Shown here piece by piece: positions 1-64,000 of a stretch of DNA of 64,000 bases. Where the stretch lies: contig JAUCBJ010005675.1 of the NCBI GenBank assembly GCA_032718475.1, positions 1 through 64,000 on the forward strand, read 5' to 3'. Within the stretch, counting starts at the first letter, position 1; every line of letters begins with the position of its first letter. The translations under genes and the position numbers were made by a program. The stretch is from Nemertoderma westbladi (taxonomy: Eukaryota > Animalia > Xenacoelomorpha). Below the pieces are notes generated by a model, which was not told the DNA's origin, made no database searches, and saw only the letters and a list, made by a program, of their open reading frames with translations.

Positions 1-648
1 TGTGACTCACGCCATCGCTATTATCCCGGACGCGCCTACGAAGGAGTTTATGCGTTCCATCCATATTTGTTTGCCTCCATCGAGCAGAAATCGCGCCTAT
101 CAAGTTATGAACTATTGAAGCGCGTTGGAGAATGTATTTCAACCAAATATGTATGTAAATTTCTCAGGAGCATTAATCCGAGTGACATCCAGTCTTACAA
201 CTTAATAAACTTTATCCGTCAGGACCCTGCCTATGGAGACTTTTTCGTCAACTCACACCCTGAGTTACAAGAAGTATATCGACGGCCTTACGAGTATCGA
301 GCCCGCGAACGCGAGTTAGAAAGAACCATTAAACCAAGGAAGTTTCTAACTGCCTATGGTCCACCCACGGCCCTCGTTCAGACCACTCGTAAAGGACCCG
401 TAAGAGCGGCTGTCTTGAAACGAGCTCTCAAAGCCGTTAGACCCCTCTCCCCTGACGTTGATGTCAATCAACCCGGTACTTCGACCGGCGGATATACCGA
501 TCGCAATCCCATACCTTCTGATGCAATCATATTGCACCCTTCACCCAGGAGTTATAGCCCTCCTAGTAAAGTGGCTCGCCCCAAAGAGAAAAGGACTCTC
601 GCTAGCTTCAAAAAACTGCGTAAACGCCGTCCGCGCAAGAAAGACTAA
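1..648 (+). CDS. 3' part of an unidentified ORF, open from the window start, with a basic Pro/Ser/Arg-rich C-terminus; probably mobile-element encoded
   Basis: Frame 1 has no stop from position 1 to TAA at 648. It ends ...KKLRKRRPRKKD, has no introns and contains no recognised domain. Confidence 0.4.
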   Translation, partial: CDSRHRYYPGRAYEGVYAFHPYLFASIEQKSRLSSYELLKRVGECISTKYVCKFLRSINPSDIQSYNLINFIRQDPAYGDFFVNSHPELQEVYRRPYEYRARERELERTIKPRKFLTAYGPPTALVQTTRKGPVRAAVLKRALKAVRPLSPDVDVNQPGTSTGGYTDRNPIPSDAIILHPSPRSYSPPSKVARPKEKRTLASFKKLRKRRPRKKD

Positions 649-649
649 C

Positions 650-1393
650 TGTTTAGAGTATTTTTGTATTTTAGAAACTGTGATTTTGTATATTTTATAG
701 ACTTAAATCCCATTTTCTGGGAGCGGTGTAAAAGCTTTTGTGGGATAACTGATACGTTTGCCTTTGCTGGCCAGTTCCCCCCCAGGCGCTGGAATACTCT
801 AAAAAGGTTTTCTAACTGTATATATATTCCCCTCGCCCGCAAGGTACCTTTACAGGTGTTTTAACGGACATAAAAATCATTCTGCTATATACGTGTTTTG
901 GCGGACATGGTAAGGCAAAAAACTTGTAATGCACCAACTACCTTTCACAGCTTAGCCGTGATGATTCATATTACGACATCTAGCAGCTGGTTGCTGACAT
1001 GGAAACAGCCATTAGATGCATGGTTCTTTGTTTGGCTTGGGCCAATCAGGGCGGTTTTTCCTGTCGACGTGTAGCTTTTCTGCCGATCATAAGGAGAGTG
1101 TTCAGTCTTACTGTTTTTTCTTGATACTTGTTGTTATTGCTGTCTAAGCCAGAAACACCGGCATTTTTGGATAGATACTGCTGTACCGTAAACTGCTTGA
1201 ATTATCGAAAGTATAAACTGTTACCTGACTTAAATCACTCATCTCACCTTGATACTTTTAATTGCATTAATCATATTGTTTGTACTGTTATTTTACCGTC
1301 AGTTATTAATTGTAAATATTTGTTGATGGAAATATTGCTATTTGGATAATACGGATAAATCACCCAATTCCCAATTTTCTTGATAACACTACA
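650..1393 (+). mobile_element. possible LTR (TGT...ACA) directly downstream of the 1-648 ORF
   Basis: Starts TGT right after the stop codon and can end ...cactACA at 1393. Contains CCAAT (~1042), a TATA-like CATAAG (~1088) and TCAGT (~1102). There is no partner LTR in the window. Confidence 0.25.
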
Positions 1394-1941
1394 GGTTAGA
1401 GAGACCGGCTATACATAACAATTGCGATTTATATTAATGTGGTGTGTATTGAATCCAATGTTATTTAGCAGACCCTACGTGAGTCAATTACTGCTCTCTT
1501 TATGTGTGATCAAATATACTGACTGTCGGCAGAATAGTGTGTATGATTGTGATTGGTAACAAAGTATTTCCTAAAGAATACGCTTTATACTTTAATCATA
1601 AGCAGTATCGTTGCGTTTTAGTATAAGTCTTAGTTCTGTTTAAATAGATAAAGCGCCACGTCCTAAAGGAACTGTTAATATTTCCCGAAAGCCAATAATA
1701 TCTGTCAGAGATTAATTATTAACGATCTATCGAATAATATAGTAGGTATACACTGCAACCTTACACTGTAATAATCCAATTCAAGGATCCGAATTCAGTC
1801 TCCCGGGTGTAGATCCATCGGGTGAATGATCGCGCATGGGCTGACTTCGGCTAATGTTTTGCGTATTAGCATAAATTATTGTCGTATGCTAAAGTGGTTT
1901 TAATTAACTAAAAGACATATAAAATTTGGCAGGTTAAACTG

Positions 1942-2643
1942 CTAAAGGTCTTCAAAAGCGCGAACATCATCAGGTATCGCAACACGACGAAGTAAAGCTA
2001 AACCAAAGTCATTAATATATTGATTTTCTATTATATTAGTAGTCACGTACATGTTCGACTTAGGTTCTGGAATAGAATTGGGTGGTTGAGGGCATAAAAA
2101 TACCATCTGGTAAGCTTTGTCTCCATTTCCGATAACCTTTATTAAATAACCCTTTATATTATTATTTTTCGTCTTCAAAATAATTTTAAAATTTGGATTT
2201 AAATTCGCGCCGAGATTATTTTCAGTAATTCCAAAATAATAGGCTAATTGTTGACCTATAAATAACTCTCGCACCGCTTTCCCTAAAATAAATTGCAACC
2301 TATTTTGCTGAGTATTTTCAACTATTTGTAATTTATCTTTCAACGCCCCCGTGTTAAAATAATCTATAATGTCATTGATACTGTAGAACAAACCGGATGG
2401 AAGTGTATCCTCAAAATTTTTTTTCCCTTTTTTTAATAAAATAACATTCTCTACATTGTTATACATTGACGGCAACGTTGCTAAGTAAAATATACTTTTT
2501 ATACCTACCACCCAGTTTTCGTTTGGGTTTATAGGTAAGGCGCCATGGAAATTGATCTGATAACTACTAGCAGAATTACGCGGAAAATCAACTGGACAGG
2601 AGTTACTCAGTAGTCTTACGTAGAATTCATCCATCACCGCCAC
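1942..2643 (-). CDS. Polinton minor capsid (penton)-like protein, copy 2, C-terminus apparently truncated
   Basis: N-terminal FYVRLLSNSCPVDFPRNSASSY..WVVGI and C-terminal MYVTTNIIENQYIND...LLRRV, parallel to the neighbouring penton-like ORF. Confidence 0.65.
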   Translation of the reverse strand: MAVMDEFYVRLLSNSCPVDFPRNSASSYQINFHGALPINPNENWVVGIKSIFYLATLPSMYNNVENVILLKKGKKNFEDTLPSGLFYSINDIIDYFNTGALKDKLQIVENTQQNRLQFILGKAVRELFIGQQLAYYFGITENNLGANLNPNFKIILKTKNNNIKGYLIKVIGNGDKAYQMVFLCPQPPNSIPEPKSNMYVTTNIIENQYINDFGLALLRRVAIPDDVRAFEDL

Positions 2644-3499
2644 CCCGTATTAACTTAAGTGTTATAACAGTGCGACCTCCGCTAAAATTAATTAATTCGC
2701 CTTGTCCGTCACGTAAAGTAATTAAGATTGTTTTTAGTTTTTTATTCAACAATGGGTAATAGCAAATGCTCTCGTATTCGTGATTAATATATTTTCGATT
2801 TAATTGCGTTAAAGGGCAGGTTCTTAAGAGCGGAGCTAAAGCGTCACCAACAAATGAACTTTTAATAATATCAGTATATATGAAAATTGTATCTTTATTA
2901 CGTGTTATATTCGTGGGAGCTGGAAAATCTAAAATGCCAATTTCCGAAATTTTTGGTCCGCTATAATTTAAAATTAATATCGGCTGTTCTATATTGCTTA
3001 ATTCATCTACTGTAGTGGTACTGTATATATCCCAATTCGGAATACCTGGTTGATTCCGATCCAATAACGGTTTTAAGCCTAGAATTTGTATTAAATCACC
3101 ACGTAGACTTAATTGTATTTTTTTCAACTTTTTAGGAAATTTAAATTTAATTCTAGAATTATTTGTATTAAAAATGAATTCGAAATCTCTATATTTCGCT
3201 TCAGAATTAAACAGTTTATTTATATCATCAATAATCACTTGAATAGAGCTATGCATACCACGAAATAAACTATATAATTTGGCATCTTTTGCATCTACCC
3301 CGATTGACAGCGAGATTTGAGTTTGCAGTGTAATATTACTGTATGTTGCTTGGTATTGAAGCTCAGCCAAACCAATTTTAGCGTTTGGACCAATATATAA
3401 TTCTTCGGCTAAATCAACAGTAAACTCACTAGGATTATTATTGGGGTAAGTGTTTAATGAGCTATCTGAAAGTAGAGTGATATATGTATCTGTGGCCAT
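2627..3499 (-). CDS. Polinton minor capsid (penton)-like protein, copy 1
   Basis: YITLLSDSSLNTYPNNNPSEFTVDL...IGLAEL and IFIYTDII..SFVGDALAPLLR...YYPL...ITLRDGQGELINF.GGRTVITL, motifs typical of Polinton minor capsid proteins. Confidence 0.8.
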   Translation of the reverse strand: MATDTYITLLSDSSLNTYPNNNPSEFTVDLAEELYIGPNAKIGLAELQYQATYSNITLQTQISLSIGVDAKDAKLYSLFRGMHSSIQVIIDDINKLFNSEAKYRDFEFIFNTNNSRIKFKFPKKLKKIQLSLRGDLIQILGLKPLLDRNQPGIPNWDIYSTTTVDELSNIEQPILILNYSGPKISEIGILDFPAPTNITRNKDTIFIYTDIIKSSFVGDALAPLLRTCPLTQLNRKYINHEYESICYYPLLNKKLKTILITLRDGQGELINFSGGRTVITLKLIRGGGDG

Positions 3500-3512
3500 T
3501 ATTATTATTATT

Positions 3513-3516
<4 letters not shown>

Positions 3517-3560
<44 letters not shown>
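3517..3560. repeat. (CT)n microsatellite
   Basis: Pure CT dinucleotide run. Confidence 0.95.
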
Positions 3561-3564
<4 letters not shown>

Positions 3565-3781
3565 GACTCCATTGTACATACAGTACAGTATAATGTTAAA
3601 TTATAGACATCTGTGACCACGTTCATTGTCGCTTCTACAATATATGTGAGGGATCAATATTTTACTGGCTTTAATTAAAGCGAATGAACTATAGTATAGT
3701 AATATCATTCGAGTTAATATTGATTGATTAATTACGGTCATATGCGACCAAAATGAATTAATATACAGTATAAACCTAAAC

Positions 3782-4859
3782 TTATTGAATATGCTGTACC
3801 CACGACTGTTTCTTGGATCCGATGAATCGGACTAAATATTCTTTCTTCCCATTGCGTACACGTTCTTTAAGTTTGCCAATATTTTTGTCAATTGGAAGAT
3901 AAATATTACTATTCGGGTGAACCTTTTGGAGTTTGTATGAATAAAATGAGCCATTTATTATAGCTCCAGCGCTGTCCTTAATATCGAACATCTCTATCCA
4001 ACCTGACACGATGAATAATAAATAATTCACGTGTCCATTGTTCTCGATAGCCTTTAGCAAAAGCAGTACGAGCGATAGATAATCGTACTGTATCTCCAAC
4101 TTTAAATTTTATTTTCTTGTGATTAATCTGTCTATATTTCCCATATAATCTATTCATTAATTCAGTTTCATTAAATTTATTAACTTCAATAGGTGTCATT
4201 TGTATTGTCCTATGATATGACCTATTATAAGCATAAATGAGCTTTGGTAAAATTTTAATCCAAACATTATTTCCCCGTTGCGTGAAAATTTTGAACATCT
4301 TTGTTTTTAATGTTCTATTGAATCTCTCGACAATAGCCGCCTTATTCACAGAATACATTACGTAATACTGTATACCTAACGTATCTAAATATTTTCTTAC
4401 AGATTTATTTAGAAACTCAGACCCTTGATCAGTCACGATTCTGTTTGGTTTTCCTTTCTGGAATATTTTTTGCAATATACTAATAATTTCAATACCCTTT
4501 TTTGTTTTCATACCATAGGCAAAAGCAAGCCTGCTAAAGGCATCAATACATGTTAATATATAGTTATAATTATTATTTTGCGATTTATATTGCTGCATAT
4601 CCACCAGATCTATCATATATATATCTTTTAAGCCTCCCGTAAATATTTTAGATGTTGGATAATGATGTCTACGTGGAGCGTGAAGGGTGTATGTCTTTTG
4701 CCCGCTCAACCATTTCTGGGCTTGTGCTGGTTTGATGTTTGCAGCTTTTGCTAATTTTGAAACACTTGCAAAACCCGCGGGGGATGATGGATCTAAATAA
4801 ATTCTTAACAGTTTTTTGTCTAAGCTTCGGCTTAAAATCGGTTTCATCTTGCGTGGCAT
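3782..4859 (-). pseudogene. Polinton retroviral-like integrase with C-terminal chromodomain-like region, frameshifted near 3990
   Basis: IDLVDM, CIDAFSR, TDQGSEF and AIVERFNRTLK form the DDE core; FKVGDTVR...W..E is present. The C-terminus GSFYSYKLQKV...KKEYLVRFIG lies in the 3782..4099 frame. Confidence 0.88.
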
Positions 4860-5083
4860 CTTTTCGACAACCGCAAGTAATATGTATATTCAAATCTCTT
4901 ATAAAGGGCATCACCGTAAGAACAACTGAAATTTTTTAATTATTTTCTTTGAAGTTGATGTTTTAAAGGGTTTTCTTTTTGTAGTATTTACTCTAGGTAT
5001 ATCTTGTGGTTTTAAATCAGTAGCTAACGGTTTACTCGATACTAAATATAATTTTATAAATGTTACTCCTGTTTTAACCATTA

Positions 5084-5458
5084 TTACCGTCCACGGTTAA
5101 TTTTTTTCGCAATAGCTGCTCCAGCGGCGGCGGCTCCAGCAAGTTTCGCACCAATGCCGAGTAAGGGTATTAGAAACGGTAGTATACCTCCAGATTGATT
5201 GCTTAACTTTTTTCTGTAACTTGATATATTTTTTGTTTTACGGTTGAGTGATTTCAATACCTTCTTATAGCGGCGAATATTTCTAAATGAATGAGGGGTT
5301 AATTGTACGTTACCTTTTAGAACATTTAATGCAGTATTTACAATGAGCCGTATTAATTCGTTACTCGCGGTATGGTTAATAAAATAAGTTCTTTGTTGAG
5401 GGGTAGCGCTGCGTAGAAATTCCAGTTCGTTACGATATTTCTGCACAAGTCTATTCAT
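5084..5458 (-). CDS. small basic Polinton core-like protein (adenovirus pX/pVII-like)
   Basis: Basic 124-aa ORF with QSGG|ILPFLIPLLG, resembling a viral protease cleavage site followed by a hydrophobic tail, as in Polinton core proteins. Confidence 0.65.
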   Translation of the reverse strand: MNRLVQKYRNELEFLRSATPQQRTYFINHTASNELIRLIVNTALNVLKGNVQLTPHSFRNIRRYKKVLKSLNRKTKNISSYRKKLSNQSGGILPFLIPLLGIGAKLAGAAAAGAAIAKKINRGR

Positions 5459-5495
5459 TGTTGCAACATTATTGAAAATTGTTACAAAATATTAA

Positions 5496-6122
5496 TTATT
5501 TATCATTATTATTATTATTATTTTCGCTACGTTTATAGTCAATGTAATTTTTAATGTAACAATTATGATTACGAAATATATCCGATCTAAATCTTAAATG
5601 TTCGGGTGTTTCCTGTCGTAAATCAATTAAGAAATGCGAAAATGGTTCAATAGCCGCATTTTGATAGGAATCTACTAAAAATTTGGTCTGCCCAGGTAAC
5701 ATCTGCTTCGCGAAATTTAAAACCGATAGACTGTCTCGCGGATTTTTCATTAATACTAAGGTATGGCTATTAATTGATCTTGTGCGGTTATGCTTCCCAC
5801 CGTAAAACATGTTTTGCGTTATAAAACAAATAAATATATTGGAATGATGAGCTACCTTAGTAAACAATACAGTTAAAGCTGTACTGGACTCAGTTTCTGT
5901 TAATAAATCATCTATAATTAATAAATCTCGACTATTCACTAAACTATCTATATTTTCTGGCAAACCTTTGTAAAGGTGAGTAATACCGGGAATAGTCGGG
6001 GGATTGCTCCCGTAACAATACAATACTCGCAGGGGGGCTTCGTTGAAACAACCATTCTTGTGTTTAATTAAATTACTGACAAACGTTGATTTTCCAGAAC
6101 CAGATGGGCCAGAAATTATCAT
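5496..6122 (-). CDS. A32/FtsK-like genome packaging ATPase (Polinton type), 5' end possibly clipped
   Basis: Walker A GPSGSGKS, Walker B LLIIDD, then FITQN, RSINSH, KNPRD and FLIDL...RFR. Confidence 0.9.
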   Translation of the reverse strand: MIISGPSGSGKSTFVSNLIKHKNGCFNEAPLRVLYCYGSNPPTIPGITHLYKGLPENIDSLVNSRDLLIIDDLLTETESSTALTVLFTKVAHHSNIFICFITQNMFYGGKHNRTRSINSHTLVLMKNPRDSLSVLNFAKQMLPGQTKFLVDSYQNAAIEPFSHFLIDLRQETPEHLRFRSDIFRNHNCYIKNYIDYKRSENNNNNNDK

Positions 6123-6547
6123 ACTCTTTAATTATGGGCGGGGGGGGGGGGGGGGTGTCACTGAATTACGACACTATATTCTGGAACATGGTGTATATCT
6201 TGAGATATCATATCGAGATAGTATCTATGGAAACTAATGAACTAATTAAAATTTATTTTATTTTATTCGATACAGTAATTTTTACTTTGATGTTAATCAA
6301 ACATAAGGAATACATTACTTAAAGAACTATGTTTCACAAAGTAGTTACTATTTCGTCAGTCAGCTGGCTGGAATTGTGAAATTGACATAAATTTCAAAGA
6401 TGCGCTGCTTGATTTCATACGCTGTCAAAAGTCAACCGTTCTTAGTATAGGAACTTAACACAATCTTTATGCAAACAGAATCAATCACATTAACTCGAAA
6501 GACTTTGAACTTGCCAAACTCGCCACGACCTACCATACATTACCAAC

Positions 6548-8979
6548 ATGCCAAGAGAGGTGCCTAAATTTCCTATTTTGCAACCAGCAGGGTTCCCAAC
6601 CCCACATACGCAACCAAGAGAGCGAGAGCTACCAGCTCCCCTTGTGCAACCATAAGGGCTTATAATTCCTCTAATGCAACCAAGAGAGCGTGTGCTACCA
6701 GCTCCCCTTGTTCAACCAGAAGGGCTTCTAACTCCTCTAATACAACCAAGAGAGCGAGAGCCACCAGCACTCGTTATGCAACTGGGAGTGCATCCAATTC
6801 CTCTCATGCAACCACCACGAGGGCTTCTATCTCCCGCCATGCAACCAAGATGGCTTATTCTACCTCCAGTAAAAACAACCAAGAGAGCTTCCAACTACCT
6901 ATATACAACCAGGAGGGCTTCTATCTCCCATCATGCAACCAAGTGAGCTTCAAACTCCAGTTATACAACCGAGAGAGCTTCCAACTACCTATGTGCAACC
7001 AGGAGGGCTTCTATCTCCCTTTATGCAACCAAGTGAGCTTCAAACTCCAGTTATACAACCGAGAGAGCTTCCAACTACCTATATGCAACCAGGAGGGCTT
7101 CTATCTCCCATCATGCAACCAAGATGGCTTATTCCAACTCCAGTTATAAAACCGACAGAGCTTCCAACTACCTATATGCAACCAGGAGGGCTTCTATCTC
7201 CCATCATGCAACCAAGATGGCTTATTCCAACTCCAGTTATACAACCGAGAGAGCTTCCAACTACCTATGTGCAACCAGGAGGGCTTCTATCTCCCTTCAT
7301 GCAACCAGGTACACCTCCAGTTATACAACCGAGAGATATTTCAACTACTTATATACAACCTGGAGGGCTTCTCTCTCCCACCATGCAACCAAGTGAGCTT
7401 CAAACTCCTTATACGCCACCATTGGGACTTCCAACTCACTATATGCAACCAGGAGTAGAACATAGTCAACAATTCTTTATGCCACTACACCCTATCAGTA
7501 TTCAACAGGAGGGACTGCGTCAAGCCATCACCCAAACACACCCAAACGCTCTTATTAGGCAAACAGAATGTCCGCCAAGGCAGTGGTGTCCACCACAGCG
7601 GGACATGTTGGAAGAGAACAAAACATACCATGGTCGGTGTGATTCTTTTAATGTTGATGAACAACATGGGTACATAGAACCGGATATCGGTAAGATAGCT
7701 GTGCCTTTTTTTCAGTCAAAAGTTCATATTGATGGATACCACAAAATTCTGAAGGAGGGTGACGCTGTTATATTTCAATGCGAAATTAGAAAATATAGAA
7801 ATGATATAAATGTTTATGGAGCAACATGGGTTAGTGTTCCAGGATGTAATTATTGCGGCTCATATAGATATAAACTTCCTAACATAATTAGAGGAGACCA
7901 TAACTTATACCGGCCGTTGTACATACTATAATGATAATGATAAATATGGATATACTATTCCATTTGATAAAAAAAATTACATGGAACTTTGTGATGGAAC
8001 TTTGCCACACAATATACTTTCGTGATAATAACATCCATGTTAATAAGAGATGCCGTATCCTGTCTATTCAAGTCAGAAAGCTTTTATTCCAGTATAGTTA
8101 TAATAATCCAGTAGGTTGTCGAAAGGACACATGTGTTACAATAGAGGATGATGATTCATGTGAGGTAGCTAAAAATATTAACCTTAACCAAGTTGGAGAA
8201 AGCAAACGTGTGCAAAGACAAACAGATAAGTATGATATGATAGAGGATGGTAAAACATACACAGGACAAGTGGGTATCGTTATGCCACAGGTGTTACAAT
8301 AGAGGATGATGATTCATGTGAGGTAGCTAAAAATATTAACCTTAACAAAGATGGAGAATGCAAACGGATAAGTAACATAATCGATAAATGTTATATGCTA
8401 GTGGATGATAAAACATACAAAGGACAAGTAAAATTACTTTCGAAAGATGAGAGTTATTGGTTTACTGTACCGATAATAAGCGGATTGACACTTTGCCGTT
8501 GTTATTCTTCATTAACTGTGCCTTCTAACATGCACATTAATGGACTCCAAAAGATGCTGAAACATGATGACTTCGTTAGATTCCAGATGCACTCTTATTA
8601 TTTACTCACCAGACGAGAAGAAGCCTTAGTGGTTACCGTGGAGGGAGACTTTAAATGCAGGGCCGCACGGATGGTAAACAGGAACACAAATAGTATTGAA
8701 GAAAACAAACCACACAATATTGAAGATGTCCAGTCCATACCTTGTATGAGGAAAGAACATATACTGGCATTTACAGTTGTAAATTATTCAAGAATGAAGC
8801 AGATTATGGATATATAATTCCAAAAATTAATGAGAATTTACTGTGTAGATGTTTCAGAATATTAGTTAATCGGGAAATTTATGAATAAAGAGGAAAAGTT
8901 AGTAATGAAAACCCAATTTCGATTCCGATTTGACGAAATAAAAAAACGAAGGATAGCAACATCGGTCCAGGTCATTTAA
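6548..8979 (+). pseudogene. intronless, frameshifted gene: Pro/Gln 10-aa repeat region followed by about three divergent cold-shock (OB-fold) domains
   Basis: CSD1 TYHGRCDSFNVDEQHGYIEPD...HIDGYHKILKEGDAVIF...ATWVSVPG; CSD2 TYKGQVKLL...HINGLQKMLKHDDFVRF; CSD3 in an unlisted frame from ~8755, TYTGIYSCKLFKNEADYGYIIPK. Stops and frameshifts separate the segments. Confidence 0.6.
6580..7455 (+). repeat. coding minisatellite of 30-33-bp units (xQPxxLxxPx) arranged in ~90-bp higher-order repeats
   Basis: Recurrent atgcaacc / atacaacc; protein units MQPSELQTPV-IQPRELPTTY-MQPGGLLSPI. Confidence 0.9.
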
Positions 8980-9484
8980 ATGGAAGAGGATAAACATATA
9001 TACGACAAATGTGCACATATATGAGTAATCTAAATTTTCATAAAATATAAGATAATTAAATATGATTTTGGCGATATATTATTGCTTATGATATGATATG
9101 TTATATTGTTGCTAGTTGTTGTATCTCCATACCTCTTTTTACATACTTTTTTTTTATTTATACCGAATACCTTTTTATCGAAATTTACTTGCCTCCCATC
9201 TCAAGGGGGGACTTTACCTTATAAGAGACACCTCCAGTTTTTGGATGATTAAAAAGTGTTTTGTTTGTATATATAGATTGAAATTATATATATATTTATT
9301 TGAAGTTCTTGTGATATTTTTCAAAGCAAAAATGAAATTTGAATTTCCCACCAATTTTATTCAAATTTTCTGAAAAAAATGGTAGCATATTTTAAAATGT
9401 TTCTACTCAGTCATTTTTTACTACTACTACTACTAGGATCGGCATGGTGCATTTCAGCTGCATTATATATATATTACATATATA

Positions 9485-9880
9485 TTAAAAATGATATGTC
9501 GGCTTGTCTACAAAATTGCGCCGCCACAACTCCCTATCACTCATGACATTTGCTAGATCATCCGCATATTCAAGGTCAGTGTCCTTTAAGATGCGTCTCA
9601 AGAAAATCATGGGCTGTCCACCATGATTATTCACTCCATGAGGCCAACAAAGCACAAGCTTATGCACTGGCTGGTTCTCACGGCGAAAGCAATGTCCTGT
9701 AAAGCGGCGGTGGCTTTGTTCTAGTGTCAAGCTTGGGGTAACCAATGAGAGACCCCCAATGTTATATAGTGTCTGGTTGGAGATGTGTGCATTGTACTTG
9801 ACACAGTGAACCCGGCGTATCATTCTTGTCAATGTGCCATCCAGAGATTTGCTGTCTTCAGCAGTTAGAGCCCAGCATGG
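9485..9880 (-). mobile_element. 3' fragment of an RTE-like non-LTR retrotransposon
   Basis: RRFTGHCFRR..QPVHKLV...DRELWR matches the C-terminal RT-thumb region of RTE-like LINEs; followed by a TA-rich tail. Confidence 0.6.
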
Positions 9881-9899
9881 AGCTGGAGTTGGAGGCTAC

Positions 9900-10790
9900 T
9901 CTCATGTTCATTCTTCCTCTACAAACTTGATCTGGGGTCATGGATTAAAGAAGCTGCATTCTGCATCATAATCCATTTCTTCGCTGATGATGTCGTGTTC
10001 TACACTGATTCCCGCAAAACACTCCAGAGGGGACTTGATGCTCTTTCTAAGTGGTCCAAATGGACTCGAAGTTAACCTCACAAAAACAGAGGTGATTAAA
10101 TTGCAACGAGGCGGTGGTCGCCTTGCTCGTCCCGACTCCTACAATTATCGCGGCAATCGAGTCAATATCACTAATATGTATACATCTCGGAGTGACCTTA
10201 ACACCACCTCTATCATTCTCGAAGCGCATTTCAATCAAAACCTGCAAAGCATTAAAAAGGGAATCCATTCAATTAAAAATTCCCACAGTCTCTCACTTAA
10301 AACAGCAGCCGAACTGTTTGATATCAAAATAAGACCAATAATCCGTTTCGCCATTCAAACATACTGGGCATGCCTCCTCACGCCAACAAACTTTGAAAAA
10401 TTATACAAAATTAAAGCGGTTTGCATGAACGCTGCATGTGTCTCCATAAATCGACACAAAACCGACTTGCTCTCACCCTTCATCTACATGAACCCTTCTG
10501 TGCTGTGTCGAATCTCGGCTTACATTAAATCTACCCAGAACATTGGCCTATGAACAATACATCGAACTCCAAGCGACTAAAATGGCCGAAATTCCTCCTG
10601 AATTCTGGCAATCACCGGGTTTTACAAACAGAAGCTGGACAGAGTCCAACCAACCCCTACGCCAAGTGACAACCCGCTTTAGTTGCCATGGGTTCCACCA
10701 CTTGATCTGTTGTACAACGGGATATCATGCCCCAGACATTGACTGTAGGTGCCGTCTGTGTGGGGATACCGCCATGGGGGTGGTGTAAGT
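9900..10790 (+). mobile_element. degenerate 3' fragment of a LINE reverse transcriptase
   Basis: F.ADD motif near 9980, NGLEVNLTKTEVI, KIRPIIRFAIQTYW and a C-terminal Cys/His cluster (HHLIC...CRCRLCG); frameshifted. Confidence 0.6.
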
Positions 10791-11089
10791 TAATTTGCAA
10801 CGAATGAAAATTAAAATTGCACTGACTTAAATTAAAAAGGTTCAACTATGCATGTATTAGTAATAATTTATATTAATGAAAAATTTTTATTTACTCATGA
10901 GAAAAAATGTAGACTTTTTTTCACTATTATCTAGGCATTTTATTTACCAACCGCGAGCGATGTTAATAAAGGGTCGAGAGAATATATTATAGTACATAGA
11001 ATAGGTACTTTTTTGTCGCTCAATTCGGTTAAATCCGAGTAAAAGAAAAAGCGATATACTGTAGTATTACAAAATAAATTGAACTGTGC

Positions 11090-12792
11090 GTGAGCAATTT
11101 GCCGCTTATTTCAAGCAGCTGTTATCTTCTCAGGAACATGCACAATCTATCACAGATGTAATTAACAACGAAATAAAGTCAATATAAATCTTTATTCCAA
11201 TTCTAGACAGCGATATAAACCCGAACGAAGTTTCAATCTGCTTAGCGAAATTTAAAGCTTCAAAATCGGCAGGAATAGATGGTCTACCTCCAGGAATCCT
11301 CAAATTATTAAGCGATGACTGGCTAATTGCAGTTACTTTATGCTTTAACGATGTTTTCACTGGTAAGGTCCCATACCCCACAGATTGGTCCACTTCCCTG
11401 ATGGTTACGATTTATAAGAAAGGAATTAAGTCACTACCAGAGAATTATCGGGGAATTTCGGTCACTCTGGCCTTGTCTAAATTGTACGACTCCGTCCTTA
11501 CTGAGCGTTTTAATTTATGGTCGAAACCGTCACAATATCAGGCAGGCGCACAGAAGGGACGAGGCTGTACTGAACAGATATTGTGTGTTCGTTTGGCAAT
11601 CGATATTGCCATCAAAACAAAGCGAGAGTTATTCATTGCCTTCATCGACTACGAGAAGGCCTATGACAAAGTTGACAGGATAGTCTTACTCAGGAGATTG
11701 AAACAGATGGGTTGTGGCAGAAGGTTTCTTATGGCTTTATCAGTATCAATGCAGGAGACTATAAATGTAATAGGCAACACAACGTTTGAGAGTACGGGTG
11801 GTGTAGGACAGGGTAAGCCTTCCAGCTGTCCACTATTTTGTACACACATAGACCCTACAATTACAAAAATGGATCGTTTAGGAAAGGACAGTTGGCTAGA
11901 TTCTCTTCATGGAACATTATTAATGGATGACACATGTGTATTGGCTACCTCCCGAGCAAAGTTAACTGATAAACTTAACATCCTCAAAGATGTATGCGAT
12001 GAAATTGGAATGACTTTACATCCTAAAAAGTCGAAATTTCTGACCTCATCCACTCTCGATAGCGACAGAATCCCCATCTTGATAGGGAACATCACAATTC
12101 CAATTGTATCCTCCTATGTCTATTTGGGATCTTTAATATCAATTCACCCCGTAGCAGTTCAAATTGATGACGAAATTAAGATGCGTATTGGTAACTACCA
12201 CAAATTCACTTCATTCCTCGGCAAAAACTGTGACGCTCCCTTTACCGTGAAGAAGTCAGTATGGCAGGCTGCTCTCCAATCTTCGCTATTATACGGATGC
12301 GAAACATGGTTATGTAATAACATCAAACCAATTGTTTCAGTGTTTTACAGAACGCTTAAACAACTACTCTCAGTTCGATTAACAACACCAAATGATCTCG
12401 TCCTTATTGAAACTGGCACTGAACATGTCAAGAGTATCATTAAGAATCGGCAGTTAAAGTTCCTGAGGTCATTGTCCTCACGGCCTGGATATAAAGACAG
12501 TTATCATAACTACATTATGAACGAAGCTACATCAGTAAACTCACCAATGGGAAAATACGCCAAAGAGCTAATAGATACGGGTCATGTCATGTCGGAACTC
12601 CAAGCTGCAAAAGATCGAACTCTTACAGCCATAACGACAAGGTGTGTGAAATATGTGGCATACAACCCAACTCAGAAACCCCATGAATTATACTCTGACC
12701 CTAATGTACCCGAGTGGGAGAGAATCTCATTTTCAAGGATCAGATTGAGTTCCCATCGGCTACCAATGGAGATACTTCGATGGTCTTGGTAA
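11090..12792 (+). mobile_element. 5'-truncated non-LTR retrotransposon, reverse transcriptase ORF (main open part 11401-12792)
   Basis: KSAGIDG, PENYRGIS, FIDYEKAYDKV, GVGQG..SCPLF, LLMDD, YVYLG, LLYGCETW and RIRLSSH.L. Confidence 0.9.
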
Positions 12793-13314
12793 ATGCTTAT
12801 GTGGTTCTACCCAATCAGATCATCACATATTCTTTGTCTGCCCATTAACGAAAGTATTCGCTTGGATTTTGACTTTCCACCACCATCGTCATCCCTATCC
12901 AGAGTATTTGATAACCTCGGAACCCGATCCGCATCAATGTGCCATAAAATTATTAAAGTATTAGAGCCCGCACAAGTATAAATTAATAACAAGGAAGGGA
13001 TTAAAATAACCGTAAATTAATAATAAATCAAATAATTAAGTATACATTTCATTAAATATAGCCAATTTCACGAACACGAACAAAAACGAGCATTATGTAC
13101 ATATATTGAATTTTTCTTTTTTTTTCCGCATTTTTGCATTACGAAGCGGCGTATAATTGGACTTAATTTTAAGTGTGTATTTTAAGTATTTTAAGTGTTA
13201 TTGCATTTAACGTATGTAGCCAAAGTATCAATGTGTGTGTCTTTATTGGTGAAGGGTTTGAATTACATGCGAGTTTCCATCTCAAAAATTATGTCAATAA
13301 ACAACTAACTAACT

Positions 13315-16300
13315 ACCCTACTGCCATATTAGAATGTAGGAGAGAGTAGGAAGGTGTACAACAGTGACATACAATAATGCAGGAAAGAGTAGGAAGGTGT
13401 ATCACCATTACTGCCATACCAGAATGTAGGAAAGAGGAGTAAGTTATACCACCATTACTGCCATACTAGATTGTAGGAAAGATTAGGAAGGTGTACCATA
13501 CTGGCATACCAGAATGTAGGAAAGAGTAGGAAGGTGTACCATACTGCCACTCCAGAATATAGTAAAGAGTAGAAAGGTGTACCATACTGCCATGCCAGAA
13601 TGTAGAAAAGAGTACGAAGGTGTACCATACTGCCATACCAGAATGTAGGAAAGATTAGGAAGGTGTACCATACTGGCATACCAGAATGTAGGAAAGAGTA
13701 GGAAGGTGTGCCATACTGCCATACCAGAATGTAGCACAGAGTAGGAAGGTGTACAAAATACTGCCACACCAAAATGTAGGAAAGAGTAGGACCGTGTACC
13801 ATACTGCCACTCCAGAATGTAGAAAAGAGTACGAAGGTATACCATAGTGCCATACCAGAATGTAGGAACGAGTAGGAAGGTCTACCATGCTGCCATACCA
13901 GAATGTAGTACAGAGTAGGAAGGTGTACCATACTTCCATACCAGAATGTAGTACAGAGTAGGAAGGTGTGCCATAATGCCATACCAGAATGTAGTACAGA
14001 GTAGGAAGGTGTACCATACTTCCATACCAGAATGTAGTACAGAGTAGGAAGGTGTACCATACTTCCATACCAGAATGTAGTACAGAGTAGGAAGGTGTAC
14101 CATAATGCCATACCAGAATGTAGTACAGAGTAGGAAGGTGTACCATACTTCCATACCAGAATGTAGTACAGAGTAGGAAGGTGTACCATACTTCCATACC
14201 AGAATGTAGTACAGAGTAGGAAGGTGTACCATACTTCCCTACCAGAATGTAGCACAGAGTAGGAAGGTGTACCATACTTCCATACCAGAATGTTGTACAG
14301 AGTAGGAAGGTGTACCATACTTCCATACCAGAATGTAGTACAGAGTAGGAAGGTGTACAATACTGCCATACCAGAATGTAGTAAAGAGTAGGAAAGTGTA
14401 CCATACTGAAATACCAGAATGTAGTAAAGAGTATGAAAGTGTACCCTACTGCCATATTAGAATGTAGCAAAAGAGTAGGAAGGTGTACCATACTGCTATA
14501 CCAGAATTTAGGAAAGAGTAGGAAGGTGTATCACCATTACTGCCATACAAGAATGTAGGAAAGAGTAAGAATGTATACCATACTGAAATACCAGACTGTA
14601 GTAAAGAGTATGAAAGTGTATCCTACTGCCATATTAGAATGTAGGAAAGAGTAGGAAGCTGTACCATACTGCTATACCAGAATTTAGGAAAGAGTAGGAA
14701 GGTGTATCACCATTACTGCCATACCAGAATGTAGGGAAGAGTAGTAAGTTATACCACCATTACTGCCATACCAGATTCTAGGAAAGATTAGGAAGGTGTA
14801 CAACAGTGACATACAAGAATGCAGGAAAGAGTAGGAAGGTATACCATACTGCTATACCAGAATTTAGGAAAGAGTAGGAAGGTGTATCACCATTACTGTC
14901 ATACCAGAATGTAGGAAAGAGTAGTAAGTTATACCACCATTACTGCCATACCAGATTGTAGGAAAGATTAGGAAGGTGTACCATACTGGCATACCAGAAC
15001 GTAGGAAAGAGTAGGAAGGTGTACCATACTGCCATACCAGAATGTAGCACAGAGTAGGAAGGTGTACAAAATACTGTTACACCAGAATGTAGGAAAGAGT
15101 AGGAAGGTGTACCATACTTCCATAGCAGAATGTAGTAGAGAGTAGGAAGGTGTACCATACTTCCATACCAGAATGTAGCACAGAGTAGGAAGGTGTACCA
15201 TACTTCCATACCAGAATGTAGCACAGAGTAGGAAGGTGTACCATACTTCCATACCAGAATGTAGCACAGAGTAGGAAGGTGTACCATACTGCCATACCAG
15301 AATGTTGTACAGAGTAGGAAGGTGTACCATACTTCCATACCAGAATGTAGCACAGAGTAGGAAGGTGTACCATACTTCCATACCAGAATGTAGTACAGAG
15401 TAGGAAGGTGTACCATACTTCCATACCAGAATGTAGTAAAGAGTAGGAAGGTGTACCATACTGCCATACCAGAATGTAGTACAGAGTAGGAAGGTGTACC
15501 ATACTGCCATACCAGAATGTTGTACAGAGTATGAAGGTGTACCATACTTCCATACCAGAATGTAGCACAGAGTAGGAAGGTGTACCATACTTCCCTACCA
15601 GAATGTAGCACAGAGTAGGAAGGTGTACCATACTTCCATACCAGAATGTAGTACAGAGTAGGAAGGTGTACCATACTGCCATACCAGAATGTTGTACAGA
15701 GTATGAAGGTGTACCATACTTCCATACCAGAATGTAGTACAGAGTAGGAAGGTGTACAATACTGCCATACCAGAATGTTGTACAGAGTAGGAAGGTGTAC
15801 CATACTTCCATACCAGAATGTAGCACAGAGTAGGAAGGTGTACCATACTGCCATACCAGAATGTTGTACAGAGTATGAAGGTGTACCATACTTCCATACC
15901 AGAATGTAGTACAGAGTAGGAAGGTGTACCATACTTCCATACCAGAATGTAGTACAGAGTAGGAAGGTGTACCATACTTCCATACCAGAATGTAGTAAAG
16001 AGTAGGAAGGTGTACCATACTGCCATACCAGAATGTAGTACAGAGTAGGAAGGTGTACCATACTTCCATACCAGAATGTTGTACAGAGTAGGAAGATGTA
16101 CCATACTTCCATACCAGAATGTAGTACAGAGTAGGAAGGTGTACCATACTTCCATACCACAATGTAGTACAGAGTAGGAAGGTGTACAATACTGCCATAC
16201 CAGAATGTAGCACAGAGTAGGAAGGTGCACCACCATTATTGCCATACCAGAATGTAGTACAGAGTAGGAGTAGGTGTACCATAATGCCATACCAGAATGT

Positions 16301-17234
16301 AGGAAAGAGTAGGAAGGTGTGCCATAATGCCATACCAGAATGTAGGAAAGAGTAGGAAGGTGTACTATACTGCCATACCAGAATGTAGCACAGAGTAGGA
16401 AGGTGCACCACCATTATTGCCATACCAGAATGTAGTACAGAGTAGGAGTAGGTGTACCATAATGCCATACCAGAATGTAGGAAAGAGTAGGAAGGTGTAC
16501 CATACTGCCATACCAGAACGTAGTACAGAGTAGGAGTAGGTGTACTATAATGCCATACCAGAATGTAGGAAAGAGTAGGAAGGTGTACTATACTGCCATA
16601 CCAGAATGTAGGAAAGAGTAGGAAGGTGTACCATACTTCCCTACCAGAATGTAGGAAAGAGTAGGAAGGTGTACCATACTTCCCCACCAGAATGTAGGAA
16701 AGAGTAGGAAGGTGTACCATACTGCCATACCAGAATGTAGTACATAGTAGGAGTAGGTGTACCATAATGCCATACCGGAATGTAGGAAAGAGTAGGAAGG
16801 TGTACTATACTGCCATACCAGAATGTAGGAAAGAGTAGGAAGGTGTACCATACTTCCCTACCAGAATGTAGGAAAGAGTAGGAAGGTGTACCATACTTCC
16901 CTACCAGAATGTAGGAAAGAGTAGGAAGGTGTACCATACTGCCATACCAGAACGTAGTACAGAGTAGGAGTAGGTGTACCATACTTCCATACCAGAATGT
17001 AGCACAGAGTAGGAAGGTGTACCATACTTCCCTACCAGAATGTAGGAAAGAGTAGGAAGGTGTACCATACTGCCATACCAGAACGTAGTACAGAGTAGGA
17101 GTAGGTGTACCATACTTCCATACCAGAATGTAGCACAGAGTAGGAAGGTGTACCATACTTCCATACCAGAATGTAGTACAGAGTAGGAATGTGTACCATA
17201 CTTCCATACCAGAATGTAGTAAAGAGTAGGAAGG
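13315..17234. repeat. 43-bp tandem satellite, left part
   Basis: Unit TACCAGAATGTAGTACAGAGTAGGAAGGTGTACCATACTTCCA. The 43-aa period of the minus-strand ORFs equals three units. Confidence 0.97.
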
Positions 17235-17414
17235 TGTTCGCGGTATTTCAACTTTTCATAACGCGAGTTGAATATTTTTTGTACTTATTTAAAATGATTA
17301 TTCCGATATCACTACTGGGTGCGGGATCACGGGTTTGGGCACACTCTATGAACTGGGGGCGATTTATGGGCGAATATTGGGGCGACTTACAGGGTACGGG
17401 ACTCATTTCATGTT

Positions 17415-17450
17415 TATAAGGGCCAGGGGTGGGAGGCAAAATTAAGCAGT
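17415..17450 (+). promoter_or_regulatory. LTR core promoter: TATAA with a CAGT initiator about 30 nt downstream
   Basis: TATAA at 17415-17419 and CAGT at 17447-17450; the same arrangement is in the 3' LTR. Confidence 0.55.
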
Positions 17451-18321
17451 ATTCAGGTTCGCCTGAGTACTATTAGGCCTAGCCCACGCGCCAGGCCTAA
17501 AGGACAAGGACTGCCCTTAGCGGTCCCTGGCCAACAGCAGTTATTACGAGCCTGAAAAGGACATCGGAACGCCGGCTGCTTGTGTCAGGGATTTGCGACG
17601 GGAAACGACACGACAGACCCCTAGCCAAGCCGTACTGGTTCTCGATGATCGTTCCCTTCGGGGTTCGTGAGGGGTGGGATGGACACGCGAAAGGGTCTAC
17701 TGACTAACAGAGGAAGGGTTTGACGAGGACTGCCCTTAGCGGTCTCTGGTCAACAGCAGTTATTACGAGCCTGAAAAGGACATCGGAACGCCGGCTGCTT
17801 GTACCAGGGATTTGCGACTGGAACCGACGACAGACCCCTTAGCCAAGCCATACTGGTTCTCGATGATCGTTCCCTTCGGGGTTCGTGAGGGGTGGGACGG
17901 ACACGCGACGGGGTCGAAAGACAAAGGACTGGACTCTACTGGCCTACCGCCTGTTCGGAGTAGTTTCTCGGCCGCCGAAGCGACTACGAGCCTGAATAAG
18001 GACTCGGAAAGCCTAGGAGGTTGGGTCTCTGCGATGAACCGACGGACCCCTAGCCAAGCCGTACTGGTTCTCGATGATCGTTCCCTTCGGGGTTCGTGAG
18101 GGGTGGGATGGACACGCGAACGGGTCCATCGACACGACAGACTCCTAGCCAAGCCGTACTGGTTCTCGATGACCGATCCCTTCGGGGTTCGAGAGGGGTG
18201 GTACGGATACGCGACAGAGTCTACCGACTGGACTGACCCTTAGCCAAGCCGTGCTGGTTCTCGATGATCGATCCCTTCGGGGTTCGGGGGGGGGGGGGTG
18301 GAATGGACACACGACAGGGTC
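17448..18321 (+). ncRNA. structured RNA array in the LTR: leader hairpins, Y-type long hairpins and five X-type kink-turn/UUCG hairpins
   Basis: X units at 17615-17698, 17833-17915, 18044-18127, 18139-18222 and 18235-18321 have covarying closing stems (GACCC/GGGTC versus GACTC/GAGTC) and the core CTC-GAT-GA-YCG...CCC-TTCG-GGG..CG-WGA-GGG. Confidence 0.65.
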
Positions 18322-18906
18322 GACCGACACCGACACTACGGCATCAAGACTAGGACCGAGGGAAAATCTGGGGAACATTAGGCTAAAATCTGAGCGAACA
18401 GTGGGTAATTAAATAATTTACTGTAGGGATTTATATTGTCGTGTATTATTATTGTGAATAATTTGGTGTATATTGGTTTGGGGAAGCCCAATTTATTCTC
18501 AATCAAGGTTCAACTGTAGGGAAGTTACATTAAAGCGTATATCCAACCAATGCAGCTTTTTCTCAACCGCAATCTTGCATTTAAGAACATTCCTTCTCCA
18601 CAATCAATATCCGGTGACTGGCCGGGATTCCGTGGTCTGTAAAATTCCGCCTCCAGCATCGGCGTTTTCCCCCATGGTGTCGGGAATAACGGCAACAAAA
18701 TTGAAAATAAAATCGCGGCCAACTTCAACTGGTGGAAGTTGGGAATCCTACAATACTCTTCAAAATCTCTCCGTGCTTACCAGCACCCACTACGAGGAAA
18801 CTCTGGTATTTGAGTTAAGACAAAGTCGTGGTCTAATAAATCAACAAACTCGATCTAACCAACTCGTAGTCGGCAGATCACACATTTGGAGAGTTGTTAA
18901 CAGGGA

Positions 18907-19098
18907 ATGGAAGTATCGATCACACCCATTGATATAATCCAAGTTGAGCCAGGAATCTGGCACGTCGAGGTTGAAGTACAAGGAACGAACGTCGGACAAT
19001 TCAGGATTACCGTTCGGGTGGTCCAGGCTGAGTACAACACCTACGAGGAACTATTTTACGACATCGCACATCTAGCTATCAACGAGGCGCTACAATGA
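18907..19098 (+). CDS. small acidic upstream ORF (63 aa) whose stop overlaps the gag start (ATGA)
   Basis: ATG at 18907; TGA at 19096-19098 overlaps the ATG at 19095-19097; protein-like composition. Confidence 0.4.
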   Translation: MEVSITPIDIIQVEPGIWHVEVEVQGTNVGQFRITVRVVQAEYNTYEELFYDIAHLAINEALQ

Positions 19099-22000
19099 CA
19101 ATGAATAACGTATCCGATACCGATGAGATGGACCACCACACAGACTCGGAAGCCGACGAGGTACCAAACGTCAAGAACATGGCCCGTCGACTAGGTGCTC
19201 TCAAAGGCGGAGTCACACGAGCGTATCAACGCATAGAGAAACAACTCAAGGGAGTCGAAACCCCCCTCAACGAGATACAAACTCAGCTTCAGAATATCCG
19301 AAGTATTCTACAACGATATGAGAGAATGATACAGGCGTACCAAGAACTCATCCCCACCATCGACTAGGTAAACTACCCCAAATTGGAAGAACACGTTGCA
19401 CGCCTAGACGAATTCCGCAAACAACACCGGAGAACCCTCAGCCTCGTGAGAGGCTACGAGGAACAGTTCTACAAGAGAGCTGAAAGAACGGACGCAGAAT
19501 CAGTGCGAACCTCCAACACCAGGACCACAATTCATCGAAAGAGAACGGGGTCCTCAAGACACCAGCGCTCCAGCGCTAGGAGCGAGATATCCGGCTCAGC
19601 ACGCAGTTCTCAGGGGGGGCCGCCACTCCGAGATCAGCTACGAGAACAGAAGGCATTAGCCCTCAAAGCTCGGATGGAAGATGAGTATGTTCAACTGCGA
19701 ACCGAGCAAGATGTAATAGCCGCCGAAATGCAAAAACAAGAGGCCGAGCAAGCGGCCAAATGACAGGCCGAGCAACGTGAACAGGAAGCTGAACAACGTA
19801 AATGGGAAGCTAAACAACGTGAACAGGAAGCTGAACAACGTGGACGAGAAGCCCAACAAGAGATCGAACAACGTAAATGGGAAGCTGAAATGTGTAAACA
19901 ACACGCCGAGGCCCAAGCGATTCTCATACACAAAAAGAATGCGGATGTTGCGAAACTCGCGGAGTACGAAGCCGCACTTATAGAATGAGATATTCAACTC
20001 TACGAGGACTGGGAAAGGGATATAGATCAGAATTATGAACCAATACCGATACCAGAATTAGAAAAGTCATTAACGACACCAGCGGTGAAACCCCCGAAAC
20101 CCGAGTTCCCGCCTACCATACAGTCTACGTTATCGGCACAAGCACCGGTATTCCATCCCCCACCGGTTACGCTGAAGAATGAGGAACCTTATATCCCAGC
20201 TAACCCCACGATCCCGAGCGTCCCCAAGTACGAGCCTGAAAAGGACTCGGAACGGATCGCTACTCCCCGATCCAACAACCCGTTTACATCCACACCACAA
20301 ACCCGTAGTCGTGTCATCATTAAGATTCCACCTATCATTGATCCATCGAGTATGGGAGAGAGCGCCAATAACTATAACCCTCCAAACCACTCCAGTTCGG
20401 ACGACGTCGGCATTATCCAGGCATTGGAAAACCGCCTCTCCATGCCCAAGATGGAGATCCGCACCTTCGAAGGAGATCCCGTCGATTACCTCAGATTCAA
20501 GAAACGGTTCTTTGCGCAGATTGGATCAACGGACATAGCCGACGCACAGAAACTGGTATATTTATCACAATACCTGGGTGACAAACCACGCCGAATCATC
20601 GCTTGTTTTGAGGGAGGTTCTCATGAAGCATACTACGATGCATGGAAAACTCTAGACAAAAGATACGGAAATACCGGGACTATAATTAATAAAACTCCAG
20701 AGAAACTGATACAGGACGCGGGATCACTAGGGGACCCACAGAACATCCAGGAATTCTCAGATTCCATGAAGGATGCCTACTACACTCTGAAACCTTTAAA
20801 TAAGGAGGACCAGGTGAACAACATTCTAAACCTCCGACAGATCGCCCGGAAGTTCCCCGGATGGCTGCAAAGTAAGTGGGCCTATAAATGCGTAGATCTC
20901 CGGCGCAGACATCCAGATCAAGACCCCAGCTTCCTCGAAATGTCGGGATTCCTGGACGATATCTCCGAAGCCATGAATGACTCGATGTTCTCGAAACAGA
21001 GTCTCGCCAAGTTGGACGCAATAGAGAACAACTCCAGGAGTAAGACACCCACTCAGAGGCCGAGATTCCGCCCCCCTCCGGTGAGCACGATGGCTATCAC
21101 CATGGCCGAGGATTCCGACGATGAAGACTACGAGGAACCAACATCAGCCGAGGAATGGGCGTGTTATCTCGCGAATTGGGCACCCGAGAGGGAAGGCATC
21201 ACAAACTCCCTTCTCTGTCTCTATTGTGGAGAGAAACATAAAGTTGAATTCTGCAGGAAGTTCCAGTTTGCCGAACTCGTCCCACACTTCGAGGCGATTA
21301 TGAAACACCGAGGATGCTTCCGGTGTCTGGGAACAGGTCACTACATTCGGGATTGCGACCAAAGGTCGTGTTGTGCGGTTTGTAACGACCTACGTCATCA
21401 CACGCTCCTCCACATCCCCGCGAACTTCGACTTCACCACCCTCCCCTTTCGGATTGAAGCCAAGCGAAGAGGAGAAACAAACCATGTTTCTAAAGGAACC
21501 CGGACAACCCAACGGAGAGAAACCAACCCGTTTAAAATCGCCACTAACGCATCACCAGTGACAAATATCTCAGCCACGATTAACCTTATAAATCGCCGTT
21601 ACATGGTCTTCGCCAAAGTAATCCCAGTAAGAACTCAAGGGGTCGGTAAATCCTTGACGATGCTCGCGTTCCTTGACAACGGGTCGGACGGAACCATCAT
21701 CGACCGGGATTTCCTCGAGCAACTCGGCCTAGACTATGAGCCTTGCAAACGGCCCATACAAACTATCACCGACCACAGAGAGGTAGAATCCGGGGAAGTG
21801 CAACTCCAGATGGAAGAGGTAATGAAGGGCTATGAGACGGTTAAGCTGACCATCAAGAACGCCTTAGTACACACAGACCTCCGAGTGCGGTTCCGACAAT
21901 CAGCCGAGTACGCCCCCCTCATACAGCTGGACCGAGACGACGTGGATCTAAGGTGCCCGCCGTTGGATGTAAACCGCATCACCCTACTGATCGGACTCGA

Positions 22001-25000
22001 TACACCTGAACTACACATACCCACCGGAGACGTCGCCCGATCTATAAAGCAGGATGACGGCTTTTACGCTGAACGAACAATAATGGGATGGACACTCTGC
22101 GGCATCAAGGAAGAGACTACCGACACCTATACATACCTTCCTAAATGTCAGATTAAAGAAAATGCAACATCCGTGGGTTATTTCTCAGCTACAGACCTCG
22201 ATGAGGATTTATTTCTTGAGACCGAAAAAACCCAGCAAGAGATGACTAAATACTTTAATCTAGAGACCCAAGAGTTCGCTGAAAAGGACTAAAACCCGTC
22301 CGAGGAGGATCAATATTGTATGGATGTCCTGGACCAGGCCACGTTCAACGACGGACACTGGTGTTCACCCATGTTATGGAAGGACCCAAGCAAACCAATG
22401 GCAAACAACGCCAACATGGCCCTTAGGCGACTTAAGGGGATTCTACGCCGGCTGAATGACCAACCCGAGATAAAAGAGAAATATAACACCGTAATCAAAG
22501 GATATCTCGAGGATGGATTAGCAGAAATGGTACCACGGAATGAACTGCAAGGGGGTAAAAGAACATATTATCTTCCAACCCACTATGTGGTAGAAGCCCG
22601 GAAGGGCGGTAAAATCCGAGTAGTTAACGATGCCGCTGCTATGTACCAAGGCGAATCCCTGAACAGTCAGCTTTATACGGGGCCCAACATATATAGTACA
22701 CTTATCGGCGTATTGATCAGGTTCAGAGAAAACCGGATAGCATTCACCTGCGACATCAAAGCCATGTTTCACCAGGTTCGTACGCTACCAAGAGACTCAG
22801 ACTGTCTATGTATCCTATGGACGGATAAAACACTAACTCAACTGGAGATTAGTCAACTTACAATGAAGGATGTAGACGTAATGCGTATGATCGTCAGGAT
22901 CTTCGGAGCTAAGGACTCGCCGGTAGCATGTAGTGACATGCTGAAGAAGACGGCAACCATGTGCGAAAACGAGTTCCTTCCAACCATCATAGAAACCATC
23001 CGACGATGCTTCTACATGGACGACGGATGCGCCGGCGCAGATAATGTGGACGAGGCATATCGGCTAGCAATGGGAATGGTAGAATGTTTAAAGAAAGGAG
23101 GTTTCCCGCTCGTGAAGATCAGATCCCACGACAAAAAACTTATGGAAAAGTTTCCGGAGGACATCCGACTGGACAACAACAAAATGTATTCGGAGGATGT
23201 GGAACACCGTGTACTTGGTATTGAATGGGACATAGAATCAGACGAATTCATTTTCAAATATAAACCCCTACCCAAGCCTATGACGAAAAGGGGATGTTTG
23301 GCGATAAAAAGCGCAATCTTTGACCCACTAAATTTCATATCTCCGGTAACCTTGGCCAGAATGAACCTGATTAAGGAAATGTGGATAGAAGGACTGGGAT
23401 GGGATGAAGAACTCCCCCCACACCTCAGCGTCAAATGGAGAAAATGGACGGACCAGCTCGAACACCTACATCTTATGCGGATCCCTCGACCGTTCTTCCT
23501 CGATAAACTACCCACCGATATCTTCCAGCTCCATACCTTCTCGGATGCTTCGAATACCGGAATCGGCGTAGTCACCTTCTTACGAAGACTAAGCAACGAT
23601 GGAAACGGCGATACGAGCTTTTTATTTTCTAAAGCTAAGACAGTATCCGGGGAATTCGTAGCAACGATTCCAAGACTCGAGCTACAGGCTGCAGTTTGGG
23701 CAGTGAGACAGAACCGCATGGTCATGCGGAACCTACGAATCCCCATCGAATCTCAACACTTCTGGGTTGATTCGAGCATCGTTCTCTACTATCTCCACTC
23801 TCCATCCCGACGTCACACTACGTTTGTAGCGAACCGAGCCGCGGAGATAAAACAGTGTACCGGCCGAGAACAGTGGCACCACGTAAACGGGAAAGAAAAT
23901 CCAGCGAACTTATCAAGCCGAGGCGCCACCCCAAAACAACTCGGTAAAAGTAAACTCTGGCTTACAGGCCCGGAATTCCTACAGCAGCCACAATTAACAT
24001 GGAGTACCCGATTCGACCCCGAACTCGATAGTGGAAAATACTCCGAGGACGACAAAGAGATCCGTAAAGTCCATAGAAGCAACGCAGTGGAAATTTATAG
24101 TTGTCTGACTGAGCCTGCAAAGGACTCGGGCAGGCACTATAACGTTGCGACGATCATTCAACCAGCGGCGTCTTTACATCTGTTAATCGAGCGAACTTCA
24201 TCAATGAGACAGGCTCATCCACCACGTTATAACCCTTCGCAACTTCCTACGGTGGAAAGACAACAAGCCGATAGTTCAACGGAGTATACAAGAACTCATT
24301 ATCGTGGAGAAGTGTATCGTTGGATATGTCCAGAGAGAAAGTTTCCCCGATGAGTGGGAACAACTCAGTGCGGGCAAGACCTTGAAACCGGACAGCCCAG
24401 TCTACCAACTGAGAACAATGATGGGAGAGGATGGACTGATCCGACTGAATACCCGGATGGCAAACGCCCCGGTCGAATATGAGGTTAAATACCCGGCGCT
24501 TCTGCCCGGAACTTCGACACTAGCCAAGCTATTAATTCAACAATGTCACGAGGAAAACCATCACGCAGGACAGAACTGGATTATAGCTAATATAAGACAA
24601 AGATATTGGATCACACACATCCAGCCACTGATCCGGAAAGTGTTGAAACGTTGCTTTACCTGCAGAAGATATCTAGCACCACCACTCACACAAAAGATGG
24701 CCGACTTACCAGCCACCCGTCTACAGCCCGATTCCCCACCGTTCTACGTCACCGGAGTGGACTGTTTTGGACCGTTTACGGTCATCGAACGACGATCCAA
24801 CATCAAATGCTGGGGAGCCATTTTCACCTGCCTTAGGTCTAGAGCAATCTACCTAGACATTGTGGTAAACCTTACGCAACACGCATTCATCAACGCTCTG
24901 CGTAGGTTCGTGGCGAACAATGGGACATGTCGTCACATGTACTCCGATAATGGTACAAACTTTGTGGGAGGAGAAAGAGAACTTAGAGAGGCGATCGAGG

Positions 25001-25718
25001 AATGGTTTACCGATAACACCGCATCCCAAGTCTGGAAGGAACACCAGATACAGTGGCATTTCCAGACACCATTAGCACCCCATACGAGCGGGGTATGGGA
25101 GAAACTGATCGACTTAGTAAAACGATCCATGGCGTCGCACTAGGAGACACCCGGGTAACCCATGACACCCTCCGCACAACATCCTGCGAGATCATGGCTA
25201 CCCTGAACAACCGGCCCATTGTCCTTATCTGCGACGACCCCACAGACCTGGAGCCCCTCACTCCTAACCACCTACTGGGGAGACCCAAAACTCATGTTCT
25301 CCCAGAGACAATGTTTCCGGATCCCAACGATATCGCGAGACATACAAATTGGAAGAAGGCCCAAGCGTTGGCAGCGCATTGGTGGAGAATCTGGGCCCAG
25401 GAGTACCTCATAACCCTCCGGACCAGGAGGAAGTGGAACAACACCTACAGGAATGTCGAAGTTGGCGACATGGTGCTGGTCAAAGAAGACCTCAAAGACC
25501 ACGTCCACTGGCCTGTGGCGCGAGTCGTGGCAATACAACCGAGCAAAGACGGACTTGCGAGGACTGTGACGATACGAACGGCAAAGGGCCACTACCAACG
25601 CCCTATCCAGAGGCTGTGCCTTCTTGAAGGCAATGACAGCGGTGACTCTACGAGAGGTGATAAGTTCCCTACTCAAGATCCTGCTGCAGACATTGGTGAC
25701 AATGCTAAAACCGTGTAA
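19095..25718 (+). pseudogene. BEL/Pao gag-pol polyprotein (Gag with 3 Zn knuckles, aspartic protease, RT, RNase H, integrase), broken by stops and frameshifts
   Basis: CLYCGEKHKVEFC / CFRCLGTGHYIRDC / CAVCNDLRHHTLLH; AFLDNGS; CDIKAMFHQV and FYMDD; HTFSDAS and IPRLELQAA; HHAG..CFTC, GVDCFGP, SDNGTNF and GVWE; WPVARV and RPIQRL. Confidence 0.95.
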
Positions 25719-25996
25719 ACCCTTCTCATCCTGTTGACAAACTCTTTAAAACGTGATTTATCGACAATGAAAAATGGACCCCCCTTAAACCAACTGTAAC
25801 CACGCAATGGTATTTGTGTTTCCTCGTGTGTTATGTGGAGTCCAGCATCACCCTGCAGATGTTTCGACTGACGCAGGGTCGTTTATGTATTGTTTACCCT
25901 GATTTTGGTCATCGGGACCAACGATATTGGATTATTGGAAATGGTAAAGATTTGAAGTGGAATTCATTGTATCCATTGTAGTATGTTATGTTGTCC

Positions 25997-26408
25997 GTTG
26001 CGTGCGCAGTTCGGGGCGTAGGCGGTGTAACTAGTCCAGCTGTAGATCCCGGATTGCCGCGCAACACCCCCTCTATCCCGTTATTCTGGTGGGTCCATGG
26101 TGCATCCACATGACTTCGACGATAGAGGGTTTTATGTTTCTCAGTCGCGTTATTCTGGTGGGACCGTTGCGTGGATTTTGGGGCGTAGGCGGTGTAACTA
26201 GTCCAGCTGTAGATCCCAGAATGTTGCATAACCCCATCCCACATGACTTCGTCGACTGAGCTTTATGTTGTTGGGAGTGTTATTCTGGTGGGTCCCTGGT
26301 GCATTCCACGTGACTTCACTCCCAGCGTCTTCATTGTCCGTTACGTGCGCAGTTTGGAGCGTAGGCGGTGTAACTAGCCCAGCTGTAGATCCCAGATTGC
26401 CGCGTAAC
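25997..26408 (+). ncRNA. modular structured RNA element between pol and the accessory ORF (A1-B1-B2[A2]-B3-A3)
   Basis: Three copies each of two conserved cores, set in closing stems that differ in sequence but remain complementary. Confidence 0.7.
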
Positions 26409-26930
26409 ACCCCTTCCACAACAAAGATTTCCCAAAGAAGATGATTGAATGTAGTTGGAAAAGATGAAAAGAATCAGACAACTCTACTATAAACCGAATG
26501 GTGACGCGTATGATGATGAAAATGAAATGATGCGCACCCTGGTGCTGCGCTTATAACAAATGATGATAGCCGGGGGGCTATAACCCCAATGATGATGTGG
26601 AAATAAATGAAAATGTGAAATAAATGAAATGTGATGAAATAATAATGAGAAATGAAAAAAGACAAAAAAAAGGTATAAAAAAGTCTAAAGAAAAGAATTG
26701 GAAAAAAGAAGAGGACATAAAAAGTCATAAAAACTGGTTGGATATTAATGTATAGCTATAGTAACTGTAAATGCTGAATGTATTAGTAATAAGATGATAG
26801 ATGCCTATATAGCAATGTTATTTAATAAACTGAATTAAAAATAAACTGAATTATTCTGCAATCACTATAGTTTCAGACTTTCTGGACTTATAATTAACTG
26901 ATATAATTTGCAACGGACATAATTGTAAAT

Positions 26931-29536
26931 ATGGACCCAAATCGCCAAATTATCGGCGAATTACGTAATACGATAGATCTACTGGAATATCCACAACCCG
27001 GATCCCCTAACTTTGATACAGATTGGAACACCCTAATAAATGAGAATGTGCGATACGTCAAATTCTGCGGGCGAGAGGGACCGGATTCCCGGAATCTACG
27101 AGCCCTCCGGTTGGCCGATGCTAGTACGAGACTGAAAAGAACTCGGAACGCAAAGGCTACCGGAGGGGATGAGTTGTCGTATTGGGAAACGTTCCGGCAA
27201 AGCGTCTACAGATCCCGATGTTTGATATACGACAACGAGGGAAATGCGACGCCCACCTCGAAAGCGATGACGTTGGCGCGATGTCAAAGTTTCGTCGACG
27301 ACAAGAGTACGTACCTCACACACTGGGGAAACCTGTCGGAGTGTACGGCGACGCTACGAGAGGAACGTATATCGATCATCCAGAATCGCGATGACTACCG
27401 GGAAAAGTACGGAGCGAAAGAATACGGTCGATCCTTGGTCGTCGTCCTCGGAACCCTGGACGGTTTGGTATTGGTGTGTCGAATATTTCCAACACCCAGA
27501 CAGGAAGTGCAGGCAGCCGGAGCGATCTGGTTACTACCTCCGGAAATCCAAAAGATCCTCTTCGACTTCGACGTCATTAAAATCGGGTCGGATATAAAGG
27601 CGGACGTCCGGAACGACTACGCGAACGCTCCTTCAGGAAGAGACCGACGAGACGACCTCAACGCCCTTAGCCATTGCGTCGACACTCAAACGCTATTAGC
27701 CTGGTTACGATTCGCCGAGTTCATGCGAGGATTCCAAGAGGTGAGACCGACGAAATCCGGGATTGGCTACCTCGCTGTGCTAAACGGCGGCATCGACTTC
27801 AAACCTCAGAAACTCCGGGATTATAATAAAATATATGGTGGATACCCGGGATTAGAAATAAAGAGCGAGCGAGAGGGTCGATGGAAGGACGTGGAGAGAA
27901 AGTGGACGATACACCAAAAGTGGGAGAATCCGGAACGACGGAACTACATCTACGTTGTTATGGAATCATACACCGTCGCTAAGTTTATCTGTAAAACCCT
28001 CGATAACCTCATTATGGCGGTTCCTCTTTCCTTCGTCGACTACGACTGGAACGAGGTTGTAAACCACGCGTTCAAAGCGGTCGAGAACATTACACCGGGA
28101 GAGATGAAAACGCTCGCCGTCATCGATTCCTGGGACGAGAGCGGACCTTACGACATCCCTACGATTACCGATCTTCTCGGTGCGGAGGAGCCTCTGATTT
28201 CTTCGGAAGGGGAAGAACTATGGCTGCAGGAGGGCATTCTACTCTCCACCCCGAAGCGACAACTCGAGCCGGAGGCCGCTTACCAACCGGCAGCCAAACG
28301 GGTTGCCTCCGCCGAACCTGCGACGGAAGCGGGCGTTTCCTCACCTCTTGGCTCCGGTAGCCCTGCGAGGGAGTTAATCACCACCTCCGCGTTGAGCAAC
28401 TTCGGCGATATATGCCAAAGGTTATCCCCATATCATATCCTTTCCCGGGTGGCGAAGACTGGTCTTCAGAGATTCCGAGTACCAGCAACCAACGGTCACG
28501 CTCAGCGATACTGGTTGAAAAGGGTCCCAGCGCTGCGCCGACTCCCGACGATCTCCTCGGAATCCCTCGGTCGAAAACCCCGGCACCTCTTCGCCGACCA
28601 GCGGTGGCTACTACACCCTCCGTTCCTCAGGATCCTATGCGACTAACCCGTTGGTACGCCGAGCAAACCGAATGGATCCACCGCCAGAAACGGTCGTCCG
28701 AGTTGAGACCGGCAGGACATAAAGAAGGTTATCGGAGCGAGGACCTACTACGCAAAAGCCCAGCCTTCCGCGGGCTACCAGCCACCGCGAATATTCAGAA
28801 GAGTGACCGACGACTCGAGTATTACGTCGGCGTCCCGATTCCGATATTCCCCGGTCGAGAGATGCAGTTGGAGGTGTGCGGTAACTGCGGTTCGGAGCAG
28901 TGCCCACGCGGTAAAAGAAATCGGGTTACCGATTCGTGCCTCCAGCTCCTCGGGATACTTTATTGCCCATACTGCGCGACATCGGGCCACGACGTTACCG
29001 TCTGTCCGATCCTATATAACCTCTGCACTACGTGCAGTTTCCGTGGACATTCCGCTAGCCCCCGCTGCTATATCAAATGTCCTACCAAAGACGTTACCGC
29101 TATGGGAAATATGGTCATGTTTGAAACATACGCAAACAGCCACATAAGGACCAAAACGCGGAGAAACGCTGGGAATATCGCGCAGGAGATGGCGTGCGGG
29201 TATTTTTCCTTCCCGGAGCGCCTACATACGACGGCAAAGCTACCTTTCCATTATGTGGATCTGCTGCTGAGCGCCGGATTATTCGGCCCATTTGAAGTCC
29301 TTAGACGCTTAAACTCGTATAAAGAGGAGTTCGGTGACGGAGAGTGGTTCCTTGAGGCTCGCAACTCCGAGTTGGAACGACAAACCGATATGATCCCGTT
29401 GCCATCGAAAGGAAGAGCCGCCAGGAGACAAGCCGAAGCGTTGCTCACGATGGATGTTGACGCTCCTCTACCAGCTCTAGCGATCGACGAGAGTCGACGG
29501 GCGAAGAGGAGAAAGGCGTATCAGAGAAAGAAATAG
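26931..29536 (+). CDS. accessory ORF in the env position: DnaQ-like (WRN/EXD/Egalitarian-type) 3'-5' exonuclease fold, P/S/A linker, Cys/His zinc knuckles and basic tail; one -1 frame change near 28360-28410
   Basis: VVLGTLDGLVLV..LPPEIQKILFDFDVIKIGSDIKADV..CVDTQ..SGIGYLA..W...NYIYVVMESY; then CGNC..., CPYCATSGHDVTVC, CTTCSFRGHSASPRC and RRAKRRKAYQRKK. Confidence 0.65.
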
Positions 29537-29714
29537 TGGACTGGGATATTCCAGGAACATTTATTGAACACTTATTTTTATACATATATATATATAAACT
29601 CTAGGCCAAATTAATCAAGACTATGCAATATTAAAATTTTGGGGTTTTTTATATGGGAATGACCTACGCAAACTCAATCTACCGATAGACCTCACGAAGG
29701 TCATTGGGGGGGAC

Positions 29715-30557
29715 TGTTCGCGGTATTTCAACTTTTCATAACGCGAGTTGAATATTTTTTGTACTTATTTAAAATGATTATTCCGATATCACTACTGGGT
29801 GCGGGACCACGGGTTTGGGCACACTCTATGAACTGGGGGCGATTTATGGGCGAATATTGGGGCGACTTACAGGGTACGGGACTCATTTCATGTTTATAAG
29901 GGCCAGGGGTGGGAGGCAAAATTAAGCAGTATTCAGGTTCGCCTGAGTACTATTAGGCCTAGCCCACGCGCCAGGCCTAAAGGACAAGGACTGCCCTTAG
30001 CGGTCCCTGGCCAACAGCAGTTATTACGAGCCTGAAAGGGACATCGGAACGCCGGCTGCTTGTGTCAGGGATTTGCGACGGGAAACGACACGACAGACCC
30101 CTAGCCAAGCCGTACTGGTTCTCGATGATCGTTCCCTTCGGGGTTCGTGAGGGGTGGGACGGACACGCGACAGGGTCGACCGACACCGACACTACGGCAT
30201 CAAGACTAGGACCGAGGGAAAATCTGGGGAACATTAGTTAGGCTAAAATCTGAGCGAACAGTGGGTAATTAAATAATTTACTGTAGGGATTTATATTGTC
30301 GTGTATTATTATTGTGAATAATTTGGTGTATATTGGTTTGGGGAAGCCCAATTTATTCTCAATCAAGGTTCAACTGTAGGGAAGTTACATTAAAGCGTAT
30401 ATCCAACCAATGCAGCTTTTTCTCAACCGCAATCTTGCATTTAAGAACATTCCTTCTCCACAATCAATATCCGGTGACTGGCCGGGATTCCGTGGTCTGT
30501 AAAATTCCGCCTCCAGCATCGGCGTTTTCCCCCATGGTGTCGGGAATAACGGCAACA
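29715..30557 (+). repeat. 3' LTR (843 bp) with a single Y and a single X hairpin module
   Basis: Direct repeat of the 5' LTR, preceded by the PPT and followed by the TSD. Confidence 0.95.
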
Positions 30558-31010
30558 GAAGGTGTACCATACTTCCATACCAGAATGTAGTACAGAGTAG
30601 GAAGGTGTACCATACTTCCATACCAGAATGTAGTACAGAGTAGGAAGGTGTACCATACTTCCATACCAGAATGTAGCACAGAGTAGGAAGGTGTACCATA
30701 CTTCCATACCAGAATGTTGTACAGAGTAGGAAGGTGTACCATACTTCCATACCAGAATGTTGTACAGAGTAGGAAGGTGTACTATACTGCCATACCAGAA
30801 TGTAGCAGAGTAGGAAGGTGTACCATACTTCCCTAGCAGAATGTAGTACAGAGTAGGAAGGTGTACTATACTGCCATACCAGAATGTAGGAAAGAGTAGG
30901 AAGGTGTACCATACTTCCATACCAGAATGTAGCACAGAGTAGGAAGGTGTACCATACTTCCCTACCAGAATGTAGCACAGAGTAGGAAGGTGTACCATAC
31001 TCCCATACTT
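30558..31010. repeat. 43-bp satellite, right part (a last remnant follows at ~37139-37162)
   Basis: The same unit resumes in register after the BEL TSD. Confidence 0.95.
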
Positions 31011-31132
31011 GAATAAAGGAAGCGAGTTAATGTAATGGAACGATGCCTTTCGTGGTGTAAGCATACTCAAATTATAAATATTAATGACGAGTAAGGGTCT
31101 TGAGCCACGGCTAATATAAAATATTGTTAGTT

Positions 31133-31175
31133 TACCATATAGCTATTTCACGCTTCCCGCGCGTCTTCAGTGGTA
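31133..31175 (-). ncRNA. minimal type I hammerhead ribozyme in the Penelope pseudo-LTR
   Basis: Minus strand reads TACCA-CTGAAGA-c-GCGC-gggaa-GCGT-GAAA-TAGCTA-TA-TGGTA: stem I, core, stem II, palindromic short stem III and an AUA cleavage triplet. Confidence 0.8.
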
Positions 31176-31865
31176 TATTATTTTAAACACAATATTAATA
31201 AAATTTAACTAAAACAGCCAATTCAAAGCCTAAAAAGATATATACAAAACCGATACCGTTATGGTACTGTACAGTAGTTATGACTATTTTAATAAAGATA
31301 TTAGCTGTGTAAAGTGGCAGACCGGAAGAAGAAGTTGAGCATGGTTAGAAATTATGTCGGAAATTCATAATGCATCAAAACTAACTCAAATCAAAATTTA
31401 AAATAAAAGTATTAAAATGTTAAAAACTTTTTAAAAAAATAATAGTAAATAAAAACTAAACCAATGGTGTACCCTATCCTGATATTAAGTAGAATATCTT
31501 TAAAAACTTATAAATAAAGGCTAATAAAATAATAAAACAACAGTGATATAGTGTATACGAATGACATGTGTATAAAAACATATATAAAAAAAAACCTCAG
31601 AAATAAAAGCAGTAATAAAATCTTTAAAATTAATGAAATAAAACTAACAGAATGATTGAGTAATACTAACTACGCCATAGGGTAAATATCCAGAGGTGTC
31701 AGCTATGCAAAAAGCAAATAGCAGCTGTATGACTGGAGTTGAAATTATCATTAAGGCGGGCATGTGGGGCGAGCCACATAGTTAGCAAAACAATAAACTA
31801 TAAAATAAAACAAACTGACTAATACAAATTCCTAAGTAGAATATACAAAATAAAGTTCACATGTT

Positions 31866-34800
31866 TTAGTACAGTCCAATACGGGGAACTACAGTGTTAA
31901 GTGGGGGGCGATGCAAGTTAATTAGAACCGCTTCAGAATGAATCCTACGCTCGTGGTTAGTAAACCTTTTAGAACATGTAATATTGAGCGCACCGATCCC
32001 ACAAATAGCAAAGTGTTGCAGTAGCAAGACTTCAGGACCCGATAAATCGACTCCTAGCCCCTTGCGAGCTGCGTCAATTATGGCACTACGGTAACCTCGA
32101 AGGCGCTCATGTAAACGCTGTTCTGTCTTACCGAAATACCACAAGTGTGGATGCAGATTACATTTGAAAAATTAATCACATTAAATGATTTGCAGTTAAA
32201 TCTCCCATGGATGGGGTCACCCCATGGTGTCCGGCGCTGGTCTAGAACGGCCGAGCATTTGCAACGAGGCCCATTGCAAGAGTGATTACCAAGAGGCAGA
32301 GTTGGCTTGGACTTGGTGATCAACAGTTTACCTAACGATGGGAGGTTACGCGGGACCGTTTGGACACTAATACCTAGCGAACGCAAGTCAGCATTATATT
32401 TGCGGATAACGGGCTCTAGGACAGGCAGGAACTGTGGGGTCGTAGGGAGATATATAGAGGTGTATTTTGGCCCACTCGATGTAGTCTTATTTAAATTTTG
32501 TTGGAGTGCTGATGGACCATCCCCCCTCCGTTGGTAAAGACGGCTGCTGTGTGATCGGCACTGGACCAAGAGGTGTTGGGGTTTGACGCATGGAGGGAGA
32601 GGAGGAAATCCAGCGGATAGCCTCGGTTCTCACACAACTGGAGGTACTGGTGTTTATAACATGTGAAAAAATGGTGTGAGTCAGTTAAACGGCGAATACG
32701 CAAAATTTCAGATTTCACCACTGCCCGTAACGTAGGTTTATGGTGGAAACTAGAGTACATAATAGGTAGTTTATTAGCCATGGTTTTCTAAATAAACGAG
32801 TTCTAAGGGTGTAGGCATTAGTAGCAATCGTTAGATCGAGGTAGTCGACACTAGCATGGGAGTAATGCATTGTAAATTGGATGGCATCAATATTATATAA
32901 ATTCCTACAAGCTGAGTTAAATTCAGTCTTCATGAACTCGAAATGCTCATCAGTTAGTCGCTCATCGTAAATGGCGAAACTATCATCCACCAGAGTACGA
33001 AAGAATGAAGGAGTCCGTAGCGAAATAGTTATCGCCCTCTTGAGTACTTTGTACGAACTGATTATAGAATAATCACTACTGTGGTGACCGCCCATAGGTG
33101 CTCCTGCGTTTTGCAGGTAGTACATTATTCTGATAAAAGAAAAAGTTGTGGTATAGAAGAAACCGTAAAATTGCTGCGAGTTGAGTTGGTGTAAAAATAG
33201 AACGTTCAGATAACGTAGGATCCTCAGAAAGTGCATGCATGGTAGCCTCAATACCCAATTCATGAGGGATGGCGGTAAACATTTCGATTACATCAATAGT
33301 AACTAAAGTAAAATGGGAATTATTAGTTGTTGTAGGCATGGTTTGTTTGAGATCCAAAGAGCTTTTTAGATAGTTATCGGCAGTAGTAACTAAAGGGTGC
33401 AGGTAGTGGTGCATCATTTTGGATAAGGGTTTAAAAAATGCGTCCGTATTAGATATAATAGGTCTACCTTTTGGGATTAGGGCACCATTAGGGTGGGTTA
33501 CCCATTCGTCACGTGGTTTATGGTCTTTAAGAATTATAAAGATATGGCCGGTAGTGAAGGTATTAGGGAAGTGGTGATGGCGAAGCCGTTGGTTCCCAAT
33601 AGCAAGGGAATCTAATAACGATCGGCATTCAACACGAAATCGTGCAGTAGGGTCTTTGCGTAGTTTCACATATGTTTCTTATCACCCAAAATTCGAAGGA
33701 TCTCATATTCCTTAGCAGATTTATCCAATAAAATAATATTACCAGTTTTGTCACCTTTAAGGAATGCTAAATTCTTATCGGTTAATAATAATCAATAAAT
33801 TGTTATTCCCTGTGCTGTTCTCGAACGGTTGCGCGAAGAAGGTGTGTCAGGAATGAGAACTCCAGCACGGCGGTCGAGTTGCAAAGGAAAATCTGGGTGA
33901 AAATTGCAGTCTACCCGGGGTCGGGTCTGTGGAGCCGGCTGTGGGTTCGCTCTGTTCAGCTCCTGTAATACGTCCACAAGGGGTGTTGGTTCATAAGCAT
34001 CTGTATTCGCGGCTGGGAATAGTTTTTTGCGGGCCGTTGTTGGTTGCAAACGAGTATGAGTTAGTTGCGTGGCAGTACTAACCTTGGGAGTAGCAGAAGT
34101 GTTTGATGCTACAGGGACTTCGGTGGCACGATGCAGTTGGCCAGATGTTTGAGGGGGCGTTGCTGATTGTTCATAGATAGGTAGATTAACCAATTTTCGA
34201 AATCTAGTTCTAATTTTCGTTGCTGCTGAGGCTACGTCAATCTTAGCCTCTAGAACATCAGAGGGCGCTGTACCATGGTATGGAATGAAGGTAAACCCCA
34301 ATCCAAGCAAGTTTCTTTGGTCCTGGTTGAGGAGTATTTTAGAAAGGTTATTTACTGGTGCCTGCAGAATGGGAAATGGATTCGTAGATTGAGGGTGGGA
34401 GGGGTCCAAATCACGGAATCGTTGGTTGGACGGAACTCGTCTATTTGCTGTATCTAAATAGCGACTCATAACTTCCCGTCCCATCTCAAAAGAAAACTTG
34501 TATTCCAGACGTTGGCATGCAACCTCCAACTCACGCTCACCAACCAATGGTAGGTAGCCAGGCGTTTAGATACAGCGTAGCGATATAGTTGCCGCTGTTG
34601 ATAGCATCCTGTTCGAGACGGGAAAGGCATTTGCTAAACGCAATCTTTAATCTCCTGAGCGATTTATACTTTAGGTTGAGCTCTTGCCGAAAGATTTTCG
34701 TTAAAAGTCCCTTATATAACGTTGGATACAATTGAATAATTTGTTGCAGTCGTGCTGCCATAAATTGCGGCGGGAAACCAGCACGGCGGCAATCTTCAAA

Positions 34801-34938
34801 ATAGTCTATTTGTATCACGGTACGGGTTTGTTTGATTTTTAGATTTAAACAATTCTTGACATCAGTAGAAGCCCTTCGGTTAATATCAAGCGAGTTAATG
34901 TAATGGAACGATGCCTTTCGTGGCGTAAGCATACTCAA
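31866..34938 (-). pseudogene. Penelope-like RT plus GIY-YIG endonuclease ORF, multiply frameshifted
   Basis: LLGLGFTFIP, KGDK, KDHKP, GRPIIS, VTIDVIEMFTAIP, GAPMG, LVDDSF, VDYLDL; Cys linker CNGPRCKC..FNC; YFGKTEQRLHERL and E..LI...PPLN. Confidence 0.9.
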
Positions 34939-34973
34939 ATTATAAATATTTATGACGTAAAATATTGTTAGTT

Positions 34974-35016
34974 TACCATTTAGCTATTTCACGCTTCCCG
35001 CGCGTCTTCAGTGGTA
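34974..35016 (-). ncRNA. second hammerhead copy with a mutated cleavage site (AUA to AAA)
   Basis: Identical to 31133-31175 except for loss of the conserved U16.1. Confidence 0.65.
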
Positions 35017-35504
35017 TATTATTTTAAACACAATATTAATAAAATTTAACTAAAACAGCCAATTCAAAGCCTAAAAAGATATATACAAAACCGATACCGT
35101 TATGGTACTGTACAGTAGTTATGACTATTTTAATAAAGATATTAGCTGTGTAAAGTGGCAGACCGGAAGAAGAAGTTGAGCATGGTTAGAAATTATATCG
35201 CAAATTCATAATGCACCAAAACTAACTCAAATCAAAATTTAAAATAAAAGTATTAAAATGTTAAAAACATTTAAAAAAAATAATAGTAAATAAAAACTAT
35301 ACCAATGGTGTACCCTATCCTGCTATTAAGTAGAATATCTATAAAAAATTATAAATAAAGGCTAATAAAATAATAAAACAACAGTGATATAGTGTATACG
35401 AATGACATGTGTATAAAAACATATAAAAAAAACCTCAGAAATAAAAGCAGTAATAAAATCTTTAAAATTAATGAAATAAAACTAACAGAATGATTGAGTA
35501 ATAC

Positions 35505-37014
35505 CATGGAATACTAAATATACACGGAACCAGATAGAAAAAACAAAACACTCAGCTTATGCTAAATCTTTACAGCGATTGTACAGAGAGTGCTCTGAGA
35601 TATTATATTGACAGAAACAGTCCGACAGCAAATTTTGTGCGATTGATGAGGTTATTTTTGGCATTTGTGAACACCAAAACTATGAATCCGAAGACATCCA
35701 CTATGTATACTGAGACACACCACAAAGACCAGATTGAGAGACGAAGTTTCTTGAAATACTTTTGGCGATTGGGTGGAGGCATGGCGAGATTCGGGAAAGC
35801 CAGGTCTATCACCTCAAACCTTTAACGCCCTCCTATTGACTGTGCGCAATACAGAGAAAGTGTTTAAACTCGTGTTTGAGGAACTGGGATACAGCTTGTT
35901 AACACTCATGTCCTTGGAGACGATGCATTGGAGTTACATTACTCTAAATATAGACAAATGTCTGGTGGCCGGTTTCTAATTGCTCTTCGTGACGCACTAA
36001 ACTCCAATAAAATTTTATCAATACGACTAATCATAGATGAAGACCTCGAAGTATCCGACTTTCTGTTGAAGAAAGATTACCACAATGAAGCCGCGTTGTT
36101 ATTCGATGAAATGTCTGAAATTGTGGATGAAGATGAGTTTCGTTGTCTAACTGTCAATGAAGAATCTCTAGATATTGTTGAATACATCTCAGGATGGATT
36201 GTGAAAACAGTAGGGGTCAACTGCCTACACTGTAATTTAAACGGTACAGATGACATCATTAGCGATTCTAAGAGAAGTGGGTCTACATCTAATGAGTCAT
36301 CTCGCTACTTTCTACATGATATAAATCGCCGTGGTTTAACCATTCCACATCAAAATCTTGTCAACTTCGTTTGTAATTGCCTCGGTAACCTAGAACTAGC
36401 ATATAAATTCCTGCAAAAAAATATTAAAGATGACAAATTCATATCAGCCGAAGTTTTCTTTCAGTACCTACTGTACAAATGCTTCCAGTAGATTCTTTGC
36501 ATACAACATCAATAATTTGCGATATTCACTCCAGTTATTCCTCGAAATTTTTACGAAAAATTATTAACGTGTTTCTGAAGGCACAGAAAAATCACTTGGC
36601 TGAGCTAATAGCTGAGAAAGAAAGCTACAAGACTGGGTTGGACGGTTTTAAGGCGCCTCAGCGAAACAAGGGAAGGAAATTGATCTGAAGCGCCGGTTGG
36701 AGGAATAAGAAAAATAATGATGGGTTACAGAGCAGATCAGGCAACTTATTGATGAAACGGAAGCTATAGTGTATGTATATCGCTTTAACCTTTGAACAAA
36801 TTTGGAAGCAATATTTACTGTATTTTCACTCATCGTAGTTGAAATAAAGGCAAAAAATGAAAAATGTCTGTTGCCATGGCAACGAGATCGATGACCACCA
36901 ATTTTTTTTTCAAAATTTTTATTGATGCATCGAGTACAATAGATTAAAGCAATAAAAAGAATGACTCGTGAAATCGGACATCTATCTGGTTCCGTGTATA
37001 TTTAGTATTCCATG
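35505..37014 (+). mobile_element. internally deleted P-superfamily DNA transposon inserted in the Penelope pseudo-LTR
   Basis: Perfect 34-bp TIRs CATGGAATACTAAATATACACGGAACCAGATAGA; 7-bp TSD GTAATAC, with the empty site visible at ~31659; C-terminal transposase remnants DALELHYSKYRQMSGG, YISGWIVK and NRRGLTIP. Confidence 0.9.
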
Positions 37015-37508
37015 GTAATACTAACTACGCCATAGGGTAAATATCCAGAGGGGCCAGCTATGCAAAAAGCAAATAGCTAACAATATTTTATATTAGTCGT
37101 GGCTCAAGACCCTTACTCGTCATTAATATTTATAATTAGAATAAAGGAAAGAGTAGGAAGGTTTACATTAAGCAGTGGCGCATGCAAGGGGCTGCCGGGG
37201 GCCAGCTCCCCCCCCCCCCCCCTTAGCATTTGAGGGGTTGGCATCCCCCCCCCCCCCCCCCCCAAGCGGAAACACTAAGTGAACATGTACGAGTGTAAGT
37301 CTGAGTGCGAGCTGTACCTGAATACAGTGTATTGTTTGTAGTGCGAAAGTATAACAATTATTCCTTTTTTACTTTTTCCTTTTTCCCAATTCCCTTCCAA
37401 TTTTACTTTAAAGAATAATGTACTTTAAATTACTGGGCAGTATCGCAAGAGGTTTATGAGAGGGGGGCAATTAATGATTGTACGCAAACTGTTTGTATTT
37501 GGAAGAGC

Positions 37509-38280
37509 ATATGCGTGTTCCATAATGATCCCCCCCCCCCTGGCCAGCATAAACTGCCAGACATGCATCTTAGTGTAATATATCATTCGAAAGATAATTT
37601 AATTCTGAGCTTACATGCAAAAATTTAGGGTCCAATACATAAGTATATAAATTGTATAGGCTATTCTTTAAACCGATCTTATTTTTCAACCTTTTTGATT
37701 TAATCACAATTTAAAAAATATAATTTATCCAGCGTTAGTCATCAGATTTACAGCCATGATTCCCCTTTGCAGCACGGGGAGCTCCTCGATAGTGGCAAAG
37801 GATATTGGCCCTTAGAAGGGCCGTTTTGGTTTGAGTTCAGTTTTGATTATGCCACAGAATCACGACCCTCTCTAAAAGTAACATCTCTGATTCTGTCAAC
37901 CATACGTTTTTCTTCAGAGTCATCGAAGATTGCACTGGAACTTGTCACTTTATTTACTTCTGTTAGGCCTAATTCAGTAAAATTACAAAAGAAACACTAA
38001 TACCGGTAAATGAATACTGTAATATATTGCAATACAGCAAAAGTCAGGCAGTGATAAATGTTTAAACGGGCTGCAAAGCTGATGACTAACTCTGGATAAA
38101 TAATATTTTTTTTAATTGTGATTAAATAAAAAATATTGAAAAATAAGATAGGTTTAAAGAATAGCCTCTAAAAATTTAATACTTTTGCATACAAGCTCAG
38201 ATTAAAATTATCTTTCGAATGATATATTACACTAAGGTGCATTCATCATTATGGAATATTATGGAACACCCGTACATACG
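37509..38280. mobile_element. foldback/MITE-like element with ~200-bp imperfect inverted repeats
   Basis: ~37564-37755 is the imperfect reverse complement of ~38069-38240 (for example tatatcattcgaaagataattt / aaattatctttcgaatgatata). Confidence 0.7.
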
Positions 38281-40145
38281 TCATACTAACATGTAATTAA
38301 TGTCTGTGATTATCGTTTTTACGTAAATAGAGGGTGTCTTAACGATTTTATTGTTATTCTAAAATTTCGAATTTCTTCACTTCCATAAACATTTCGCTGT
38401 AATATAATGCAAGGGATTGTTTGGGTTGGGTTTGCCCACCACAACGAGTGGAAATTGGAACAAAAACTTAAATTAAATATAAGAAAGGGAATTTACAGAA
38501 AATTGTTGCCCATCCCGCAGCATATGGAAAATTCAGTGCATCTATATAACCAGTTTTGTGAGAGCAATTTATACTATTTTTGGTACTAGTTGTCCCAGAT
38601 TGTAATTGCGGTGGATTGCACCGTTGTGGCCCGTCATATTATTATTATTCGTCTGGAAATTGCTTATCGACAGGAGGTTACGACGATGGTTCAGAAATGA
38701 TCGCAATGGCTGAGTATTATACGACGGACTAACAGTCAACTGGTATACGATCACATCACCCCAATATGCGAATCAACAGTAAGTGCACTATGCGTCGTAA
38801 AACCATCCAAGAACATAGAGGAATATGAAACTCAAGGAAATGTATTCACTGATCTTCTTTTCAACTTTGAGAAATATCATTGATAGTTGAGGTGCATTCC
38901 ATAAATTAGTTAATTCACATTCCTATAAACTACAACCGCCTAAAAGTAGAAAATCATTTACCCGATAGCATTCAGATACATGTAAATCAATTAATAAAAA
39001 CCTTAACAGTTATATATATCAGTTTAGTTTACTTTGAACTTAACTTCCAACCGTTGTGTTGTACGCCAATACACCTTCCTGATACGGTTACAGGGGCCGC
39101 CGCCACTAATTACTGTCAAGTGCGATAACCGGTGTACCTACCTGTCGGCTCCACGTTGTCTACATTCGGCCGCTCCATTGTCCATATTGGTTAATAACAA
39201 GCCACTAACTTCCCGTGTGCACACATGAGTAAACGTTTAATTGTTGCTACATTGAACACTTTGGCTTTGTCCTATTCAGCTTCGCCTAGTACGACCACTC
39301 TCTCAAAGAGACCAACTGTCAGACAGGCTGCTTGCCGTCCCACCAACCTTCTTAAAGGCAAAATGAAACAGTCCTTTCTTTGAGGAAGGTATAACTAATC
39401 TTATGATTGGCTGTTGTTAGTGAACGTTGTTCACTTTCTGTCGTGTGCCATAGTTTAAATCATAGGCTAGTGAGCATTACTGACGCCGAAAGCCCGTTAT
39501 TAGTGAAGCTATTACCTCGTTTTATATCCTGTAGTCAGTGATATCATTATGCGAAGATTTCGCTCGATTGCCCTGTTTTTCTTCCTTAATTCGTTGTTAC
39601 ACAGCGGACAGACTGCAATGAAGAGTTGTCTCCTCACCTCGTCGTTCGGCCTCGGCTTAATATTAAATTGCTTGCAAAGTTGATGAACTAAAAGTTTTGA
39701 CTAACATAATATTAGAACACAGGAACTAACTAATATGCAACTGAGGCACACTAAAAAAATGGTCATATTCACTCATAGCCAAAAAAAGGGAAAATTACAT
39801 GCAAATACGAAAAAAGAAAAAAATATTCATTCACCTTATACGGTACGCAGCAAACTTCGCCCGCGAGCAATGTTCGCTATCAAAAGGAGTGTTAACAACA
39901 TCGTTTATTGTTTTGGTTATAGAAATAGACGTATCTGTAACGTGCCATATCTCTAACCTTCTCCATTCTCCCAATCGGGCGAAGATTGCACCCAACATTA
40001 TATTTTATAAGCAAAAATAAGAGAGAAAAAAAACAAGAAAATAGGAAAATAAATATATTCACCTTATAGAAGGTAAAACACGATGGAAGCAAGATGGTAG
40101 TGGAAGGTAGTAAATGTAAATGAAAATTTAAATCATTCATGACTT

Positions 40146-40246
40146 AACATATCTAAGGTTCCACAGATGTATAAAGCCTCGTCAGTTCCTTTGTAACATA
40201 TCTAAGGTTCCACAGATGTATAAAGCCTCGTCAGTTCCTTTGTAAC
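40146..40246. repeat. local tandem duplication (~49 bp x2)
   Basis: taacatatctaaggttccacagatgtataaagcctcgtcagttcctttg is repeated. Confidence 0.85.
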
Positions 40247-40606
40247 GTGATTAACCAATTTGCTGTGTGCAGAGCCACCAGATCTAATGAATCCTTAAAG
40301 CAGGATATTATCATAACTGTATATAACGTTATTCTAGCATCTGCTGTTAGCATCTGCTGTATGCATTGGCAAAAATAGCAAACTTTGAATATGAATAATG
40401 CAGGTCGGCGTCCACCAAGGTAAGACAACACCACCAGCAGATGCTAGAGAAACTATGGAAATGAAGCCGCTTCAGTAAATCTGGGTGATAACACAGCAAA
40501 TGAATAATCGAGATATTGTGTTAAATTCTATTGGACTATTAAATATAAATTAGACTATAAATTACCCCTTGAGATGACCAACTTGGTAGAAAAACATAAC
40601 CAATTT

Positions 40607-41126
40607 CAGTGGCGTAGCCACAGGGGGGCGGGGGGGGGACACGTCCCTCCCACTTTCAGATGGGGGGGGGGGGGGGGGGGCAACATGTCATTTGTCCCCG
40701 GTACTTCTTACGCTTTTTATATTGAATTAAAAAGTCAGATAATCTTATATCAACTCTATTCGTGTATACTAATCCCCGTGAACTGTATCTGCAGTCTGCA
40801 CTGGCAGTAAGTACTGTAAACTTGATTGATGTAGAAGGTGCATTTCCATATCCCGTAAATTTAGTATATTGTTTTGGTAGGAGTAAAAATAAAATAATTG
40901 ATGATTACATTTTTTAATTCCCCGTGTCAAGATATGCTGATTCACCCAGTAAGAAGGATGGAGGTGAAACCATCTCAGTTTCAATTTCATGAAAATATCA
41001 GTAAGATTTGTAAAACTATTTTTTTTTGGGGGGGGGGGGGGGGGGGGTATTCAGCTAAAATTATTTTATCCCCCCCCCCCCCCCCCCCCCCCCCTCCCCA
41101 CTTTCGGGAACGTGGTTGCGCCCCTG
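40607..41126. mobile_element. non-autonomous hAT-like MITE
   Basis: Imperfect TIRs CAGTGGCGTAGCCAC / GTGGTTGCGCCCCTG with an 8-bp TSD ACCAATTT on both sides. Confidence 0.85.
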
Positions 41127-42012
41127 ACCAATTTCATAGAAACATTGACCCATTTCGCGTAAACCTTTAATCCGAAAAGCAATAATAATAATGGAAGCGC
41201 TTTGAGTATGCCGAGCATAGAAAAGCTCTAACCCCTAAAATAATAATAATTATTATTATTAATATCACCCATTATGTGGACCTTTAAACGTTGTAGTATC
41301 ATTGGCCGTATGAAATAGAGGACACGGAATCGCACTGCCGTGTGCTGCATTAAACTTGCTATTTATTGACTTTCGTTTATTGTTTTGGTTAGAATAACGT
41401 GCATTTATAAACTGCTCTGCTCCTATCCCGCCATTGATAACTAATTTAATTCCAGGGACATATATCTAGAATAAGTGGTATAGTCAAAATAGTTCTGTAA
41501 TCAAATTCCAGTTTAATCATAATAGAGTATTTTGTCTAAGAAGGTACACAATATATGCTACATAACTGGTTACTGATGCACATCCTCATGGGATCAGGTG
41601 GCAATTAGCTCGTCGGTTCCCTGTTACATCCTTTTCTAATGAAACGAACAAAAGCTTCTACTTATCAGGTTACATGTGCACAAACTCACGATAATTAAAA
41701 ACGTTTAATTAAGGGCTACTTAAAAAGCATTTAGTAGTCCAATACAACCAAAAAAGCTATTGATATAATAGAGTCCTTAGGTGATTGATACTGGCAACAT
41801 AAAGCAAACACCATCATAACAACAGGTTAGGTTAACTTGTAGCCCAATCCTGATTGGTTGATTTTCAATTGCCTCATAACTCAACCAATCAACGTTGGCT
41901 CCAAATAAAGAGATGGTTCAAACTACAGTAGATAAACTTGTGGCAACTGCTATTTCGCTATCTCAAAACTATTAATTCTTAAATAATTTTAACGCTAATT
42001 TACTTAACCAAA

Positions 42013-45000
42013 ATGCACCCAGTATTTAACCACTCCGGGATATTACCTTGGGTCCCACTCACATCACATTTACCGATGACCCATAACAGAATTCCTTTCT
42101 ACCCATTCTCCCAGCCTCCCTCCCAATTCCCAGCTACACAGATGTTACCCTACGACGCGCGGGCTCGTTACCTAGGCACACCCGCTCTCGCAGACACGAT
42201 GCAAAGGACCGCGGACAGGTCCACCAGCCCTCTAAAGTTCGGTATAGACCAAATACTCAAAAAACCGAAAGTAGAAAAACGAGGCACCATCGAATATAAA
42301 GCGGAGTTCCCTTACTACAAGTACAACAATATTCTACCCGCCAATTCTATTACTAGATCTACCAAATCGACCGCTCTAAACGATCTAGAACTTTACTTCA
42401 ACGCCTCGCAACCCGCCGCTCCGTTCCGACCCCCCTTCCGTTCGCCCGTTGGCGACTCTCCGCCGACCAATCGCGACGACGAAGATTTCGACTCGTGTTC
42501 CTCCATCCCCGGCTCCCGTTCCGGTAGCGTTGTCCCCGGCAGCGCCACCGGATACTTTCCTGCGGACTGTAACGCCGAACTGAACGGGGCTATCCCTATA
42601 CACGAGGAATCTAACGCGATGGTTCCTGATGATTCGCAGTTTCAGTTCTCATGGCTGCAATGCACGAGATACCGACCTCCAAAACTTTCTAGTAAGTCCA
42701 ACAGAATCACGATACTTCAAATATTTATTTTTTATAACACCGTTCTAAGGTTTTACTCAACATATTATTTCTTTGCTCCGATCTGTAAAATAAGAGAATA
42801 TTAATATCTTAACATAAGAGTTTAAACGGAGCAATGGATGGGTGGTGTAGAGAAAAAACTCAGTTTTCTGTTCGAAACTCAGTTCGATCTCCTTACAGAT
42901 GACCGTAATGAGATCGGATGACCGGACAGCCTGAAGCCTGATCGTTTTTTCTATACACCACCCAATCCATTGCTCCGTTTAAACTCTTATGTTAATTCGA
43001 CATGGATGTTAGACCACTTAAATCTATTAATATCTTATTTTTTATATTTTATTTATTCTTATGTTATCTCTAGAATAAGAGAAGATTGAATAAGGCCAAG
43101 GCGCATATATTTTTATATTCTAGAACACACAACGTACATATGCAACAGAAGGCCTTAAAAACCGTCTGCCATGAATTACCTATCTAGGCCTTTAGTAAAG
43201 CACTACTCTATAAGTCCAACCACCTACGTACGTGTTACTAAGGTTCAAATTCAAGTACTCTCTGATTTCTGCACAAACTGCAAAATTCGAATTTAATCTA
43301 GAAAATGAGACAGGAGGGGGGGGGGGACTGGACGCAAATCCCATCTTGGCGAATTAATATCCCGCCTCAATGTTAAATTCTCAATTTAGGGAAAGGAGCA
43401 GGTTACAGTCGCACGTTGTTTTAATAACTTTATTTAATTTTATTTTCGAGAGTAATCAGCTGTTATTTGCGTCCAATTATCCCTGGAGAGGGATGAATTT
43501 TTATTGCGTCCAGTTTTCCCCCTTATCTGTAGTAAATATGTTAAACGTTTATAAAAAGAGATAATTATTAATTCAACGGGAAAAATTTTTTCACTATTTT
43601 AGTGGCATTTAATTAACCGAGCGCCATCGTGGTTAATAAAGGGTAGAGATTATTAAAGAAAAAAAATGTTCTACGTTATTTTTCCCATGTAATAATTAAT
43701 TTTATTCTTAAATTGGTAATTTTTGTTGCTTAATTCTTAAATAAAAAATAAAACGAAGTAGTATTTTACTATAATGCTTCCATATTTAAATTCAAATTAC
43801 TGTACTCTTCAACTCCTGATGCTGCCTTACTCAATGTTAAATAATTTAGTGATCTCGAATATTTATTACGTGACTGGAGAGTCGCTTAACTATATAAACC
43901 AATATTGGATATTGAGTTATGTTTTGGAGTTCGCCTTGCAGACACTAAAGTTGCAATAACTCAAGTCGCAAATTACATGCAAACATTTTCTACGTCGATC
44001 CTCTTTCAACATGTAATAAAATTAAGAAATTCGACCAAAAATATTTTATTTTTCTTTTCGCTGGGAAAAGAAATAAAATCATGAAATCCTATTGATAATT
44101 TTTTCCCTAGGGAAAAAAGTACTCATTTTCCCCTGATTTTGAGATATATTCGAGCGAAATCGTAACAATTTAAGAATAAAATTATTATTTTAAACAACTA
44201 TTTTTTGTTCTAGAACATTTTTTTAACGCATAATATGTTTAATATATTTTAATATCAACATAACATATAGATGCTCCGGTGTTAAATAGGTTGACCTGCC
44301 GACAAAGTAAATTAATGGGTGGCACGAAGCTGCATCTTCTTATTTTTGATTTATTATCTTTTTACATCAGGAGATCAGAAGGAAATTCTTCTTTTTTTTA
44401 TATATAATAAGTAATTTGTTCTTAAAAACTGACTTTCTTCCTCTCGATATCACTGAATCTCAGCGCAAATAATTTTGCAAACTATTTAGTTTAAAAAATT
44501 TATATCATTGATTAATAAATGAAATGTAAATGTAAATAAAGGAAATATAATAGATTTCGGGTAAAGATTTCAAATATAGATTTAGATTTTCTCCTTTCAA
44601 GGATGACTTGATTTTTTTAAAGTTAAACTTGAGCGAATAATTTTTTCCGCTAATTACTTTAACCCCCTGAACCAGGGGAATATTATTATCTTAACTATGT
44701 ATCCGCGACGCGACAATAGTTCATTCAAAGCAGATCGGATAATGAAAAAAATAAATTAGCCTTTAATAAGTCAACCAGACAAATTCCGACGTAATAATGT
44801 CGGTGAAGGGATCGTTGACAACATCTGTTCACCTTGAAGTAATTGGATAACAAACGAGTCTGTGTTGGTTCAAGGGGATTTGTGATCCGAGACGAGTAAA
44901 TATTTGGACACGCGTGTTGTCGGTCAGCCGTCGCTTAATTTCATAATTAATAAACTAAATTATCGTTCCTCAAATGTCAACCGAACTTATCATGGAATCG

Positions 45001-45761
45001 TAATATGATTGCAAGGCATATTTGCAACAGAGTCAGTTTAACCTCCCGCAATCTCAATTGGATTTTGGGAAAAATTATAGGGGAGGATCACCTGAAATAA
45101 GAAACTACATTTCAGGATTTAAATTTCATTTAAAGTGCAATTTAAATTTCCTTTGGTATCTCAAAGTAAAAAAAAAACAATCTGAAACTTTTGGAGAAAA
45201 TAAACAGGTTCGATTAATATGATATCTATAAATATTATAATCCCCCTCCTCCTCCTCCCCATAGGATCTAAAAGGTGTGGAGACCGAAAACGAAAACTGG
45301 GCCGGAATCCTCGCGTCCCGTTCAGCCAGGGGCAAGTTGCTATACTCGAACTGAAATTCCGACAGGCCAAATATCTTAGTAGCCTTGACGTTGCCGATAT
45401 ATCCAGACGTCTCGATCTAACTGAGAATAGAGTTAGTATATATTTATGAGACAGCTGTTGAGCATTTATCTACACCAACAACATTGTTTGTAAACGGTGG
45501 GGGTTATTGTTATCAGTTGAACCTCATTAATATACTATTTAATTTAAATTTTAGGTAAAGATTTGGTTCCAAAATCGACGAGCGAGGGAGCGAAGGGAGA
45601 AAGCATCGATTTTCGTTACGAACGGTTTACCGGCAGTAGCCCCCGATGATTCCAAACAACTAGTCGACGAGACGAACTCGGAGACTGGAATAGAAATTAA
45701 TGGAACTTCTTACGAGTTAAATAATAAATCTATGGATAACAGTTCCATAGGTCCTGACTAA
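42013..45761 (+). CDS. Msxlx: Msx-like (Msxlx family, NK-class) homeobox gene; exons 42013-42691, 45265-45431, 45555-45761
   Basis: eh1 motif LKFGIDQIL; WLQCTRYRPPKL; homeodomain GRNPRVPFSQGQVAILELKFRQAKYLSSLDVADISRRLDLTENR|VKIWFQNRRARERR; GT-AG introns with consistent phases. Confidence 0.85.
42813..42991. mobile_element. small palindromic MITE flanked by TTAA, in homeobox intron 1
   Basis: TIRs of about 45 bp (cataagagtttaaacggagcaatggat...) with TTAA on both sides. Confidence 0.8.
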
Positions 45762-46559
45762 TTATAATTATATTCTATTAAAATCCTGTGTCAGTGCTGT
45801 TGAAACCCTTCCTTGCAATATTGTGTTTGTATGTAAATGTAGTAGACTAGGTGTAGATGTAATTTAACTTTGTGATTGGCGAAATTATATTATGTAATGA
45901 AATTATTATCGTTCAAATCCTTCTATTCAATTTCCCTACTTGGGGAAGAAACTTCATAATTTTCCAAAAGATTTCCCTCTTATCCAACCCCCGAAAGAAA
46001 TATATAACATTCGTGATTTTTCCATATTATTTTGAAATATTCGTGCAATCCTAATCATTGTTGATTATATTGTTATTGTTAATTATATGGTTATAAAAAT
46101 ATTACAGAGTGCACGTCCTAATAATTAATATAATACACATATCATACTCATAGGATGATATAGTGTAAATTATTCCAATTCCTATCATGTGTTTAACATA
46201 ACATTGCTTAGCTCCATATCTCCTTATTTACTGTGATTAGCACTTAATATTAAGGAAATTTACACAACATCGGTCGCATAATGGGGTTGAGCAACGCAAA
46301 GCAAAGCTAACGGATCAGCCAAACACTTTCCCAGTTTGGCAATGTTAGTGTCCTTGAACAGTCACCAAAGGAAATTATTTTCTTTACAAAATAATTTCAA
46401 TGGGAGAATCTTTTAGGAGTGCTAGGCCAAGGAATGCCTGTTCGTCCACCACCATATGGGTGATCTTCCACTCCACAGTAAACCCTTCCACTCTGTTAGT
46501 AAATTAAATTTATCTATTTAATTTTAAAATAAATTAAATAGTTATGCATCTAGGTCCCT

Positions 46560-47800
46560 CAACATACCGTACTGTGATAATCTAATGGAGCTTATCAATG
46601 AGCAGGTTGATGCCATCAACACCAACAATGCCAGCAAGCCCTGCTAACTATATAATAAGGGATCAACAACCTGCCTTTAGCAGGGGAATATACTCAATTA
46701 GGAAAAACCTACTAACTGAAAGAAATAACCAACCAACAACCAAGGTTAAGGCTGAATCTCCAGCTGATCTCCTTAATGTTTGGAAGCTCACCAGATATAC
46801 CCAATTGCTGATATCTACTTTTCCGAAGTCAAGACTGCTGCAAAGACCATAAGACCAATCGTGCCAGAGGAGTAGATGGCGTCCCCACTGAGGTCTTTAA
46901 AATGCATCGGTATTTGGAGGTTATTCACGCCATCATAGTAGATATATACAGAATTAAGAAAGTCCCATAAGAAATGAAAAGCACCATGTTAATCTAGACC
47001 TTGCCGACAACTTATCAGTATTCTCGTAATCACTAGGTGTTGCACAACGGTATTAGAACAGGGTGCTTCTAATGTTAGTCGTATCCTACAAGAAGACTGC
47101 AATTTCGACAGTTTATTAACTTTTGACAGGTATTTTGGAATTGTCTGATCGTATGAGATTGTGGATGACTTGGGATCATGGATTCGGAAATCAGGTGAAC
47201 ATTCGGATCTGATATATGAGTGGAAGTTATGGGTAGCTTTGAATAAACTCTCAATGATTTGGATGTCACATAGAAAAAACGGAATCTCGAGGTTCGATTT
47301 CTTAGAGCAGCAGTAGAACCAATACACCAATATGTGAGTTCCAGGCCATGCTGGTCTCTAAATGCGGATTTGTTCATTGTGTTATGGGGGCAAACGATAT
47401 ATCTACAAACCCACATCTACTTTTTGGCGACTCAACTCCGTCTCGTAGATTGGGTGTATATTTCCATCCCATCCAAATCACTTAATGCAGCATTATAATG
47501 AAGATAAATGTGACTGAATTGTCCCCCTGAGCTGAGAGATATGCCACCGAACTTCAAATGAGTTTGAAGTGGAGACGCATGTCAGTCGTGGATCATAGTT
47601 CTTCTGGATATCGATGTTCGGTGCTTCTACCTTTAGAGAAACCCTCCTAGTTAACGCAAAAGTCTACAAAATCCTATTAAAAAATACGGAGGTACACTGG
47701 ACGACACCAGAATTCATCCCTCTCAAGGGGAATACCGTCGCAAATAGCAACTGATTACTCGCAAAAATTACACTGAAAATGTGCGATAAACAAACAAAAA
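46560..47800 (+). mobile_element. highly degenerate LINE (RTE-like) remnant
   Basis: Fragments resembling GVDGVPTEVFK and other RT segments, with many stops. Confidence 0.4.
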
Positions 47801-50800
47801 ATCCCCACCTCCTCTCCCAACTCTATCTCTCTTTTCAACGTGATTATATTGTATAGGATTGCTGACATTGAAATGAGGCTAATTCCAGGAAGGGTTGCCT
47901 TTCTTGGGGACTTAAACAAAACGACTTAGAACGCAAATTCTATCTTGAGGACCTCAGCTGGAACTCCATCGATGCTGCATGACATATTGGTTTTAATGTT
48001 ATTTGCAGCCGTCTGTCTTGTCCATGTTATATCCTTTCACCAATAAAGGTAGTACCGTGTCGATTCAGGATGCAGGATTCACTTTCTCGAAATGGTCTTA
48101 CAAACCGACCAGATCAGCTTTGACCTTGACAAATAAATAAAACAAATAAAAGCAAATACAAAAACAAATAAAAGGCATCTGAATTGTATCCAAAGCGCTG
48201 TATGAATGCATGCAGCAGATCTGGCTTCAACAGATTTCCTGCATATATCTGCTGCATTTTTATAGCATTATTAGCAACCTTTCTATTTCATTAATTATAC
48301 CTGTTTGTCTCACTACTGCTCATTCAAGACCTGCATGGTATTGCATGATCTATTGCGAGAGAGTGTGGGGGAATGCCGGTTGATAATTTAAATTAAATAA
48401 TAATAAAAAAATAATATGGGAAAGTTGGATGTCGTCATGCAGATCACAAATATGTAAATAGGTTCATTTCTTACACCTCTACAGCTACAGTAGTGAGAGA
48501 GTTCTGTGAATAATGGTTGCTTAGAGTATTGACAACAGAAACTGTTATAAAATCGATTTCTAACTAGAAGTCGATAGTCGAAGTAAAATATATTTATCGA
48601 TATTCCTAATCATGGCAAGGAAAACATGGTGGAGTCAGGAAACCGATCCGTGTGGAAGTGAAGATTTATATCCACTGATAGGTGATATGTGCACAACGCG
48701 ATATATGTTTGTTTAGGTATCAATGGAAATTATTGATACCCCTAGTGTGAGCCAAAACATGACTATGACTGATTGATTTAACAGTATGTTCGTTCACACG
48801 ACACAGTATATCCCGCTTAACAGACGGACGTTAAACCTAGCCAAACAATCTATCACCACACTCAATGATGCAATCAAACTGCCAATCACATAAAAGGCAC
48901 CGTAAGCCGCTTAGTTGAACACTCGGAGTAGTAAGGAGGTCGACCTTGGGGCCCAAATCAAATTAACATATACATTTGTAACAATAGGGCCCATGTCTGC
49001 CCCACAGCATGTAGAAAGGCCAGACGGAGGTGGGTTTGTCTGAGTCGGAGTCTGCGCATAGAAGCGGTGTCGTTGCTGCAGAAAGGTCACCAATAAAGTC
49101 TGCAGTTACGTCGTAAAAATAAACAAATAAAATACGTTTACCCATTGATAGGATACCGTAGTTGCAATTGCTAATTGCTTGAATGACAATCACACATATG
49201 TGTACATAACAACACCGCGCTAATATTAGAGTATTGTTAGTTTAGGCCTACTAGTATTATTTATATCACCCATTTTATATTATAGTTATATGTTTAGCGG
49301 TGTTGCTACTGCTACTTTGAAGTCCACATTGGCTGATGTTGACGACTTCGCAGTGCGATAAATTTAGAGACTGTCAACACAAACCAACAATACAACTCGA
49401 CATTCACAATTCTCATTCCAGTATCTGCGCATTAATCACAAATGGTACAATATTGAATATAATAATAATAAATAAATAATACAAAATAATACATTAAAAA
49501 ATAAGTGGTTGCAATAACGGAAAACGGAAGTGGTAATGCTGACAAAGTGCCCTTTAAAAGTAAGTTGTATAACTTGTTTCGCCTCAGCTTAATGACTTTA
49601 AATAGGTTTTGTTATCCAAACATGGAATGTCAATGGTTCAAGAATGCAAATGTCTGACTTCCACGTTTCCTTCCAGCCTGCCAGCTACCATAAAACAATA
49701 TCGTGGTCGGGCTAGTCAGTTCTGCCATAGCTGTGGCCGGTAAATTTCATCCTCAGTGCCTGCAGGGTGGTACTGGGTTTTGGGCGGAGCTGTTTTTTGC
49801 GTCCGAGGGAGAGGTCCATAGGGAGCGCCCCACAAAACAAAAAAATTACACAACTTTTGAAAAATTAAGTGAAGCTAATTCGACAATTAATACATTTAAT
49901 TCTAAGCATCTAATGTTTCTGACTCTATTCAAGGTCCTAGTTATTGCTTATTGTTATTGGATACACATTTACTAAATGAGGTTGAATATCAAAATTTCCC
50001 ACAATTTTATATATTTTCTAATTCTTCCCTTAACTTTTGTGCCCCCTGAACCAGGCGCCTGGGCCAGAACCCCCCACCCCCATAGCGCCGCCTCTGGTCA
50101 TAAACCCTGCTAGACATCCTGGTATACGTACAGTACAATCCCGGGATCTGCTCTCTTCTCCAGTAAGAGTCTACCGGAGACTGCCGTATTAAGCAGCACA
50201 GTGTATTGGTGGTTTTCCTCTATTTCTTCTACCAACCGTAGGTTGTATTCCACCCATCGACCCAACCTACCATATTTAATTATATTGGTCAGTAGACATA
50301 CGTAGTATAAAGTCTACGACTACGACAACAATGAAGAGGAAAGGATAGGAAGGAAGGGGCCTTCAACGACACCCCATGACTCTTAAAATGGGTCAGCATC
50401 TCCATTTATGGTAGATAGATACATATGTTATCCCTTAGGCCTCAATTAACTTAAAACATTTCGGGTGTGGGCGTGAAACAGAGGCGAAGGTCTTGAAAAA
50501 CTCCACAAAGACTATAATCAGATTAATAAACAGTATATGAGTATCAATATTAATACAATACTGTTATGTAAGTAGGCTAGTGCTTTCGACATAATTTACT
50601 GAACGCATTAATATCTCGCCTCTATGTTACAGTGGCATATTATTCTATGGGAGTAGATCTCGTCGGGTCTAGGTGTAGTTGGAATAGTCGATTACAGATA
50701 ATGCCATCAGACTTTCGTCTTGGTCATTCTGACCTTCGTTATGGGATGATAAAAAACTGAACAAACAACATCATTCTGATGAAATCCCCACACAATCAGG

Positions 50801-53800
50801 ACGAAACAAAACAAAGGTCCGAAAAAAAAGCTCCCACTTTCATCCCTTCGTCTCATGCGACCCAATACCGTTTTTGTTTACAGGGCTGCGAGGGCGAGCA
50901 CAGCAAGAAAGGACCGCTCACAATGCGTTCAAAAAACCGCAGCGCTGCTACACCGTAAAGTTTGTCATTGAACCGGGCTAACTCTAACCTTAAATCTAAC
51001 CTAATTACCAGTCCTGCACACATCTCCCCCGGGCCAACTATTTAATTCCATGCGTCAGGACTCAATAGTCCCCCTATCTTATTTAGAAGCAACTGGACGT
51101 AAAGGATATATTTACGTAAGTATGCCCGAAACAAAAGTTAAACCTTAGGTCGCAGAACAATAGGTTGCTTGATTAGTTGATCAGTACAGTAGTGTTCAGA
51201 TCGTTAACAGGGCCTCTTTGCATCACTACAGCTTCTTTGGTGGTGTGCCTTTTAGTTGATAGTTAGTGGCGCAGCTTATGTAAGAATGCGGAGATTAAAA
51301 CGGCCAACCGCGGAATTATCTGGAAGTTAAGTAGACGGCGTGATACATTAATTGGGGCCAGTAGTTCGTTTTGGTTTAGAATTCGTTCAAGGCATCAATA
51401 TGTTGTCTCTGATTAGTCTAACGAAGAACCTTAAAATATGCTAAGTTGACTGGAATGTGTTGTGTGTTTGTGACTTGACATGTGACTAATCCTTCTTTGA
51501 CCTCAAACATTGGTGTCTTAGAAAGAAGACGCATATATTGCTAACGAAGCCAGCAATGTGATGTTGAAGGAAACCTGGAGTAAGGACGATTACACTTGAT
51601 TATGGAGATTAAGTTACTAGCAAGGGTGTTGTACAACTACGTTGTACATGTTACGCCGAAAACGGCAAATACCATCTGCCTGGGCGAATAAACAACGTTA
51701 ATTATCGGCTAATGGAAAGGAGCAGGTCATAGTGGTAGGATATTCCAACCAAAACATTAAGCGAGATTTAGAAGTAGATGTTACAGTTTAATTTTTGGAC
51801 GTACATAATAACGGCTGTCGACGTTGCGTTTACACCCAGCTCTGCTGGCCCTTTGAAGCGATATGCATTAGCGTTATCATGCGTTAGCGTTATTGCTATA
51901 GTCATGAGTGTTATTAGCGATATTACTACAGTTATAATTGGGATTATACTTCGTTATTAAAACTATTAAGCTCTTTAAAATATATAAATATTAACTTCTG
52001 TAGGGTTTCCTTTCAGTCCTGCAGGTTGCAGCTCAACTAAAAACTGTTTGTCCATTGGCTAACCACGTGCTAACCACGTTGAACGTTCACATCACTACAC
52101 AGTAGAATGATATACACATAACGGGGCTTGAATTATCCCAGCATGAGGTCTAATAAATAGGCCAGTTAGCTGATGACAGTGGATGGGGTCCATTCAATAA
52201 TATTGACAACAGATTCAAAAGTGTTAATAATACGTCACAATCACAAATCGCATTATGACAATAAGTTGATAATTCATTTACACACATACTGTACCTACTT
52301 TGTGCTCATAGGCCAGAAGTCGGATTCTTTCGAAAGTTCGGGCACATTCCAACAGCTTGTAACGTTCAAAAATTGGGTTAAACTTTAAAATAAAAATTGT
52401 TTGAGAATTATTTTACATAATAGTTTGATTGGTCACGCTGGTCACCAACAATATTATTTTATACGACTATGAAGGATATTATGTTTTGTACGATACATGT
52501 CCTGACTAAAATATTGTTAATAATTTCATTTTAAAGTCTGAGTGAAATACGCCGTGAAATAAAGTAAAGTCAATGATGTACTATGGGGTGCTATATATCA
52601 CGGCGTGAAATAAAGTAACAGTAATCTTTTTCTTTCAGTATCATTGTACCGTATTCTACGGGCGCGGCGCTGAGGCAGGCCTAACAGTAAGTCATTTATC
52701 GTAGATAGGCCTTCAGACAGCACAGGATACATACAGTAGGTCGTTACCGCTACCATACCATGGACTGGACTGGTTTCACTCATTATGTCGCTGCCTACAA
52801 TTAGTAGGCCTACTTATGCAGTCTGTATAGGCTGAAGAAAAGCACACGCTACATCCCTAGGGCGAGTGAGGGAGACTTGATCCCCAAAAGTTATAATCGC
52901 TCTAAAGAACGGATAAATAAATTTTTCAATGCCGTTTTAACTTTTTCACATTACATTTATGATTGCTATCATTATGTGAGAGTTTGAGAATTTCAACTCT
53001 TAAACTTTTTTAATTAAACAAATTATTCGTATTTTCGAAAAAAGCGTCACGTCTCCCTCAATGGGGGGAGACTTGACACCTAGGGTGGGAGACATGAACC
53101 CCACCTCGCATACTTGTAAATTCGTTCAAAAATGCATAACAAGTGTAATAATTACATGTTCAACATGTCTATTTTCTAGTAGAGCAGAACAATTTCAAAA
53201 AATGCGATTGTTAAATTGTTAACTTATTATCCAAAATAATAGGCTAAAAATATATATTTATAATATAATATATTACAGTATAATATAACTATAATAAAGG
53301 CCTAGGCTTGTCATTTTACCCGCTTCCGGGTTGTTATTTTTTGGAACTGTATTATTTTCGCCTGTTATTGAATTATTTTGCTCCCCATTGCCATCCTAAA
53401 ACACAAGACGCCCACATCCGCTAGCTTCGGGATATTAATAAAACGTTTATAACGTATTTCTCAATACTGGCTGTATTTATTATTTCATAATAATTTACGT
53501 CTACAGAAAAAACATATCAAGTTATTATCAAACAACTTTAAACATAGTTAGAAATAGCAAGAAATTGCGAAAAATTTAATTACATAGATTTATAAAGACC
53601 GTGCTGCCATCAATAATATACAAAATTAACAATTAATTAATAATTGAGATAATTAAACATAAACATATAATAAACGAGGCAATACCATATTAATCAGAGA
53701 AATTCAATAGGTTCATTTTCAATTTAATAGATTCATAGCACTTACATTGGTAGAAAATTAGTACAGTACCGGTATGTATTTAATAGAAATGAACTCTAGC

Positions 53801-54672
53801 ACTACAGTTAGGACTACAATAAGATTAAAGGCAAGTTGGACCAGCCAGACTAACCTTTCAATAAGAGTACCTGCCTTTTTCGAATGTTAACAAAGTTTTG
53901 AAAATCAAATCCTGATATACAGTATAATTCATAATATATATAGAGCTTACTGATTAAATTATTACCATTATTTACTATCACACAAGTTAAAATAGTACTG
54001 TATTATGATACAAAAACTAACTAGAAGATATTTTTATAGCACGAAATATACAGAGTATATAAGAATGAGAAACAGTTAGACTTTGTCTGTAATAAAAACA
54101 AATAAACAGAACCGACAAAACGTTATAAATGTAACATAAATGAAAGTAAATAGATGATTTTAATATATTTCCAATTTATATCACCCGCATTAGCAAAGAG
54201 AATGAAGGAAGGAGATAGCGATATAAAACCATTTGATAAAAATGGGCAATGCAAACAGTAAGTCATAGGTCACCTTTAAAGAGAACATTAAAATCATTTC
54301 AGAAAATTAGAATCTAATTTTGTACTCAAATATTGCAAGAAGGGCACAGTTTCCTACTAACAACTTATGACTATAAATCACAATATTACAAATTAGCTTG
54401 TAAAAATGATCCTTCTAAAATTATTAAAGTCTACTAATAATAAATGGTAGGAAGGGGTTTCTAATATGTTCTAGAGGTATGTGGTTAACGGTTTGTAGGT
54501 ATAACCTAACCACTGTATATGTTCTAGAACTTGCAACTCTATTTGTATAAAGGGTTGTAGGAAGTAAGCATAAACACTGTCCGTTTTATCGACCATTAAC
54601 ACTGCACTGTCAGACAGCTCCAACCGATAAAGCTGTTGATTGGCTATTTCCAACTGTAATTTCCATTGGTTG

Positions 54673-57600
54673 CTAGGTTCTCCCACTACCTGATTGGTTA
54701 CTTCCATCCAACGAATTAAGAGACGACCTGCGCTGTGACGGATCAACCAATGAGCTGGTAGTAAAGAGTTTATACCAACCAATCGTAGGCGTTGGCAGTT
54801 TGAGATCATCCAATAGTATTTGAGCGACGCCCATGAAGACTTTACGATCCATTCTCCCATAGTCGCCCCAGACCGTGACCTACAATGATAAATATAAATC
54901 CGTTAAATAAGAAATGATTACAGTAATAATCACTCGTTACTGATGGGTCATTGTTGTTGTTGATGAGTCACTTAGTTACATGACAACACACTAAATCCAA
55001 CAGTTAGTTGGCCTATTGCGTTTTTGACAAAATGAATCGCGATATACTTATACCGTGTGTGTGTAACAGCGGCAACCTCGCACAACATTATGTCACGAGG
55101 CGTGACGTGGTTATGGTGAGGGTGTAAGAGGAAGATGCTCGGTAAAAAATAATAGAGAAATATATTCATTTATTATTAGTTATCTATAATAATAAAAACT
55201 GAAACATTATTTATATCCAACCTGTAAGACTTTCCCAGACGGGTCTATATCATTGAATATCATCTTCTGATGGTAGACTGGATCCAGAGTCTGTCTCGAC
55301 ACTATAGACTTCTGTTTCTCGATGCATCGCTTCCCGTCCATCACGTAGAGTTTCACGCAGGTCGCCGGCGCGGATTTCGCTCCGAGTTTCGGTTTGAGTC
55401 CGGCACCGCGTTTAACTTCGATCTCGAGTTGACCGCGACGCAGTGCTAGCTGCAGTTGGATCTTACCGAGACATGGTGAACCGAGAACCTGAGGACGGTA
55501 AATAGAGACGAGGTCAGTCAACCAAACAGCAGTGAAACAGAGCTGAAGATAGTCTCTCGAACGGTATCGGGTGTTACGGCAATCAGACAACCCACCCCTC
55601 AGCCAACCATAAAAAAAGTTAAAAAATCATCCTACCAGTAGATCATTAACCGGATATCCGTTAACCACCAGTCGACTCATCAGTTAACCAACCAGTCGAC
55701 CCACCAGTTAACCCACCAGTCGACTCACCCGTTAACCAACCAGTCGACTCACCTGTCTGCCAACCAGTCGACCCACCAGTTAACCAACCAGTCGACCCAC
55801 CAGTTAACCAACCAGTCGACTCACCTGGCTGCCAACCAGTCGGCCCACCAGTTAACCAACCAGTCGACTCACCTGTCTACCAACCAGTCGACCCACCAGT
55901 TAACCAACCAGTCGAACCACCAGTTAACCAACCAGTCGACTCACCTGTCTGCCAACCAGTCGACCCACCAGTTAACCAACCAGTCGACCCACCAGTTAAC
56001 CAACCAGTCGACCCACCCTTTAACCAACCAGTCGACTCACCAGTTAACCAACAAGTCGACCCACCCTTTAACCAACCAGTCGACTCACCTGTCTGCCAAC
56101 CAGTCGACCCACCAGTTAACCAACCAGTCGACTCACCTGTCTGCCAACCAGTCGACCCACCCGTTAACCAACCAGTCGACTCACCTGTCTGCCAACCAGT
56201 CGAACCACCAGTTAACCAACCAGTCGACCCACCAGTTAACAAACTAGTCGACTCACCTGTCTGCCAACCAGTCGACCCACCAGTTAAATAACCAGTCGAC
56301 CCACCCGGTTACCAACCAGTTGACTCACCTGTCTGCCAACCAGTCGACCCACCAGTTAACCAACCCGTCGACCCACCCGTTAACCAACTAGTTGACTCAC
56401 CTGTCTGCCAACCAGTCGGCCCACCAGTTAACCAACCAGTCGACCCACCAGTTAACAAACTAGTCGACTCACCTGTCTGCCAACCAGTCGACCCACCAGT
56501 TAAATAACCAGTCGACCCACCCGGTTACCAACCAGTTGACTCACCTGTCTGCCAACCAGTCGACCCACCAGTTAACCAACCAGTCGACCCATCCGTTAAC
56601 CCACCAGTCGACTCACCTGTCTGCCAACCAGTCGACCCACCAGTTAACCAACCAGTCGACCCGCCAGTTAACCAACTAGTCGACTCACCCGTCTGCCAAC
56701 CAGTCGACCCACCAGTTAAATAACCAGTCGACCCACCCGGTTACCAACCAGTTGACTCACCTGTCTGCCAACCAGTCGACCCACCAGTTAACCAACCAGT
56801 CGACCCATCCGTTAACCCACCAGTCGACTCACCTGTCTGCCAACCAGTCGACCCACCAGTTAACCAACCAGTCGACCCGCCAGTTAACCAACTAGTCGAC
56901 TCACCCGTCTGCCAACCAGTCGACCCACCAGTTAAATAACCAGTCGACCCACCCGGTTACCAACCAGTTGACTCACCTGTCTGCCAACCAGTCGACCCAC
57001 CAGTTAACCAACCAGTCGACCCATCCGTTAACCCACCAGGTGACTCACCTGTCTGCCAACCAGTCGACCCACCAGTTAACCAACCAGTCGACCCGCCAGT
57101 TAACCAACTAGTCGACTCACCCGTTAACCAACCAGTCGACTCACCTGTCTGCCAACCAGTCGACCCACCAGTTAACCAACCAGTCGACACACCAGTTAAA
57201 CAATCAGTCGACCCACCCGTTAACCAACCAGTCGACTCACCTGTCTGCCAATCAGTCGACCCACCAGTTAACCAACCAGTCGACCCGCCAGTTAACCAAT
57301 CAGTCGACTCACCCGTTAACCAACCAGTCGACTCACCTGTCTGCCAACCAGTTTACCCACGAGTTGGGGAACAACCAGTCGACCCACCCGTTAACCAACC
57401 AGTCGACTCACGTGGCTGCCAACCAGTCGACCAACCCGTTAACCAACCAGTCGACTCACCTGGCTGCCAACCAGTCGACCCACCAGTTAAATAACCAGTC
57501 GACCCACCCGTTAACCAACCAGTCGACTTACCTGTCTGCCAACCAGTTGCCCGGGCCCCAGATCATCTATAAAGTCACCGAACTGTCCGTCTGGCCCGAC

Positions 57601-57749
57601 TCTATACGAGGCGGCTCCCGACTGTTGCGCGTCTGAGTCAGTAGAATCCCGACTACTCCAGCTGCTCGTGGTGGCCGCCATCCTCGAACGGAGGTCAGTG
57701 ACCCCAACCTCTTCGCACCGTTGAATAGAAACCCGTTTCTTTGCCTGAC
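54673..57749 (-). CDS. RIMS: 3' end of RIM (Rab3-interacting molecule / unc-10) including the C2B domain; exons 57749-57532, 55488-55222, 54879-54673 (stop)
   Basis: Spliced translation ...SIQRCEE..SRDSTD..GQFGDFIDDLGPGQLVGRQ|VLGSPCLGKIQLQL...KQKSIVSRQTLDPVYHQ...GKVLQ|VTVWGDYGRMDRKVFMGVAQILLDDL...IGWYKLF; canonical GT-AG junctions in frame. Upstream exons were not identified. Confidence 0.92.
55662..57546. repeat. 24-bp minisatellite (two interleaved variants) in a RIM intron
   Basis: Units accagtcgactcacctgtctgcca and accagtcgacccaccagttaacca. Confidence 0.97.
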
Positions 57750-58275
57750 CTGCAAGTAAAAATATATATGTAACAAATAAAGTTGCACCAAATATGTATA
57801 AATAAAACTATATACAAAATAAATTATTAAAACAAATAATAATTGTAGCGGCAACAAAATATATATTATAGATGTAGTTGACGCAAATATATAGAATAAC
57901 TGCAGTTGGAATAAATATATAGAACGAACTGCGAAGCTGCTTCTATTCCTTAATTCATATTTTACATTATTAATTCGCCGAGATGGAATTTACATAAATT
58001 CCCTCGAAGCAACAACACCAAGCTATCATATCTACATGCATGCATACAGTATACACCATCATGCCCCATAATAATAGTGTCGTAATTCAATGACATGCCT
58101 ACCAAAAGATTTACATTTCTCAACTCGATAGTATCACCTCCTTGGAGGGTGAGCCAGAATGTTTATTTACGCATTCGCATATTAATTACAAGCGTTTGAA
58201 AAAGTGTCTCCGCCGATATTGCACCAGTTACACCGCAGTTATTCTTCAACCTTATAGTGATTTGTTGGTACTGTT

Positions 58276-58673
58276 GGAAATAGGCCGTTGCATGGATTCC
58301 AGAAATGTAATGAAATATGAATTTCTTGCGAAATGTGGGCGTTTGAAGTTGGGTGTGTTTGCTACCGCTGCAGGCTATATAATATATTTAACAAATAAAA
58401 TTTAAAATGTAGCTGGGCAACAATGTAATACCTATATAATATTTATATTACGTAGGTATTCATAAATACACAAAGGAAATAGGCCGTTGCATGGATTCCA
58501 GAAATGTAATGAAATATGAATTTCTTGCGAAATGTGGGCGTTTGAAGTTGGGTGTGTTTGCTACCGCTGCAGGCTATATAATATATTTAACAAATAAAAT
58601 TTAAAATGTAGCTGGGCAACAATGTAATACCTATATAATATTTATATTACGTCGGTATTCATAAATACACAAA
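58276..58673. repeat. ~200-bp tandem duplication
   Basis: gaaataggccgttgcatgg...ataaatacacaaa is present twice, near-identical. Confidence 0.9.
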
Positions 58674-58702
58674 AATGGTTTAGAATAAAGTTTGGTTTGG
58701 AG

Positions 58703-60307
58703 GAGGGGTACCGCACTGAATTACGACACTATATTCCTGAGAATGGGGTAAAAGTGATAACGGAAATAACCGTTGGTTAGAGTTGCTATGCAACCAAATA
58801 AACTTGCCTTTAACGGTGAGGAGTCTAACAAAATTCAGTTTCCCCGATTTACTCATATTAACTTTTGTATTACATTATATATTCTGTTGATTTGTTTAAC
58901 AACTGTGTCCTGCTAAATTTTGACACAGTTTTTATTTGAGCTATGAAAATAGGATATGATGCTGTACAAACAAAAATTAATTTTTTTTTTAAATTATACA
59001 CGTGTAAGGGAGAATTTTGGATATAAATATACTTATTACTAAAAATTTGATATTTATATGAAAATGTTAGACAATCAAATATAAAAACAACTTAAATATA
59101 GCACATTGAAGTTTAATAAAATGGCCTGTATTTAATAACATGTGGGATCCATTGCATATATAAATTATTGCCAAGTCGCATCGCGTAGCCCAGAGGAACT
59201 ATTATTAGCCATCGATATATAGATCGGATTCTTTGTAAACCGAATGCTAAAAGCGAAGGAGCATCCAGTTTATTGCTAGGACAACCATGTGCTACTCTGC
59301 TATGTTTGTATAGGGTTAGTATGTCGGGTATACAAAGATGATCTCGTTTTATTGATCAACTCTGCCATGGAATTCTGTATTGTATTCCGCAACTACACCC
59401 TAACAACACGCCACACAGAACGCAGTAAGTAAAACATAATGTATTATAGCCGATAAGTGCGAATATAATAATATGGTCTCGATCTCTCGAATGTTCACCA
59501 TGGTAATGGAGACATTTAATTATTCGCTCAAAATATTGCAAAACAAAACGTGGCATGGTTACCACGCACGGCTTTGTTTATGTCTAACGGTGCTTTATGT
59601 ATACGGCACGGCGTCATTCCCATCAGCTTTATATTAAGGGGGGGGGGGGGGGGGGGGGGGGATAATAAAGAATTTAAGAAAAATTGTGTGTGTGTATCTA
59701 TATTGTATATTGGCTTAAAGTATAATAATAATAAACCGAATAATAATAATAATAATAAACCGAATGGTATTATCTAAAATAGCGGGAAGGTTTGAATTGT
59801 TCCTTAAACTTTAAACGCCCATATCTCACAATGACGTTTTTTCATGAAAAAGGCTATTTCTCTGCCAATTTTAAGTGAAATGAGTTGAAATTTGGTACAC
59901 TTGTTAAGATTGCCCTTCTCCATACTTCTGAACAAATTTGGTTGGAAATGCCCTGGAGCCTTTTGATATCAAAAAGGCCTTAAAAATGCCCTTTTTGGGG
60001 CCTTTTTGTTCTAAAAAGGCTCCAGAGCATTTGAGGCAAAATTTGTTCAGAAGAACTGGATACAGGTTTCTTCTGAACCTATATTGCAAATTTCGACAAA
60101 TTTCAACAAATATTGGTGGAAAAATAGCCCTTGGCGCAAAAAGGCACTTTTGGCCATTACGGAGCCATTTTGGGGCCAATTTAAAAAATATTTGGTTTGG
60201 TTATTCTCACAGAGTCCAAACGATGTAGCACAAAAAATAATTTTCACCTAATTTTATGGTCCAGAGACACAAAAATGTGAGGTTCAATTTGGGGGTGCTA
60301 CCCTTAA
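58703..60307. mobile_element. possible non-autonomous DNA transposon (Kolobok-like ends) related to the sequence at ~6150
   Basis: Left GGGGTACCGCAC.., right ..GTGCTACCC-TTAA; shares CACTGAATTACGACACTATATTC with 6159-6181. Confidence 0.3.
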
Positions 60308-60372
60308 AGAAATGTTGAACATTATACAAGCAAGAAATAGAACTTGGCAAATTTAAAAGGATCAAATTTCAA

Positions 60373-62165
60373 GAGTCCTTGCCGGATTGAGGATGGAGTC
60401 CTTGCTGGGATGAGGATGGAGTCCTTGCCGGATTGAGGATGGAGTCCTTGCTGGGATGAGGATGGAGTCATTGCTGGGATGAGGAAGGAGTCCTTGCTGG
60501 GATGAGGATGGAGTCCTTGCTGGGATGAGGATGGAGTCCTTGCTGGGATGAGGATGGAGTCCTTGCTGGATTGAGGATGGAGTCCTTGCTGGGATGAGGA
60601 TGGAGTCCTTGCTGGGATGAGGATGGAGTCCTTGCTGGGATGAGGATGGAGTCCTTGCTGGGATGAGGATGGAGTCCTTGCTGGGATGAGGATGGAGTCC
60701 TTGCTGGATTGAGGATGGAGTCCTTGCTGGGATGAGGATGGAGTCCTTGCTGGGATGAGGATGGAGTCCTTGCTGGGATGAGGATGGAGTCCTTGCTGGG
60801 ATGAGGAAGGAGTCCTTGCTGGGATGAGGATGGAGTCCTTGCCGGATTGAGGATGGAGTCCTTGCTGGGATGAGGATGGAGTCCTTGCCGGATTGAGGAT
60901 GGAGTCCTTGCTGGGATGAGGATGGAGTCCTTGCTGGGATGAGGATGGAGTCCTTGCTGGGATGAGGAAGGAGTCCTTGCTGGGATGAGGATGGAGTCCT
61001 TGCCGGATTGAGGATGGAGTCCTTGCTGGGATGAGGATGGAGTCCTTGCCGGATTGAGGATGGAGTCCTTGCTGGGATGAGGATGGAGTCCTTGCTGGGA
61101 TGAGGAAGGAGTCCTTGCTGGGATGAGGATGGAGTCCTTGCTGGGATGAGGATGGAGTCCTTGCTGGGATGAGGATGGAGTCCTTGCTGGATTGAGGATG
61201 GAGTCCTTGCTGGGATGAGGATGGAGTCCTTGCTGGGATGAGGATGGAGTCCTTGCTGGGATGAGGATGGAGTCCTTGCTGGGATGAGGATGGAGTCCTT
61301 GCTGGGATGAGGATGGAGTCCTTGCTGGATTGAGGATGGAGTCCTTGCTGGGATGAGGATGGAGTCCTTGCTGGGATGAGGATGGAGTCCTTGCTGGGAT
61401 GAGGATGGAGTCCTTGCTGGGATGAGGATGGAGTCCTTGCTGGGATGAGGATGGAGTCCTTGCTGGGATGAGGATGGAGTCCTTGCTGGGATGAGGATGG
61501 AGTCCTTGCTGGGATGAGGATGGAGTCCTTGCTGGGATGAGGATGGAGTCCTTGCTGGGATGAGGATGGAGTTCTTGCTGGGTTGAGGATGGAGTCCTTG
61601 CTGGGATGAGGATGGAGTCCTTGCTGGGATGAGGATGGAGTCCTTGCTGGGATGAGGATGGAGTCCTTGCTGGATTGAGGATGGAGTCCTTGCTGGGATG
61701 AGGATGGAGTCCTTGCTGGGATGAGGATGGAGTCCTTGCTGGGATGAGGATGGAGTCCTTGCTGGGATGAGGATGGAGTTCTTGCTGGGATGAGGATGGA
61801 GTCCTTGCTGGGATGAGGATGGAGTCCTTGCTGGGATGAGGATGGAGTCCTTGCTGGATTGAGGATGGAGTCCTTGCTGGGGTGAGAATTGAGTCCTTGC
61901 TGGGATGAGGATGGAGTCCTTGCTGGGATGAGGATGGAGTCCTTGCTGGGCTGAGGAGTGAGTCCTTGCTGGGCTGAGGATGGAGTCCTTGCTGGGATGA
62001 GAATGGAGTCCTTGCTGGGATGAAGATGTAGTCCTTGCTGGGATGAGGATGGAGTCCTTGCTGGGATGAGAATGGAGTCCTTGCTGGGATGAGGATGGAG
62101 TCCTTGCTGGGGTGAGGATGGAGTCCTTGCTGGGATGAGGATGGAGTCCTTGCTGGGCTGAGGAT
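60373..62165. repeat. 23-bp minisatellite
   Basis: Unit GATGAGGATGGAGTCCTTGCTGG; the 23-aa period of the ORFs equals three units. Confidence 0.97.
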
Positions 62166-62429
62166 ACCAAATCTCTGGATTGATGATTCCAAATATCTCT
62201 CTAAAAACGGCCAAGTACAGTGCCAACCCGCTTCTAATCAAGGAATGGTTAGAGCGTCAGACTTCCAATCTGAAGATCTCGTGTTCGATCCCACCTAGTC
62301 GTCAATGCCTATTGAAAGCTGTGCACAACGAAGGCTATAAAAACCTCTGGATGGCTTTTATACTAAAACGCGACGCGGGCTGTATTGTGCAAGTACAATC
62401 TCCAACCAGACCTTGTTCAGCAATGGTGT

Positions 62430-62700
62430 TGTCTCATTGGCCCCACTAAGCTTGAAATTTGAACGGATGAATGGGGCCGCCTCCGCTTTGGAGGATATTC
62501 CTTTCGCCGTGATGACCAGCCCGTGCACGATCTGATGCCTTGGTGGAATAAACTTGGTGGACAGCCCATGACTTTCTTAAGACGCCTCTTAAAGGACACT
62601 GGCCTTGAAGATGCGGATGATCTCGCGAATGTCTTGGGGGGTAGTGAGTTGTGGGGGTGCAATTTTGACGATGAGCCTGCATAGTAATCTCAATGCAGCA
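62430..62700 (-). mobile_element. short RTE-like LINE 3' fragment related to 9485-9880
   Basis: Reverse-complement similarity to the 9485-9880 fragment (cttaagacgcctctt / atgggctgtccacca). Confidence 0.45.
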
Positions 62701-64000
62701 TGTCGATTGCAGTTTAGTAATATATATAGTGTAGTCAAAGATTAAGTTGGTTATGGCAACATGCTATAACCTGATTTCTTGCGTGCTAACATGACACGTT
62801 CGTGGGGACTTCGCGCAGCACGTAGTCGGCAAGCCTTGGCATACGGTTCATATAGAGCAAATGGGGCATGTCTAGTTTGGACCCCATATCCCATGCTATA
62901 AATGTATTCATTCGTTACATACAATCATATGTTAATCCGCTAGGTGGTGTCAAATTGTTATTCTGCAATTTCGTACTTACCAGTGCAGCACTGTATAGCA
63001 GTACCGTACCGGTAGGCCTATGTCATTACTTCTGAGTCTCTAGCGGATCCCCAATTAAATGTCTTAACTTTTCAATTTCGTAAAAGATAGACTTCATGAT
63101 TCTCTACCGGCCACCAAAATTTCAGCTCAGGAAAATGAGGCCTTCTCGAGAAATTTAACATTTTCTAAAAACCACATAATCTGTCGTAGCTGACGTCAGA
63201 CTGCATGATTTTTCACCAAACTTTACAAACTTTCTAAACTTTCTCTCTACTACTTACCTACTAAGTTTGGTTCAATTCCGAACCAGCAATGCCGAGATAT
63301 TCGCGTTCAAACATTTACCAGACGGACGGACAGACAGACAGACGGACATGCCCCATTTGCCCTATATGAACCGTATGCCAAGGCTCCCTTTACACTACAT
63401 CGCGCCTATGCCTCATTCGCCGGCCAATAAACACACCAGTACTGCAATCCTGCAAAGTGTTTATCACACGCCATTATGTATAGTTATTCACATATTTGTG
63501 TGTAAAGTATGTAAAGAGGATTATTGCATATTACAAAAATATATTTTGATGGAATTTCATAAAATGTCTTAAAAACTGGAATTAAGTTTAAAACATTTCT
63601 TCGACCGAATTAAAAGTTATTAAATTTTAGTGTTTTTCATGTAAATAATATTGGTTGAGAAAAACGATATTTGAAATAATAAGTAATTTGGTAATTGAAC
63701 CTGTGTATCTGTTATAGCAACTATACCGTCGAGTGGTAACAAAATAAACAGACAAGTCACTATTATATGATGTAATTACACAGTTCCGTAATGTGCTATG
63801 CAACAACGCGTTGTTCATATAGTCACGGTGTTAAGTTGTTAAGGTGTTACTTGGAATTTTGTAATAGAAATATTTCCACGCAATTACAAAAATGAATTAA
63901 TTTTTGTAAAGACACATACGTTTGCTCGGTGTTCCAAGTAAATACGAGCGATTGTACCAAAACTGACGAAACCAGTTTGCCATATGAGAAATCTTTCCAA

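Follow-up and report, generated by a model that had tools for sequence, protein, structure and literature searches.

A BEL/Pao retrotransposon family of Nemertoderma westbladi with a predicted DEDDy-type exonuclease gene and arrays of hairpin modules

We identified in the genome of Nemertoderma westbladi a BEL/Pao retrotransposon that carries, after pol, a gene for a predicted DEDDy-type exonuclease with CCHC knuckles, as well as two arrays of hairpin modules. In other copies of its family the accessory gene occurs together with both the second array and the long form of the LTR. What the original prediction had observed in this DNA is partly confirmed, and its interpretation, an element-encoded RNA-binding or processing factor supplied with its own binding sites, is partly supported.

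Element structure and family copies

The element lies in a 64,000-nt window (assembly GCA_032718475.1, contig JAUCBJ010005675.1), the whole stretch of DNA that was analysed, and has the following boundaries:

17230..17234, + strand: left target-site duplication GAAGG, inside a 43-bp satellite
17235..30557, + strand: the LTR element
17235..18697, + strand: 5' LTR, long form, 1463 bp
29706..29713, + strand: polypurine tract (PPT), a G-run before the 3' LTR
29715..30557, + strand: 3' LTR, short form, 843 bp, with one Y and one X module
30558..30562, + strand: right target-site duplication GAAGG
19095..25718, + strand: BEL/Pao gag-pol, broken, assigned by domain matches

The LTR pair has TG...CA ends and differs at 3 of 839 aligned bases, and the 5-bp duplication is in register with the 43-bp satellite; with LTRs, duplication and PPT all found, the element is bounded as first described. 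The 3' LTR had been described otherwise: 620 bp of the first hairpin array (array 1) are absent from it. This short form was rejected as the family norm, as the long LTR form is covered in other copies in all four runs. The order of the gag-pol domains is DUF1759 gag, CCHC knuckles, protease, reverse transcriptase, Pao peptidase/RNase H, integrase and DUF5641, and the relatives of pol carry PF05380 at 28–41% identity (among the 120 listed of 175). The reading frame contains four in-frame stops (19365, 19761, 19986 and 22290) and two frame shifts (within 24208–24353 and within 25017–25143). The element is a genuine BEL/Pao retrotransposon and one member of a multi-copy family; the copy in the window is defective, with stops and frame breaks in gag-pol and one frame break in the accessory gene.

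Other family copies were seen as short contigs in four runs. All 30 of the 30 bins from pol to the PPT were covered in each of these runs, and none of them yielded a well-supported joint that skips the second array (array 2) or the accessory gene. Within this family, the ORF and the arrays were always found together in the four runs.

The accessory gene and its protein

26931..29536, + strand: accessory gene, with a predicted DEDDy-type exonuclease fold (about residues 95–370), a low-complexity linker, three Cys/His knuckles and a small C-terminal domain

The ORF is split by a frame break within 28361–28646 into the pieces 26931–28646 and 28361–29536. One distant homologue was found, the protein P0121, which has an identical domain order and matches both pieces (E 5e-16 and 3e-11); two separate accessory genes were rejected because P0121 unites both pieces in one protein. 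Read by eye, the three Exo positions of P0121 hold DxE (D62, E64), D and YxxxE. It is listed in the Atlas with PF01612 and CCHC features at a score of 0.86, below 0.9, and 10 of its 10 best named hits agree. Against Pfam it reaches E 0.2, and a small profile matches it at E 8e-5 when only two sequences are searched; its knuckles match nucleocapsid structures (E 1e-4), and PDB sequence searches gave knuckles only. The profile-profile probability is 4–8%, covering the Exo II region only.

For the accessory protein of the window itself, no Pfam or PDB match to the exonuclease fold was found, and AlphaFold models had pLDDT values of 31.3 and 31.8. D225 aligns with the family aspartate of Exo II, and the D-x-E of Exo I could be assigned to none of three possible registers, near residues 101–103, 134–137 and 155–158. 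Exo III reads Y-x3-E rather than Y-x3-D in both this protein and P0121, by eye and outside the scored alignment. Relative to C-x2-C-x4-H-x4-C, one knuckle is exact, one has x5 and one is degenerate. It is P0121 that resembles a DEDDy 3'-5' exonuclease carrying three CCHC knuckles; for the accessory protein of the window this fold is predicted via P0121 only, and its architecture would plausibly be an RNA-binding one. As to the exonuclease fold and zinc knuckles originally proposed, the knuckles are seen directly, whereas the fold has no direct match in the window protein. The signal of purifying selection is mixed: taken from 40 of 662 rows, 11 of the 23 differences shown in the first piece and one of six in the second are synonymous.

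Envelope features (signal peptide, transmembrane anchor, fusion-protein homology) were looked for in this ORF, and there was no family match and no transmembrane-type stretch beyond one hydrophobic 19-mer. The most hydrophobic 19-mer maps to the predicted core strand pair, and identity as an env gene was rejected on both grounds. The large non-Env ORF reported after pol is indeed present, although a frame shift breaks it. In word-index searches, none of 7995 candidates proved to be a relative of the first gene piece, and none of 94 a relative of the knuckle region; related loci were lacking in the metagenome, viral and prokaryote collections, and plasmids gave one chance hit.

Two arrays of hairpin modules

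17522..18322, + strand: array 1, order Y1 X1 Y2 X2 Y3 X3 X4 X5, inside the 5' LTR, probably U3
about 25990..26410, + strand: array 2, order A1 B1 B2 (with A2 nested) B3 A3
26420..26930, + strand: A-rich spacer (44% A) containing 28 ATGs; candidate splice acceptors end at 26870 and at 26876

Array 1 consists of three Y and five X modules. The X module is a long stem-loop whose internal loops are fixed and whose tip is cUUCGg, and the Y module is a bulged-A hairpin with a GNRA tip and a variable outer stem. Array 2 holds three A and three B modules, A2 being nested in B2; the loop sequences are fixed, the outer stems differ, and the A loop has palindromic hexamers in two of three copies. As originally reported, both arrays are present and unrelated: they are no more similar to each other than shuffles are. 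Kinship between the arrays was rejected, as was kinship of X with Y, A or B. An Rfam search gave two chance-level hits only, and identity of the modules as ribozymes or members of an Rfam family was rejected for lack of a match.

When arms were swapped among copies, the native pairing ranked first of 120 for the five distinct Y, first of 120 for the five X, and first of 6 for both A and B. The arms of B are only 36–39% alike, yet each pair is within the best 0.2% of background pairs. The plus strand gives the stabler fold in 14 of 15 modules; being G-rich, this strand has an advantage in folding. Where paired sites differ from those of other copies, 8 of 11 differences retain pairing, all eight via G-U wobble. 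Per-pair covariation was found at 2 of 26 pairs of X (six X copies), and the folds of X1, X2, X3 and X5 do not surpass those of shuffles. The folding z of the whole LTR array is +1.0 (not stabler than shuffles) and that of array 2 is -3.5; neither array stood out when folding was scanned in sliding windows of 80 nt. In their behaviour the modules resemble RNA structures, the loops being fixed and the stems exchangeable, and their anatomy (fixed internal loops, cUUCGg or GNRA tips and differing outer stems) is typical of protein-binding RNA. The hairpins had been called covarying, which holds insofar as the arms of each copy pair best with one another in every one of the four module types; pair by pair, however, covariation is thin, and the majority of X modules do not exceed shuffles.

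Y hairpins within coding regions

20214..20270, + strand: Y hairpin inside gag, with an AGUA/GAA-type internal loop
24093..24148, + strand: Y hairpin inside pol, its stem being long (folding z -6.3)
27110..27165, + strand: Y hairpin inside the accessory gene, in a codon phase different from that of the gag and pol copies

These three coding-sequence copies, which the original prediction did not include, occupy two codon phases. The 17-nt Y pattern has three occurrences in coding sequence, as opposed to none in 100 shuffles, and the Y covariance model recovers exactly its seven input copies, all on the plus strand and all within the element. In prokaryote genomes the 17-nt core has 40 matches, about the chance level by our own estimate. 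Along the genome, Y copies are found ~3–4 kb apart (20229, 24108, 27125 and 30025). An AGUA/GAA internal loop closed by stems is the consensus of the sarcin-ricin (bulged-G) motif; it is present in the Y of gag and of the accessory gene, altered in the LTR Y and absent from the pol Y. The loose contig ends at the accessory-gene copy match the flanks of LTR Y modules, so some LTRs carry the accessory-gene variant.

Transcript layout and priming

18492..18503, + strand: candidate self-primer segment, complementary at 11 of 12 bases to the stretch beginning 2 nt downstream of the LTR
18529..18534, + strand: putative poly(A) signal ATTAAA, with a second at 18408
18700..18711, + strand: primer-binding position, without a TGG tRNA-type start, pairing with 18492–18503

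Pairing of 11 of 12 bases at the usual 2-nt offset was reached by 6 of 400 LTR shuffles and by none of 300 other 12-mers. Because of this self-priming-like site and the poly(A) signal, array 1 appears to lie in U3, which suggests a position at the 3' end of the RNA and not at its 5' end, the start site being a predicted one. A start directed by a TATA-like box at 17415 would also give array 1 a position at the 5' end. The 5'-end position that had been proposed for the array is not established, and U3 is the likelier location.

Comparison with known systems

The response elements RxRE, RcRE and RmRE of Rex, Rec and Rem lie at the 3' end. A position like theirs probably fits array 1 better than the Tat/TAR-like 5' position, which is probably wrong. 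The C. elegans BEL/Pao element Cer7 reportedly has an extra exonuclease-like ORF, and the gene part would then be less novel. Rev/Rex-type proteins are small arginine-rich adaptors; here we see a large protein of predicted nuclease fold and four modular repeat types. The likeness to Rev/RRE (in the accessible part of PMC3856414), Rex, Rec and Rem is in the pairing of an accessory gene with structured cis RNA that is confined to unspliced transcripts or placed at the 3' end.

As a kind of gene, the additional exonuclease ORF has precedents. Juno and Vesta, gypsy-type LTR retrotransposons of bdelloid rotifers, have a DEDDy-exonuclease ORF3 (Rodriguez et al. 2017, PMC5408684) that, in the available text, resembles the present gene in being non-env, placed after pol, of predicted RNase D-like fold and probably expressed from a separate message; a D-to-E change in a motif, in the present gene a reading by eye, and a Cys/His motif in some ORF3 proteins are further likenesses. 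Unlike them, the present element is BEL/Pao and its protein has three CCHC knuckles, a C-terminal domain and an apparently non-canonical first motif. Hairpin arrays, present here, are not reported in the same part of the rotifer account. The arrangement had been thought undescribed for BEL/Pao: a DEDDy-type ORF combined with hairpin arrays in such an element was indeed not found in the literature searched, but the ORF alone is known from the rotifer gypsy-type elements.

RNase D of Trypanosoma brucei, TbRND, has a DEDD exonuclease domain followed by RNA-binding CCHC knuckles (PMC7797062, in part), the pair predicted here, and the nearest Atlas cluster of P0121, mostly euglenozoan, has it as well. 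TbRND differs in that it is an enzyme of the cell, actively trimming, and has four knuckles; at the sequence level, nothing was found to match its exonuclease domain. In Drosophila Egalitarian, according to the accessible portion of bioRxiv 10.1101/2025.08.03.668247, an exonuclease domain recognises a stem-loop; that protein is a host dynein adaptor, and homology is limited to a possible fold. The gypsy-type elements Tf1 and Tj1 are described, in the text at hand of PMC4600332, as self-primed, the sequence after the 5' LTR pairing with an LTR segment in place of a tRNA; in contrast, the present element is BEL/Pao, 11 of 12 bases pair, and the RNA start is a predicted one.

Possible roles of the hairpins

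The link between the accessory protein and the hairpins is solely their co-location in one family. The best available reading, which we hold tentatively, is that the predicted stem-loops are docking sites on the RNA and that the accessory protein is an adaptor recognising some of them for export, packaging or protection of the full-length RNA. Its DEDDy fold, possibly inactive, would read stem-loop shape like the Egalitarian domain, and the knuckles would add RNA contacts as in TbRND or nucleocapsid. The accessory gene may be expressed from its own spliced or internally started mRNA, a separate message being needed because the 28 upstream ATGs would block scanning. Array 2 and the Y copies of gag and pol would then be confined to the unspliced genome and mark it in the manner of the RRE. 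A transcription start near 18480 is likely, which would make array 1 a 3'-end element on all transcripts. Speaking against this reading, the four module types are unrelated, which suggests several ligands.

Gag and host export factors are serious rivals to the accessory protein as the binder of the hairpins. GNRA-tipped bulged hairpins are common packaging signals, and it is conceivable, if rather unlikely, that the modules are Gag (nucleocapsid) sites, that is, dispersed packaging or dimerisation signals, and that the accessory protein has another function, for instance in trimming small RNAs or the primer. The spread of Y copies at ~3–4 kb distances, the CCHC knuckles of Gag itself and the palindromic hexamers in the A loops would suit such sites. 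Packaging signals usually lie near the 5' end, however, whereas most modules would sit in U3 and after pol, and the co-occurrence of both rare features in the family would be left unexplained. Recruitment of host export or localisation factors by the arrays (like CTE with NXF1, or Egalitarian signals), with the accessory gene as unrelated cargo, is unlikely; it has a precedent in simple retroviruses, which export unspliced RNA via the host through a structured cis element or, in RSV, direct repeats (as given in the available text of PMC3856414), and the position of array 2 would restrict that array to unspliced RNA. Yet there is no Rfam match, and host factors give no need for a Y common to the LTR and the accessory gene.

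It is quite improbable that the folds are by-products, either of U3 enhancer or insulator repeats acting at the level of DNA or of neutral repeats with inverted arms from template switching. Tandem repeats are common in U3 and in internal untranslated regions of LTR elements, and are drawn for Burro in PMC6431247. The weak folding z-scores of X agree with such an origin, a local inverted duplication would pass the arm-swap comparison too, and most of the array is gone from the 3' LTR of this copy. Against it, the cUUCGg and GNRA tips are RNA-specific, G-U pairs fall on the plus strand, A is nested inside the B stem, all copies have a single orientation, and the Y core recurs with new stems in three coding regions and two phases.

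The adaptor reading extends to a fuller proposal, somewhat unlikely as a whole, that a post-transcriptional control system evolved in a BEL/Pao element, in which a catalytically altered exonuclease with zinc knuckles binds stem-loops in U3, after pol and in three coding regions and so marks the self-primed genomic RNA to be exported, packaged or shielded from silencing by small RNAs. If true, it would be a Rev/Rex-type circuit outside retroviruses, made of unrelated parts. Since DEDDy third ORFs were described in rotifers in 2017, their role in retrotransposons has not been settled, in part for want of an RNA target. In this family four short, defined candidate targets lie beside a DEDDy-type gene, so binding and trimming are directly testable. 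Should the protein bind the hairpins, retrotransposons would have reached independently the accessory-protein-plus-response-element design of complex retroviruses; should Gag or a host factor bind them, Y would still be a rare case of one RNA module kept in three coding regions and the LTR.

Structure of the element and condition of this copy

The LTR retrotransposon at 17235–30557 lies in a 43-bp satellite, about 100 units of which (13314–17237 and 30558–31008) form its insertion site. The original prediction of a bounded element holds: both LTRs (17235–18697 and 29715–30557) have TG...CA termini, the target duplication GAAGG is in register with the satellite unit, and a G run (PPT) precedes the 3' LTR. 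Gag-pol shows the BEL/Pao arrangement of Pfam domains (DUF1759, CCHC, protease, RT, Pao peptidase, integrase, DUF5641). Pol is 28–41% identical to its relatives (best 120 of 175), so the family is isolated.

Over 839 aligned bases the LTRs differ at 3, apart from a 4-bp indel; one block of 620 bp in the 5' LTR is absent from the 3' LTR, and gag-pol is disrupted by four in-frame stops and two frame shifts. The copy is therefore defective, and its near-identical LTRs around a broken gag-pol mean that it was either mobilised in trans not long ago or underwent LTR homogenisation. A minority of other copies share the 4-bp duplication by which the 5' and 3' LTRs differ, so these two LTRs may have come from different templates.

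These other copies were examined as short contigs in four of the five runs (one organism) containing the sequence; contig depth gives no copy number, and the runs and the window may represent different populations. Between the end of pol and the PPT, 30 of 30 bins were covered in each of the four runs and the 15 joints listed, of 17, were of low depth; hence the second hairpin array and the extra gene, both in this region, travel together, the co-occurrence that the original prediction implied, here within one family. The linker 17912–18059, specific to the long LTR form, has about the same depth as the constant 3' part of the LTR, and the long form is the family norm; one contig (depth 3.9) omits most of the first array.

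The extra gene and its product

The post-pol ORF (26931–29536) starts in a good context at 26931 and consists here of two overlapping frames. When the first 420 residues of its product (the window protein) were compared with 1.84 billion representatives, a single match was found, P0121 (E 2e-6), a singleton on a 9.4-kb contig. Because P0121 matches both pieces, they represent one gene broken in this copy; the large ORF originally described is thus present and spanned by a homologue, but split. Across the frame junction, the contig of another copy has a net length difference not divisible by three. None of the 12 indels listed, of 51, falls within a reading frame. In the first piece 11 of 23 differences are synonymous, and in the second 1 of 6 (among 40 of 662 entries), a mixed signal of purifying selection.

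P0121 matches PF01612 weakly in Pfam (E 0.2), its Atlas neighbours are all PF01612 (the top one a PF01612 plus CCHC cluster, 0.86), its Exo II matches eight bacterial family members, and its zinc knuckles resemble nucleocapsid knuckles. The window protein has the same Exo II aspartate and, as read by eye, a candidate Y-x3-E motif in common with P0121; canonical Exo I could not be placed in it, and neither of two structure models gave a usable fold. The exonuclease-fold, zinc-knuckle architecture of the original prediction is therefore inferred through P0121: a probable PF01612 fold for the window protein, which may be catalytically inactive. Upstream lies a 511-nt spacer (44% A) with 28 ATGs and two candidate splice acceptors at its 3' end, so the gene is likely to have a separate message, spliced or internally started.

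The C. elegans BEL/Pao element Cer7 may carry an exonuclease-like ORF. Two papers treat the DEDDy exonuclease as an established accessory domain (PMC6338049, PMC6431247), and rotifer elements carry DEDDy third ORFs, whose function is unassayed (PMC5408684), but those elements are gypsy-type and not BEL/Pao. TbRND shares the exonuclease-plus-CCHC design inferred here (PMC7797062), and the exonuclease domain of Egalitarian reads stem-loops (bioRxiv 10.1101/2025.08.03.668247). Full-text searches, in a collection with few subscription papers, listed neither a BEL/Pao element carrying such a gene nor any LTR retrotransposon that combines an accessory protein with hairpin arrays.

Hairpin modules

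Both arrays of the original prediction were found, and they are mutually unrelated: array 1, in the 5' LTR, contains three Y and five X modules, and array 2 (~25990–26410) three A and three B, with A2 inside the B2 stem. No Rfam family matches these modules. Loops are constant and outer stems differ between copies. When arms were swapped, native 5'/3' pairing ranked first of 120 (five distinct Y), 120 (X), 6 (A) and 6 (B); B arms are only 36–39% alike, and native pairs average -13.3 versus -3.3 kcal/mol for swapped ones. In this test core bounds were chosen after viewing folds, copies are non-independent, and local inverted duplication would also pass.

Covariation proper is sparse: two-sided changes occur at 2 of 26 X pairs, and of 22 differences from other copies within six modules, half (11) hit paired positions: in eight of these G-U wobble preserves the pair, and in three it is lost. 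The claim of covarying hairpins thus stands for native arm matching but hardly for compensatory change. Shuffled sequences fold as well as four of the five X modules; folding z is +1.0 for the LTR array and -3.5 for array 2. In 14 of 15 modules the plus strand folds more stably than the minus strand, an advantage that its high G content explains in part. Both LTRs also contain a perfect and strong UUCG-tipped hairpin immediately upstream of array 1 (17450–17480; z ~-4.5).

A new observation, absent from the earlier description, is that coding regions too contain the Y core (GAG-CCU-GNRA-AGG-A-CUC, with a close variant):

20229, plus strand: Y core in gag (pattern match)
24108, plus strand: Y core in pol (pattern match)
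27125, plus strand: Y core in the extra gene (pattern match)

These three matches compare with none in 100 shuffles. Protein sequence does not explain them, since the third copy is in a different codon phase from those of gag and pol. Each has its own outer stem (z -6.3 for pol; gag weakest). A covariance model, as originally proposed, was run for Y and recovered the seven copies from which it had been built, with nothing else of note in 64 kb. Loose contig ends place the extra-gene variant in some LTRs of other copies as well, suggesting that LTR and coding copies exchange sequence or are under shared selection.

Transcript start and priming

No tRNA-type primer site follows the 5' LTR. Instead, 18700–18711 is complementary to 18492–18503 at 11 of 12 positions with the usual 2-nt offset, a level of pairing reached by 6 of 400 LTR shuffles and by none of 300 other 12-mers; at the mismatched position other copies vary toward fuller pairing. 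This self-priming-like pairing may take the place of the tRNA site; Tf1 and Tj1 are primed by the 5' segment of their own RNA (PMC4600332). Because of this analogy and an ATTAAA at 18529, R would be short and array 1 probably lies in U3, at the 3' end of the RNA, rather than at the transcript 5' end as originally placed. Transcription might instead start near 17445, with a TATA-like box at 17415, but two poly(A) signals would then lie about 1 kb inside the transcript. In some other copies a short inverted repeat is inserted at the primer-binding position, directly behind the LTR (18698–18720).

Possible roles of the modules

The original observation holds in part and is widened here; its interpretation, a putative system of accessory protein and hairpin arrays, is plausible. 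Our leading but tentative reading is that the extra protein would bind some X, Y, A or B modules and so mark the RNA to be exported, packaged or protected. Only unspliced genome RNA would then contain array 2 and the Y copies of gag and pol. Less likely, though serious, alternatives are that the modules are packaging sites for Gag or, marginally less likely still, that they serve host export factors; that they are DNA-level or neutral repeats is improbable.

Other features of the window

The following were noted, those marked by eye from visual inspection:

1942–6131, minus strand: integrase-like, packaging-ATPase-like and two more ORFs, resembling a Polinton/Maverick fragment (by eye)
9972–12792, minus strand: LINE RT ORF (by eye)
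31866–34565, minus strand: RT and GIY-YIG-like pieces of a broken Penelope-like element (by eye)
35880–36491, plus strand: P-element/THAP-type transposase fragment (by eye)
41983–42804, plus strand: probable exon 1 of a homeobox gene, containing an engrailed-homology-like motif (by eye)
55660–57527 and 60373–62165: tandem arrays of 24 bp and 23 bp with long open frames

Follow-up and report, generated by a model that had tools for sequence, protein, structure and literature searches.

Related RNA Signals and Motifs

Retroviral genomic RNAs contain cis-acting signals, with psi and TAR as examples. Systems comparable to the locus described here include the RRE of HIV and the CTE of MPMV (PMC4829213) as well as Cer1 (PMC10309623), all of which, like the present locus, place structured sense-strand elements on genomic RNA. 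Additional copies of the CTE lead to more export (PMC4829213), and the export of Cer1 RNA requires a Cys-rich accessory protein, CERV (PMC10309623); the present element also encodes a Cys-rich accessory protein (ORF2). Unlike RRE, CTE, and psi, the signals described below are modular, arranged in tandem in an LTR, dispersed over three ORFs, and share no sequence or Rfam match with known signals; the likeness is one of analogy.

The exonuclease-like portion of ORF2 has its own counterparts. The bdelloid LTR elements Juno and Vesta carry a DEDDy exonuclease as ORF3 (PMC5408684), and the present element likewise appears to carry, after pol, an additional ORF that resembles RNase D. In contrast to Juno and Vesta, it is a BEL/Pao element, joins the exonuclease-like domain to zinc knuckles in tandem, and has a first acidic motif that is apparently not intact; the sections of that paper drawn on here do not mention RNA modules. 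In Egalitarian, a non-catalytic exonuclease domain helps to hold bulged stem-loops, including the I-factor ILS (PMC13186709). The ILS resembles the Y module described below in being a retrotransposon stem-loop with a 3' bulge, and two stem-loops act together. It differs in that the upper helix of Y is just 3 bp long, and any homology of ORF2 to Egalitarian would be putative.

Standard k-turns, as laid out in PMC5061560 and represented by Kt-7, U4, and box C/D (PMC5061560, PMC4382518, PMC5689011), are bound by L7Ae/15.5K and contain a 3-base bulge with G.A and A.G pairs, and the X module described below is the same in these features. A C:G pair at -1 and at 4b:4n favors k-turn folding, a U.U at 3b.3n is intermediate for folding and typical of box C/D, and a C at 3b permits folding (PMC5689011, PMC4382518). 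X is like box C/D in its U.U at 3b.3n and like Kt-7 in its C:G at -1 and 4b:4n. Unlike standard k-turns, X is repeated within a retrotransposon LTR, has a weak C helix and a competing register, and is a candidate k-turn; the list of k-turn hosts in PMC5061560 names no retroelement. Leader k-turns that fold on protein binding are known from the archaeal l7ae 5'-UTR, whose k-turn, a proven one in an mRNA, acquires structure only when L7Ae binds (PMC6298567), and from synthetic tandem 5'-UTR motifs, where copy number tunes output (PMC3711428). In contrast to these leaders, the present array is natural, eukaryotic, located in a mobile element, and far from the start codon. Among the titles and abstract starts judged, there was no description of kink-turn or GNRA modules in LTR retrotransposons or of an extra exonuclease ORF in BEL/Pao elements.

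The Element and Its Setting

The window, that is, the whole stretch of DNA that was analyzed, comprises 64,000 nucleotides (64 kb) from Nemertoderma westbladi. A 13.3-kb LTR retrotransposon occupies positions 17235-30557; it has integrated into a 43-bp satellite, and the insertion is flanked by a 5-bp target duplication, GAAGG. All features of the element given below lie on the plus strand. The 5' LTR (17235..18697) is 1463 bp long with TG...CA ends, and the 3' LTR (29715..30557) is 843 bp long. The gag-pol region (19095..25718) is broken by stops and frame breaks and encodes, in order, DUF1759, a zinc knuckle, a protease, Peptidase_A17, an integrase, and DUF5641. The element is assigned to BEL/Pao because of this domain set, and its TG...CA LTRs and 5-bp target duplication have the structure of that group. 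Of 420 homologues, those that match best have the same domains and no more than 40% identity, and corals, fish, and molluscs are among their sources. Outside the array described below, the LTR pair is nearly identical, with changes at 2 of 381 and 0 of 378 positions and one 4-base indel, so the insertion is recent. Contigs from three studies of one organism contain many variant copies of the element.

Inspection of the expected primer binding site revealed an LTR border without TGG; a TGGTGG is found approximately 33 nt inside, within an 8-bp hairpin (18698-18760). A search for a tRNA gene or self-primer for the element found neither. An excess of TACGAG within the element (13 compared to 3.1 expected) was set aside, as several of the copies encode in-frame Tyr-Glu.

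The 43-bp satellite is present in approximately 100 copies at 13314-17237 and 30558-31008, around the insertion. Two additional satellites, located at 55658-57527 and 60373-62165 (24/48/72-base and 23-base units), show a strong skew between strands and contain long open frames. Pieces of other mobile elements are seen in a reverse-transcriptase ORF on the plus strand (11188-12792) and an integrase-core ORF on the minus strand (3978-4889), and an ORF at 6568-7931 has coding repeats of 30/90 bases and, after them, a weak match to a cold-shock domain (E 9e-5).

The Hairpin Array of the LTR

The 5' LTR contains hairpin units in the order H1 H2 Y1 X1 Y2 X2 Y3 X3 X4 X5, including five X and three Y units. 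The X and Y units are arranged head-to-tail, are 85-95 nt each, and are joined by short purine-rich linkers. The initial annotation had described a tandem hairpin array in the leader of an LTR; the sequences are present at the position given, within the 5' LTR, and both this location and the reading as RNA structure hold, most strongly for Y. The order in the 3' LTR is H1 H2 Y X, in which X is a hybrid of X1 and X5, and this LTR is 620 bases shorter, with the difference falling within the array. X-to-X joints (back 93-95 bases) and one X-to-Y joint (back 193) occur in the contigs, and multi-unit arrays are therefore present in other copies of the element too. A basal YTAGC...GCGA internal loop, originally ascribed to X and Y in general, is common to X1-X4, Y1, and Y2 and is absent in Y3. 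Searches of Rfam returned no family near its gathering score for the array (three weak matches), and two weak matches for the element.

A predicted promoter (17357..17450) contains three GGGCGA repeats, a TATAAG at 17415, and an initiator-like GCAGT with its A at 17448. The GCAGT is presumably an arthropod-type initiator, and the start site is a predicted one. The first base of H1 (17448..17471) is the A of this motif (predicted +1). H1 is a 10-bp hairpin with a gUUCGc loop (z -6.0 relative to shuffles), and no variant at a frequency of at least 2% is listed at the corresponding 3' LTR positions in the contigs. The earlier description of a perfect hairpin with a cUUCGg loop is accurate in that the hairpin is strong, but one of its pairs is G.U and a G-C pair closes the loop. 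The arms of H2 (17473..17500) are perfect and pair fully over an 8-bp stem, as had been stated, but the interior is atypical of the family; it is a variant, because the contigs have other letters between the arms.

A candidate polyadenylation signal, ATTAAA, is located at 18529..18534, with another at 18408. If the predicted start and the ATTAAA act as expected, the array would fall in R and be present at both RNA ends. The genomic RNA of a retrotransposon carries all LTR sequence. Because every LTR segment is in genomic RNA, the array would be RNA-borne whenever the element is fully transcribed. A start site lying beyond the array had been named as grounds for refuting the proposal; such a start would relocate the array to the RNA's 3' end without removing it, and the argument fails. 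The predicted leader (17448-19095; ~1650 bases, or 1.65 kb) contains 12 AUGs before the first gag-like ATG, nine of which are in the array, and the array ends approximately 770 nt upstream of the gag-like start codon.

The Y Module

Y1 (17514..17602) consists of a long stem, an internal loop, and the core GAG-CCT-GAAA-AGG-A-CATC (z -3.2 and -3.4). A second copy, Y2, is located at 17733..17821, and the third, Y3 (17960..18033), is the most diverged. Most units have the GAAA loop reported earlier; Y3 has a five-base GAATA loop instead, and the pairing of its flanks alone is not significant (70/500). What the initial annotation missed is the recurrence of the Y core inside gag (20217..20263, core at 20232), pol (24079..24148, core at 24111), and ORF2 (27103..27167, core at 27128). 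The core GAG-CCT-GNRA-AGG-A-CTC is found three times in the internal region compared to 0.02 expected (100 shuffles), and within the 64-kb window it is found neither on the minus strand nor outside the element. A search of the 64 kb with a model of the module (R1) identified seven Y copies, all on the plus strand of the element, six of which are the training sequences. Scans of viral contigs and prokaryote genomes with a DNA pattern of the Y core gave no match.

The structure of Y has been examined through covariation and through comparison with shuffled sequences. The proposal that Y modules covary is supported: 5 of 13 pairs are changed on both sides, and the alignment scores 0.43 vs 0.19, a result reached by 0 of 500 shuffles. 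In this alignment, which comprises five distinct sequences from which the structure itself was derived, 92% of cells are paired, and slid controls score no more than 0.14. The flanks of the core are unrelated in sequence between copies, yet their pairing is kept. When the core is fixed and the flanks are shuffled, pairing as good is obtained in 3/500 (pol), 0/500 (ORF2), 13/500 (Y1), and 9/500 (Y2) cases. Comparison with synonymous alternatives yields 0/1000 for the pol site, 3/1000 for ORF2, and 61/1000 for gag; the flank pairing in gag is not significant by this comparison or by shuffling (152/500). Among 160 coding windows, the pol, ORF2, and gag sites rank 1st, 4th, and 7th, respectively. 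The pol hairpin, with its long stem (z -6.8), ranks first in stability among 332 windows of the element, and the ORF2 copy has a 9-bp basal stem (z -3.8). With respect to the reading frame, the core occupies phase 1 in both gag and pol but phase 3 in ORF2, and because two codon phases are used, protein coding does not explain it.

Several of the differences between copies are informative with respect to the fold. The GAAA loop is replaced by GCAA in pol, maintaining GNRA. The internal loop beneath the core is UA/GAA in most copies; in the gag and ORF2 copies it is AGUA/GAA, which is taken to be a bulged-G (loop E, sarcin-ricin) motif. In the ORF2 core an A.A replaces one C-G pair, and the same double change is seen in an LTR Y variant in the contigs, which suggests that exchange between Y sites is possible. 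Of the two modules, Y gives the stronger signal. A separate GNRA-capped hairpin (GTGA loop; z -4.5), located at 19435-19465 in the 5' part of gag, is unlike Y.

The X Module and the k-Turn Question

The X units are approximately 95% identical to one another, and a search with a model of the module (R2) found X in the LTRs only, in six copies. X1 (17615..17698) is a hairpin with the k-turn pattern and a cUUCGg cap, and the pattern is retained in X2 (17832..17916) and X3 (18044..18127). X4 (18139..18222) also has the pattern, with C.A at 3b.3n, and a strong alternative fold is predicted for it. In X5 (18234..18322) the 3' GA is replaced by a G run and the pattern is lost. The sequence TCTC-GAT-GA-(T/C)-CG ... 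CCC-TTCG-GGG ... CG-(T/A)-GA-GGGG of X1-X4 gives, in these units and the X of the 3' LTR, a C helix, a GAU bulge, G.A, A.G, U.U or C.A, C-G, G-C, a 2x2 loop, and the CCC-UUCG-GGG cap. Consequently, the claim that each X matches the k-turn consensus is true of four of the five units in the 5' LTR (X1-X4) but not of X5, where the G run replaces the 3' TGA. The 3-nt bulge, G.A (1b.1n), and A.G (2b.2n) are present in five of the six units (X1-X4 and the 3' X), X5 being the failure, and the X5-type 3' change is not found at a frequency of at least 2% in contigs of other copies. Other positions that influence k-turn folding are compatible as well (3b U/C, 3n U/A, 4b:4n C:G, and -1b:-1n C:G), and the NC helix extends beyond 3b.3n. 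The C helix, TCTC/GGGG, is weak, with two G-C and two G.U pairs.

In 5000 shuffles of X1, a loose k-turn descriptor was matched 288 times, the descriptor with L3=U 54 times, and the RUGAU..UGA (box C/D-like) geometry 0 times, this strict descriptor having been picked after the motif had been seen. The loose descriptor is also matched at 11 sites across 37.7 kb of unrelated sequence in the window.

Variation among copies offers additional insight. In the contigs of the three studies, variants at a frequency of at least 2% occur at seven sites of the 84-base X unit within the pairing model, excluding X4-only variant rows at 30090-30100, which fall at a unit junction with indels. None of the seven breaks a pair, the G.A core, or the UUCG, compared to 2.2 expected (P=0.04). 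Two T>A variants convert U.U mismatches into A-U pairs, and two of the variant sites are 3b and 3n. Free variation of the G.A positions had been named as grounds for rejecting a k-turn. The four G.A positions are invariant in the contigs, but they would escape 7 variable sites of 84 by chance with P=0.70, and X5 has lost its 3' GA. The claim that the closing stems of X covary is not supported statistically: 2 of 23 pairs are changed two-sidedly, and shuffled partners do as well in 143/500 cases. The copies are too young for covariation at the sequence level to decide the register of X.

Folding predictions with a standard energy model give z values of +0.2, +1.4, +0.7, -2.5, and +1.9 for the X units, which fold no better than shuffles. 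In X1, X2, X3, and the 3' X, the model favors, by approximately 5 kcal/mol, a register shifted by two bases, in which CTC pairs with GAG and AUGAU is bulged; X4 is predicted in a third fold. The k-turn pairs have a probability of no more than 0.001 in this model. This preference leaves the k-turn unrefuted, because the model ignores k-turn contacts and the known mRNA k-turn is unstructured without L7Ae. Based on these results, it is about an even call whether X is a real k-turn.

Related motifs were considered and rejected. Full box C and D sequences have G:C at 4b:4n. X has C:G at this position, is without a guide region, and lies in an array with no Rfam match, so it was not assigned as a box C/D snoRNA. 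SECIS elements combine an AUGA/GA core with a longer upper helix and an adenine-rich loop. The AUGA/GA core is present in X, but only 8 bp separate it from the UUCG cap and there is no Rfam match. A DNA pattern scan of viral contigs for the X core gave no match, and the single metagenome match to the X pattern, in an apparent bacterial coding region without hairpin context, was attributed to chance.

ORF2 and the Z Module

ORF2 (26934..29536) is contained in two frames, with a break near 28361-28646, and appears to encode an RNase D/EXD-like domain and Cys/His knuckles. No match to ORF2 was found in Pfam, PDB, or a word index, and a single relative, P0121, was identified among 1.84 billion representative proteins. 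P0121, encoded on a 9.4-kb contig, aligns to ORF2 in two regions (E 4e-16 and 4e-11; 29% identity); used as a query, it retrieved itself only and no viral locus. It has a weak Pfam match to an exonuclease (E 0.2), a weak zinc-knuckle match, and, at the level of a lead, an Atlas link (0.86) to exonuclease-plus-CCHC clusters. A profile of ORF2 and P0121 matches the nucleocapsid knuckles of HIV through the part contributed by P0121 (E 3e-4). These comparisons suggest that an exonuclease-like domain and zinc knuckles in tandem are common to ORF2 and P0121. In the alignment of the two, the first D-x-E motif is lost in ORF2 and later acids are retained, and the predicted structure of ORF2 has a pLDDT of 37. 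The loss of the first acidic motif, as seen in this alignment of two sequences, suggests RNA binding over cutting.

The coding windows for the ORF2 zinc knuckles (28860-29045) are more strongly folded than synonymous alternatives (z -3.5 and -3.2), ranking 2nd and 3rd of 160. Between pol and ORF2 there are three copies of a third hairpin module, Z (25996..26411), which has an almost invariant 36-base interior and stems in which 4 of 25 pairs are changed on both sides. A second short repeat, GTTATTCTGGTGGG, alternates with Z. An Rfam search with Z gave no match of weight (one weak match).

Proposed Function and Alternatives

The units have the appearance of protein-binding sites because they combine a short invariant core, exposed loop and bulge bases, and interchangeable stems, and because they are repeated near the ends and dispersed on the sense strand. 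By analogy to known systems, it is proposed, with roughly equal chances of being right or wrong, that the array and the dispersed Y copies together act as a multivalent scaffold on which proteins dock, thereby marking the genomic RNA for packaging or nuclear export. Transcription would begin at approximately 17448, H1 would cap the RNA, and the array would lie in R at both transcript ends. Y, with its GNRA loop, bulged A, and UA/GAA-type internal loop, would likely be read by a zinc-knuckle protein encoded by the element, either the NC of Gag or ORF2. X is a likely site for host Snu13, as the UUCG cap, 8 bp from the kink, offers no docking loop; that X adopts a k-turn on binding by a host protein of the L7Ae family (Snu13/15.5K) is a prospect that its sequence features leave finely balanced. 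The partners named for X and Y are both putative. The unit number may shift through recombination or template slippage between units, which would tune the number of bound proteins. Export or packaging fits best because the Y sites mark the whole RNA and more copies of the CTE give more export. This choice over translation is made by analogy, and the data here do not separate them.

Other explanations account for parts of the data. X may function as a plain bulged hairpin, folded in the shifted register (CTC:GAG, AUGAU bulge), with Y as the real signal and the k-turn pattern a coincidence. For X1, X3, and the 3' X, folding predictions put this register at the minimum (pair probability 0.89-0.99); it provides a near-continuous helix and would place the 3b T>C variant in a free bulge. 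It is, however, broken by one of the seven common variants (3n T>A), while the k-turn register is broken by none; the four other bulge bases have no variant in the contigs, the absence of the box C/D-like geometry from all 5000 shuffles argues against coincidence, and the known mRNA k-turn also has no structure until L7Ae binds (PMC6298567). An ordinary hairpin is accordingly held to be a doubtful account of X, though one to be taken seriously. The array could also act in translation of the 1.65-kb leader, as a site of internal entry, a shunt, or a protein-operated brake, with the internal Y copies as pausing or coupling sites. The 12 leader AUGs make plain scanning unlikely, and in synthetic systems translation is tuned by protein-binding motifs placed in tandem in the 5' UTR (PMC3711428). 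A translational role nevertheless seems quite unlikely, given that the array stops ~770 nt short of the start codon, Y lies deep within ORFs, one LTR is down six of the eight units, and no Rfam IRES match of weight was obtained (best E 7.7, minus strand).

It is less probable still that the units are promoter or enhancer repeats acting at the DNA level, or neutral products of reverse-transcriptase slippage, with incidental hairpins. Tandem repeats abound in the host genome, and the near identity of the X units, their folding no better than shuffles, and the unstable unit number are consistent with such an origin, but it leaves unexplained the sense-only Y copies in three ORFs, whose unrelated flanks still pair, and is at odds with signatures of RNA, namely the kept GNRA loop and changes that tolerate G.U or close mismatches. 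Ribozymes are present in the repeats of other retroelements, and the box C/D-like core of X and the head-to-tail units of 85-95 nt with purine-rich linkers would suit ribozymes or precursors of small stable (snoRNA-like) RNAs excised from the LTR transcript. The probability of this is very small: no Rfam family scored meaningfully, boxes C and D are imperfect (C:G at 4b:4n), lie 8 bp apart around a UUCG cap, and have no guide region, and cleavage at the gag and pol copies of Y would break up the genomic RNA. Resemblance to the hairpin, twister, and hammerhead ribozymes was dropped, since their catalytic loops are absent.

The docking scaffold can be extended into a more specific model, in which the genomic RNA would carry a two-key address. 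A true k-turn array would load Snu13, a host protein of the snoRNP and spliceosome, and enter a small-RNP export path, and Y would be read, in a Rev-like manner, by a catalytically dead exonuclease/zinc-knuckle protein. This extension is unlikely as a whole. A search for a sister family with these modules found none.

Implications for LTR Retrotransposons

By analogy, the array would work like known retroviral cis-signals, with an architecture that appears to be new among the descriptions searched. The selection and export of RNA by invertebrate LTR retrotransposons are understood for very few elements, and the signals here are short, repeated, and naturally varied, which makes their synthesis and direct testing feasible. 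That the Y hairpin is kept within three coding regions gives a hint of what this type of accessory protein binds. If borne out, a k-turn array occurring naturally in a mobile element would represent a new role for the k-turn and Snu13 and would mirror a standard device of synthetic biology.

Follow-up and report, generated by a model that had tools for sequence, protein, structure and literature searches.

A predicted array of repeated and nested RNA hairpins between pol and an accessory reading frame of a BEL/Pao retrotransposon from Nemertoderma westbladi

The interval between pol and an accessory open reading frame (ORF3) of a BEL/Pao LTR retrotransposon from Nemertoderma westbladi harbors six predicted hairpins of two types, arranged in the order A1, B1, B2 holding A2, B3, and A3 within an interrupted outer stem. 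This array is a real and probably selected RNA structure, and selection acting at the level of the sense RNA has likely preserved its stems, as supported by compensatory changes between the modules, the variants among family copies, and the strand asymmetry of the predicted fold. As far as searched, the array is specific to this element family, being of a known kind and a new design, and an element for export, packaging, or localisation appears to be the best class for it.

The host element and the predicted array

The retrotransposon spans positions 17235–30557 (13.3 kb) of the window, i.e., the whole stretch of 64,000 nucleotides that was analysed. It is inserted, with a 5-bp target duplication, into a 43-bp satellite, which was found around it at ∼14900–17234 and 30558–31100. 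Pfam analysis identified a DUF1759 gag, protease, RT, Peptidase_A17, integrase, and DUF5641 in this order between the LTRs, placing the element in BEL/Pao. The 120 pol relatives listed showed 33–40% identity, the named ones coming from cnidarians, fishes, a mollusc, a nemertean, and an echinoderm; a search of viral contigs for pol relatives returned none. Judging from the LTR pair, which is identical at 835 of 838 aligned bases (leaving aside a 624-bp block and a 4-bp insertion), the insertion is young, though gag-pol (split into six frames in this copy) and ORF3 are broken by stops and frameshifts. The stretch is covered by hundreds of variant contigs that three studies obtained from one organism, which indicates that the element belongs to a multi-copy family, the contig depth giving no copy number. 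A TGG-type primer-binding site was absent directly behind the 5′ LTR (18698–18730), no primer-binding site was identified, and a tRNA gene search of the 64-kb window found none. The features of the element are as follows:

17235..18697, + strand: 5′ LTR (TGTT...AACA), with the target duplication outside it and five copies of a ∼95-nt structured unit inside
19032..25718, + strand: BEL/Pao gag-pol, with a zinc knuckle following DUF1759
25942..25962, + strand: 5′ arm of the predicted interrupted outer stem (fold prediction)
25997..26065, + strand: hairpin A1, with an 8-bp and an 11-bp stem, a symmetric GUA/GUA internal loop, and a 10-nt apical loop; z −4.1
26069..26129, + strand: hairpin B1, with a 9-bp closing stem, pyrimidine-rich internal loops, and a GUGG/CCAC helix; z −2.5
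26140..26260, + strand: hairpin B2, its apical loop replaced by A2; z −3.1
26166..26232, + strand: hairpin A2, nested in B2, apex retained and lower stem diverged; z −0.6 alone
26270..26326, + strand: hairpin B3, with an unrelated 10-bp closing stem; z −1.8
26340..26408, + strand: hairpin A3; z −3.8
26414..26434, + strand: 3′ arm of the predicted outer stem (fold prediction)
26436..26830, + strand: AUG-stop barrier, with 28 upstream AUGs, four AATAAA nearby, and a TATA-like site at 26674
26862..26876, + strand: candidate splice acceptor (TTTCAG), a motif 3′ of the last upstream AUG
26931..29536, + strand: accessory ORF3, two overlapping frames in this copy, with a putative DEDDy-exonuclease-like domain, Cys-rich knuckles, and a basic C-terminal end
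29715..30557, + strand: 3′ LTR, with a G-rich polypurine tract just before it and without the 624-bp block

The array begins 270 nt 3′ of the pol stop. The A-B-B(A)-B-A order had been proposed in a sequence-only reading of the same DNA, and all the strings and coordinates quoted there were recovered: core A starts at 26016, 26183, and 26359, the 5′ halves of core B at 26080, 26149, and 26279, and the 3′ halves at 26106, 26239, and 26306, with A2 nested in the middle B. The recurring TTATGTT-like linker, described in the same reading, occurs three times in the array and four more times elsewhere in the 64 kb. Folding of the modules, which the reading had advised as a check, supported the stems: the closing stems of all three B modules and the stems of A had a mean pair probability of 0.92–1.00, also within the fold of the whole 1.2-kb intergenic region. 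Each B is indeed predicted to be closed by a different stem; those of B1 and B2 are homologous, and that of B3 is unrelated (chance ∼3e-4 for 9 pairs). A closing helix suspected between 25935–25962 and 26414–26435 was predicted as an interrupted helix of 25942–25962 with 26414–26434 (P at least 0.9). Among family copies, four positions of the distal outer stem (unphased) are variable, and at least one of these changes would open a pair.

All A copies retain a 35-nt apex with the symmetric GUA/GUA loop, short helices, and the 10-nt loop, which has tolerant positions, and all B copies retain the internal loops. Since the apical loop of B2 was lost to A2, the apex of B appears dispensable, and since the lower stem of A2 has diverged, the base of A appears to be a scaffold. 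The string of the B core (GTTAT and RTGAC) is present as had been reported; however, it was predicted to form two internal loops flanking a 2-bp UC/GA helix, 3.4–4.2 kcal/mol better than a GTTAT/RTGAC helix, the core being too invariant for covariation to decide its register.

The 521-nt domain was predicted to fold at −183.7 kcal/mol. Its sense strand had a z of −3.22, with none of 100 shuffles as good, whereas the antisense strand had a z of −0.92, with 18 of 100 shuffles as good. With DNA folding parameters the two strands were equal (−65.0 and −63.8), and the strand asymmetry appeared only with RNA parameters. In terms of folding stability alone, the array is not exceptional compared with the rest of the element: a z of −2.5 or lower was reached by 1 of 15 80-nt windows over the array versus 15 of 442 over the whole element. 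The A1 window had the lowest energy of all 442, the other 14 array windows failed to reach that z, and 150-nt tiles over the array gave z of −1.9, 0.3, and 0.2.

Other structured sequences were observed in the window. Strongly folding 80-nt windows were found in the LTRs at 17416–17525 and 29896–30005 (z −5.8 and −4.4) and inside pol at 24076–24155, near a frame break (z −6.8, from 20 shuffles only). The ∼95-nt LTR unit is present in five copies in 17606–18325 and in one copy at 30086–30180, the sole copy kept by the 3′ LTR. It is predicted to form a long hairpin capped by a CCC-UUCG-GGG tetraloop, with one compensatory pair between copies, and had no match in Rfam; its internal loop resembles a kink-turn. 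Penelope-type-like fragments lie at 31866–34565 on the − strand, with RT-like frames and a GIY-YIG match (Pfam E 0.07).

Stem changes, family variants, and searches for relatives

Seven stem pairs change on both sides between modules yet stay canonical. Three lie in A (G-C/A-U, C-G/U-A, and G-U/U-A). Of the four in B, the closing stem holds A-U/G-C and U-A/A-U, the upper helix has U-A/A-U, and C-G/U-A adjoins the core. Three of the seven are double transversions and two are of the CpG-decay type, the latter including one of the double changes emphasised earlier, GTTCGG/CCGGAT versus GTTTGG/CCAGAT. CpG decay as the sole origin of the double changes was rejected, as five of the seven are not of that type; CpG is not depleted in the element and its flanks (observed/expected 0.9–1.3). 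The simulated chance of so many double changes was 0.0018 for A1/A3, 0.006 for A1/A2, and 0.0018 for B1/B2, and that of so few broken pairs was 0.002–0.085; these values are optimistic, since the columns were picked after seeing the fold. In the alignment of the A copies, 97% of the cells were paired as against 34–47% when the partners were slid, and 12 of 500 shuffles scored as high, one of the four double changes in this test being a gap artefact.

The contigs of the three studies gave a second line of evidence. For 25925–26445, 19 substitutions were listed, of which the modules contain 11 and the 5′ linker the other 8. Five of the module substitutions give or keep a canonical pair, five fall on unpaired sites, one exchanges a mismatch for a mismatch, and none breaks a pair; some variants may be misplaced, as contigs may align to a sister module (92 of 534 in one sequencing run, X1, fit two places). 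Random substitutions that break pairing in other family copies, regarded in the sequence-only reading as the sign against selected stems, were not encountered among the 11. At three sites, the copy at 17235–30557 is mismatched where other family copies pair. At one loop position, the three A copies here agree with each other but most contigs aligned to A1 and A3 differ from them, pointing to homogenisation among the modules. The claim of selection on RNA structure is supported; the identity of loops and cores is weaker evidence for it than had been supposed, since homogenisation within a lineage may have made the modules alike. A diverged low-depth subfamily, with 12–16 differences, was also visible in the contigs. 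Sequences of a further run, X6, presumed to be RNA from another organism, covered the flanks of the array but not the array.

A search of Rfam 15, likewise advised beforehand, gave no match to the array at gathering score, the sole overlap at E ≤ 10 being a minus-strand miRNA model (E 3). A pattern scan for core A found none in viral contigs and none in metagenome contigs. Covariance models of A and B detected neither module in the 79 related BEL loci examined (the best 79 of 555 confirmed pol relatives), and over 535 kb they retrieved only the array's own copies, the B model missing B2. As no homologue was found outside the family, deep covariation is absent. A search of open-access literature listed no cis-acting RNA structure for a BEL/Pao element, and Pumilio, Smaug, box C/D, Sm, and zipcode motifs gave nothing telling inside the array. 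A pseudoknot of 5 bp between the A apex and its 3′ flank was set aside as geometrically implausible. Direct repeats behind pol were present in 7 of the 38 related loci with at least 600 nt there. Six of these loci were folded, and a distant BEL relative (L072, 2796–3021) showed three near-identical tandem hairpins right behind pol. Of eight long ORFs located 3′ of pol in the related loci, five were gag or protease of permuted assemblies and three had no Pfam hit.

The proposed role and its alternatives

The 495 nt between the array and the ORF3 start contain 28 AUGs, each opening an ORF of 1–43 codons. The 225 nt at 26436–26660 hold 22 AUGs, where 5.1 would be expected. RTGATGA words resembling box C account for five of these; the part also has weak CD-box Rfam hits and a repeat number that differs among family copies. 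Four pyrimidine-rich YAG sites occur in the intergenic region, three of them at or in the array; the fourth, the candidate acceptor at 26876, follows the last upstream AUG, with no AUG before the ORF3 start at 26931. One candidate donor lies near 18404 in the 5′ LTR (motif). Hence, the motifs fit expression of ORF3 from a spliced RNA, with the array in the intron and so in unspliced RNA only. AATAAA sites at 26602, 26619, 26824, and 26840 permit an alternative transcript map.

On balance, we consider it probable that the array is a CTE/RRE-like multivalent protein-docking site for the export or RNP assembly of full-length unspliced RNA. The six predicted hairpins, three A and three B, would present several docking sites on the sense RNA, and the array would label this RNA in its unspliced, full-length form, much as a retroviral CTE or RRE does, so that it is exported from the nucleus or assembled into RNPs. 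ORF3 would be expressed from spliced RNA via the acceptor near 26876, the array being intronic for that RNA. The contact sites may be the conserved cores, i.e., the A apex and the B internal loops, with the stems acting as scaffolds only. The ligand would more likely be a host export or transport factor than ORF3 itself. The nested B(A) likely arose from a template switch at a 4-nt microhomology common to A and B, and its helix would afterwards have been re-tuned through a double transversion.

A stability element is a rather improbable alternative, in which a pyrimidine-tract protein bound near the pol stop would protect the gag-pol RNA, which has a 3′ region of ∼4.8 kb, against nonsense-mediated decay. 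The short distance of 270 nt from the pol stop, the U-rich linkers, and the pyrimidine-rich internal loops agree with such a role, for which RSV provides a precedent in the available text of two papers (PMC10309623; PMC4764554). However, a decay shield has no obvious need for two distinct conserved cores on covarying stems, and the domain has 54% GC and is mostly paired.

Slightly less probable still is a regulator of splicing, internal polyadenylation, or read-through in the pol-ORF3 interval. The four AATAAA, the TATA-like site, and the candidate acceptor lie 170–470 nt downstream of the array and the three other YAG sites at or in it; but all these are motif matches only, and in the 1.2-kb fold the array does not pair with them and the modules stay intact. 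We assign the same low standing to a neutral origin, namely a template-switch duplication of two hairpins that were then homogenised, with repair of single-stranded DNA, templated by the hairpins, having perfected the stems. The microhomology at the junction of B(A), the signs of homogenisation, the direct repeats behind pol in 7 of 38 related loci with at least 600 nt there, and the unremarkable stability speak for such a by-product. Against it, 25 of 166 pairs are G-U, which DNA repair would remove, the strand asymmetry appears only with RNA parameters, and the internal loops are unpaired and invariant while adjoining pairs change.

It is very unlikely that the array is a dimerisation or loop-receptor device, with A loops forming kissing pairs or docking (3:3) on the internal loops of B. 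Duplexes were predicted for A-A (−6.2), A-B5′ (−4.7), A-B3 loop (−7.7), and B1-B1 (−9.0 kcal/mol), but matches this short arise often, most family contigs differ at the palindromic position of the A loop, and the apical loop of B2 is lost. The two remaining suggestions of the sequence-only reading fared worse. A new self-cleaving ribozyme or aptamer, as invariant cores on exchangeable stems might suggest, is highly unlikely given unbranched hairpins, no Rfam 15 family at gathering score, no hammerhead core on either strand, and a cleavage within genomic RNA that would destroy the template. The least probable is an IRES for ORF3, since the large structured domain upstream of the second ORF is separated from its start codon by the 28 AUGs and their short ORFs.

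Known systems, ORF3, and the wider meaning

The docking-site reading can be compared with several known systems. The array and the CTE of MPMV share a 3′ location in their elements. The CTE loop motif AAGACA was absent from the array on both strands, and by sequence the array does not belong to the CTE family. The likeness lies in the design: in the available text on the MPMV CTE, duplicated, sequence-conserved internal loops that bind NXF1 are borne on stems of an intron-retaining RNA (PMC4338338), and repeated invariant internal loops on paired stems are predicted for the array. The array differs in having two core types in three copies each, one of them nested, in lacking the CTE loop motif, and in its place in an invertebrate-type BEL/Pao element. 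The direct repeats (DRs) of RSV, reported to bind export factors, are likewise a repeated cis element beside an auxiliary gene, as far as the available text goes (PMC7551171). However, the DRs flank src, whereas the modules are all clustered upstream of ORF3; their sequences were compared via Rfam.

For the protein side, the available portion of the work on C. elegans Cer1 describes CERV, a Rev-like protein for the export of unspliced RNA; this extra protein of an LTR element bears Cys-rich motifs of RNA-binding type together with a KRKK-like basic signal (PMC10309623). ORF3 has Cys-rich knuckles and a basic end, and its splice acceptor is only a candidate. CERV differs in its unrelated domains and in being made from a spliced gag-overlapping message, and the available text of that paper uses none of the terms cis-acting, stem-loop, and RRE (PMC10309623). 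LTR elements are described as capturing ORFs behind pol in the accessible part of PMC6431247. The bdelloid rotifer elements Juno and Vesta carry DEDDy-type ORF3s expressed from spliced messages, i.e., an extra exonuclease-like ORF behind pol that was suggested to act on structured RNA; the term secondary structure is absent from the available text (PMC5408684). The present ORF3 differs in residing in a BEL/Pao element and in its added zinc knuckles.

The assignment of ORF3 is less direct. No Pfam match to ORF3 of this element was found, and both AlphaFold models were unusable (pLDDT 35 and 33). A single relative, P0121 (648 aa), was found among 1.84 billion representatives; it matches both frames of ORF3, with 29% identity for each half. 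It contains nucleocapsid-like knuckles and a weak Pfam exonuclease hit (DNA_pol_A_exo1, E 0.2). Its nearest Atlas cluster, a lead only, is a euglenozoan exonuclease with CCHC knuckles (0.86), with 10 of 10 family hits in one family/clan, and a search with P0121 retrieved only itself. Relatives of ORF3 were found in none of 7997 candidates, none of the viral contigs, and none of the 79 related BEL loci. By eye, residues resembling the acidic DxE, D, and YxxxE motifs (Exo I–III) of DEDDy exonucleases were seen. On these weak matches and the one relative, ORF3 likely has a DEDDy exonuclease-like domain plus zinc knuckles.

The exonuclease-homology domain of Egalitarian binds a helix without using its catalytic residues, according to the available text (PMC13186709), and ORF3 is hence a plausible ligand of the array. 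Signals bound by Egalitarian, e.g., the I-factor ILS, likewise comprise several stem-loops per RNA. They need 3′-strand bulges and share shape rather than sequence (PMC13186709), whereas A1 and A3 have a predicted 5′-strand bulge and the cores are invariant. Two helices of at least 6 bp with 3′-strand bulges, as in Egalitarian-type signals, were not found in the predicted fold, the B upper helix being of 5–6 bp behind internal loops.

How unspliced RNA of invertebrate-type LTR retrotransposons exits the nucleus and enters particles is largely an open question. The array is compact, carries built-in compensatory controls, and is directly testable in reporters, and it neighbours a rare exonuclease-like, zinc-knuckle ORF of a kind that is without demonstrated function. 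It is possible, although we consider it unlikely, that ORF3, with its exonuclease-like fold and zinc knuckles and expressed from spliced RNA, binds the A3B3 array and licenses the export or packaging of the unspliced genome, which would constitute an independent Rev/RRE-like switch. If true, such a switch would give a BEL/Pao element a regulatory circuit like that of complex retroviruses and would assign a function to the DEDDy ORFs found repeatedly in retroelements.

Follow-up and report, generated by a model that had tools for sequence, protein, structure and literature searches.

Retrotransposons of the family Belpaoviridae are described as possessing only gag, pol and env, with genomes of 4.2–10 kb and LTRs of up to 1.2 kb (PMC8742986). 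The Juno1/2 and Vesta2/5 LTR retrotransposons of bdelloid rotifers, and Athena/Terminon elements, carry an ORF3 that encodes a DEDDy exonuclease, according to the parts of the two reports available to us (PMC5408684, PMC6431247). EXD1 is presented as an inactive RNA adaptor in the accessible part of its description (PMC4712191). Egalitarian, as the available portion of a recent preprint has it, binds stem-loops, among them one from the I factor retrotransposon, and keeps all of its catalytic residues yet does not need them (bioRxiv 10.1101/2025.08.03.668247).

DEDDy third genes are thus already on record for rotifer elements, in the available parts of those reports, while no BEL/Pao element with an exonuclease gene was found in the literature searched; subscription journals, Repbase Reports and supplements may hold one. 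The word "exonuclease" occurs zero times in the accessible portions of PMC3118150 and PMC2774666, and those of PMC6338049 and PMC8220671 contain nothing further on BEL/Pao.

Here we analyse a window of 64,000 nucleotides from Nemertoderma westbladi (contig JAUCBJ010005675.1, assembly GCA_032718475.1). It very probably contains a BEL/Pao third gene that encodes, in one frame, a predicted DEDDy fold and three zinc knuckles.

Results

The segment 17235..30557 of the window is a BEL/Pao LTR retrotransposon of ~13.3 kb with an inner region of ~11.0 kb, inserted into a 43-bp satellite (family D1). The features expected of BEL/Pao LTRs, namely TG...CA ends, a target-site duplication and a polypurine tract, are all present (Table 1), and the two LTRs differ by 3 mismatches over 838 aligned bases. 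Pfam matches within gag-pol include DUF1759 (E 1e-13), Peptidase_A17 (E 4e-37), Integrase_H2C2 (E 1e-9) and DUF5641 (E 6e-29). DUF1759 together with three knuckles is in agreement with a BEL/Pao Gag; Peptidase_A17 and DUF5641, both above the cut-off, and the order PR-RT-RH-IN, in which the protease, RT, RNase H and rve matches lie below the cut-off, are those of a BEL/Pao Pol. The gag-pol of the window copy is no longer intact: it contains four in-frame stop codons and two changes of frame. The third gene sits downstream of the integrase and upstream of the 3' LTR, in the slot of env. The family is abundant, as 2986 contigs of one sequencing run map onto 3 kb; no second copy of the third gene is present within the 64-kb window. 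For the imperfect repeats in the spacer downstream of pol, folding was better than that of shuffled sequence in only one of the three segments examined.

Table 1. Features of the BEL/Pao element and its third gene (positions in the window)
Feature	Position	Strand	Remarks
5-bp target-site duplication	left 17230..17234, right 30558-30562	+	flanks LTRs
5' LTR	17235..18697	+	TG...CA ends, 1.46 kb; internal tandem repeats, fewer in 3' LTR
Other hairpin copies	17547, 17766, 17987, 20231, 24110, ~30027	+	LTRs, gag, pol
BEL/Pao gag-pol	19095..25718	+	Pfam matches and ORF list
Three imperfect repeats, ~170 bp spacing	25991..26416	+	pol/third-gene spacer (repeat families D9, D14)
P0001, first ORF of third gene	26931-28646	+	571 aa
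Third gene before break, ~499 aa	26931..28430	+	N-terminal extension, exonuclease-like domain, low-complexity linker
Predicted hairpin, third-gene copy	27127..27145	+	GNRA-capped
D101-x-E103, possible displaced ExoI	27231..27239	+	only D-x-E upstream of core
DEDDy-type exonuclease-like domain, aa ~137-380	27339..28070	+	homology to modelled relative
ExoII Asp D225	27603..27605	+	common to both full-length relatives
ExoIII Y341-x3-E345	27951..27965	+	Glu for Asp; common to both full-length relatives
P0002, second frame of third gene	28361-29536	+	391 aa; open reading frame
Frame break of window copy	28425..28436	+	small indel relative to contigs of other copies
Third gene after break, ~366 aa	28436..29536	+	linker, zinc module, basic tail
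Zinc module	28877..29269	+	three tandem knuckles and conserved C-terminal extension of no known family
Basic tail, putative nuclear localisation signal	29495..29533	+	inferred; 9 K/R in last 30 aa
Polypurine tract	29706..29713	+	adjoins 3' LTR
3' LTR	29715..30557	+	LTR pair comparison

The third gene is one reading frame of ~865 codons, broken only in the window copy, because other copies carry an indel at ~28,430 and the two parts are fused in distant relatives. The bases around its start codon (A at −3, G at +4) make a good context, and a candidate splice acceptor precedes it at 26876. Contigs bearing the indel make up 255/319, 449/449, 2717/3117 and 82/82 depth units at the break in runs X1–X4, which represent three samples, X1 and X3 being one; a 733-nt contig ~10% divergent from the window bridges the break with no other gap. 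Among the 12 indels listed out of 13, the 10 that do not lie at the break all fall outside the ORF. The preliminary description had supposed that the two frames make one ~870-aa protein, the second frame being open from ~28360 and supplying zinc sites and an NLS-like tail, and had asked whether the −1 shift is private or conserved. All of this is borne out: the pieces on either side of the break sum to ~865 aa, the second ORF begins at 28361, its Cys/His sites lie at aa 173–240 of P0002 with the basic tail also in place, and the shift is private or rare and not conserved, the indel appearing in 4/4 runs. Two separate proteins, or a programmed −1 frameshift joining the frames, might be suggested by the 286-nt overlap of the frames in the window, by the three of six relatives listed as zinc-only proteins (297–391 aa) and by the codon signal of the overlap, which favours neither frame and made a codon-usage scan useless for placing the switch. 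The indel in other copies explains the frame difference, however, and three relatives are single fused ORFs; this reading is largely refuted, and we leave it only a very slight probability.

Searches of P0001 and P0002 against Pfam, NCBIfam, PHROGs and PDB sequences gave no match, and neither did word-index searches with each half of the gene. Phmmer with the second frame returned seven matches, six of them with the zinc module and one spurious. P0007, a protein with Ig-like repeats, was discarded as spurious. Two of the six zinc-module relatives also match the first frame (E 2e-11 and 7e-5, in single comparisons), and for P0006 the homology to the window protein covers aa 137–368 (E 2e-11). 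A third relative has a degenerate domain that aligns with these two; in P0003 acidic residues have been lost as well and the fusion is retained. A profile of three relatives, built with the window excluded, scored 21.9 bits against aa 163–380 of P0001, compared with a best score of 5.1 bits in 1000 shuffles, 416 of which scored above the listing threshold. Pfam gave no exonuclease match on the relatives. A scan with two relatives found no locus, and one with the integrase found two short loci, both without the third gene.

Among the 40 of 324 variants listed, 20 of the 37 coding differences are silent against 29% expected (p 0.001); in a second set, which overlaps the first, 22/40 are silent among the 40 of 68 listed. 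The silent excess among these variants suggests that the third gene is under selection. Conservation of the ORF among family members, on which the preliminary description had made its reading depend, was found among the copies.

The model of P0006, which was built from an alignment that contained a window segment, has pLDDT values mostly of 60–90 over aa 90–280 and 330–380. Foldseek matched it to EXD2 (E 1e-5), Nibbler (9e-5), WRN (2e-4) and Egalitarian (8e-4), and structural comparison gave Z 12.6 for Nibbler (rmsd 3.3, 192 aligned), 11.9 for Egalitarian, 11.2 for WRN and 10.5 for Exd1; the first three of these Z-scores are only ~1 apart, so their ranking says little. The best non-zinc sequence match of a four-sequence profile was again EXD2 (E 0.024). 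The single-sequence model of the window protein (pLDDT 31) had no fold match, and the window protein is predicted to carry a DEDDy/DnaQ-like fold as modelled on P0006 and transferred by homology. The motifs from which a WRN/RNase D-type fold had first been proposed are all found in P0001 (LPPEIQ at aa 202, KIGSDIKAD at 217, CVDTQ at 249, SGIGYLA at 276, YVVMESY at 341). That proposal, which a lack of any DnaQ-like match would have contradicted, is supported on the relative P0006, whose model matches DEDDy nucleases, and is predicted by homology for the window protein, itself without a PDB match.

Nibbler, EXD2 and the WRN exonuclease have Asp in ExoIII. In the window protein and in both full-length relatives the Tyr of Y-x3-D is kept and the Asp is Glu; because of this replacement the window domain is, judging from the alignment, a variant of the DEDDy fold and not a canonical member. 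In the alignment, the counterparts of ExoII D225 in the relatives are D230 and D156. The D-x-E of ExoI is present in P0006 (161/163) and P0009 (92/94) and missing from the corresponding position of the window protein, so that only ExoI appears lost at its expected place in this lineage. The loss is not private to the window copy: a 1104-nt contig from a different sample covers this region with no gap inside the ORF. The strand that precedes the expected ExoI aligns at aa 140–156 (46/5000 shuffles), and an alternative register, with the strand at aa 146–153 as a substituted ExoI, scored at chance. The degeneracy of ExoI that was noted earlier therefore stands for the homologous place, but D101/E103 upstream could complete the site. 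The Glu of ExoIII was likewise seen correctly, yet it is no sign of decay or inactivity, since it is a family trait common to relatives with intact ExoI and ExoII.

In the zinc module, the middle knuckle is a canonical CX2CX4HX4C (C202/C205/H210/C215 of P0002), whose Cys and His are invariant in 7/7 aligned sequences; the third is CX2CX4HX5C, and the first has no His in the window copy. Pfam zf-CCHC did not match P0002. The best matches of the zinc profile were the RNA-binding knuckles of LIN28 (E 3e-5), HIV nucleocapsid (E 0.007–0.03) and Air2 (E 0.017), and a search with the profile found only three proteins, all found already. The ~60-aa extension, in which F-E, A, G and Y columns are invariant, matches nothing known. 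Similarity to the knuckles of the element's own Gag is weak (probability 4%). The zinc part of the P0006 model is of low confidence with no fold match listed. P0006 and P0009 likewise end in basic tails.

A predicted hairpin recurs in seven copies, every one within the element and on the sense strand, and passes through coding regions in different frames. Among 402 windows, the folding z-score is lowest for the third-gene copy (−6.4 with 25 shuffles; −5.2 with 200). One of its base pairs is broken, and no two-sided compensatory change was seen in six copies. Rfam gave no match in the element at E 0.1, and a hammerhead was rejected on inspection, the second stem being absent. The hairpin and the third-gene protein are linked only by their presence in the same element, and the former is possibly a ligand of the latter. 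Gag's own three knuckles could also read the hairpin.

Discussion

The best overall explanation of these data, which we hold tentatively and at slightly less than an even chance, is that the third gene encodes an adaptor that binds the element's own RNA, and not a working nuclease. The mechanism that we envisage, itself somewhat doubtful, is drawn by analogy. The knuckles and the nuclease pocket would bind RNA and the basic tail would take the protein into the nucleus, where it may bind new genomic RNA of the element, perhaps at the recurring hairpin; the bound RNA would be spared decay or silencing and go on to export or packaging, being carried with a nuclease fold as it is by Egalitarian and EXD1. 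The ancestor would have been an active 3'–5' exonuclease of the D-E-D-E form seen in two relatives. Against such an adaptor, two of the three long relatives retain four acidic residues, a point in favour of catalysis in the family. The likeness to an inactive RNA-binding fold that the preliminary description drew holds for EXD1, an inactive adaptor; Egalitarian, according to the available part of its source, retains all catalytic residues (bioRxiv 10.1101/2025.08.03.668247).

An active 3'–5' exoribonuclease with a D-E-D-E site (D101, E103, D225, E345, Y341) is unlikely, though it deserves serious attention. The knuckles would then recruit the substrate, and the enzyme would trim the 3' end of the element RNA or of host small RNAs targeting the element. 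P0006 and P0009 retain D-x-E, D and Y-x3-E at ~33% identity, no common change affects these codons among the 40 of 68 variants listed, and the best structural match is Nibbler. Nibbler is an active small-RNA trimmer; its Z-score, however, is close to those of Egalitarian and WRN. Upstream of the core there is no such motif other than D101-x-E103, which comes after a predicted helix and a hydrophobic strand (low confidence). It lies, however, ~60 aa upstream of the homologous place of ExoI, which requires an insertion of that size or a segment swap, and its segment resembles the helix-plus-ExoI segment of the relatives no better than chance (score −0.3, third rank, not significant), the strand before the expected ExoI aligning at aa 140–156 instead. 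The protein might also act as a counter-silencing factor. As a decoy of host piRNA-pathway proteins that share its fold (EXD1, Nibbler, Mut-7), it would bind small RNAs or their partners and would make silencing of the element less effective in trans. Three of the closest folds do belong to small-RNA pathway proteins, copies of the family are numerous, and the products would act in trans, because the defective window copy has nearly identical LTRs; a role in silencing is raised by Rodriguez et al. in the accessible part of their paper (PMC5408684). This reading, however, draws on the predicted fold similarity, which is just as strong for proteins with no part in silencing (WRN, polymerase exonuclease domains, Rrp6), and we regard it as decidedly unlikely.

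Mere carriage of a captured host gene, riding along without benefit to the element, is much less probable still. The relatives could be host genes, and the rotifer third genes show no clear departure from neutrality in the available part of the study by Rodriguez et al. (PMC5408684). Here, in contrast, silent changes are in excess among the variants listed, indels are confined to the flanks, introns are absent, and searches of 1.84 billion representatives and 5.8 billion proteins found no named or annotated host homologue; the contigs that carry three of the relatives measure 10,962–11,302 nt, near the 11.0 kb of the element's inner region, which is a hint only. A highly diverged envelope gene, expected from the position of the ORF, is the least credible of all, in accord with the preliminary description, which had denied that this is an envelope protein. 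The most hydrophobic 19-mer (aa 168–186, mean 2.08) reaches the range of a membrane helix, yet two beta strands predicted for the nuclease fold of the relative align with this stretch; the protein has a polar N-terminus and a basic C-terminus with no anchor nearby as far as hydropathy indicates, and fold searches with the relative return nucleases, the viral library included.

Returning to the adaptor, one may speculate by analogy that this BEL/Pao clade encodes an Egalitarian-like protein which reads the GNRA-capped hairpin and guides the RNA around silencing and on to export, transport or packaging. We consider so specific a version improbable; if true, it would be a counterpart of Rev/RRE assembled from a host nuclease fold. 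The recurring hairpin is in any case a concrete candidate ligand, which makes the role of the third gene testable with isolated domains, and the relatives with four acidic residues offer a natural comparison with the lineages that lack them. Pfam has no model for the protein family, and the searches yielded no named member of it.

Comparison with known systems

Nibbler/Mut-7, EXD2 and the WRN exonuclease domain are the best structural matches, but they have Asp in ExoIII where the window family has Glu, and none of the three is known from a retrotransposon in the literature searched. Egalitarian, EXD1/Exd1 and Exuperantia share the DEDD fold and, as far as the available parts of their descriptions go, RNA binding that is independent of catalysis, Egalitarian reading stem-loops; they differ in being host proteins with other partner domains and no zinc knuckles matched, and at 13–15% identity to the modelled relative we claim no orthology. 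The knuckles of LIN28, retroviral nucleocapsid and Air2 are alike in the spacing of the first two, to which the window module adds a third knuckle and the ~60-aa extension.

Juno and Vesta are Ty3/Gypsy-like, whereas the carrier here is BEL/Pao. The rotifer ORF3, as described in the accessible text, is similarly a separate ORF after pol that replaces env and contains a DEDDy domain resembling RNase D while lacking a membrane anchor; the likeness is one of layout and predicted fold. The part of PMC5408684 available to us gives a DEED pattern for ORF3, compared with D-E-D-E in the relatives of the window protein, and for Vesta2/5 only a Cys-His-Cys motif, compared with three knuckles and a conserved extension here; in the window lineage, moreover, ExoI is missing at its place. 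Together with the rotifer cases, our data suggest that unrelated retrotransposon lineages acquired DEDD nuclease folds on several occasions, frequently together with zinc knuckles and frequently with loss of catalysis. Such repeated uptake points to a common need, most likely the handling or shielding of their own RNA.

With Belpaoviridae the element shares the gag-pol layout, the LTRs, the polypurine tract and a third gene after pol (PMC8742986). It differs from the published profile in its length of 13.3 kb, its 5' LTR of 1.46 kb and a third gene that is not env, so that to a group described with gag, pol and at most env it adds a third gene of another kind, apparently under selection.

Results

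The third gene, the ORF between the integrase and the 3' LTR (26931-29536), is real and conserved among copies, mostly as the preliminary description had proposed; both of its frames (26931-28646, P0001, exonuclease-like; 28361-29536, P0002, with the zinc module and basic tail) and all of the motifs quoted there are present in the window. Neither P0001 nor P0002 has a match in Pfam, NCBIfam, PHROGs or PDB sequences, and word-index searches with both found no relative. Contigs from four public runs, which cover three samples from three studies under one species label, were aligned to 26700-29720, and at ~28,430 other copies carry a small indel relative to the window, the size of which explains the frame difference. 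It is borne by 255/319, 449/449, 2717/3117 and 82/82 depth units in the four runs, depth being low here because few short contigs bridge the break. One 733-nt contig, ~10% divergent from the window, spans the break and has no further gap; among the 12 indels listed out of 13, two represent the break and the other 10 fall outside the ORF. The frame shift is thus confined to this copy or rare, and a single frame of ~865 codons makes up the gene, in line with the ~870-aa protein suggested earlier and with the fused distant proteins described below. The contig alignment also has six low-depth joints, so deletions or rearrangements affect some of the other copies.

A phmmer search with the second frame alone against 1.84 billion representatives gave seven matches, six with the zinc module and one spurious, all relatives being named 'hypothetical protein' at most. 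The first frame, absent from the query, is nevertheless matched by two of these relatives, P0006 (E 2e-11 over aa 137-368) and P0009 (E 7e-5); a third, P0003, does not match it directly, yet aligns with P0006 and P0009. Silent changes make up 20 of 37 coding differences against 29% expected (p 0.001; 40 differences listed of 324), and 22 of the 40 listed in a second, overlapping contig alignment (68 in all). This excess is a rough measure, since the counts cover listed differences only and also take in changes that are found in the window copy alone.

The zinc sites proposed earlier resolve into three tandem knuckles, the middle one canonical, followed by ~60 residues with invariant columns. 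Over the knuckles, their profile finds LIN28 (E 3e-5), nucleocapsids and Air2; its match to the Gag knuckles of the element is weak. Of the six relatives, three (P0004, P0005 and P0008) are listed as zinc-only proteins without the exonuclease domain, and P0003 has the module twice. The module appears to be an as yet unnamed domain family in its own right. The C-terminal basic tail is common to the window protein, P0006 and P0009.

Folded alone, the window domain reached a pLDDT of 31 and had no structural match, so that the WRN/RNase D-type fold postulated for it is predicted from the P0006 model and extended to the window protein through homology. That model, built from an eight-row alignment in which two rows were window segments, is confident at about aa 90-380. 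Foldseek placed EXD2 first (E 1e-5), then Nibbler, WRN, Egalitarian, RNase D and Exd1; with a structural aligner, Z was 12.6 for Nibbler (rmsd 3.3, 192 aligned), 11.9 for Egalitarian and 11.2 for WRN. In a Foldseek-independent search of 48,161 representatives the first 28 rows were all of the DEDDy exonuclease fold, and 3'-5' exonucleases were again among the matches in a viral structure library. EXD2 was also the best non-zinc match of a four-row sequence profile (E 0.024), and a profile of three relatives alone found window aa 163-380 at 21.9 bits (1000 shuffles, at most 5.1). A DEDDy fold is thus predicted for P0006 and transferred to the window protein.

In P0006 and P0009, ExoI reads D-x-E, ExoII has Asp and ExoIII is Y-x3-E; D225, Y341 and E345 occupy the corresponding positions of the window protein. 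The ExoIII Glu, previously taken for a sign of decay, is therefore a family trait. The true difference from the relatives lies at ExoI: in the alignments, a gap of ~16-20 residues in the window protein stands opposite their helix end and ExoI strand. A 1104-nt contig from another sample crosses this region with no gap within the ORF, so the window copy is not alone in having the short form. D101/E103, the only D-x-E upstream of the core, follows a predicted helix and strand (low confidence), and its segment scores at chance level against the relatives. Deletion, substitution in place and a displaced ExoI are three candidate readings of the alignments. P0003 has D-x-K in ExoI and no clear ExoII or ExoIII; with the fusion kept, the site has thus been lost elsewhere in the family too.

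The carrier is flanked by a 5-bp target duplication, within a 43-bp satellite array. Its LTRs differ at 3 of 838 aligned bases, leaving aside tandem-repeat length: the 5' LTR is longer by 624 bases of internal tandem repeats (~95 and ~220 bp). Gag-pol matches the BEL/Pao models DUF1759, Peptidase_A17, Integrase_H2C2 and DUF5641, all above cut-offs, and has six breaks, four of them in-frame stops and two frame changes. The copy is therefore defective; it moved recently, and the proteins for that move were likely supplied in trans by other copies. The third gene starts 1.2 kb past pol and ends 180 bases ahead of the 3' LTR; the repeats, A-rich stretch and candidate splice acceptor in the spacer may control its expression.

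Features of the window
Feature	Position	Strand	Remark
LTR retrotransposon	17235-30557	+	carries third gene
5' LTR	17235-18697	+	starts TG, ends CA
3' LTR	29715-30557	+	starts TG, ends CA
Hairpin motif copies	17547, 17766, 17987, 20231, 24110, 27127, about 30027	+	predicted bulged stem, ~20 bases
Satellite array	about 16000-17234 and 30558-31020		hosts the insertion
Spacer repeats	25991-26416		three, imperfect, ~170 bp apart
A-rich stretch	26560-26870		four AATAAA; candidate splice acceptor at 26876
ORFs	1942-3511		without assignment
rve integrase (E 2e-11) beside A32-like ATPase (weak, E 0.001)	3978-4889 and 5496-6131	-	near the preceding ORFs
ORF	6873-7931	+	cold-shock-domain match, weak (E 9e-5)
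Reverse transcriptase ORF	11188-12792	+	E 2e-18
Second direct-repeat pair	31020-31666 and 34888-35504		near-identical, ~3.84 kb apart
Tandem arrays	about 55540-57600 and 60235-62250		long; 12/24-bp and 23-bp units

Elsewhere in the window, the pairing of integrase and A32-like ATPase recalls a Polinton/Maverick fragment, and the second repeat pair is possibly another LTR-type element; the minus-strand ORFs between its repeats had no Pfam match.

The hairpin motif occurs three times in the 5' LTR and once each in gag, pol, the third gene and the 3' LTR; five copies were found at three or fewer mismatches against 0.01 expected. Between its gag and third-gene copies, 24 of 26 bases are identical in spite of their differing reading frames. 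Most copies have a predicted GNRA-type loop, and the longer stem below varies by site. Folding z values at copies are -5.2, -4.5, -2.7, -2.4 and -1.5; in a sliding scan the third-gene copy was the strongest of the 402 element windows, and the remaining copies were not flagged. A model from six copies recovers all seven on the sense strand, plus one chance match elsewhere in the window. Pairing holds in 41 of 42 cells, two changes retaining a G-U pair, and no two-sided compensatory change occurs among the copies. The hairpin is likely a cis signal on the element RNA, with packaging, export or localisation as candidate roles. The third gene and Gag are equally good candidates for its reader.

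Discussion

We tentatively propose that the third-gene protein is an adaptor for the element's RNA. The knuckles and the nuclease pocket would be its two RNA-binding devices, and the binding would help the RNA to survive, exit the nucleus or be packaged. This function is favoured because of the two putative devices and because selection has kept the protein in a lineage whose ExoI is not in place. An active exonuclease with a D-E-D-E site, in which D101 and E103 would join D225 and E345, is possible but doubtful. The protein could also act as a decoy against the piRNA pathway, which we consider unlikely.

A mere passenger, for which the silent excess would be hard to account, is improbable. 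That the frames encode two separate proteins, or are joined by a programmed shift, is very improbable given the indel in other copies, and an env gene, in spite of the position next to the 3' LTR, is hardly credible for a protein with these domains. For the adaptor, EXD1 and Egalitarian may serve as analogues of its possible working, not as families that include it. EXD1 is described as an inactive RNA adaptor (PMC4712191); Egalitarian is reported to keep catalytic residues that are not needed for binding stem-loop signals, among them that of the I factor retrotransposon (bioRxiv 10.1101/2025.08.03.668247).

Gag, pol and env are the only genes named in the ICTV profile of Belpaoviridae (PMC8742986), and we found no BEL/Pao exonuclease gene in the literature outside subscription journals, Repbase Reports and supplements. 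DEDDy third genes, their activity described as unproven, are reported from the rotifer elements Juno and Vesta (PMC5408684) and from Terminons (PMC5408684, PMC6431247). The third gene is thus of a known sort, and it differs from the rotifer genes in its BEL/Pao carrier and its domain partner, which are new, and in an acidic pattern that is unusual.
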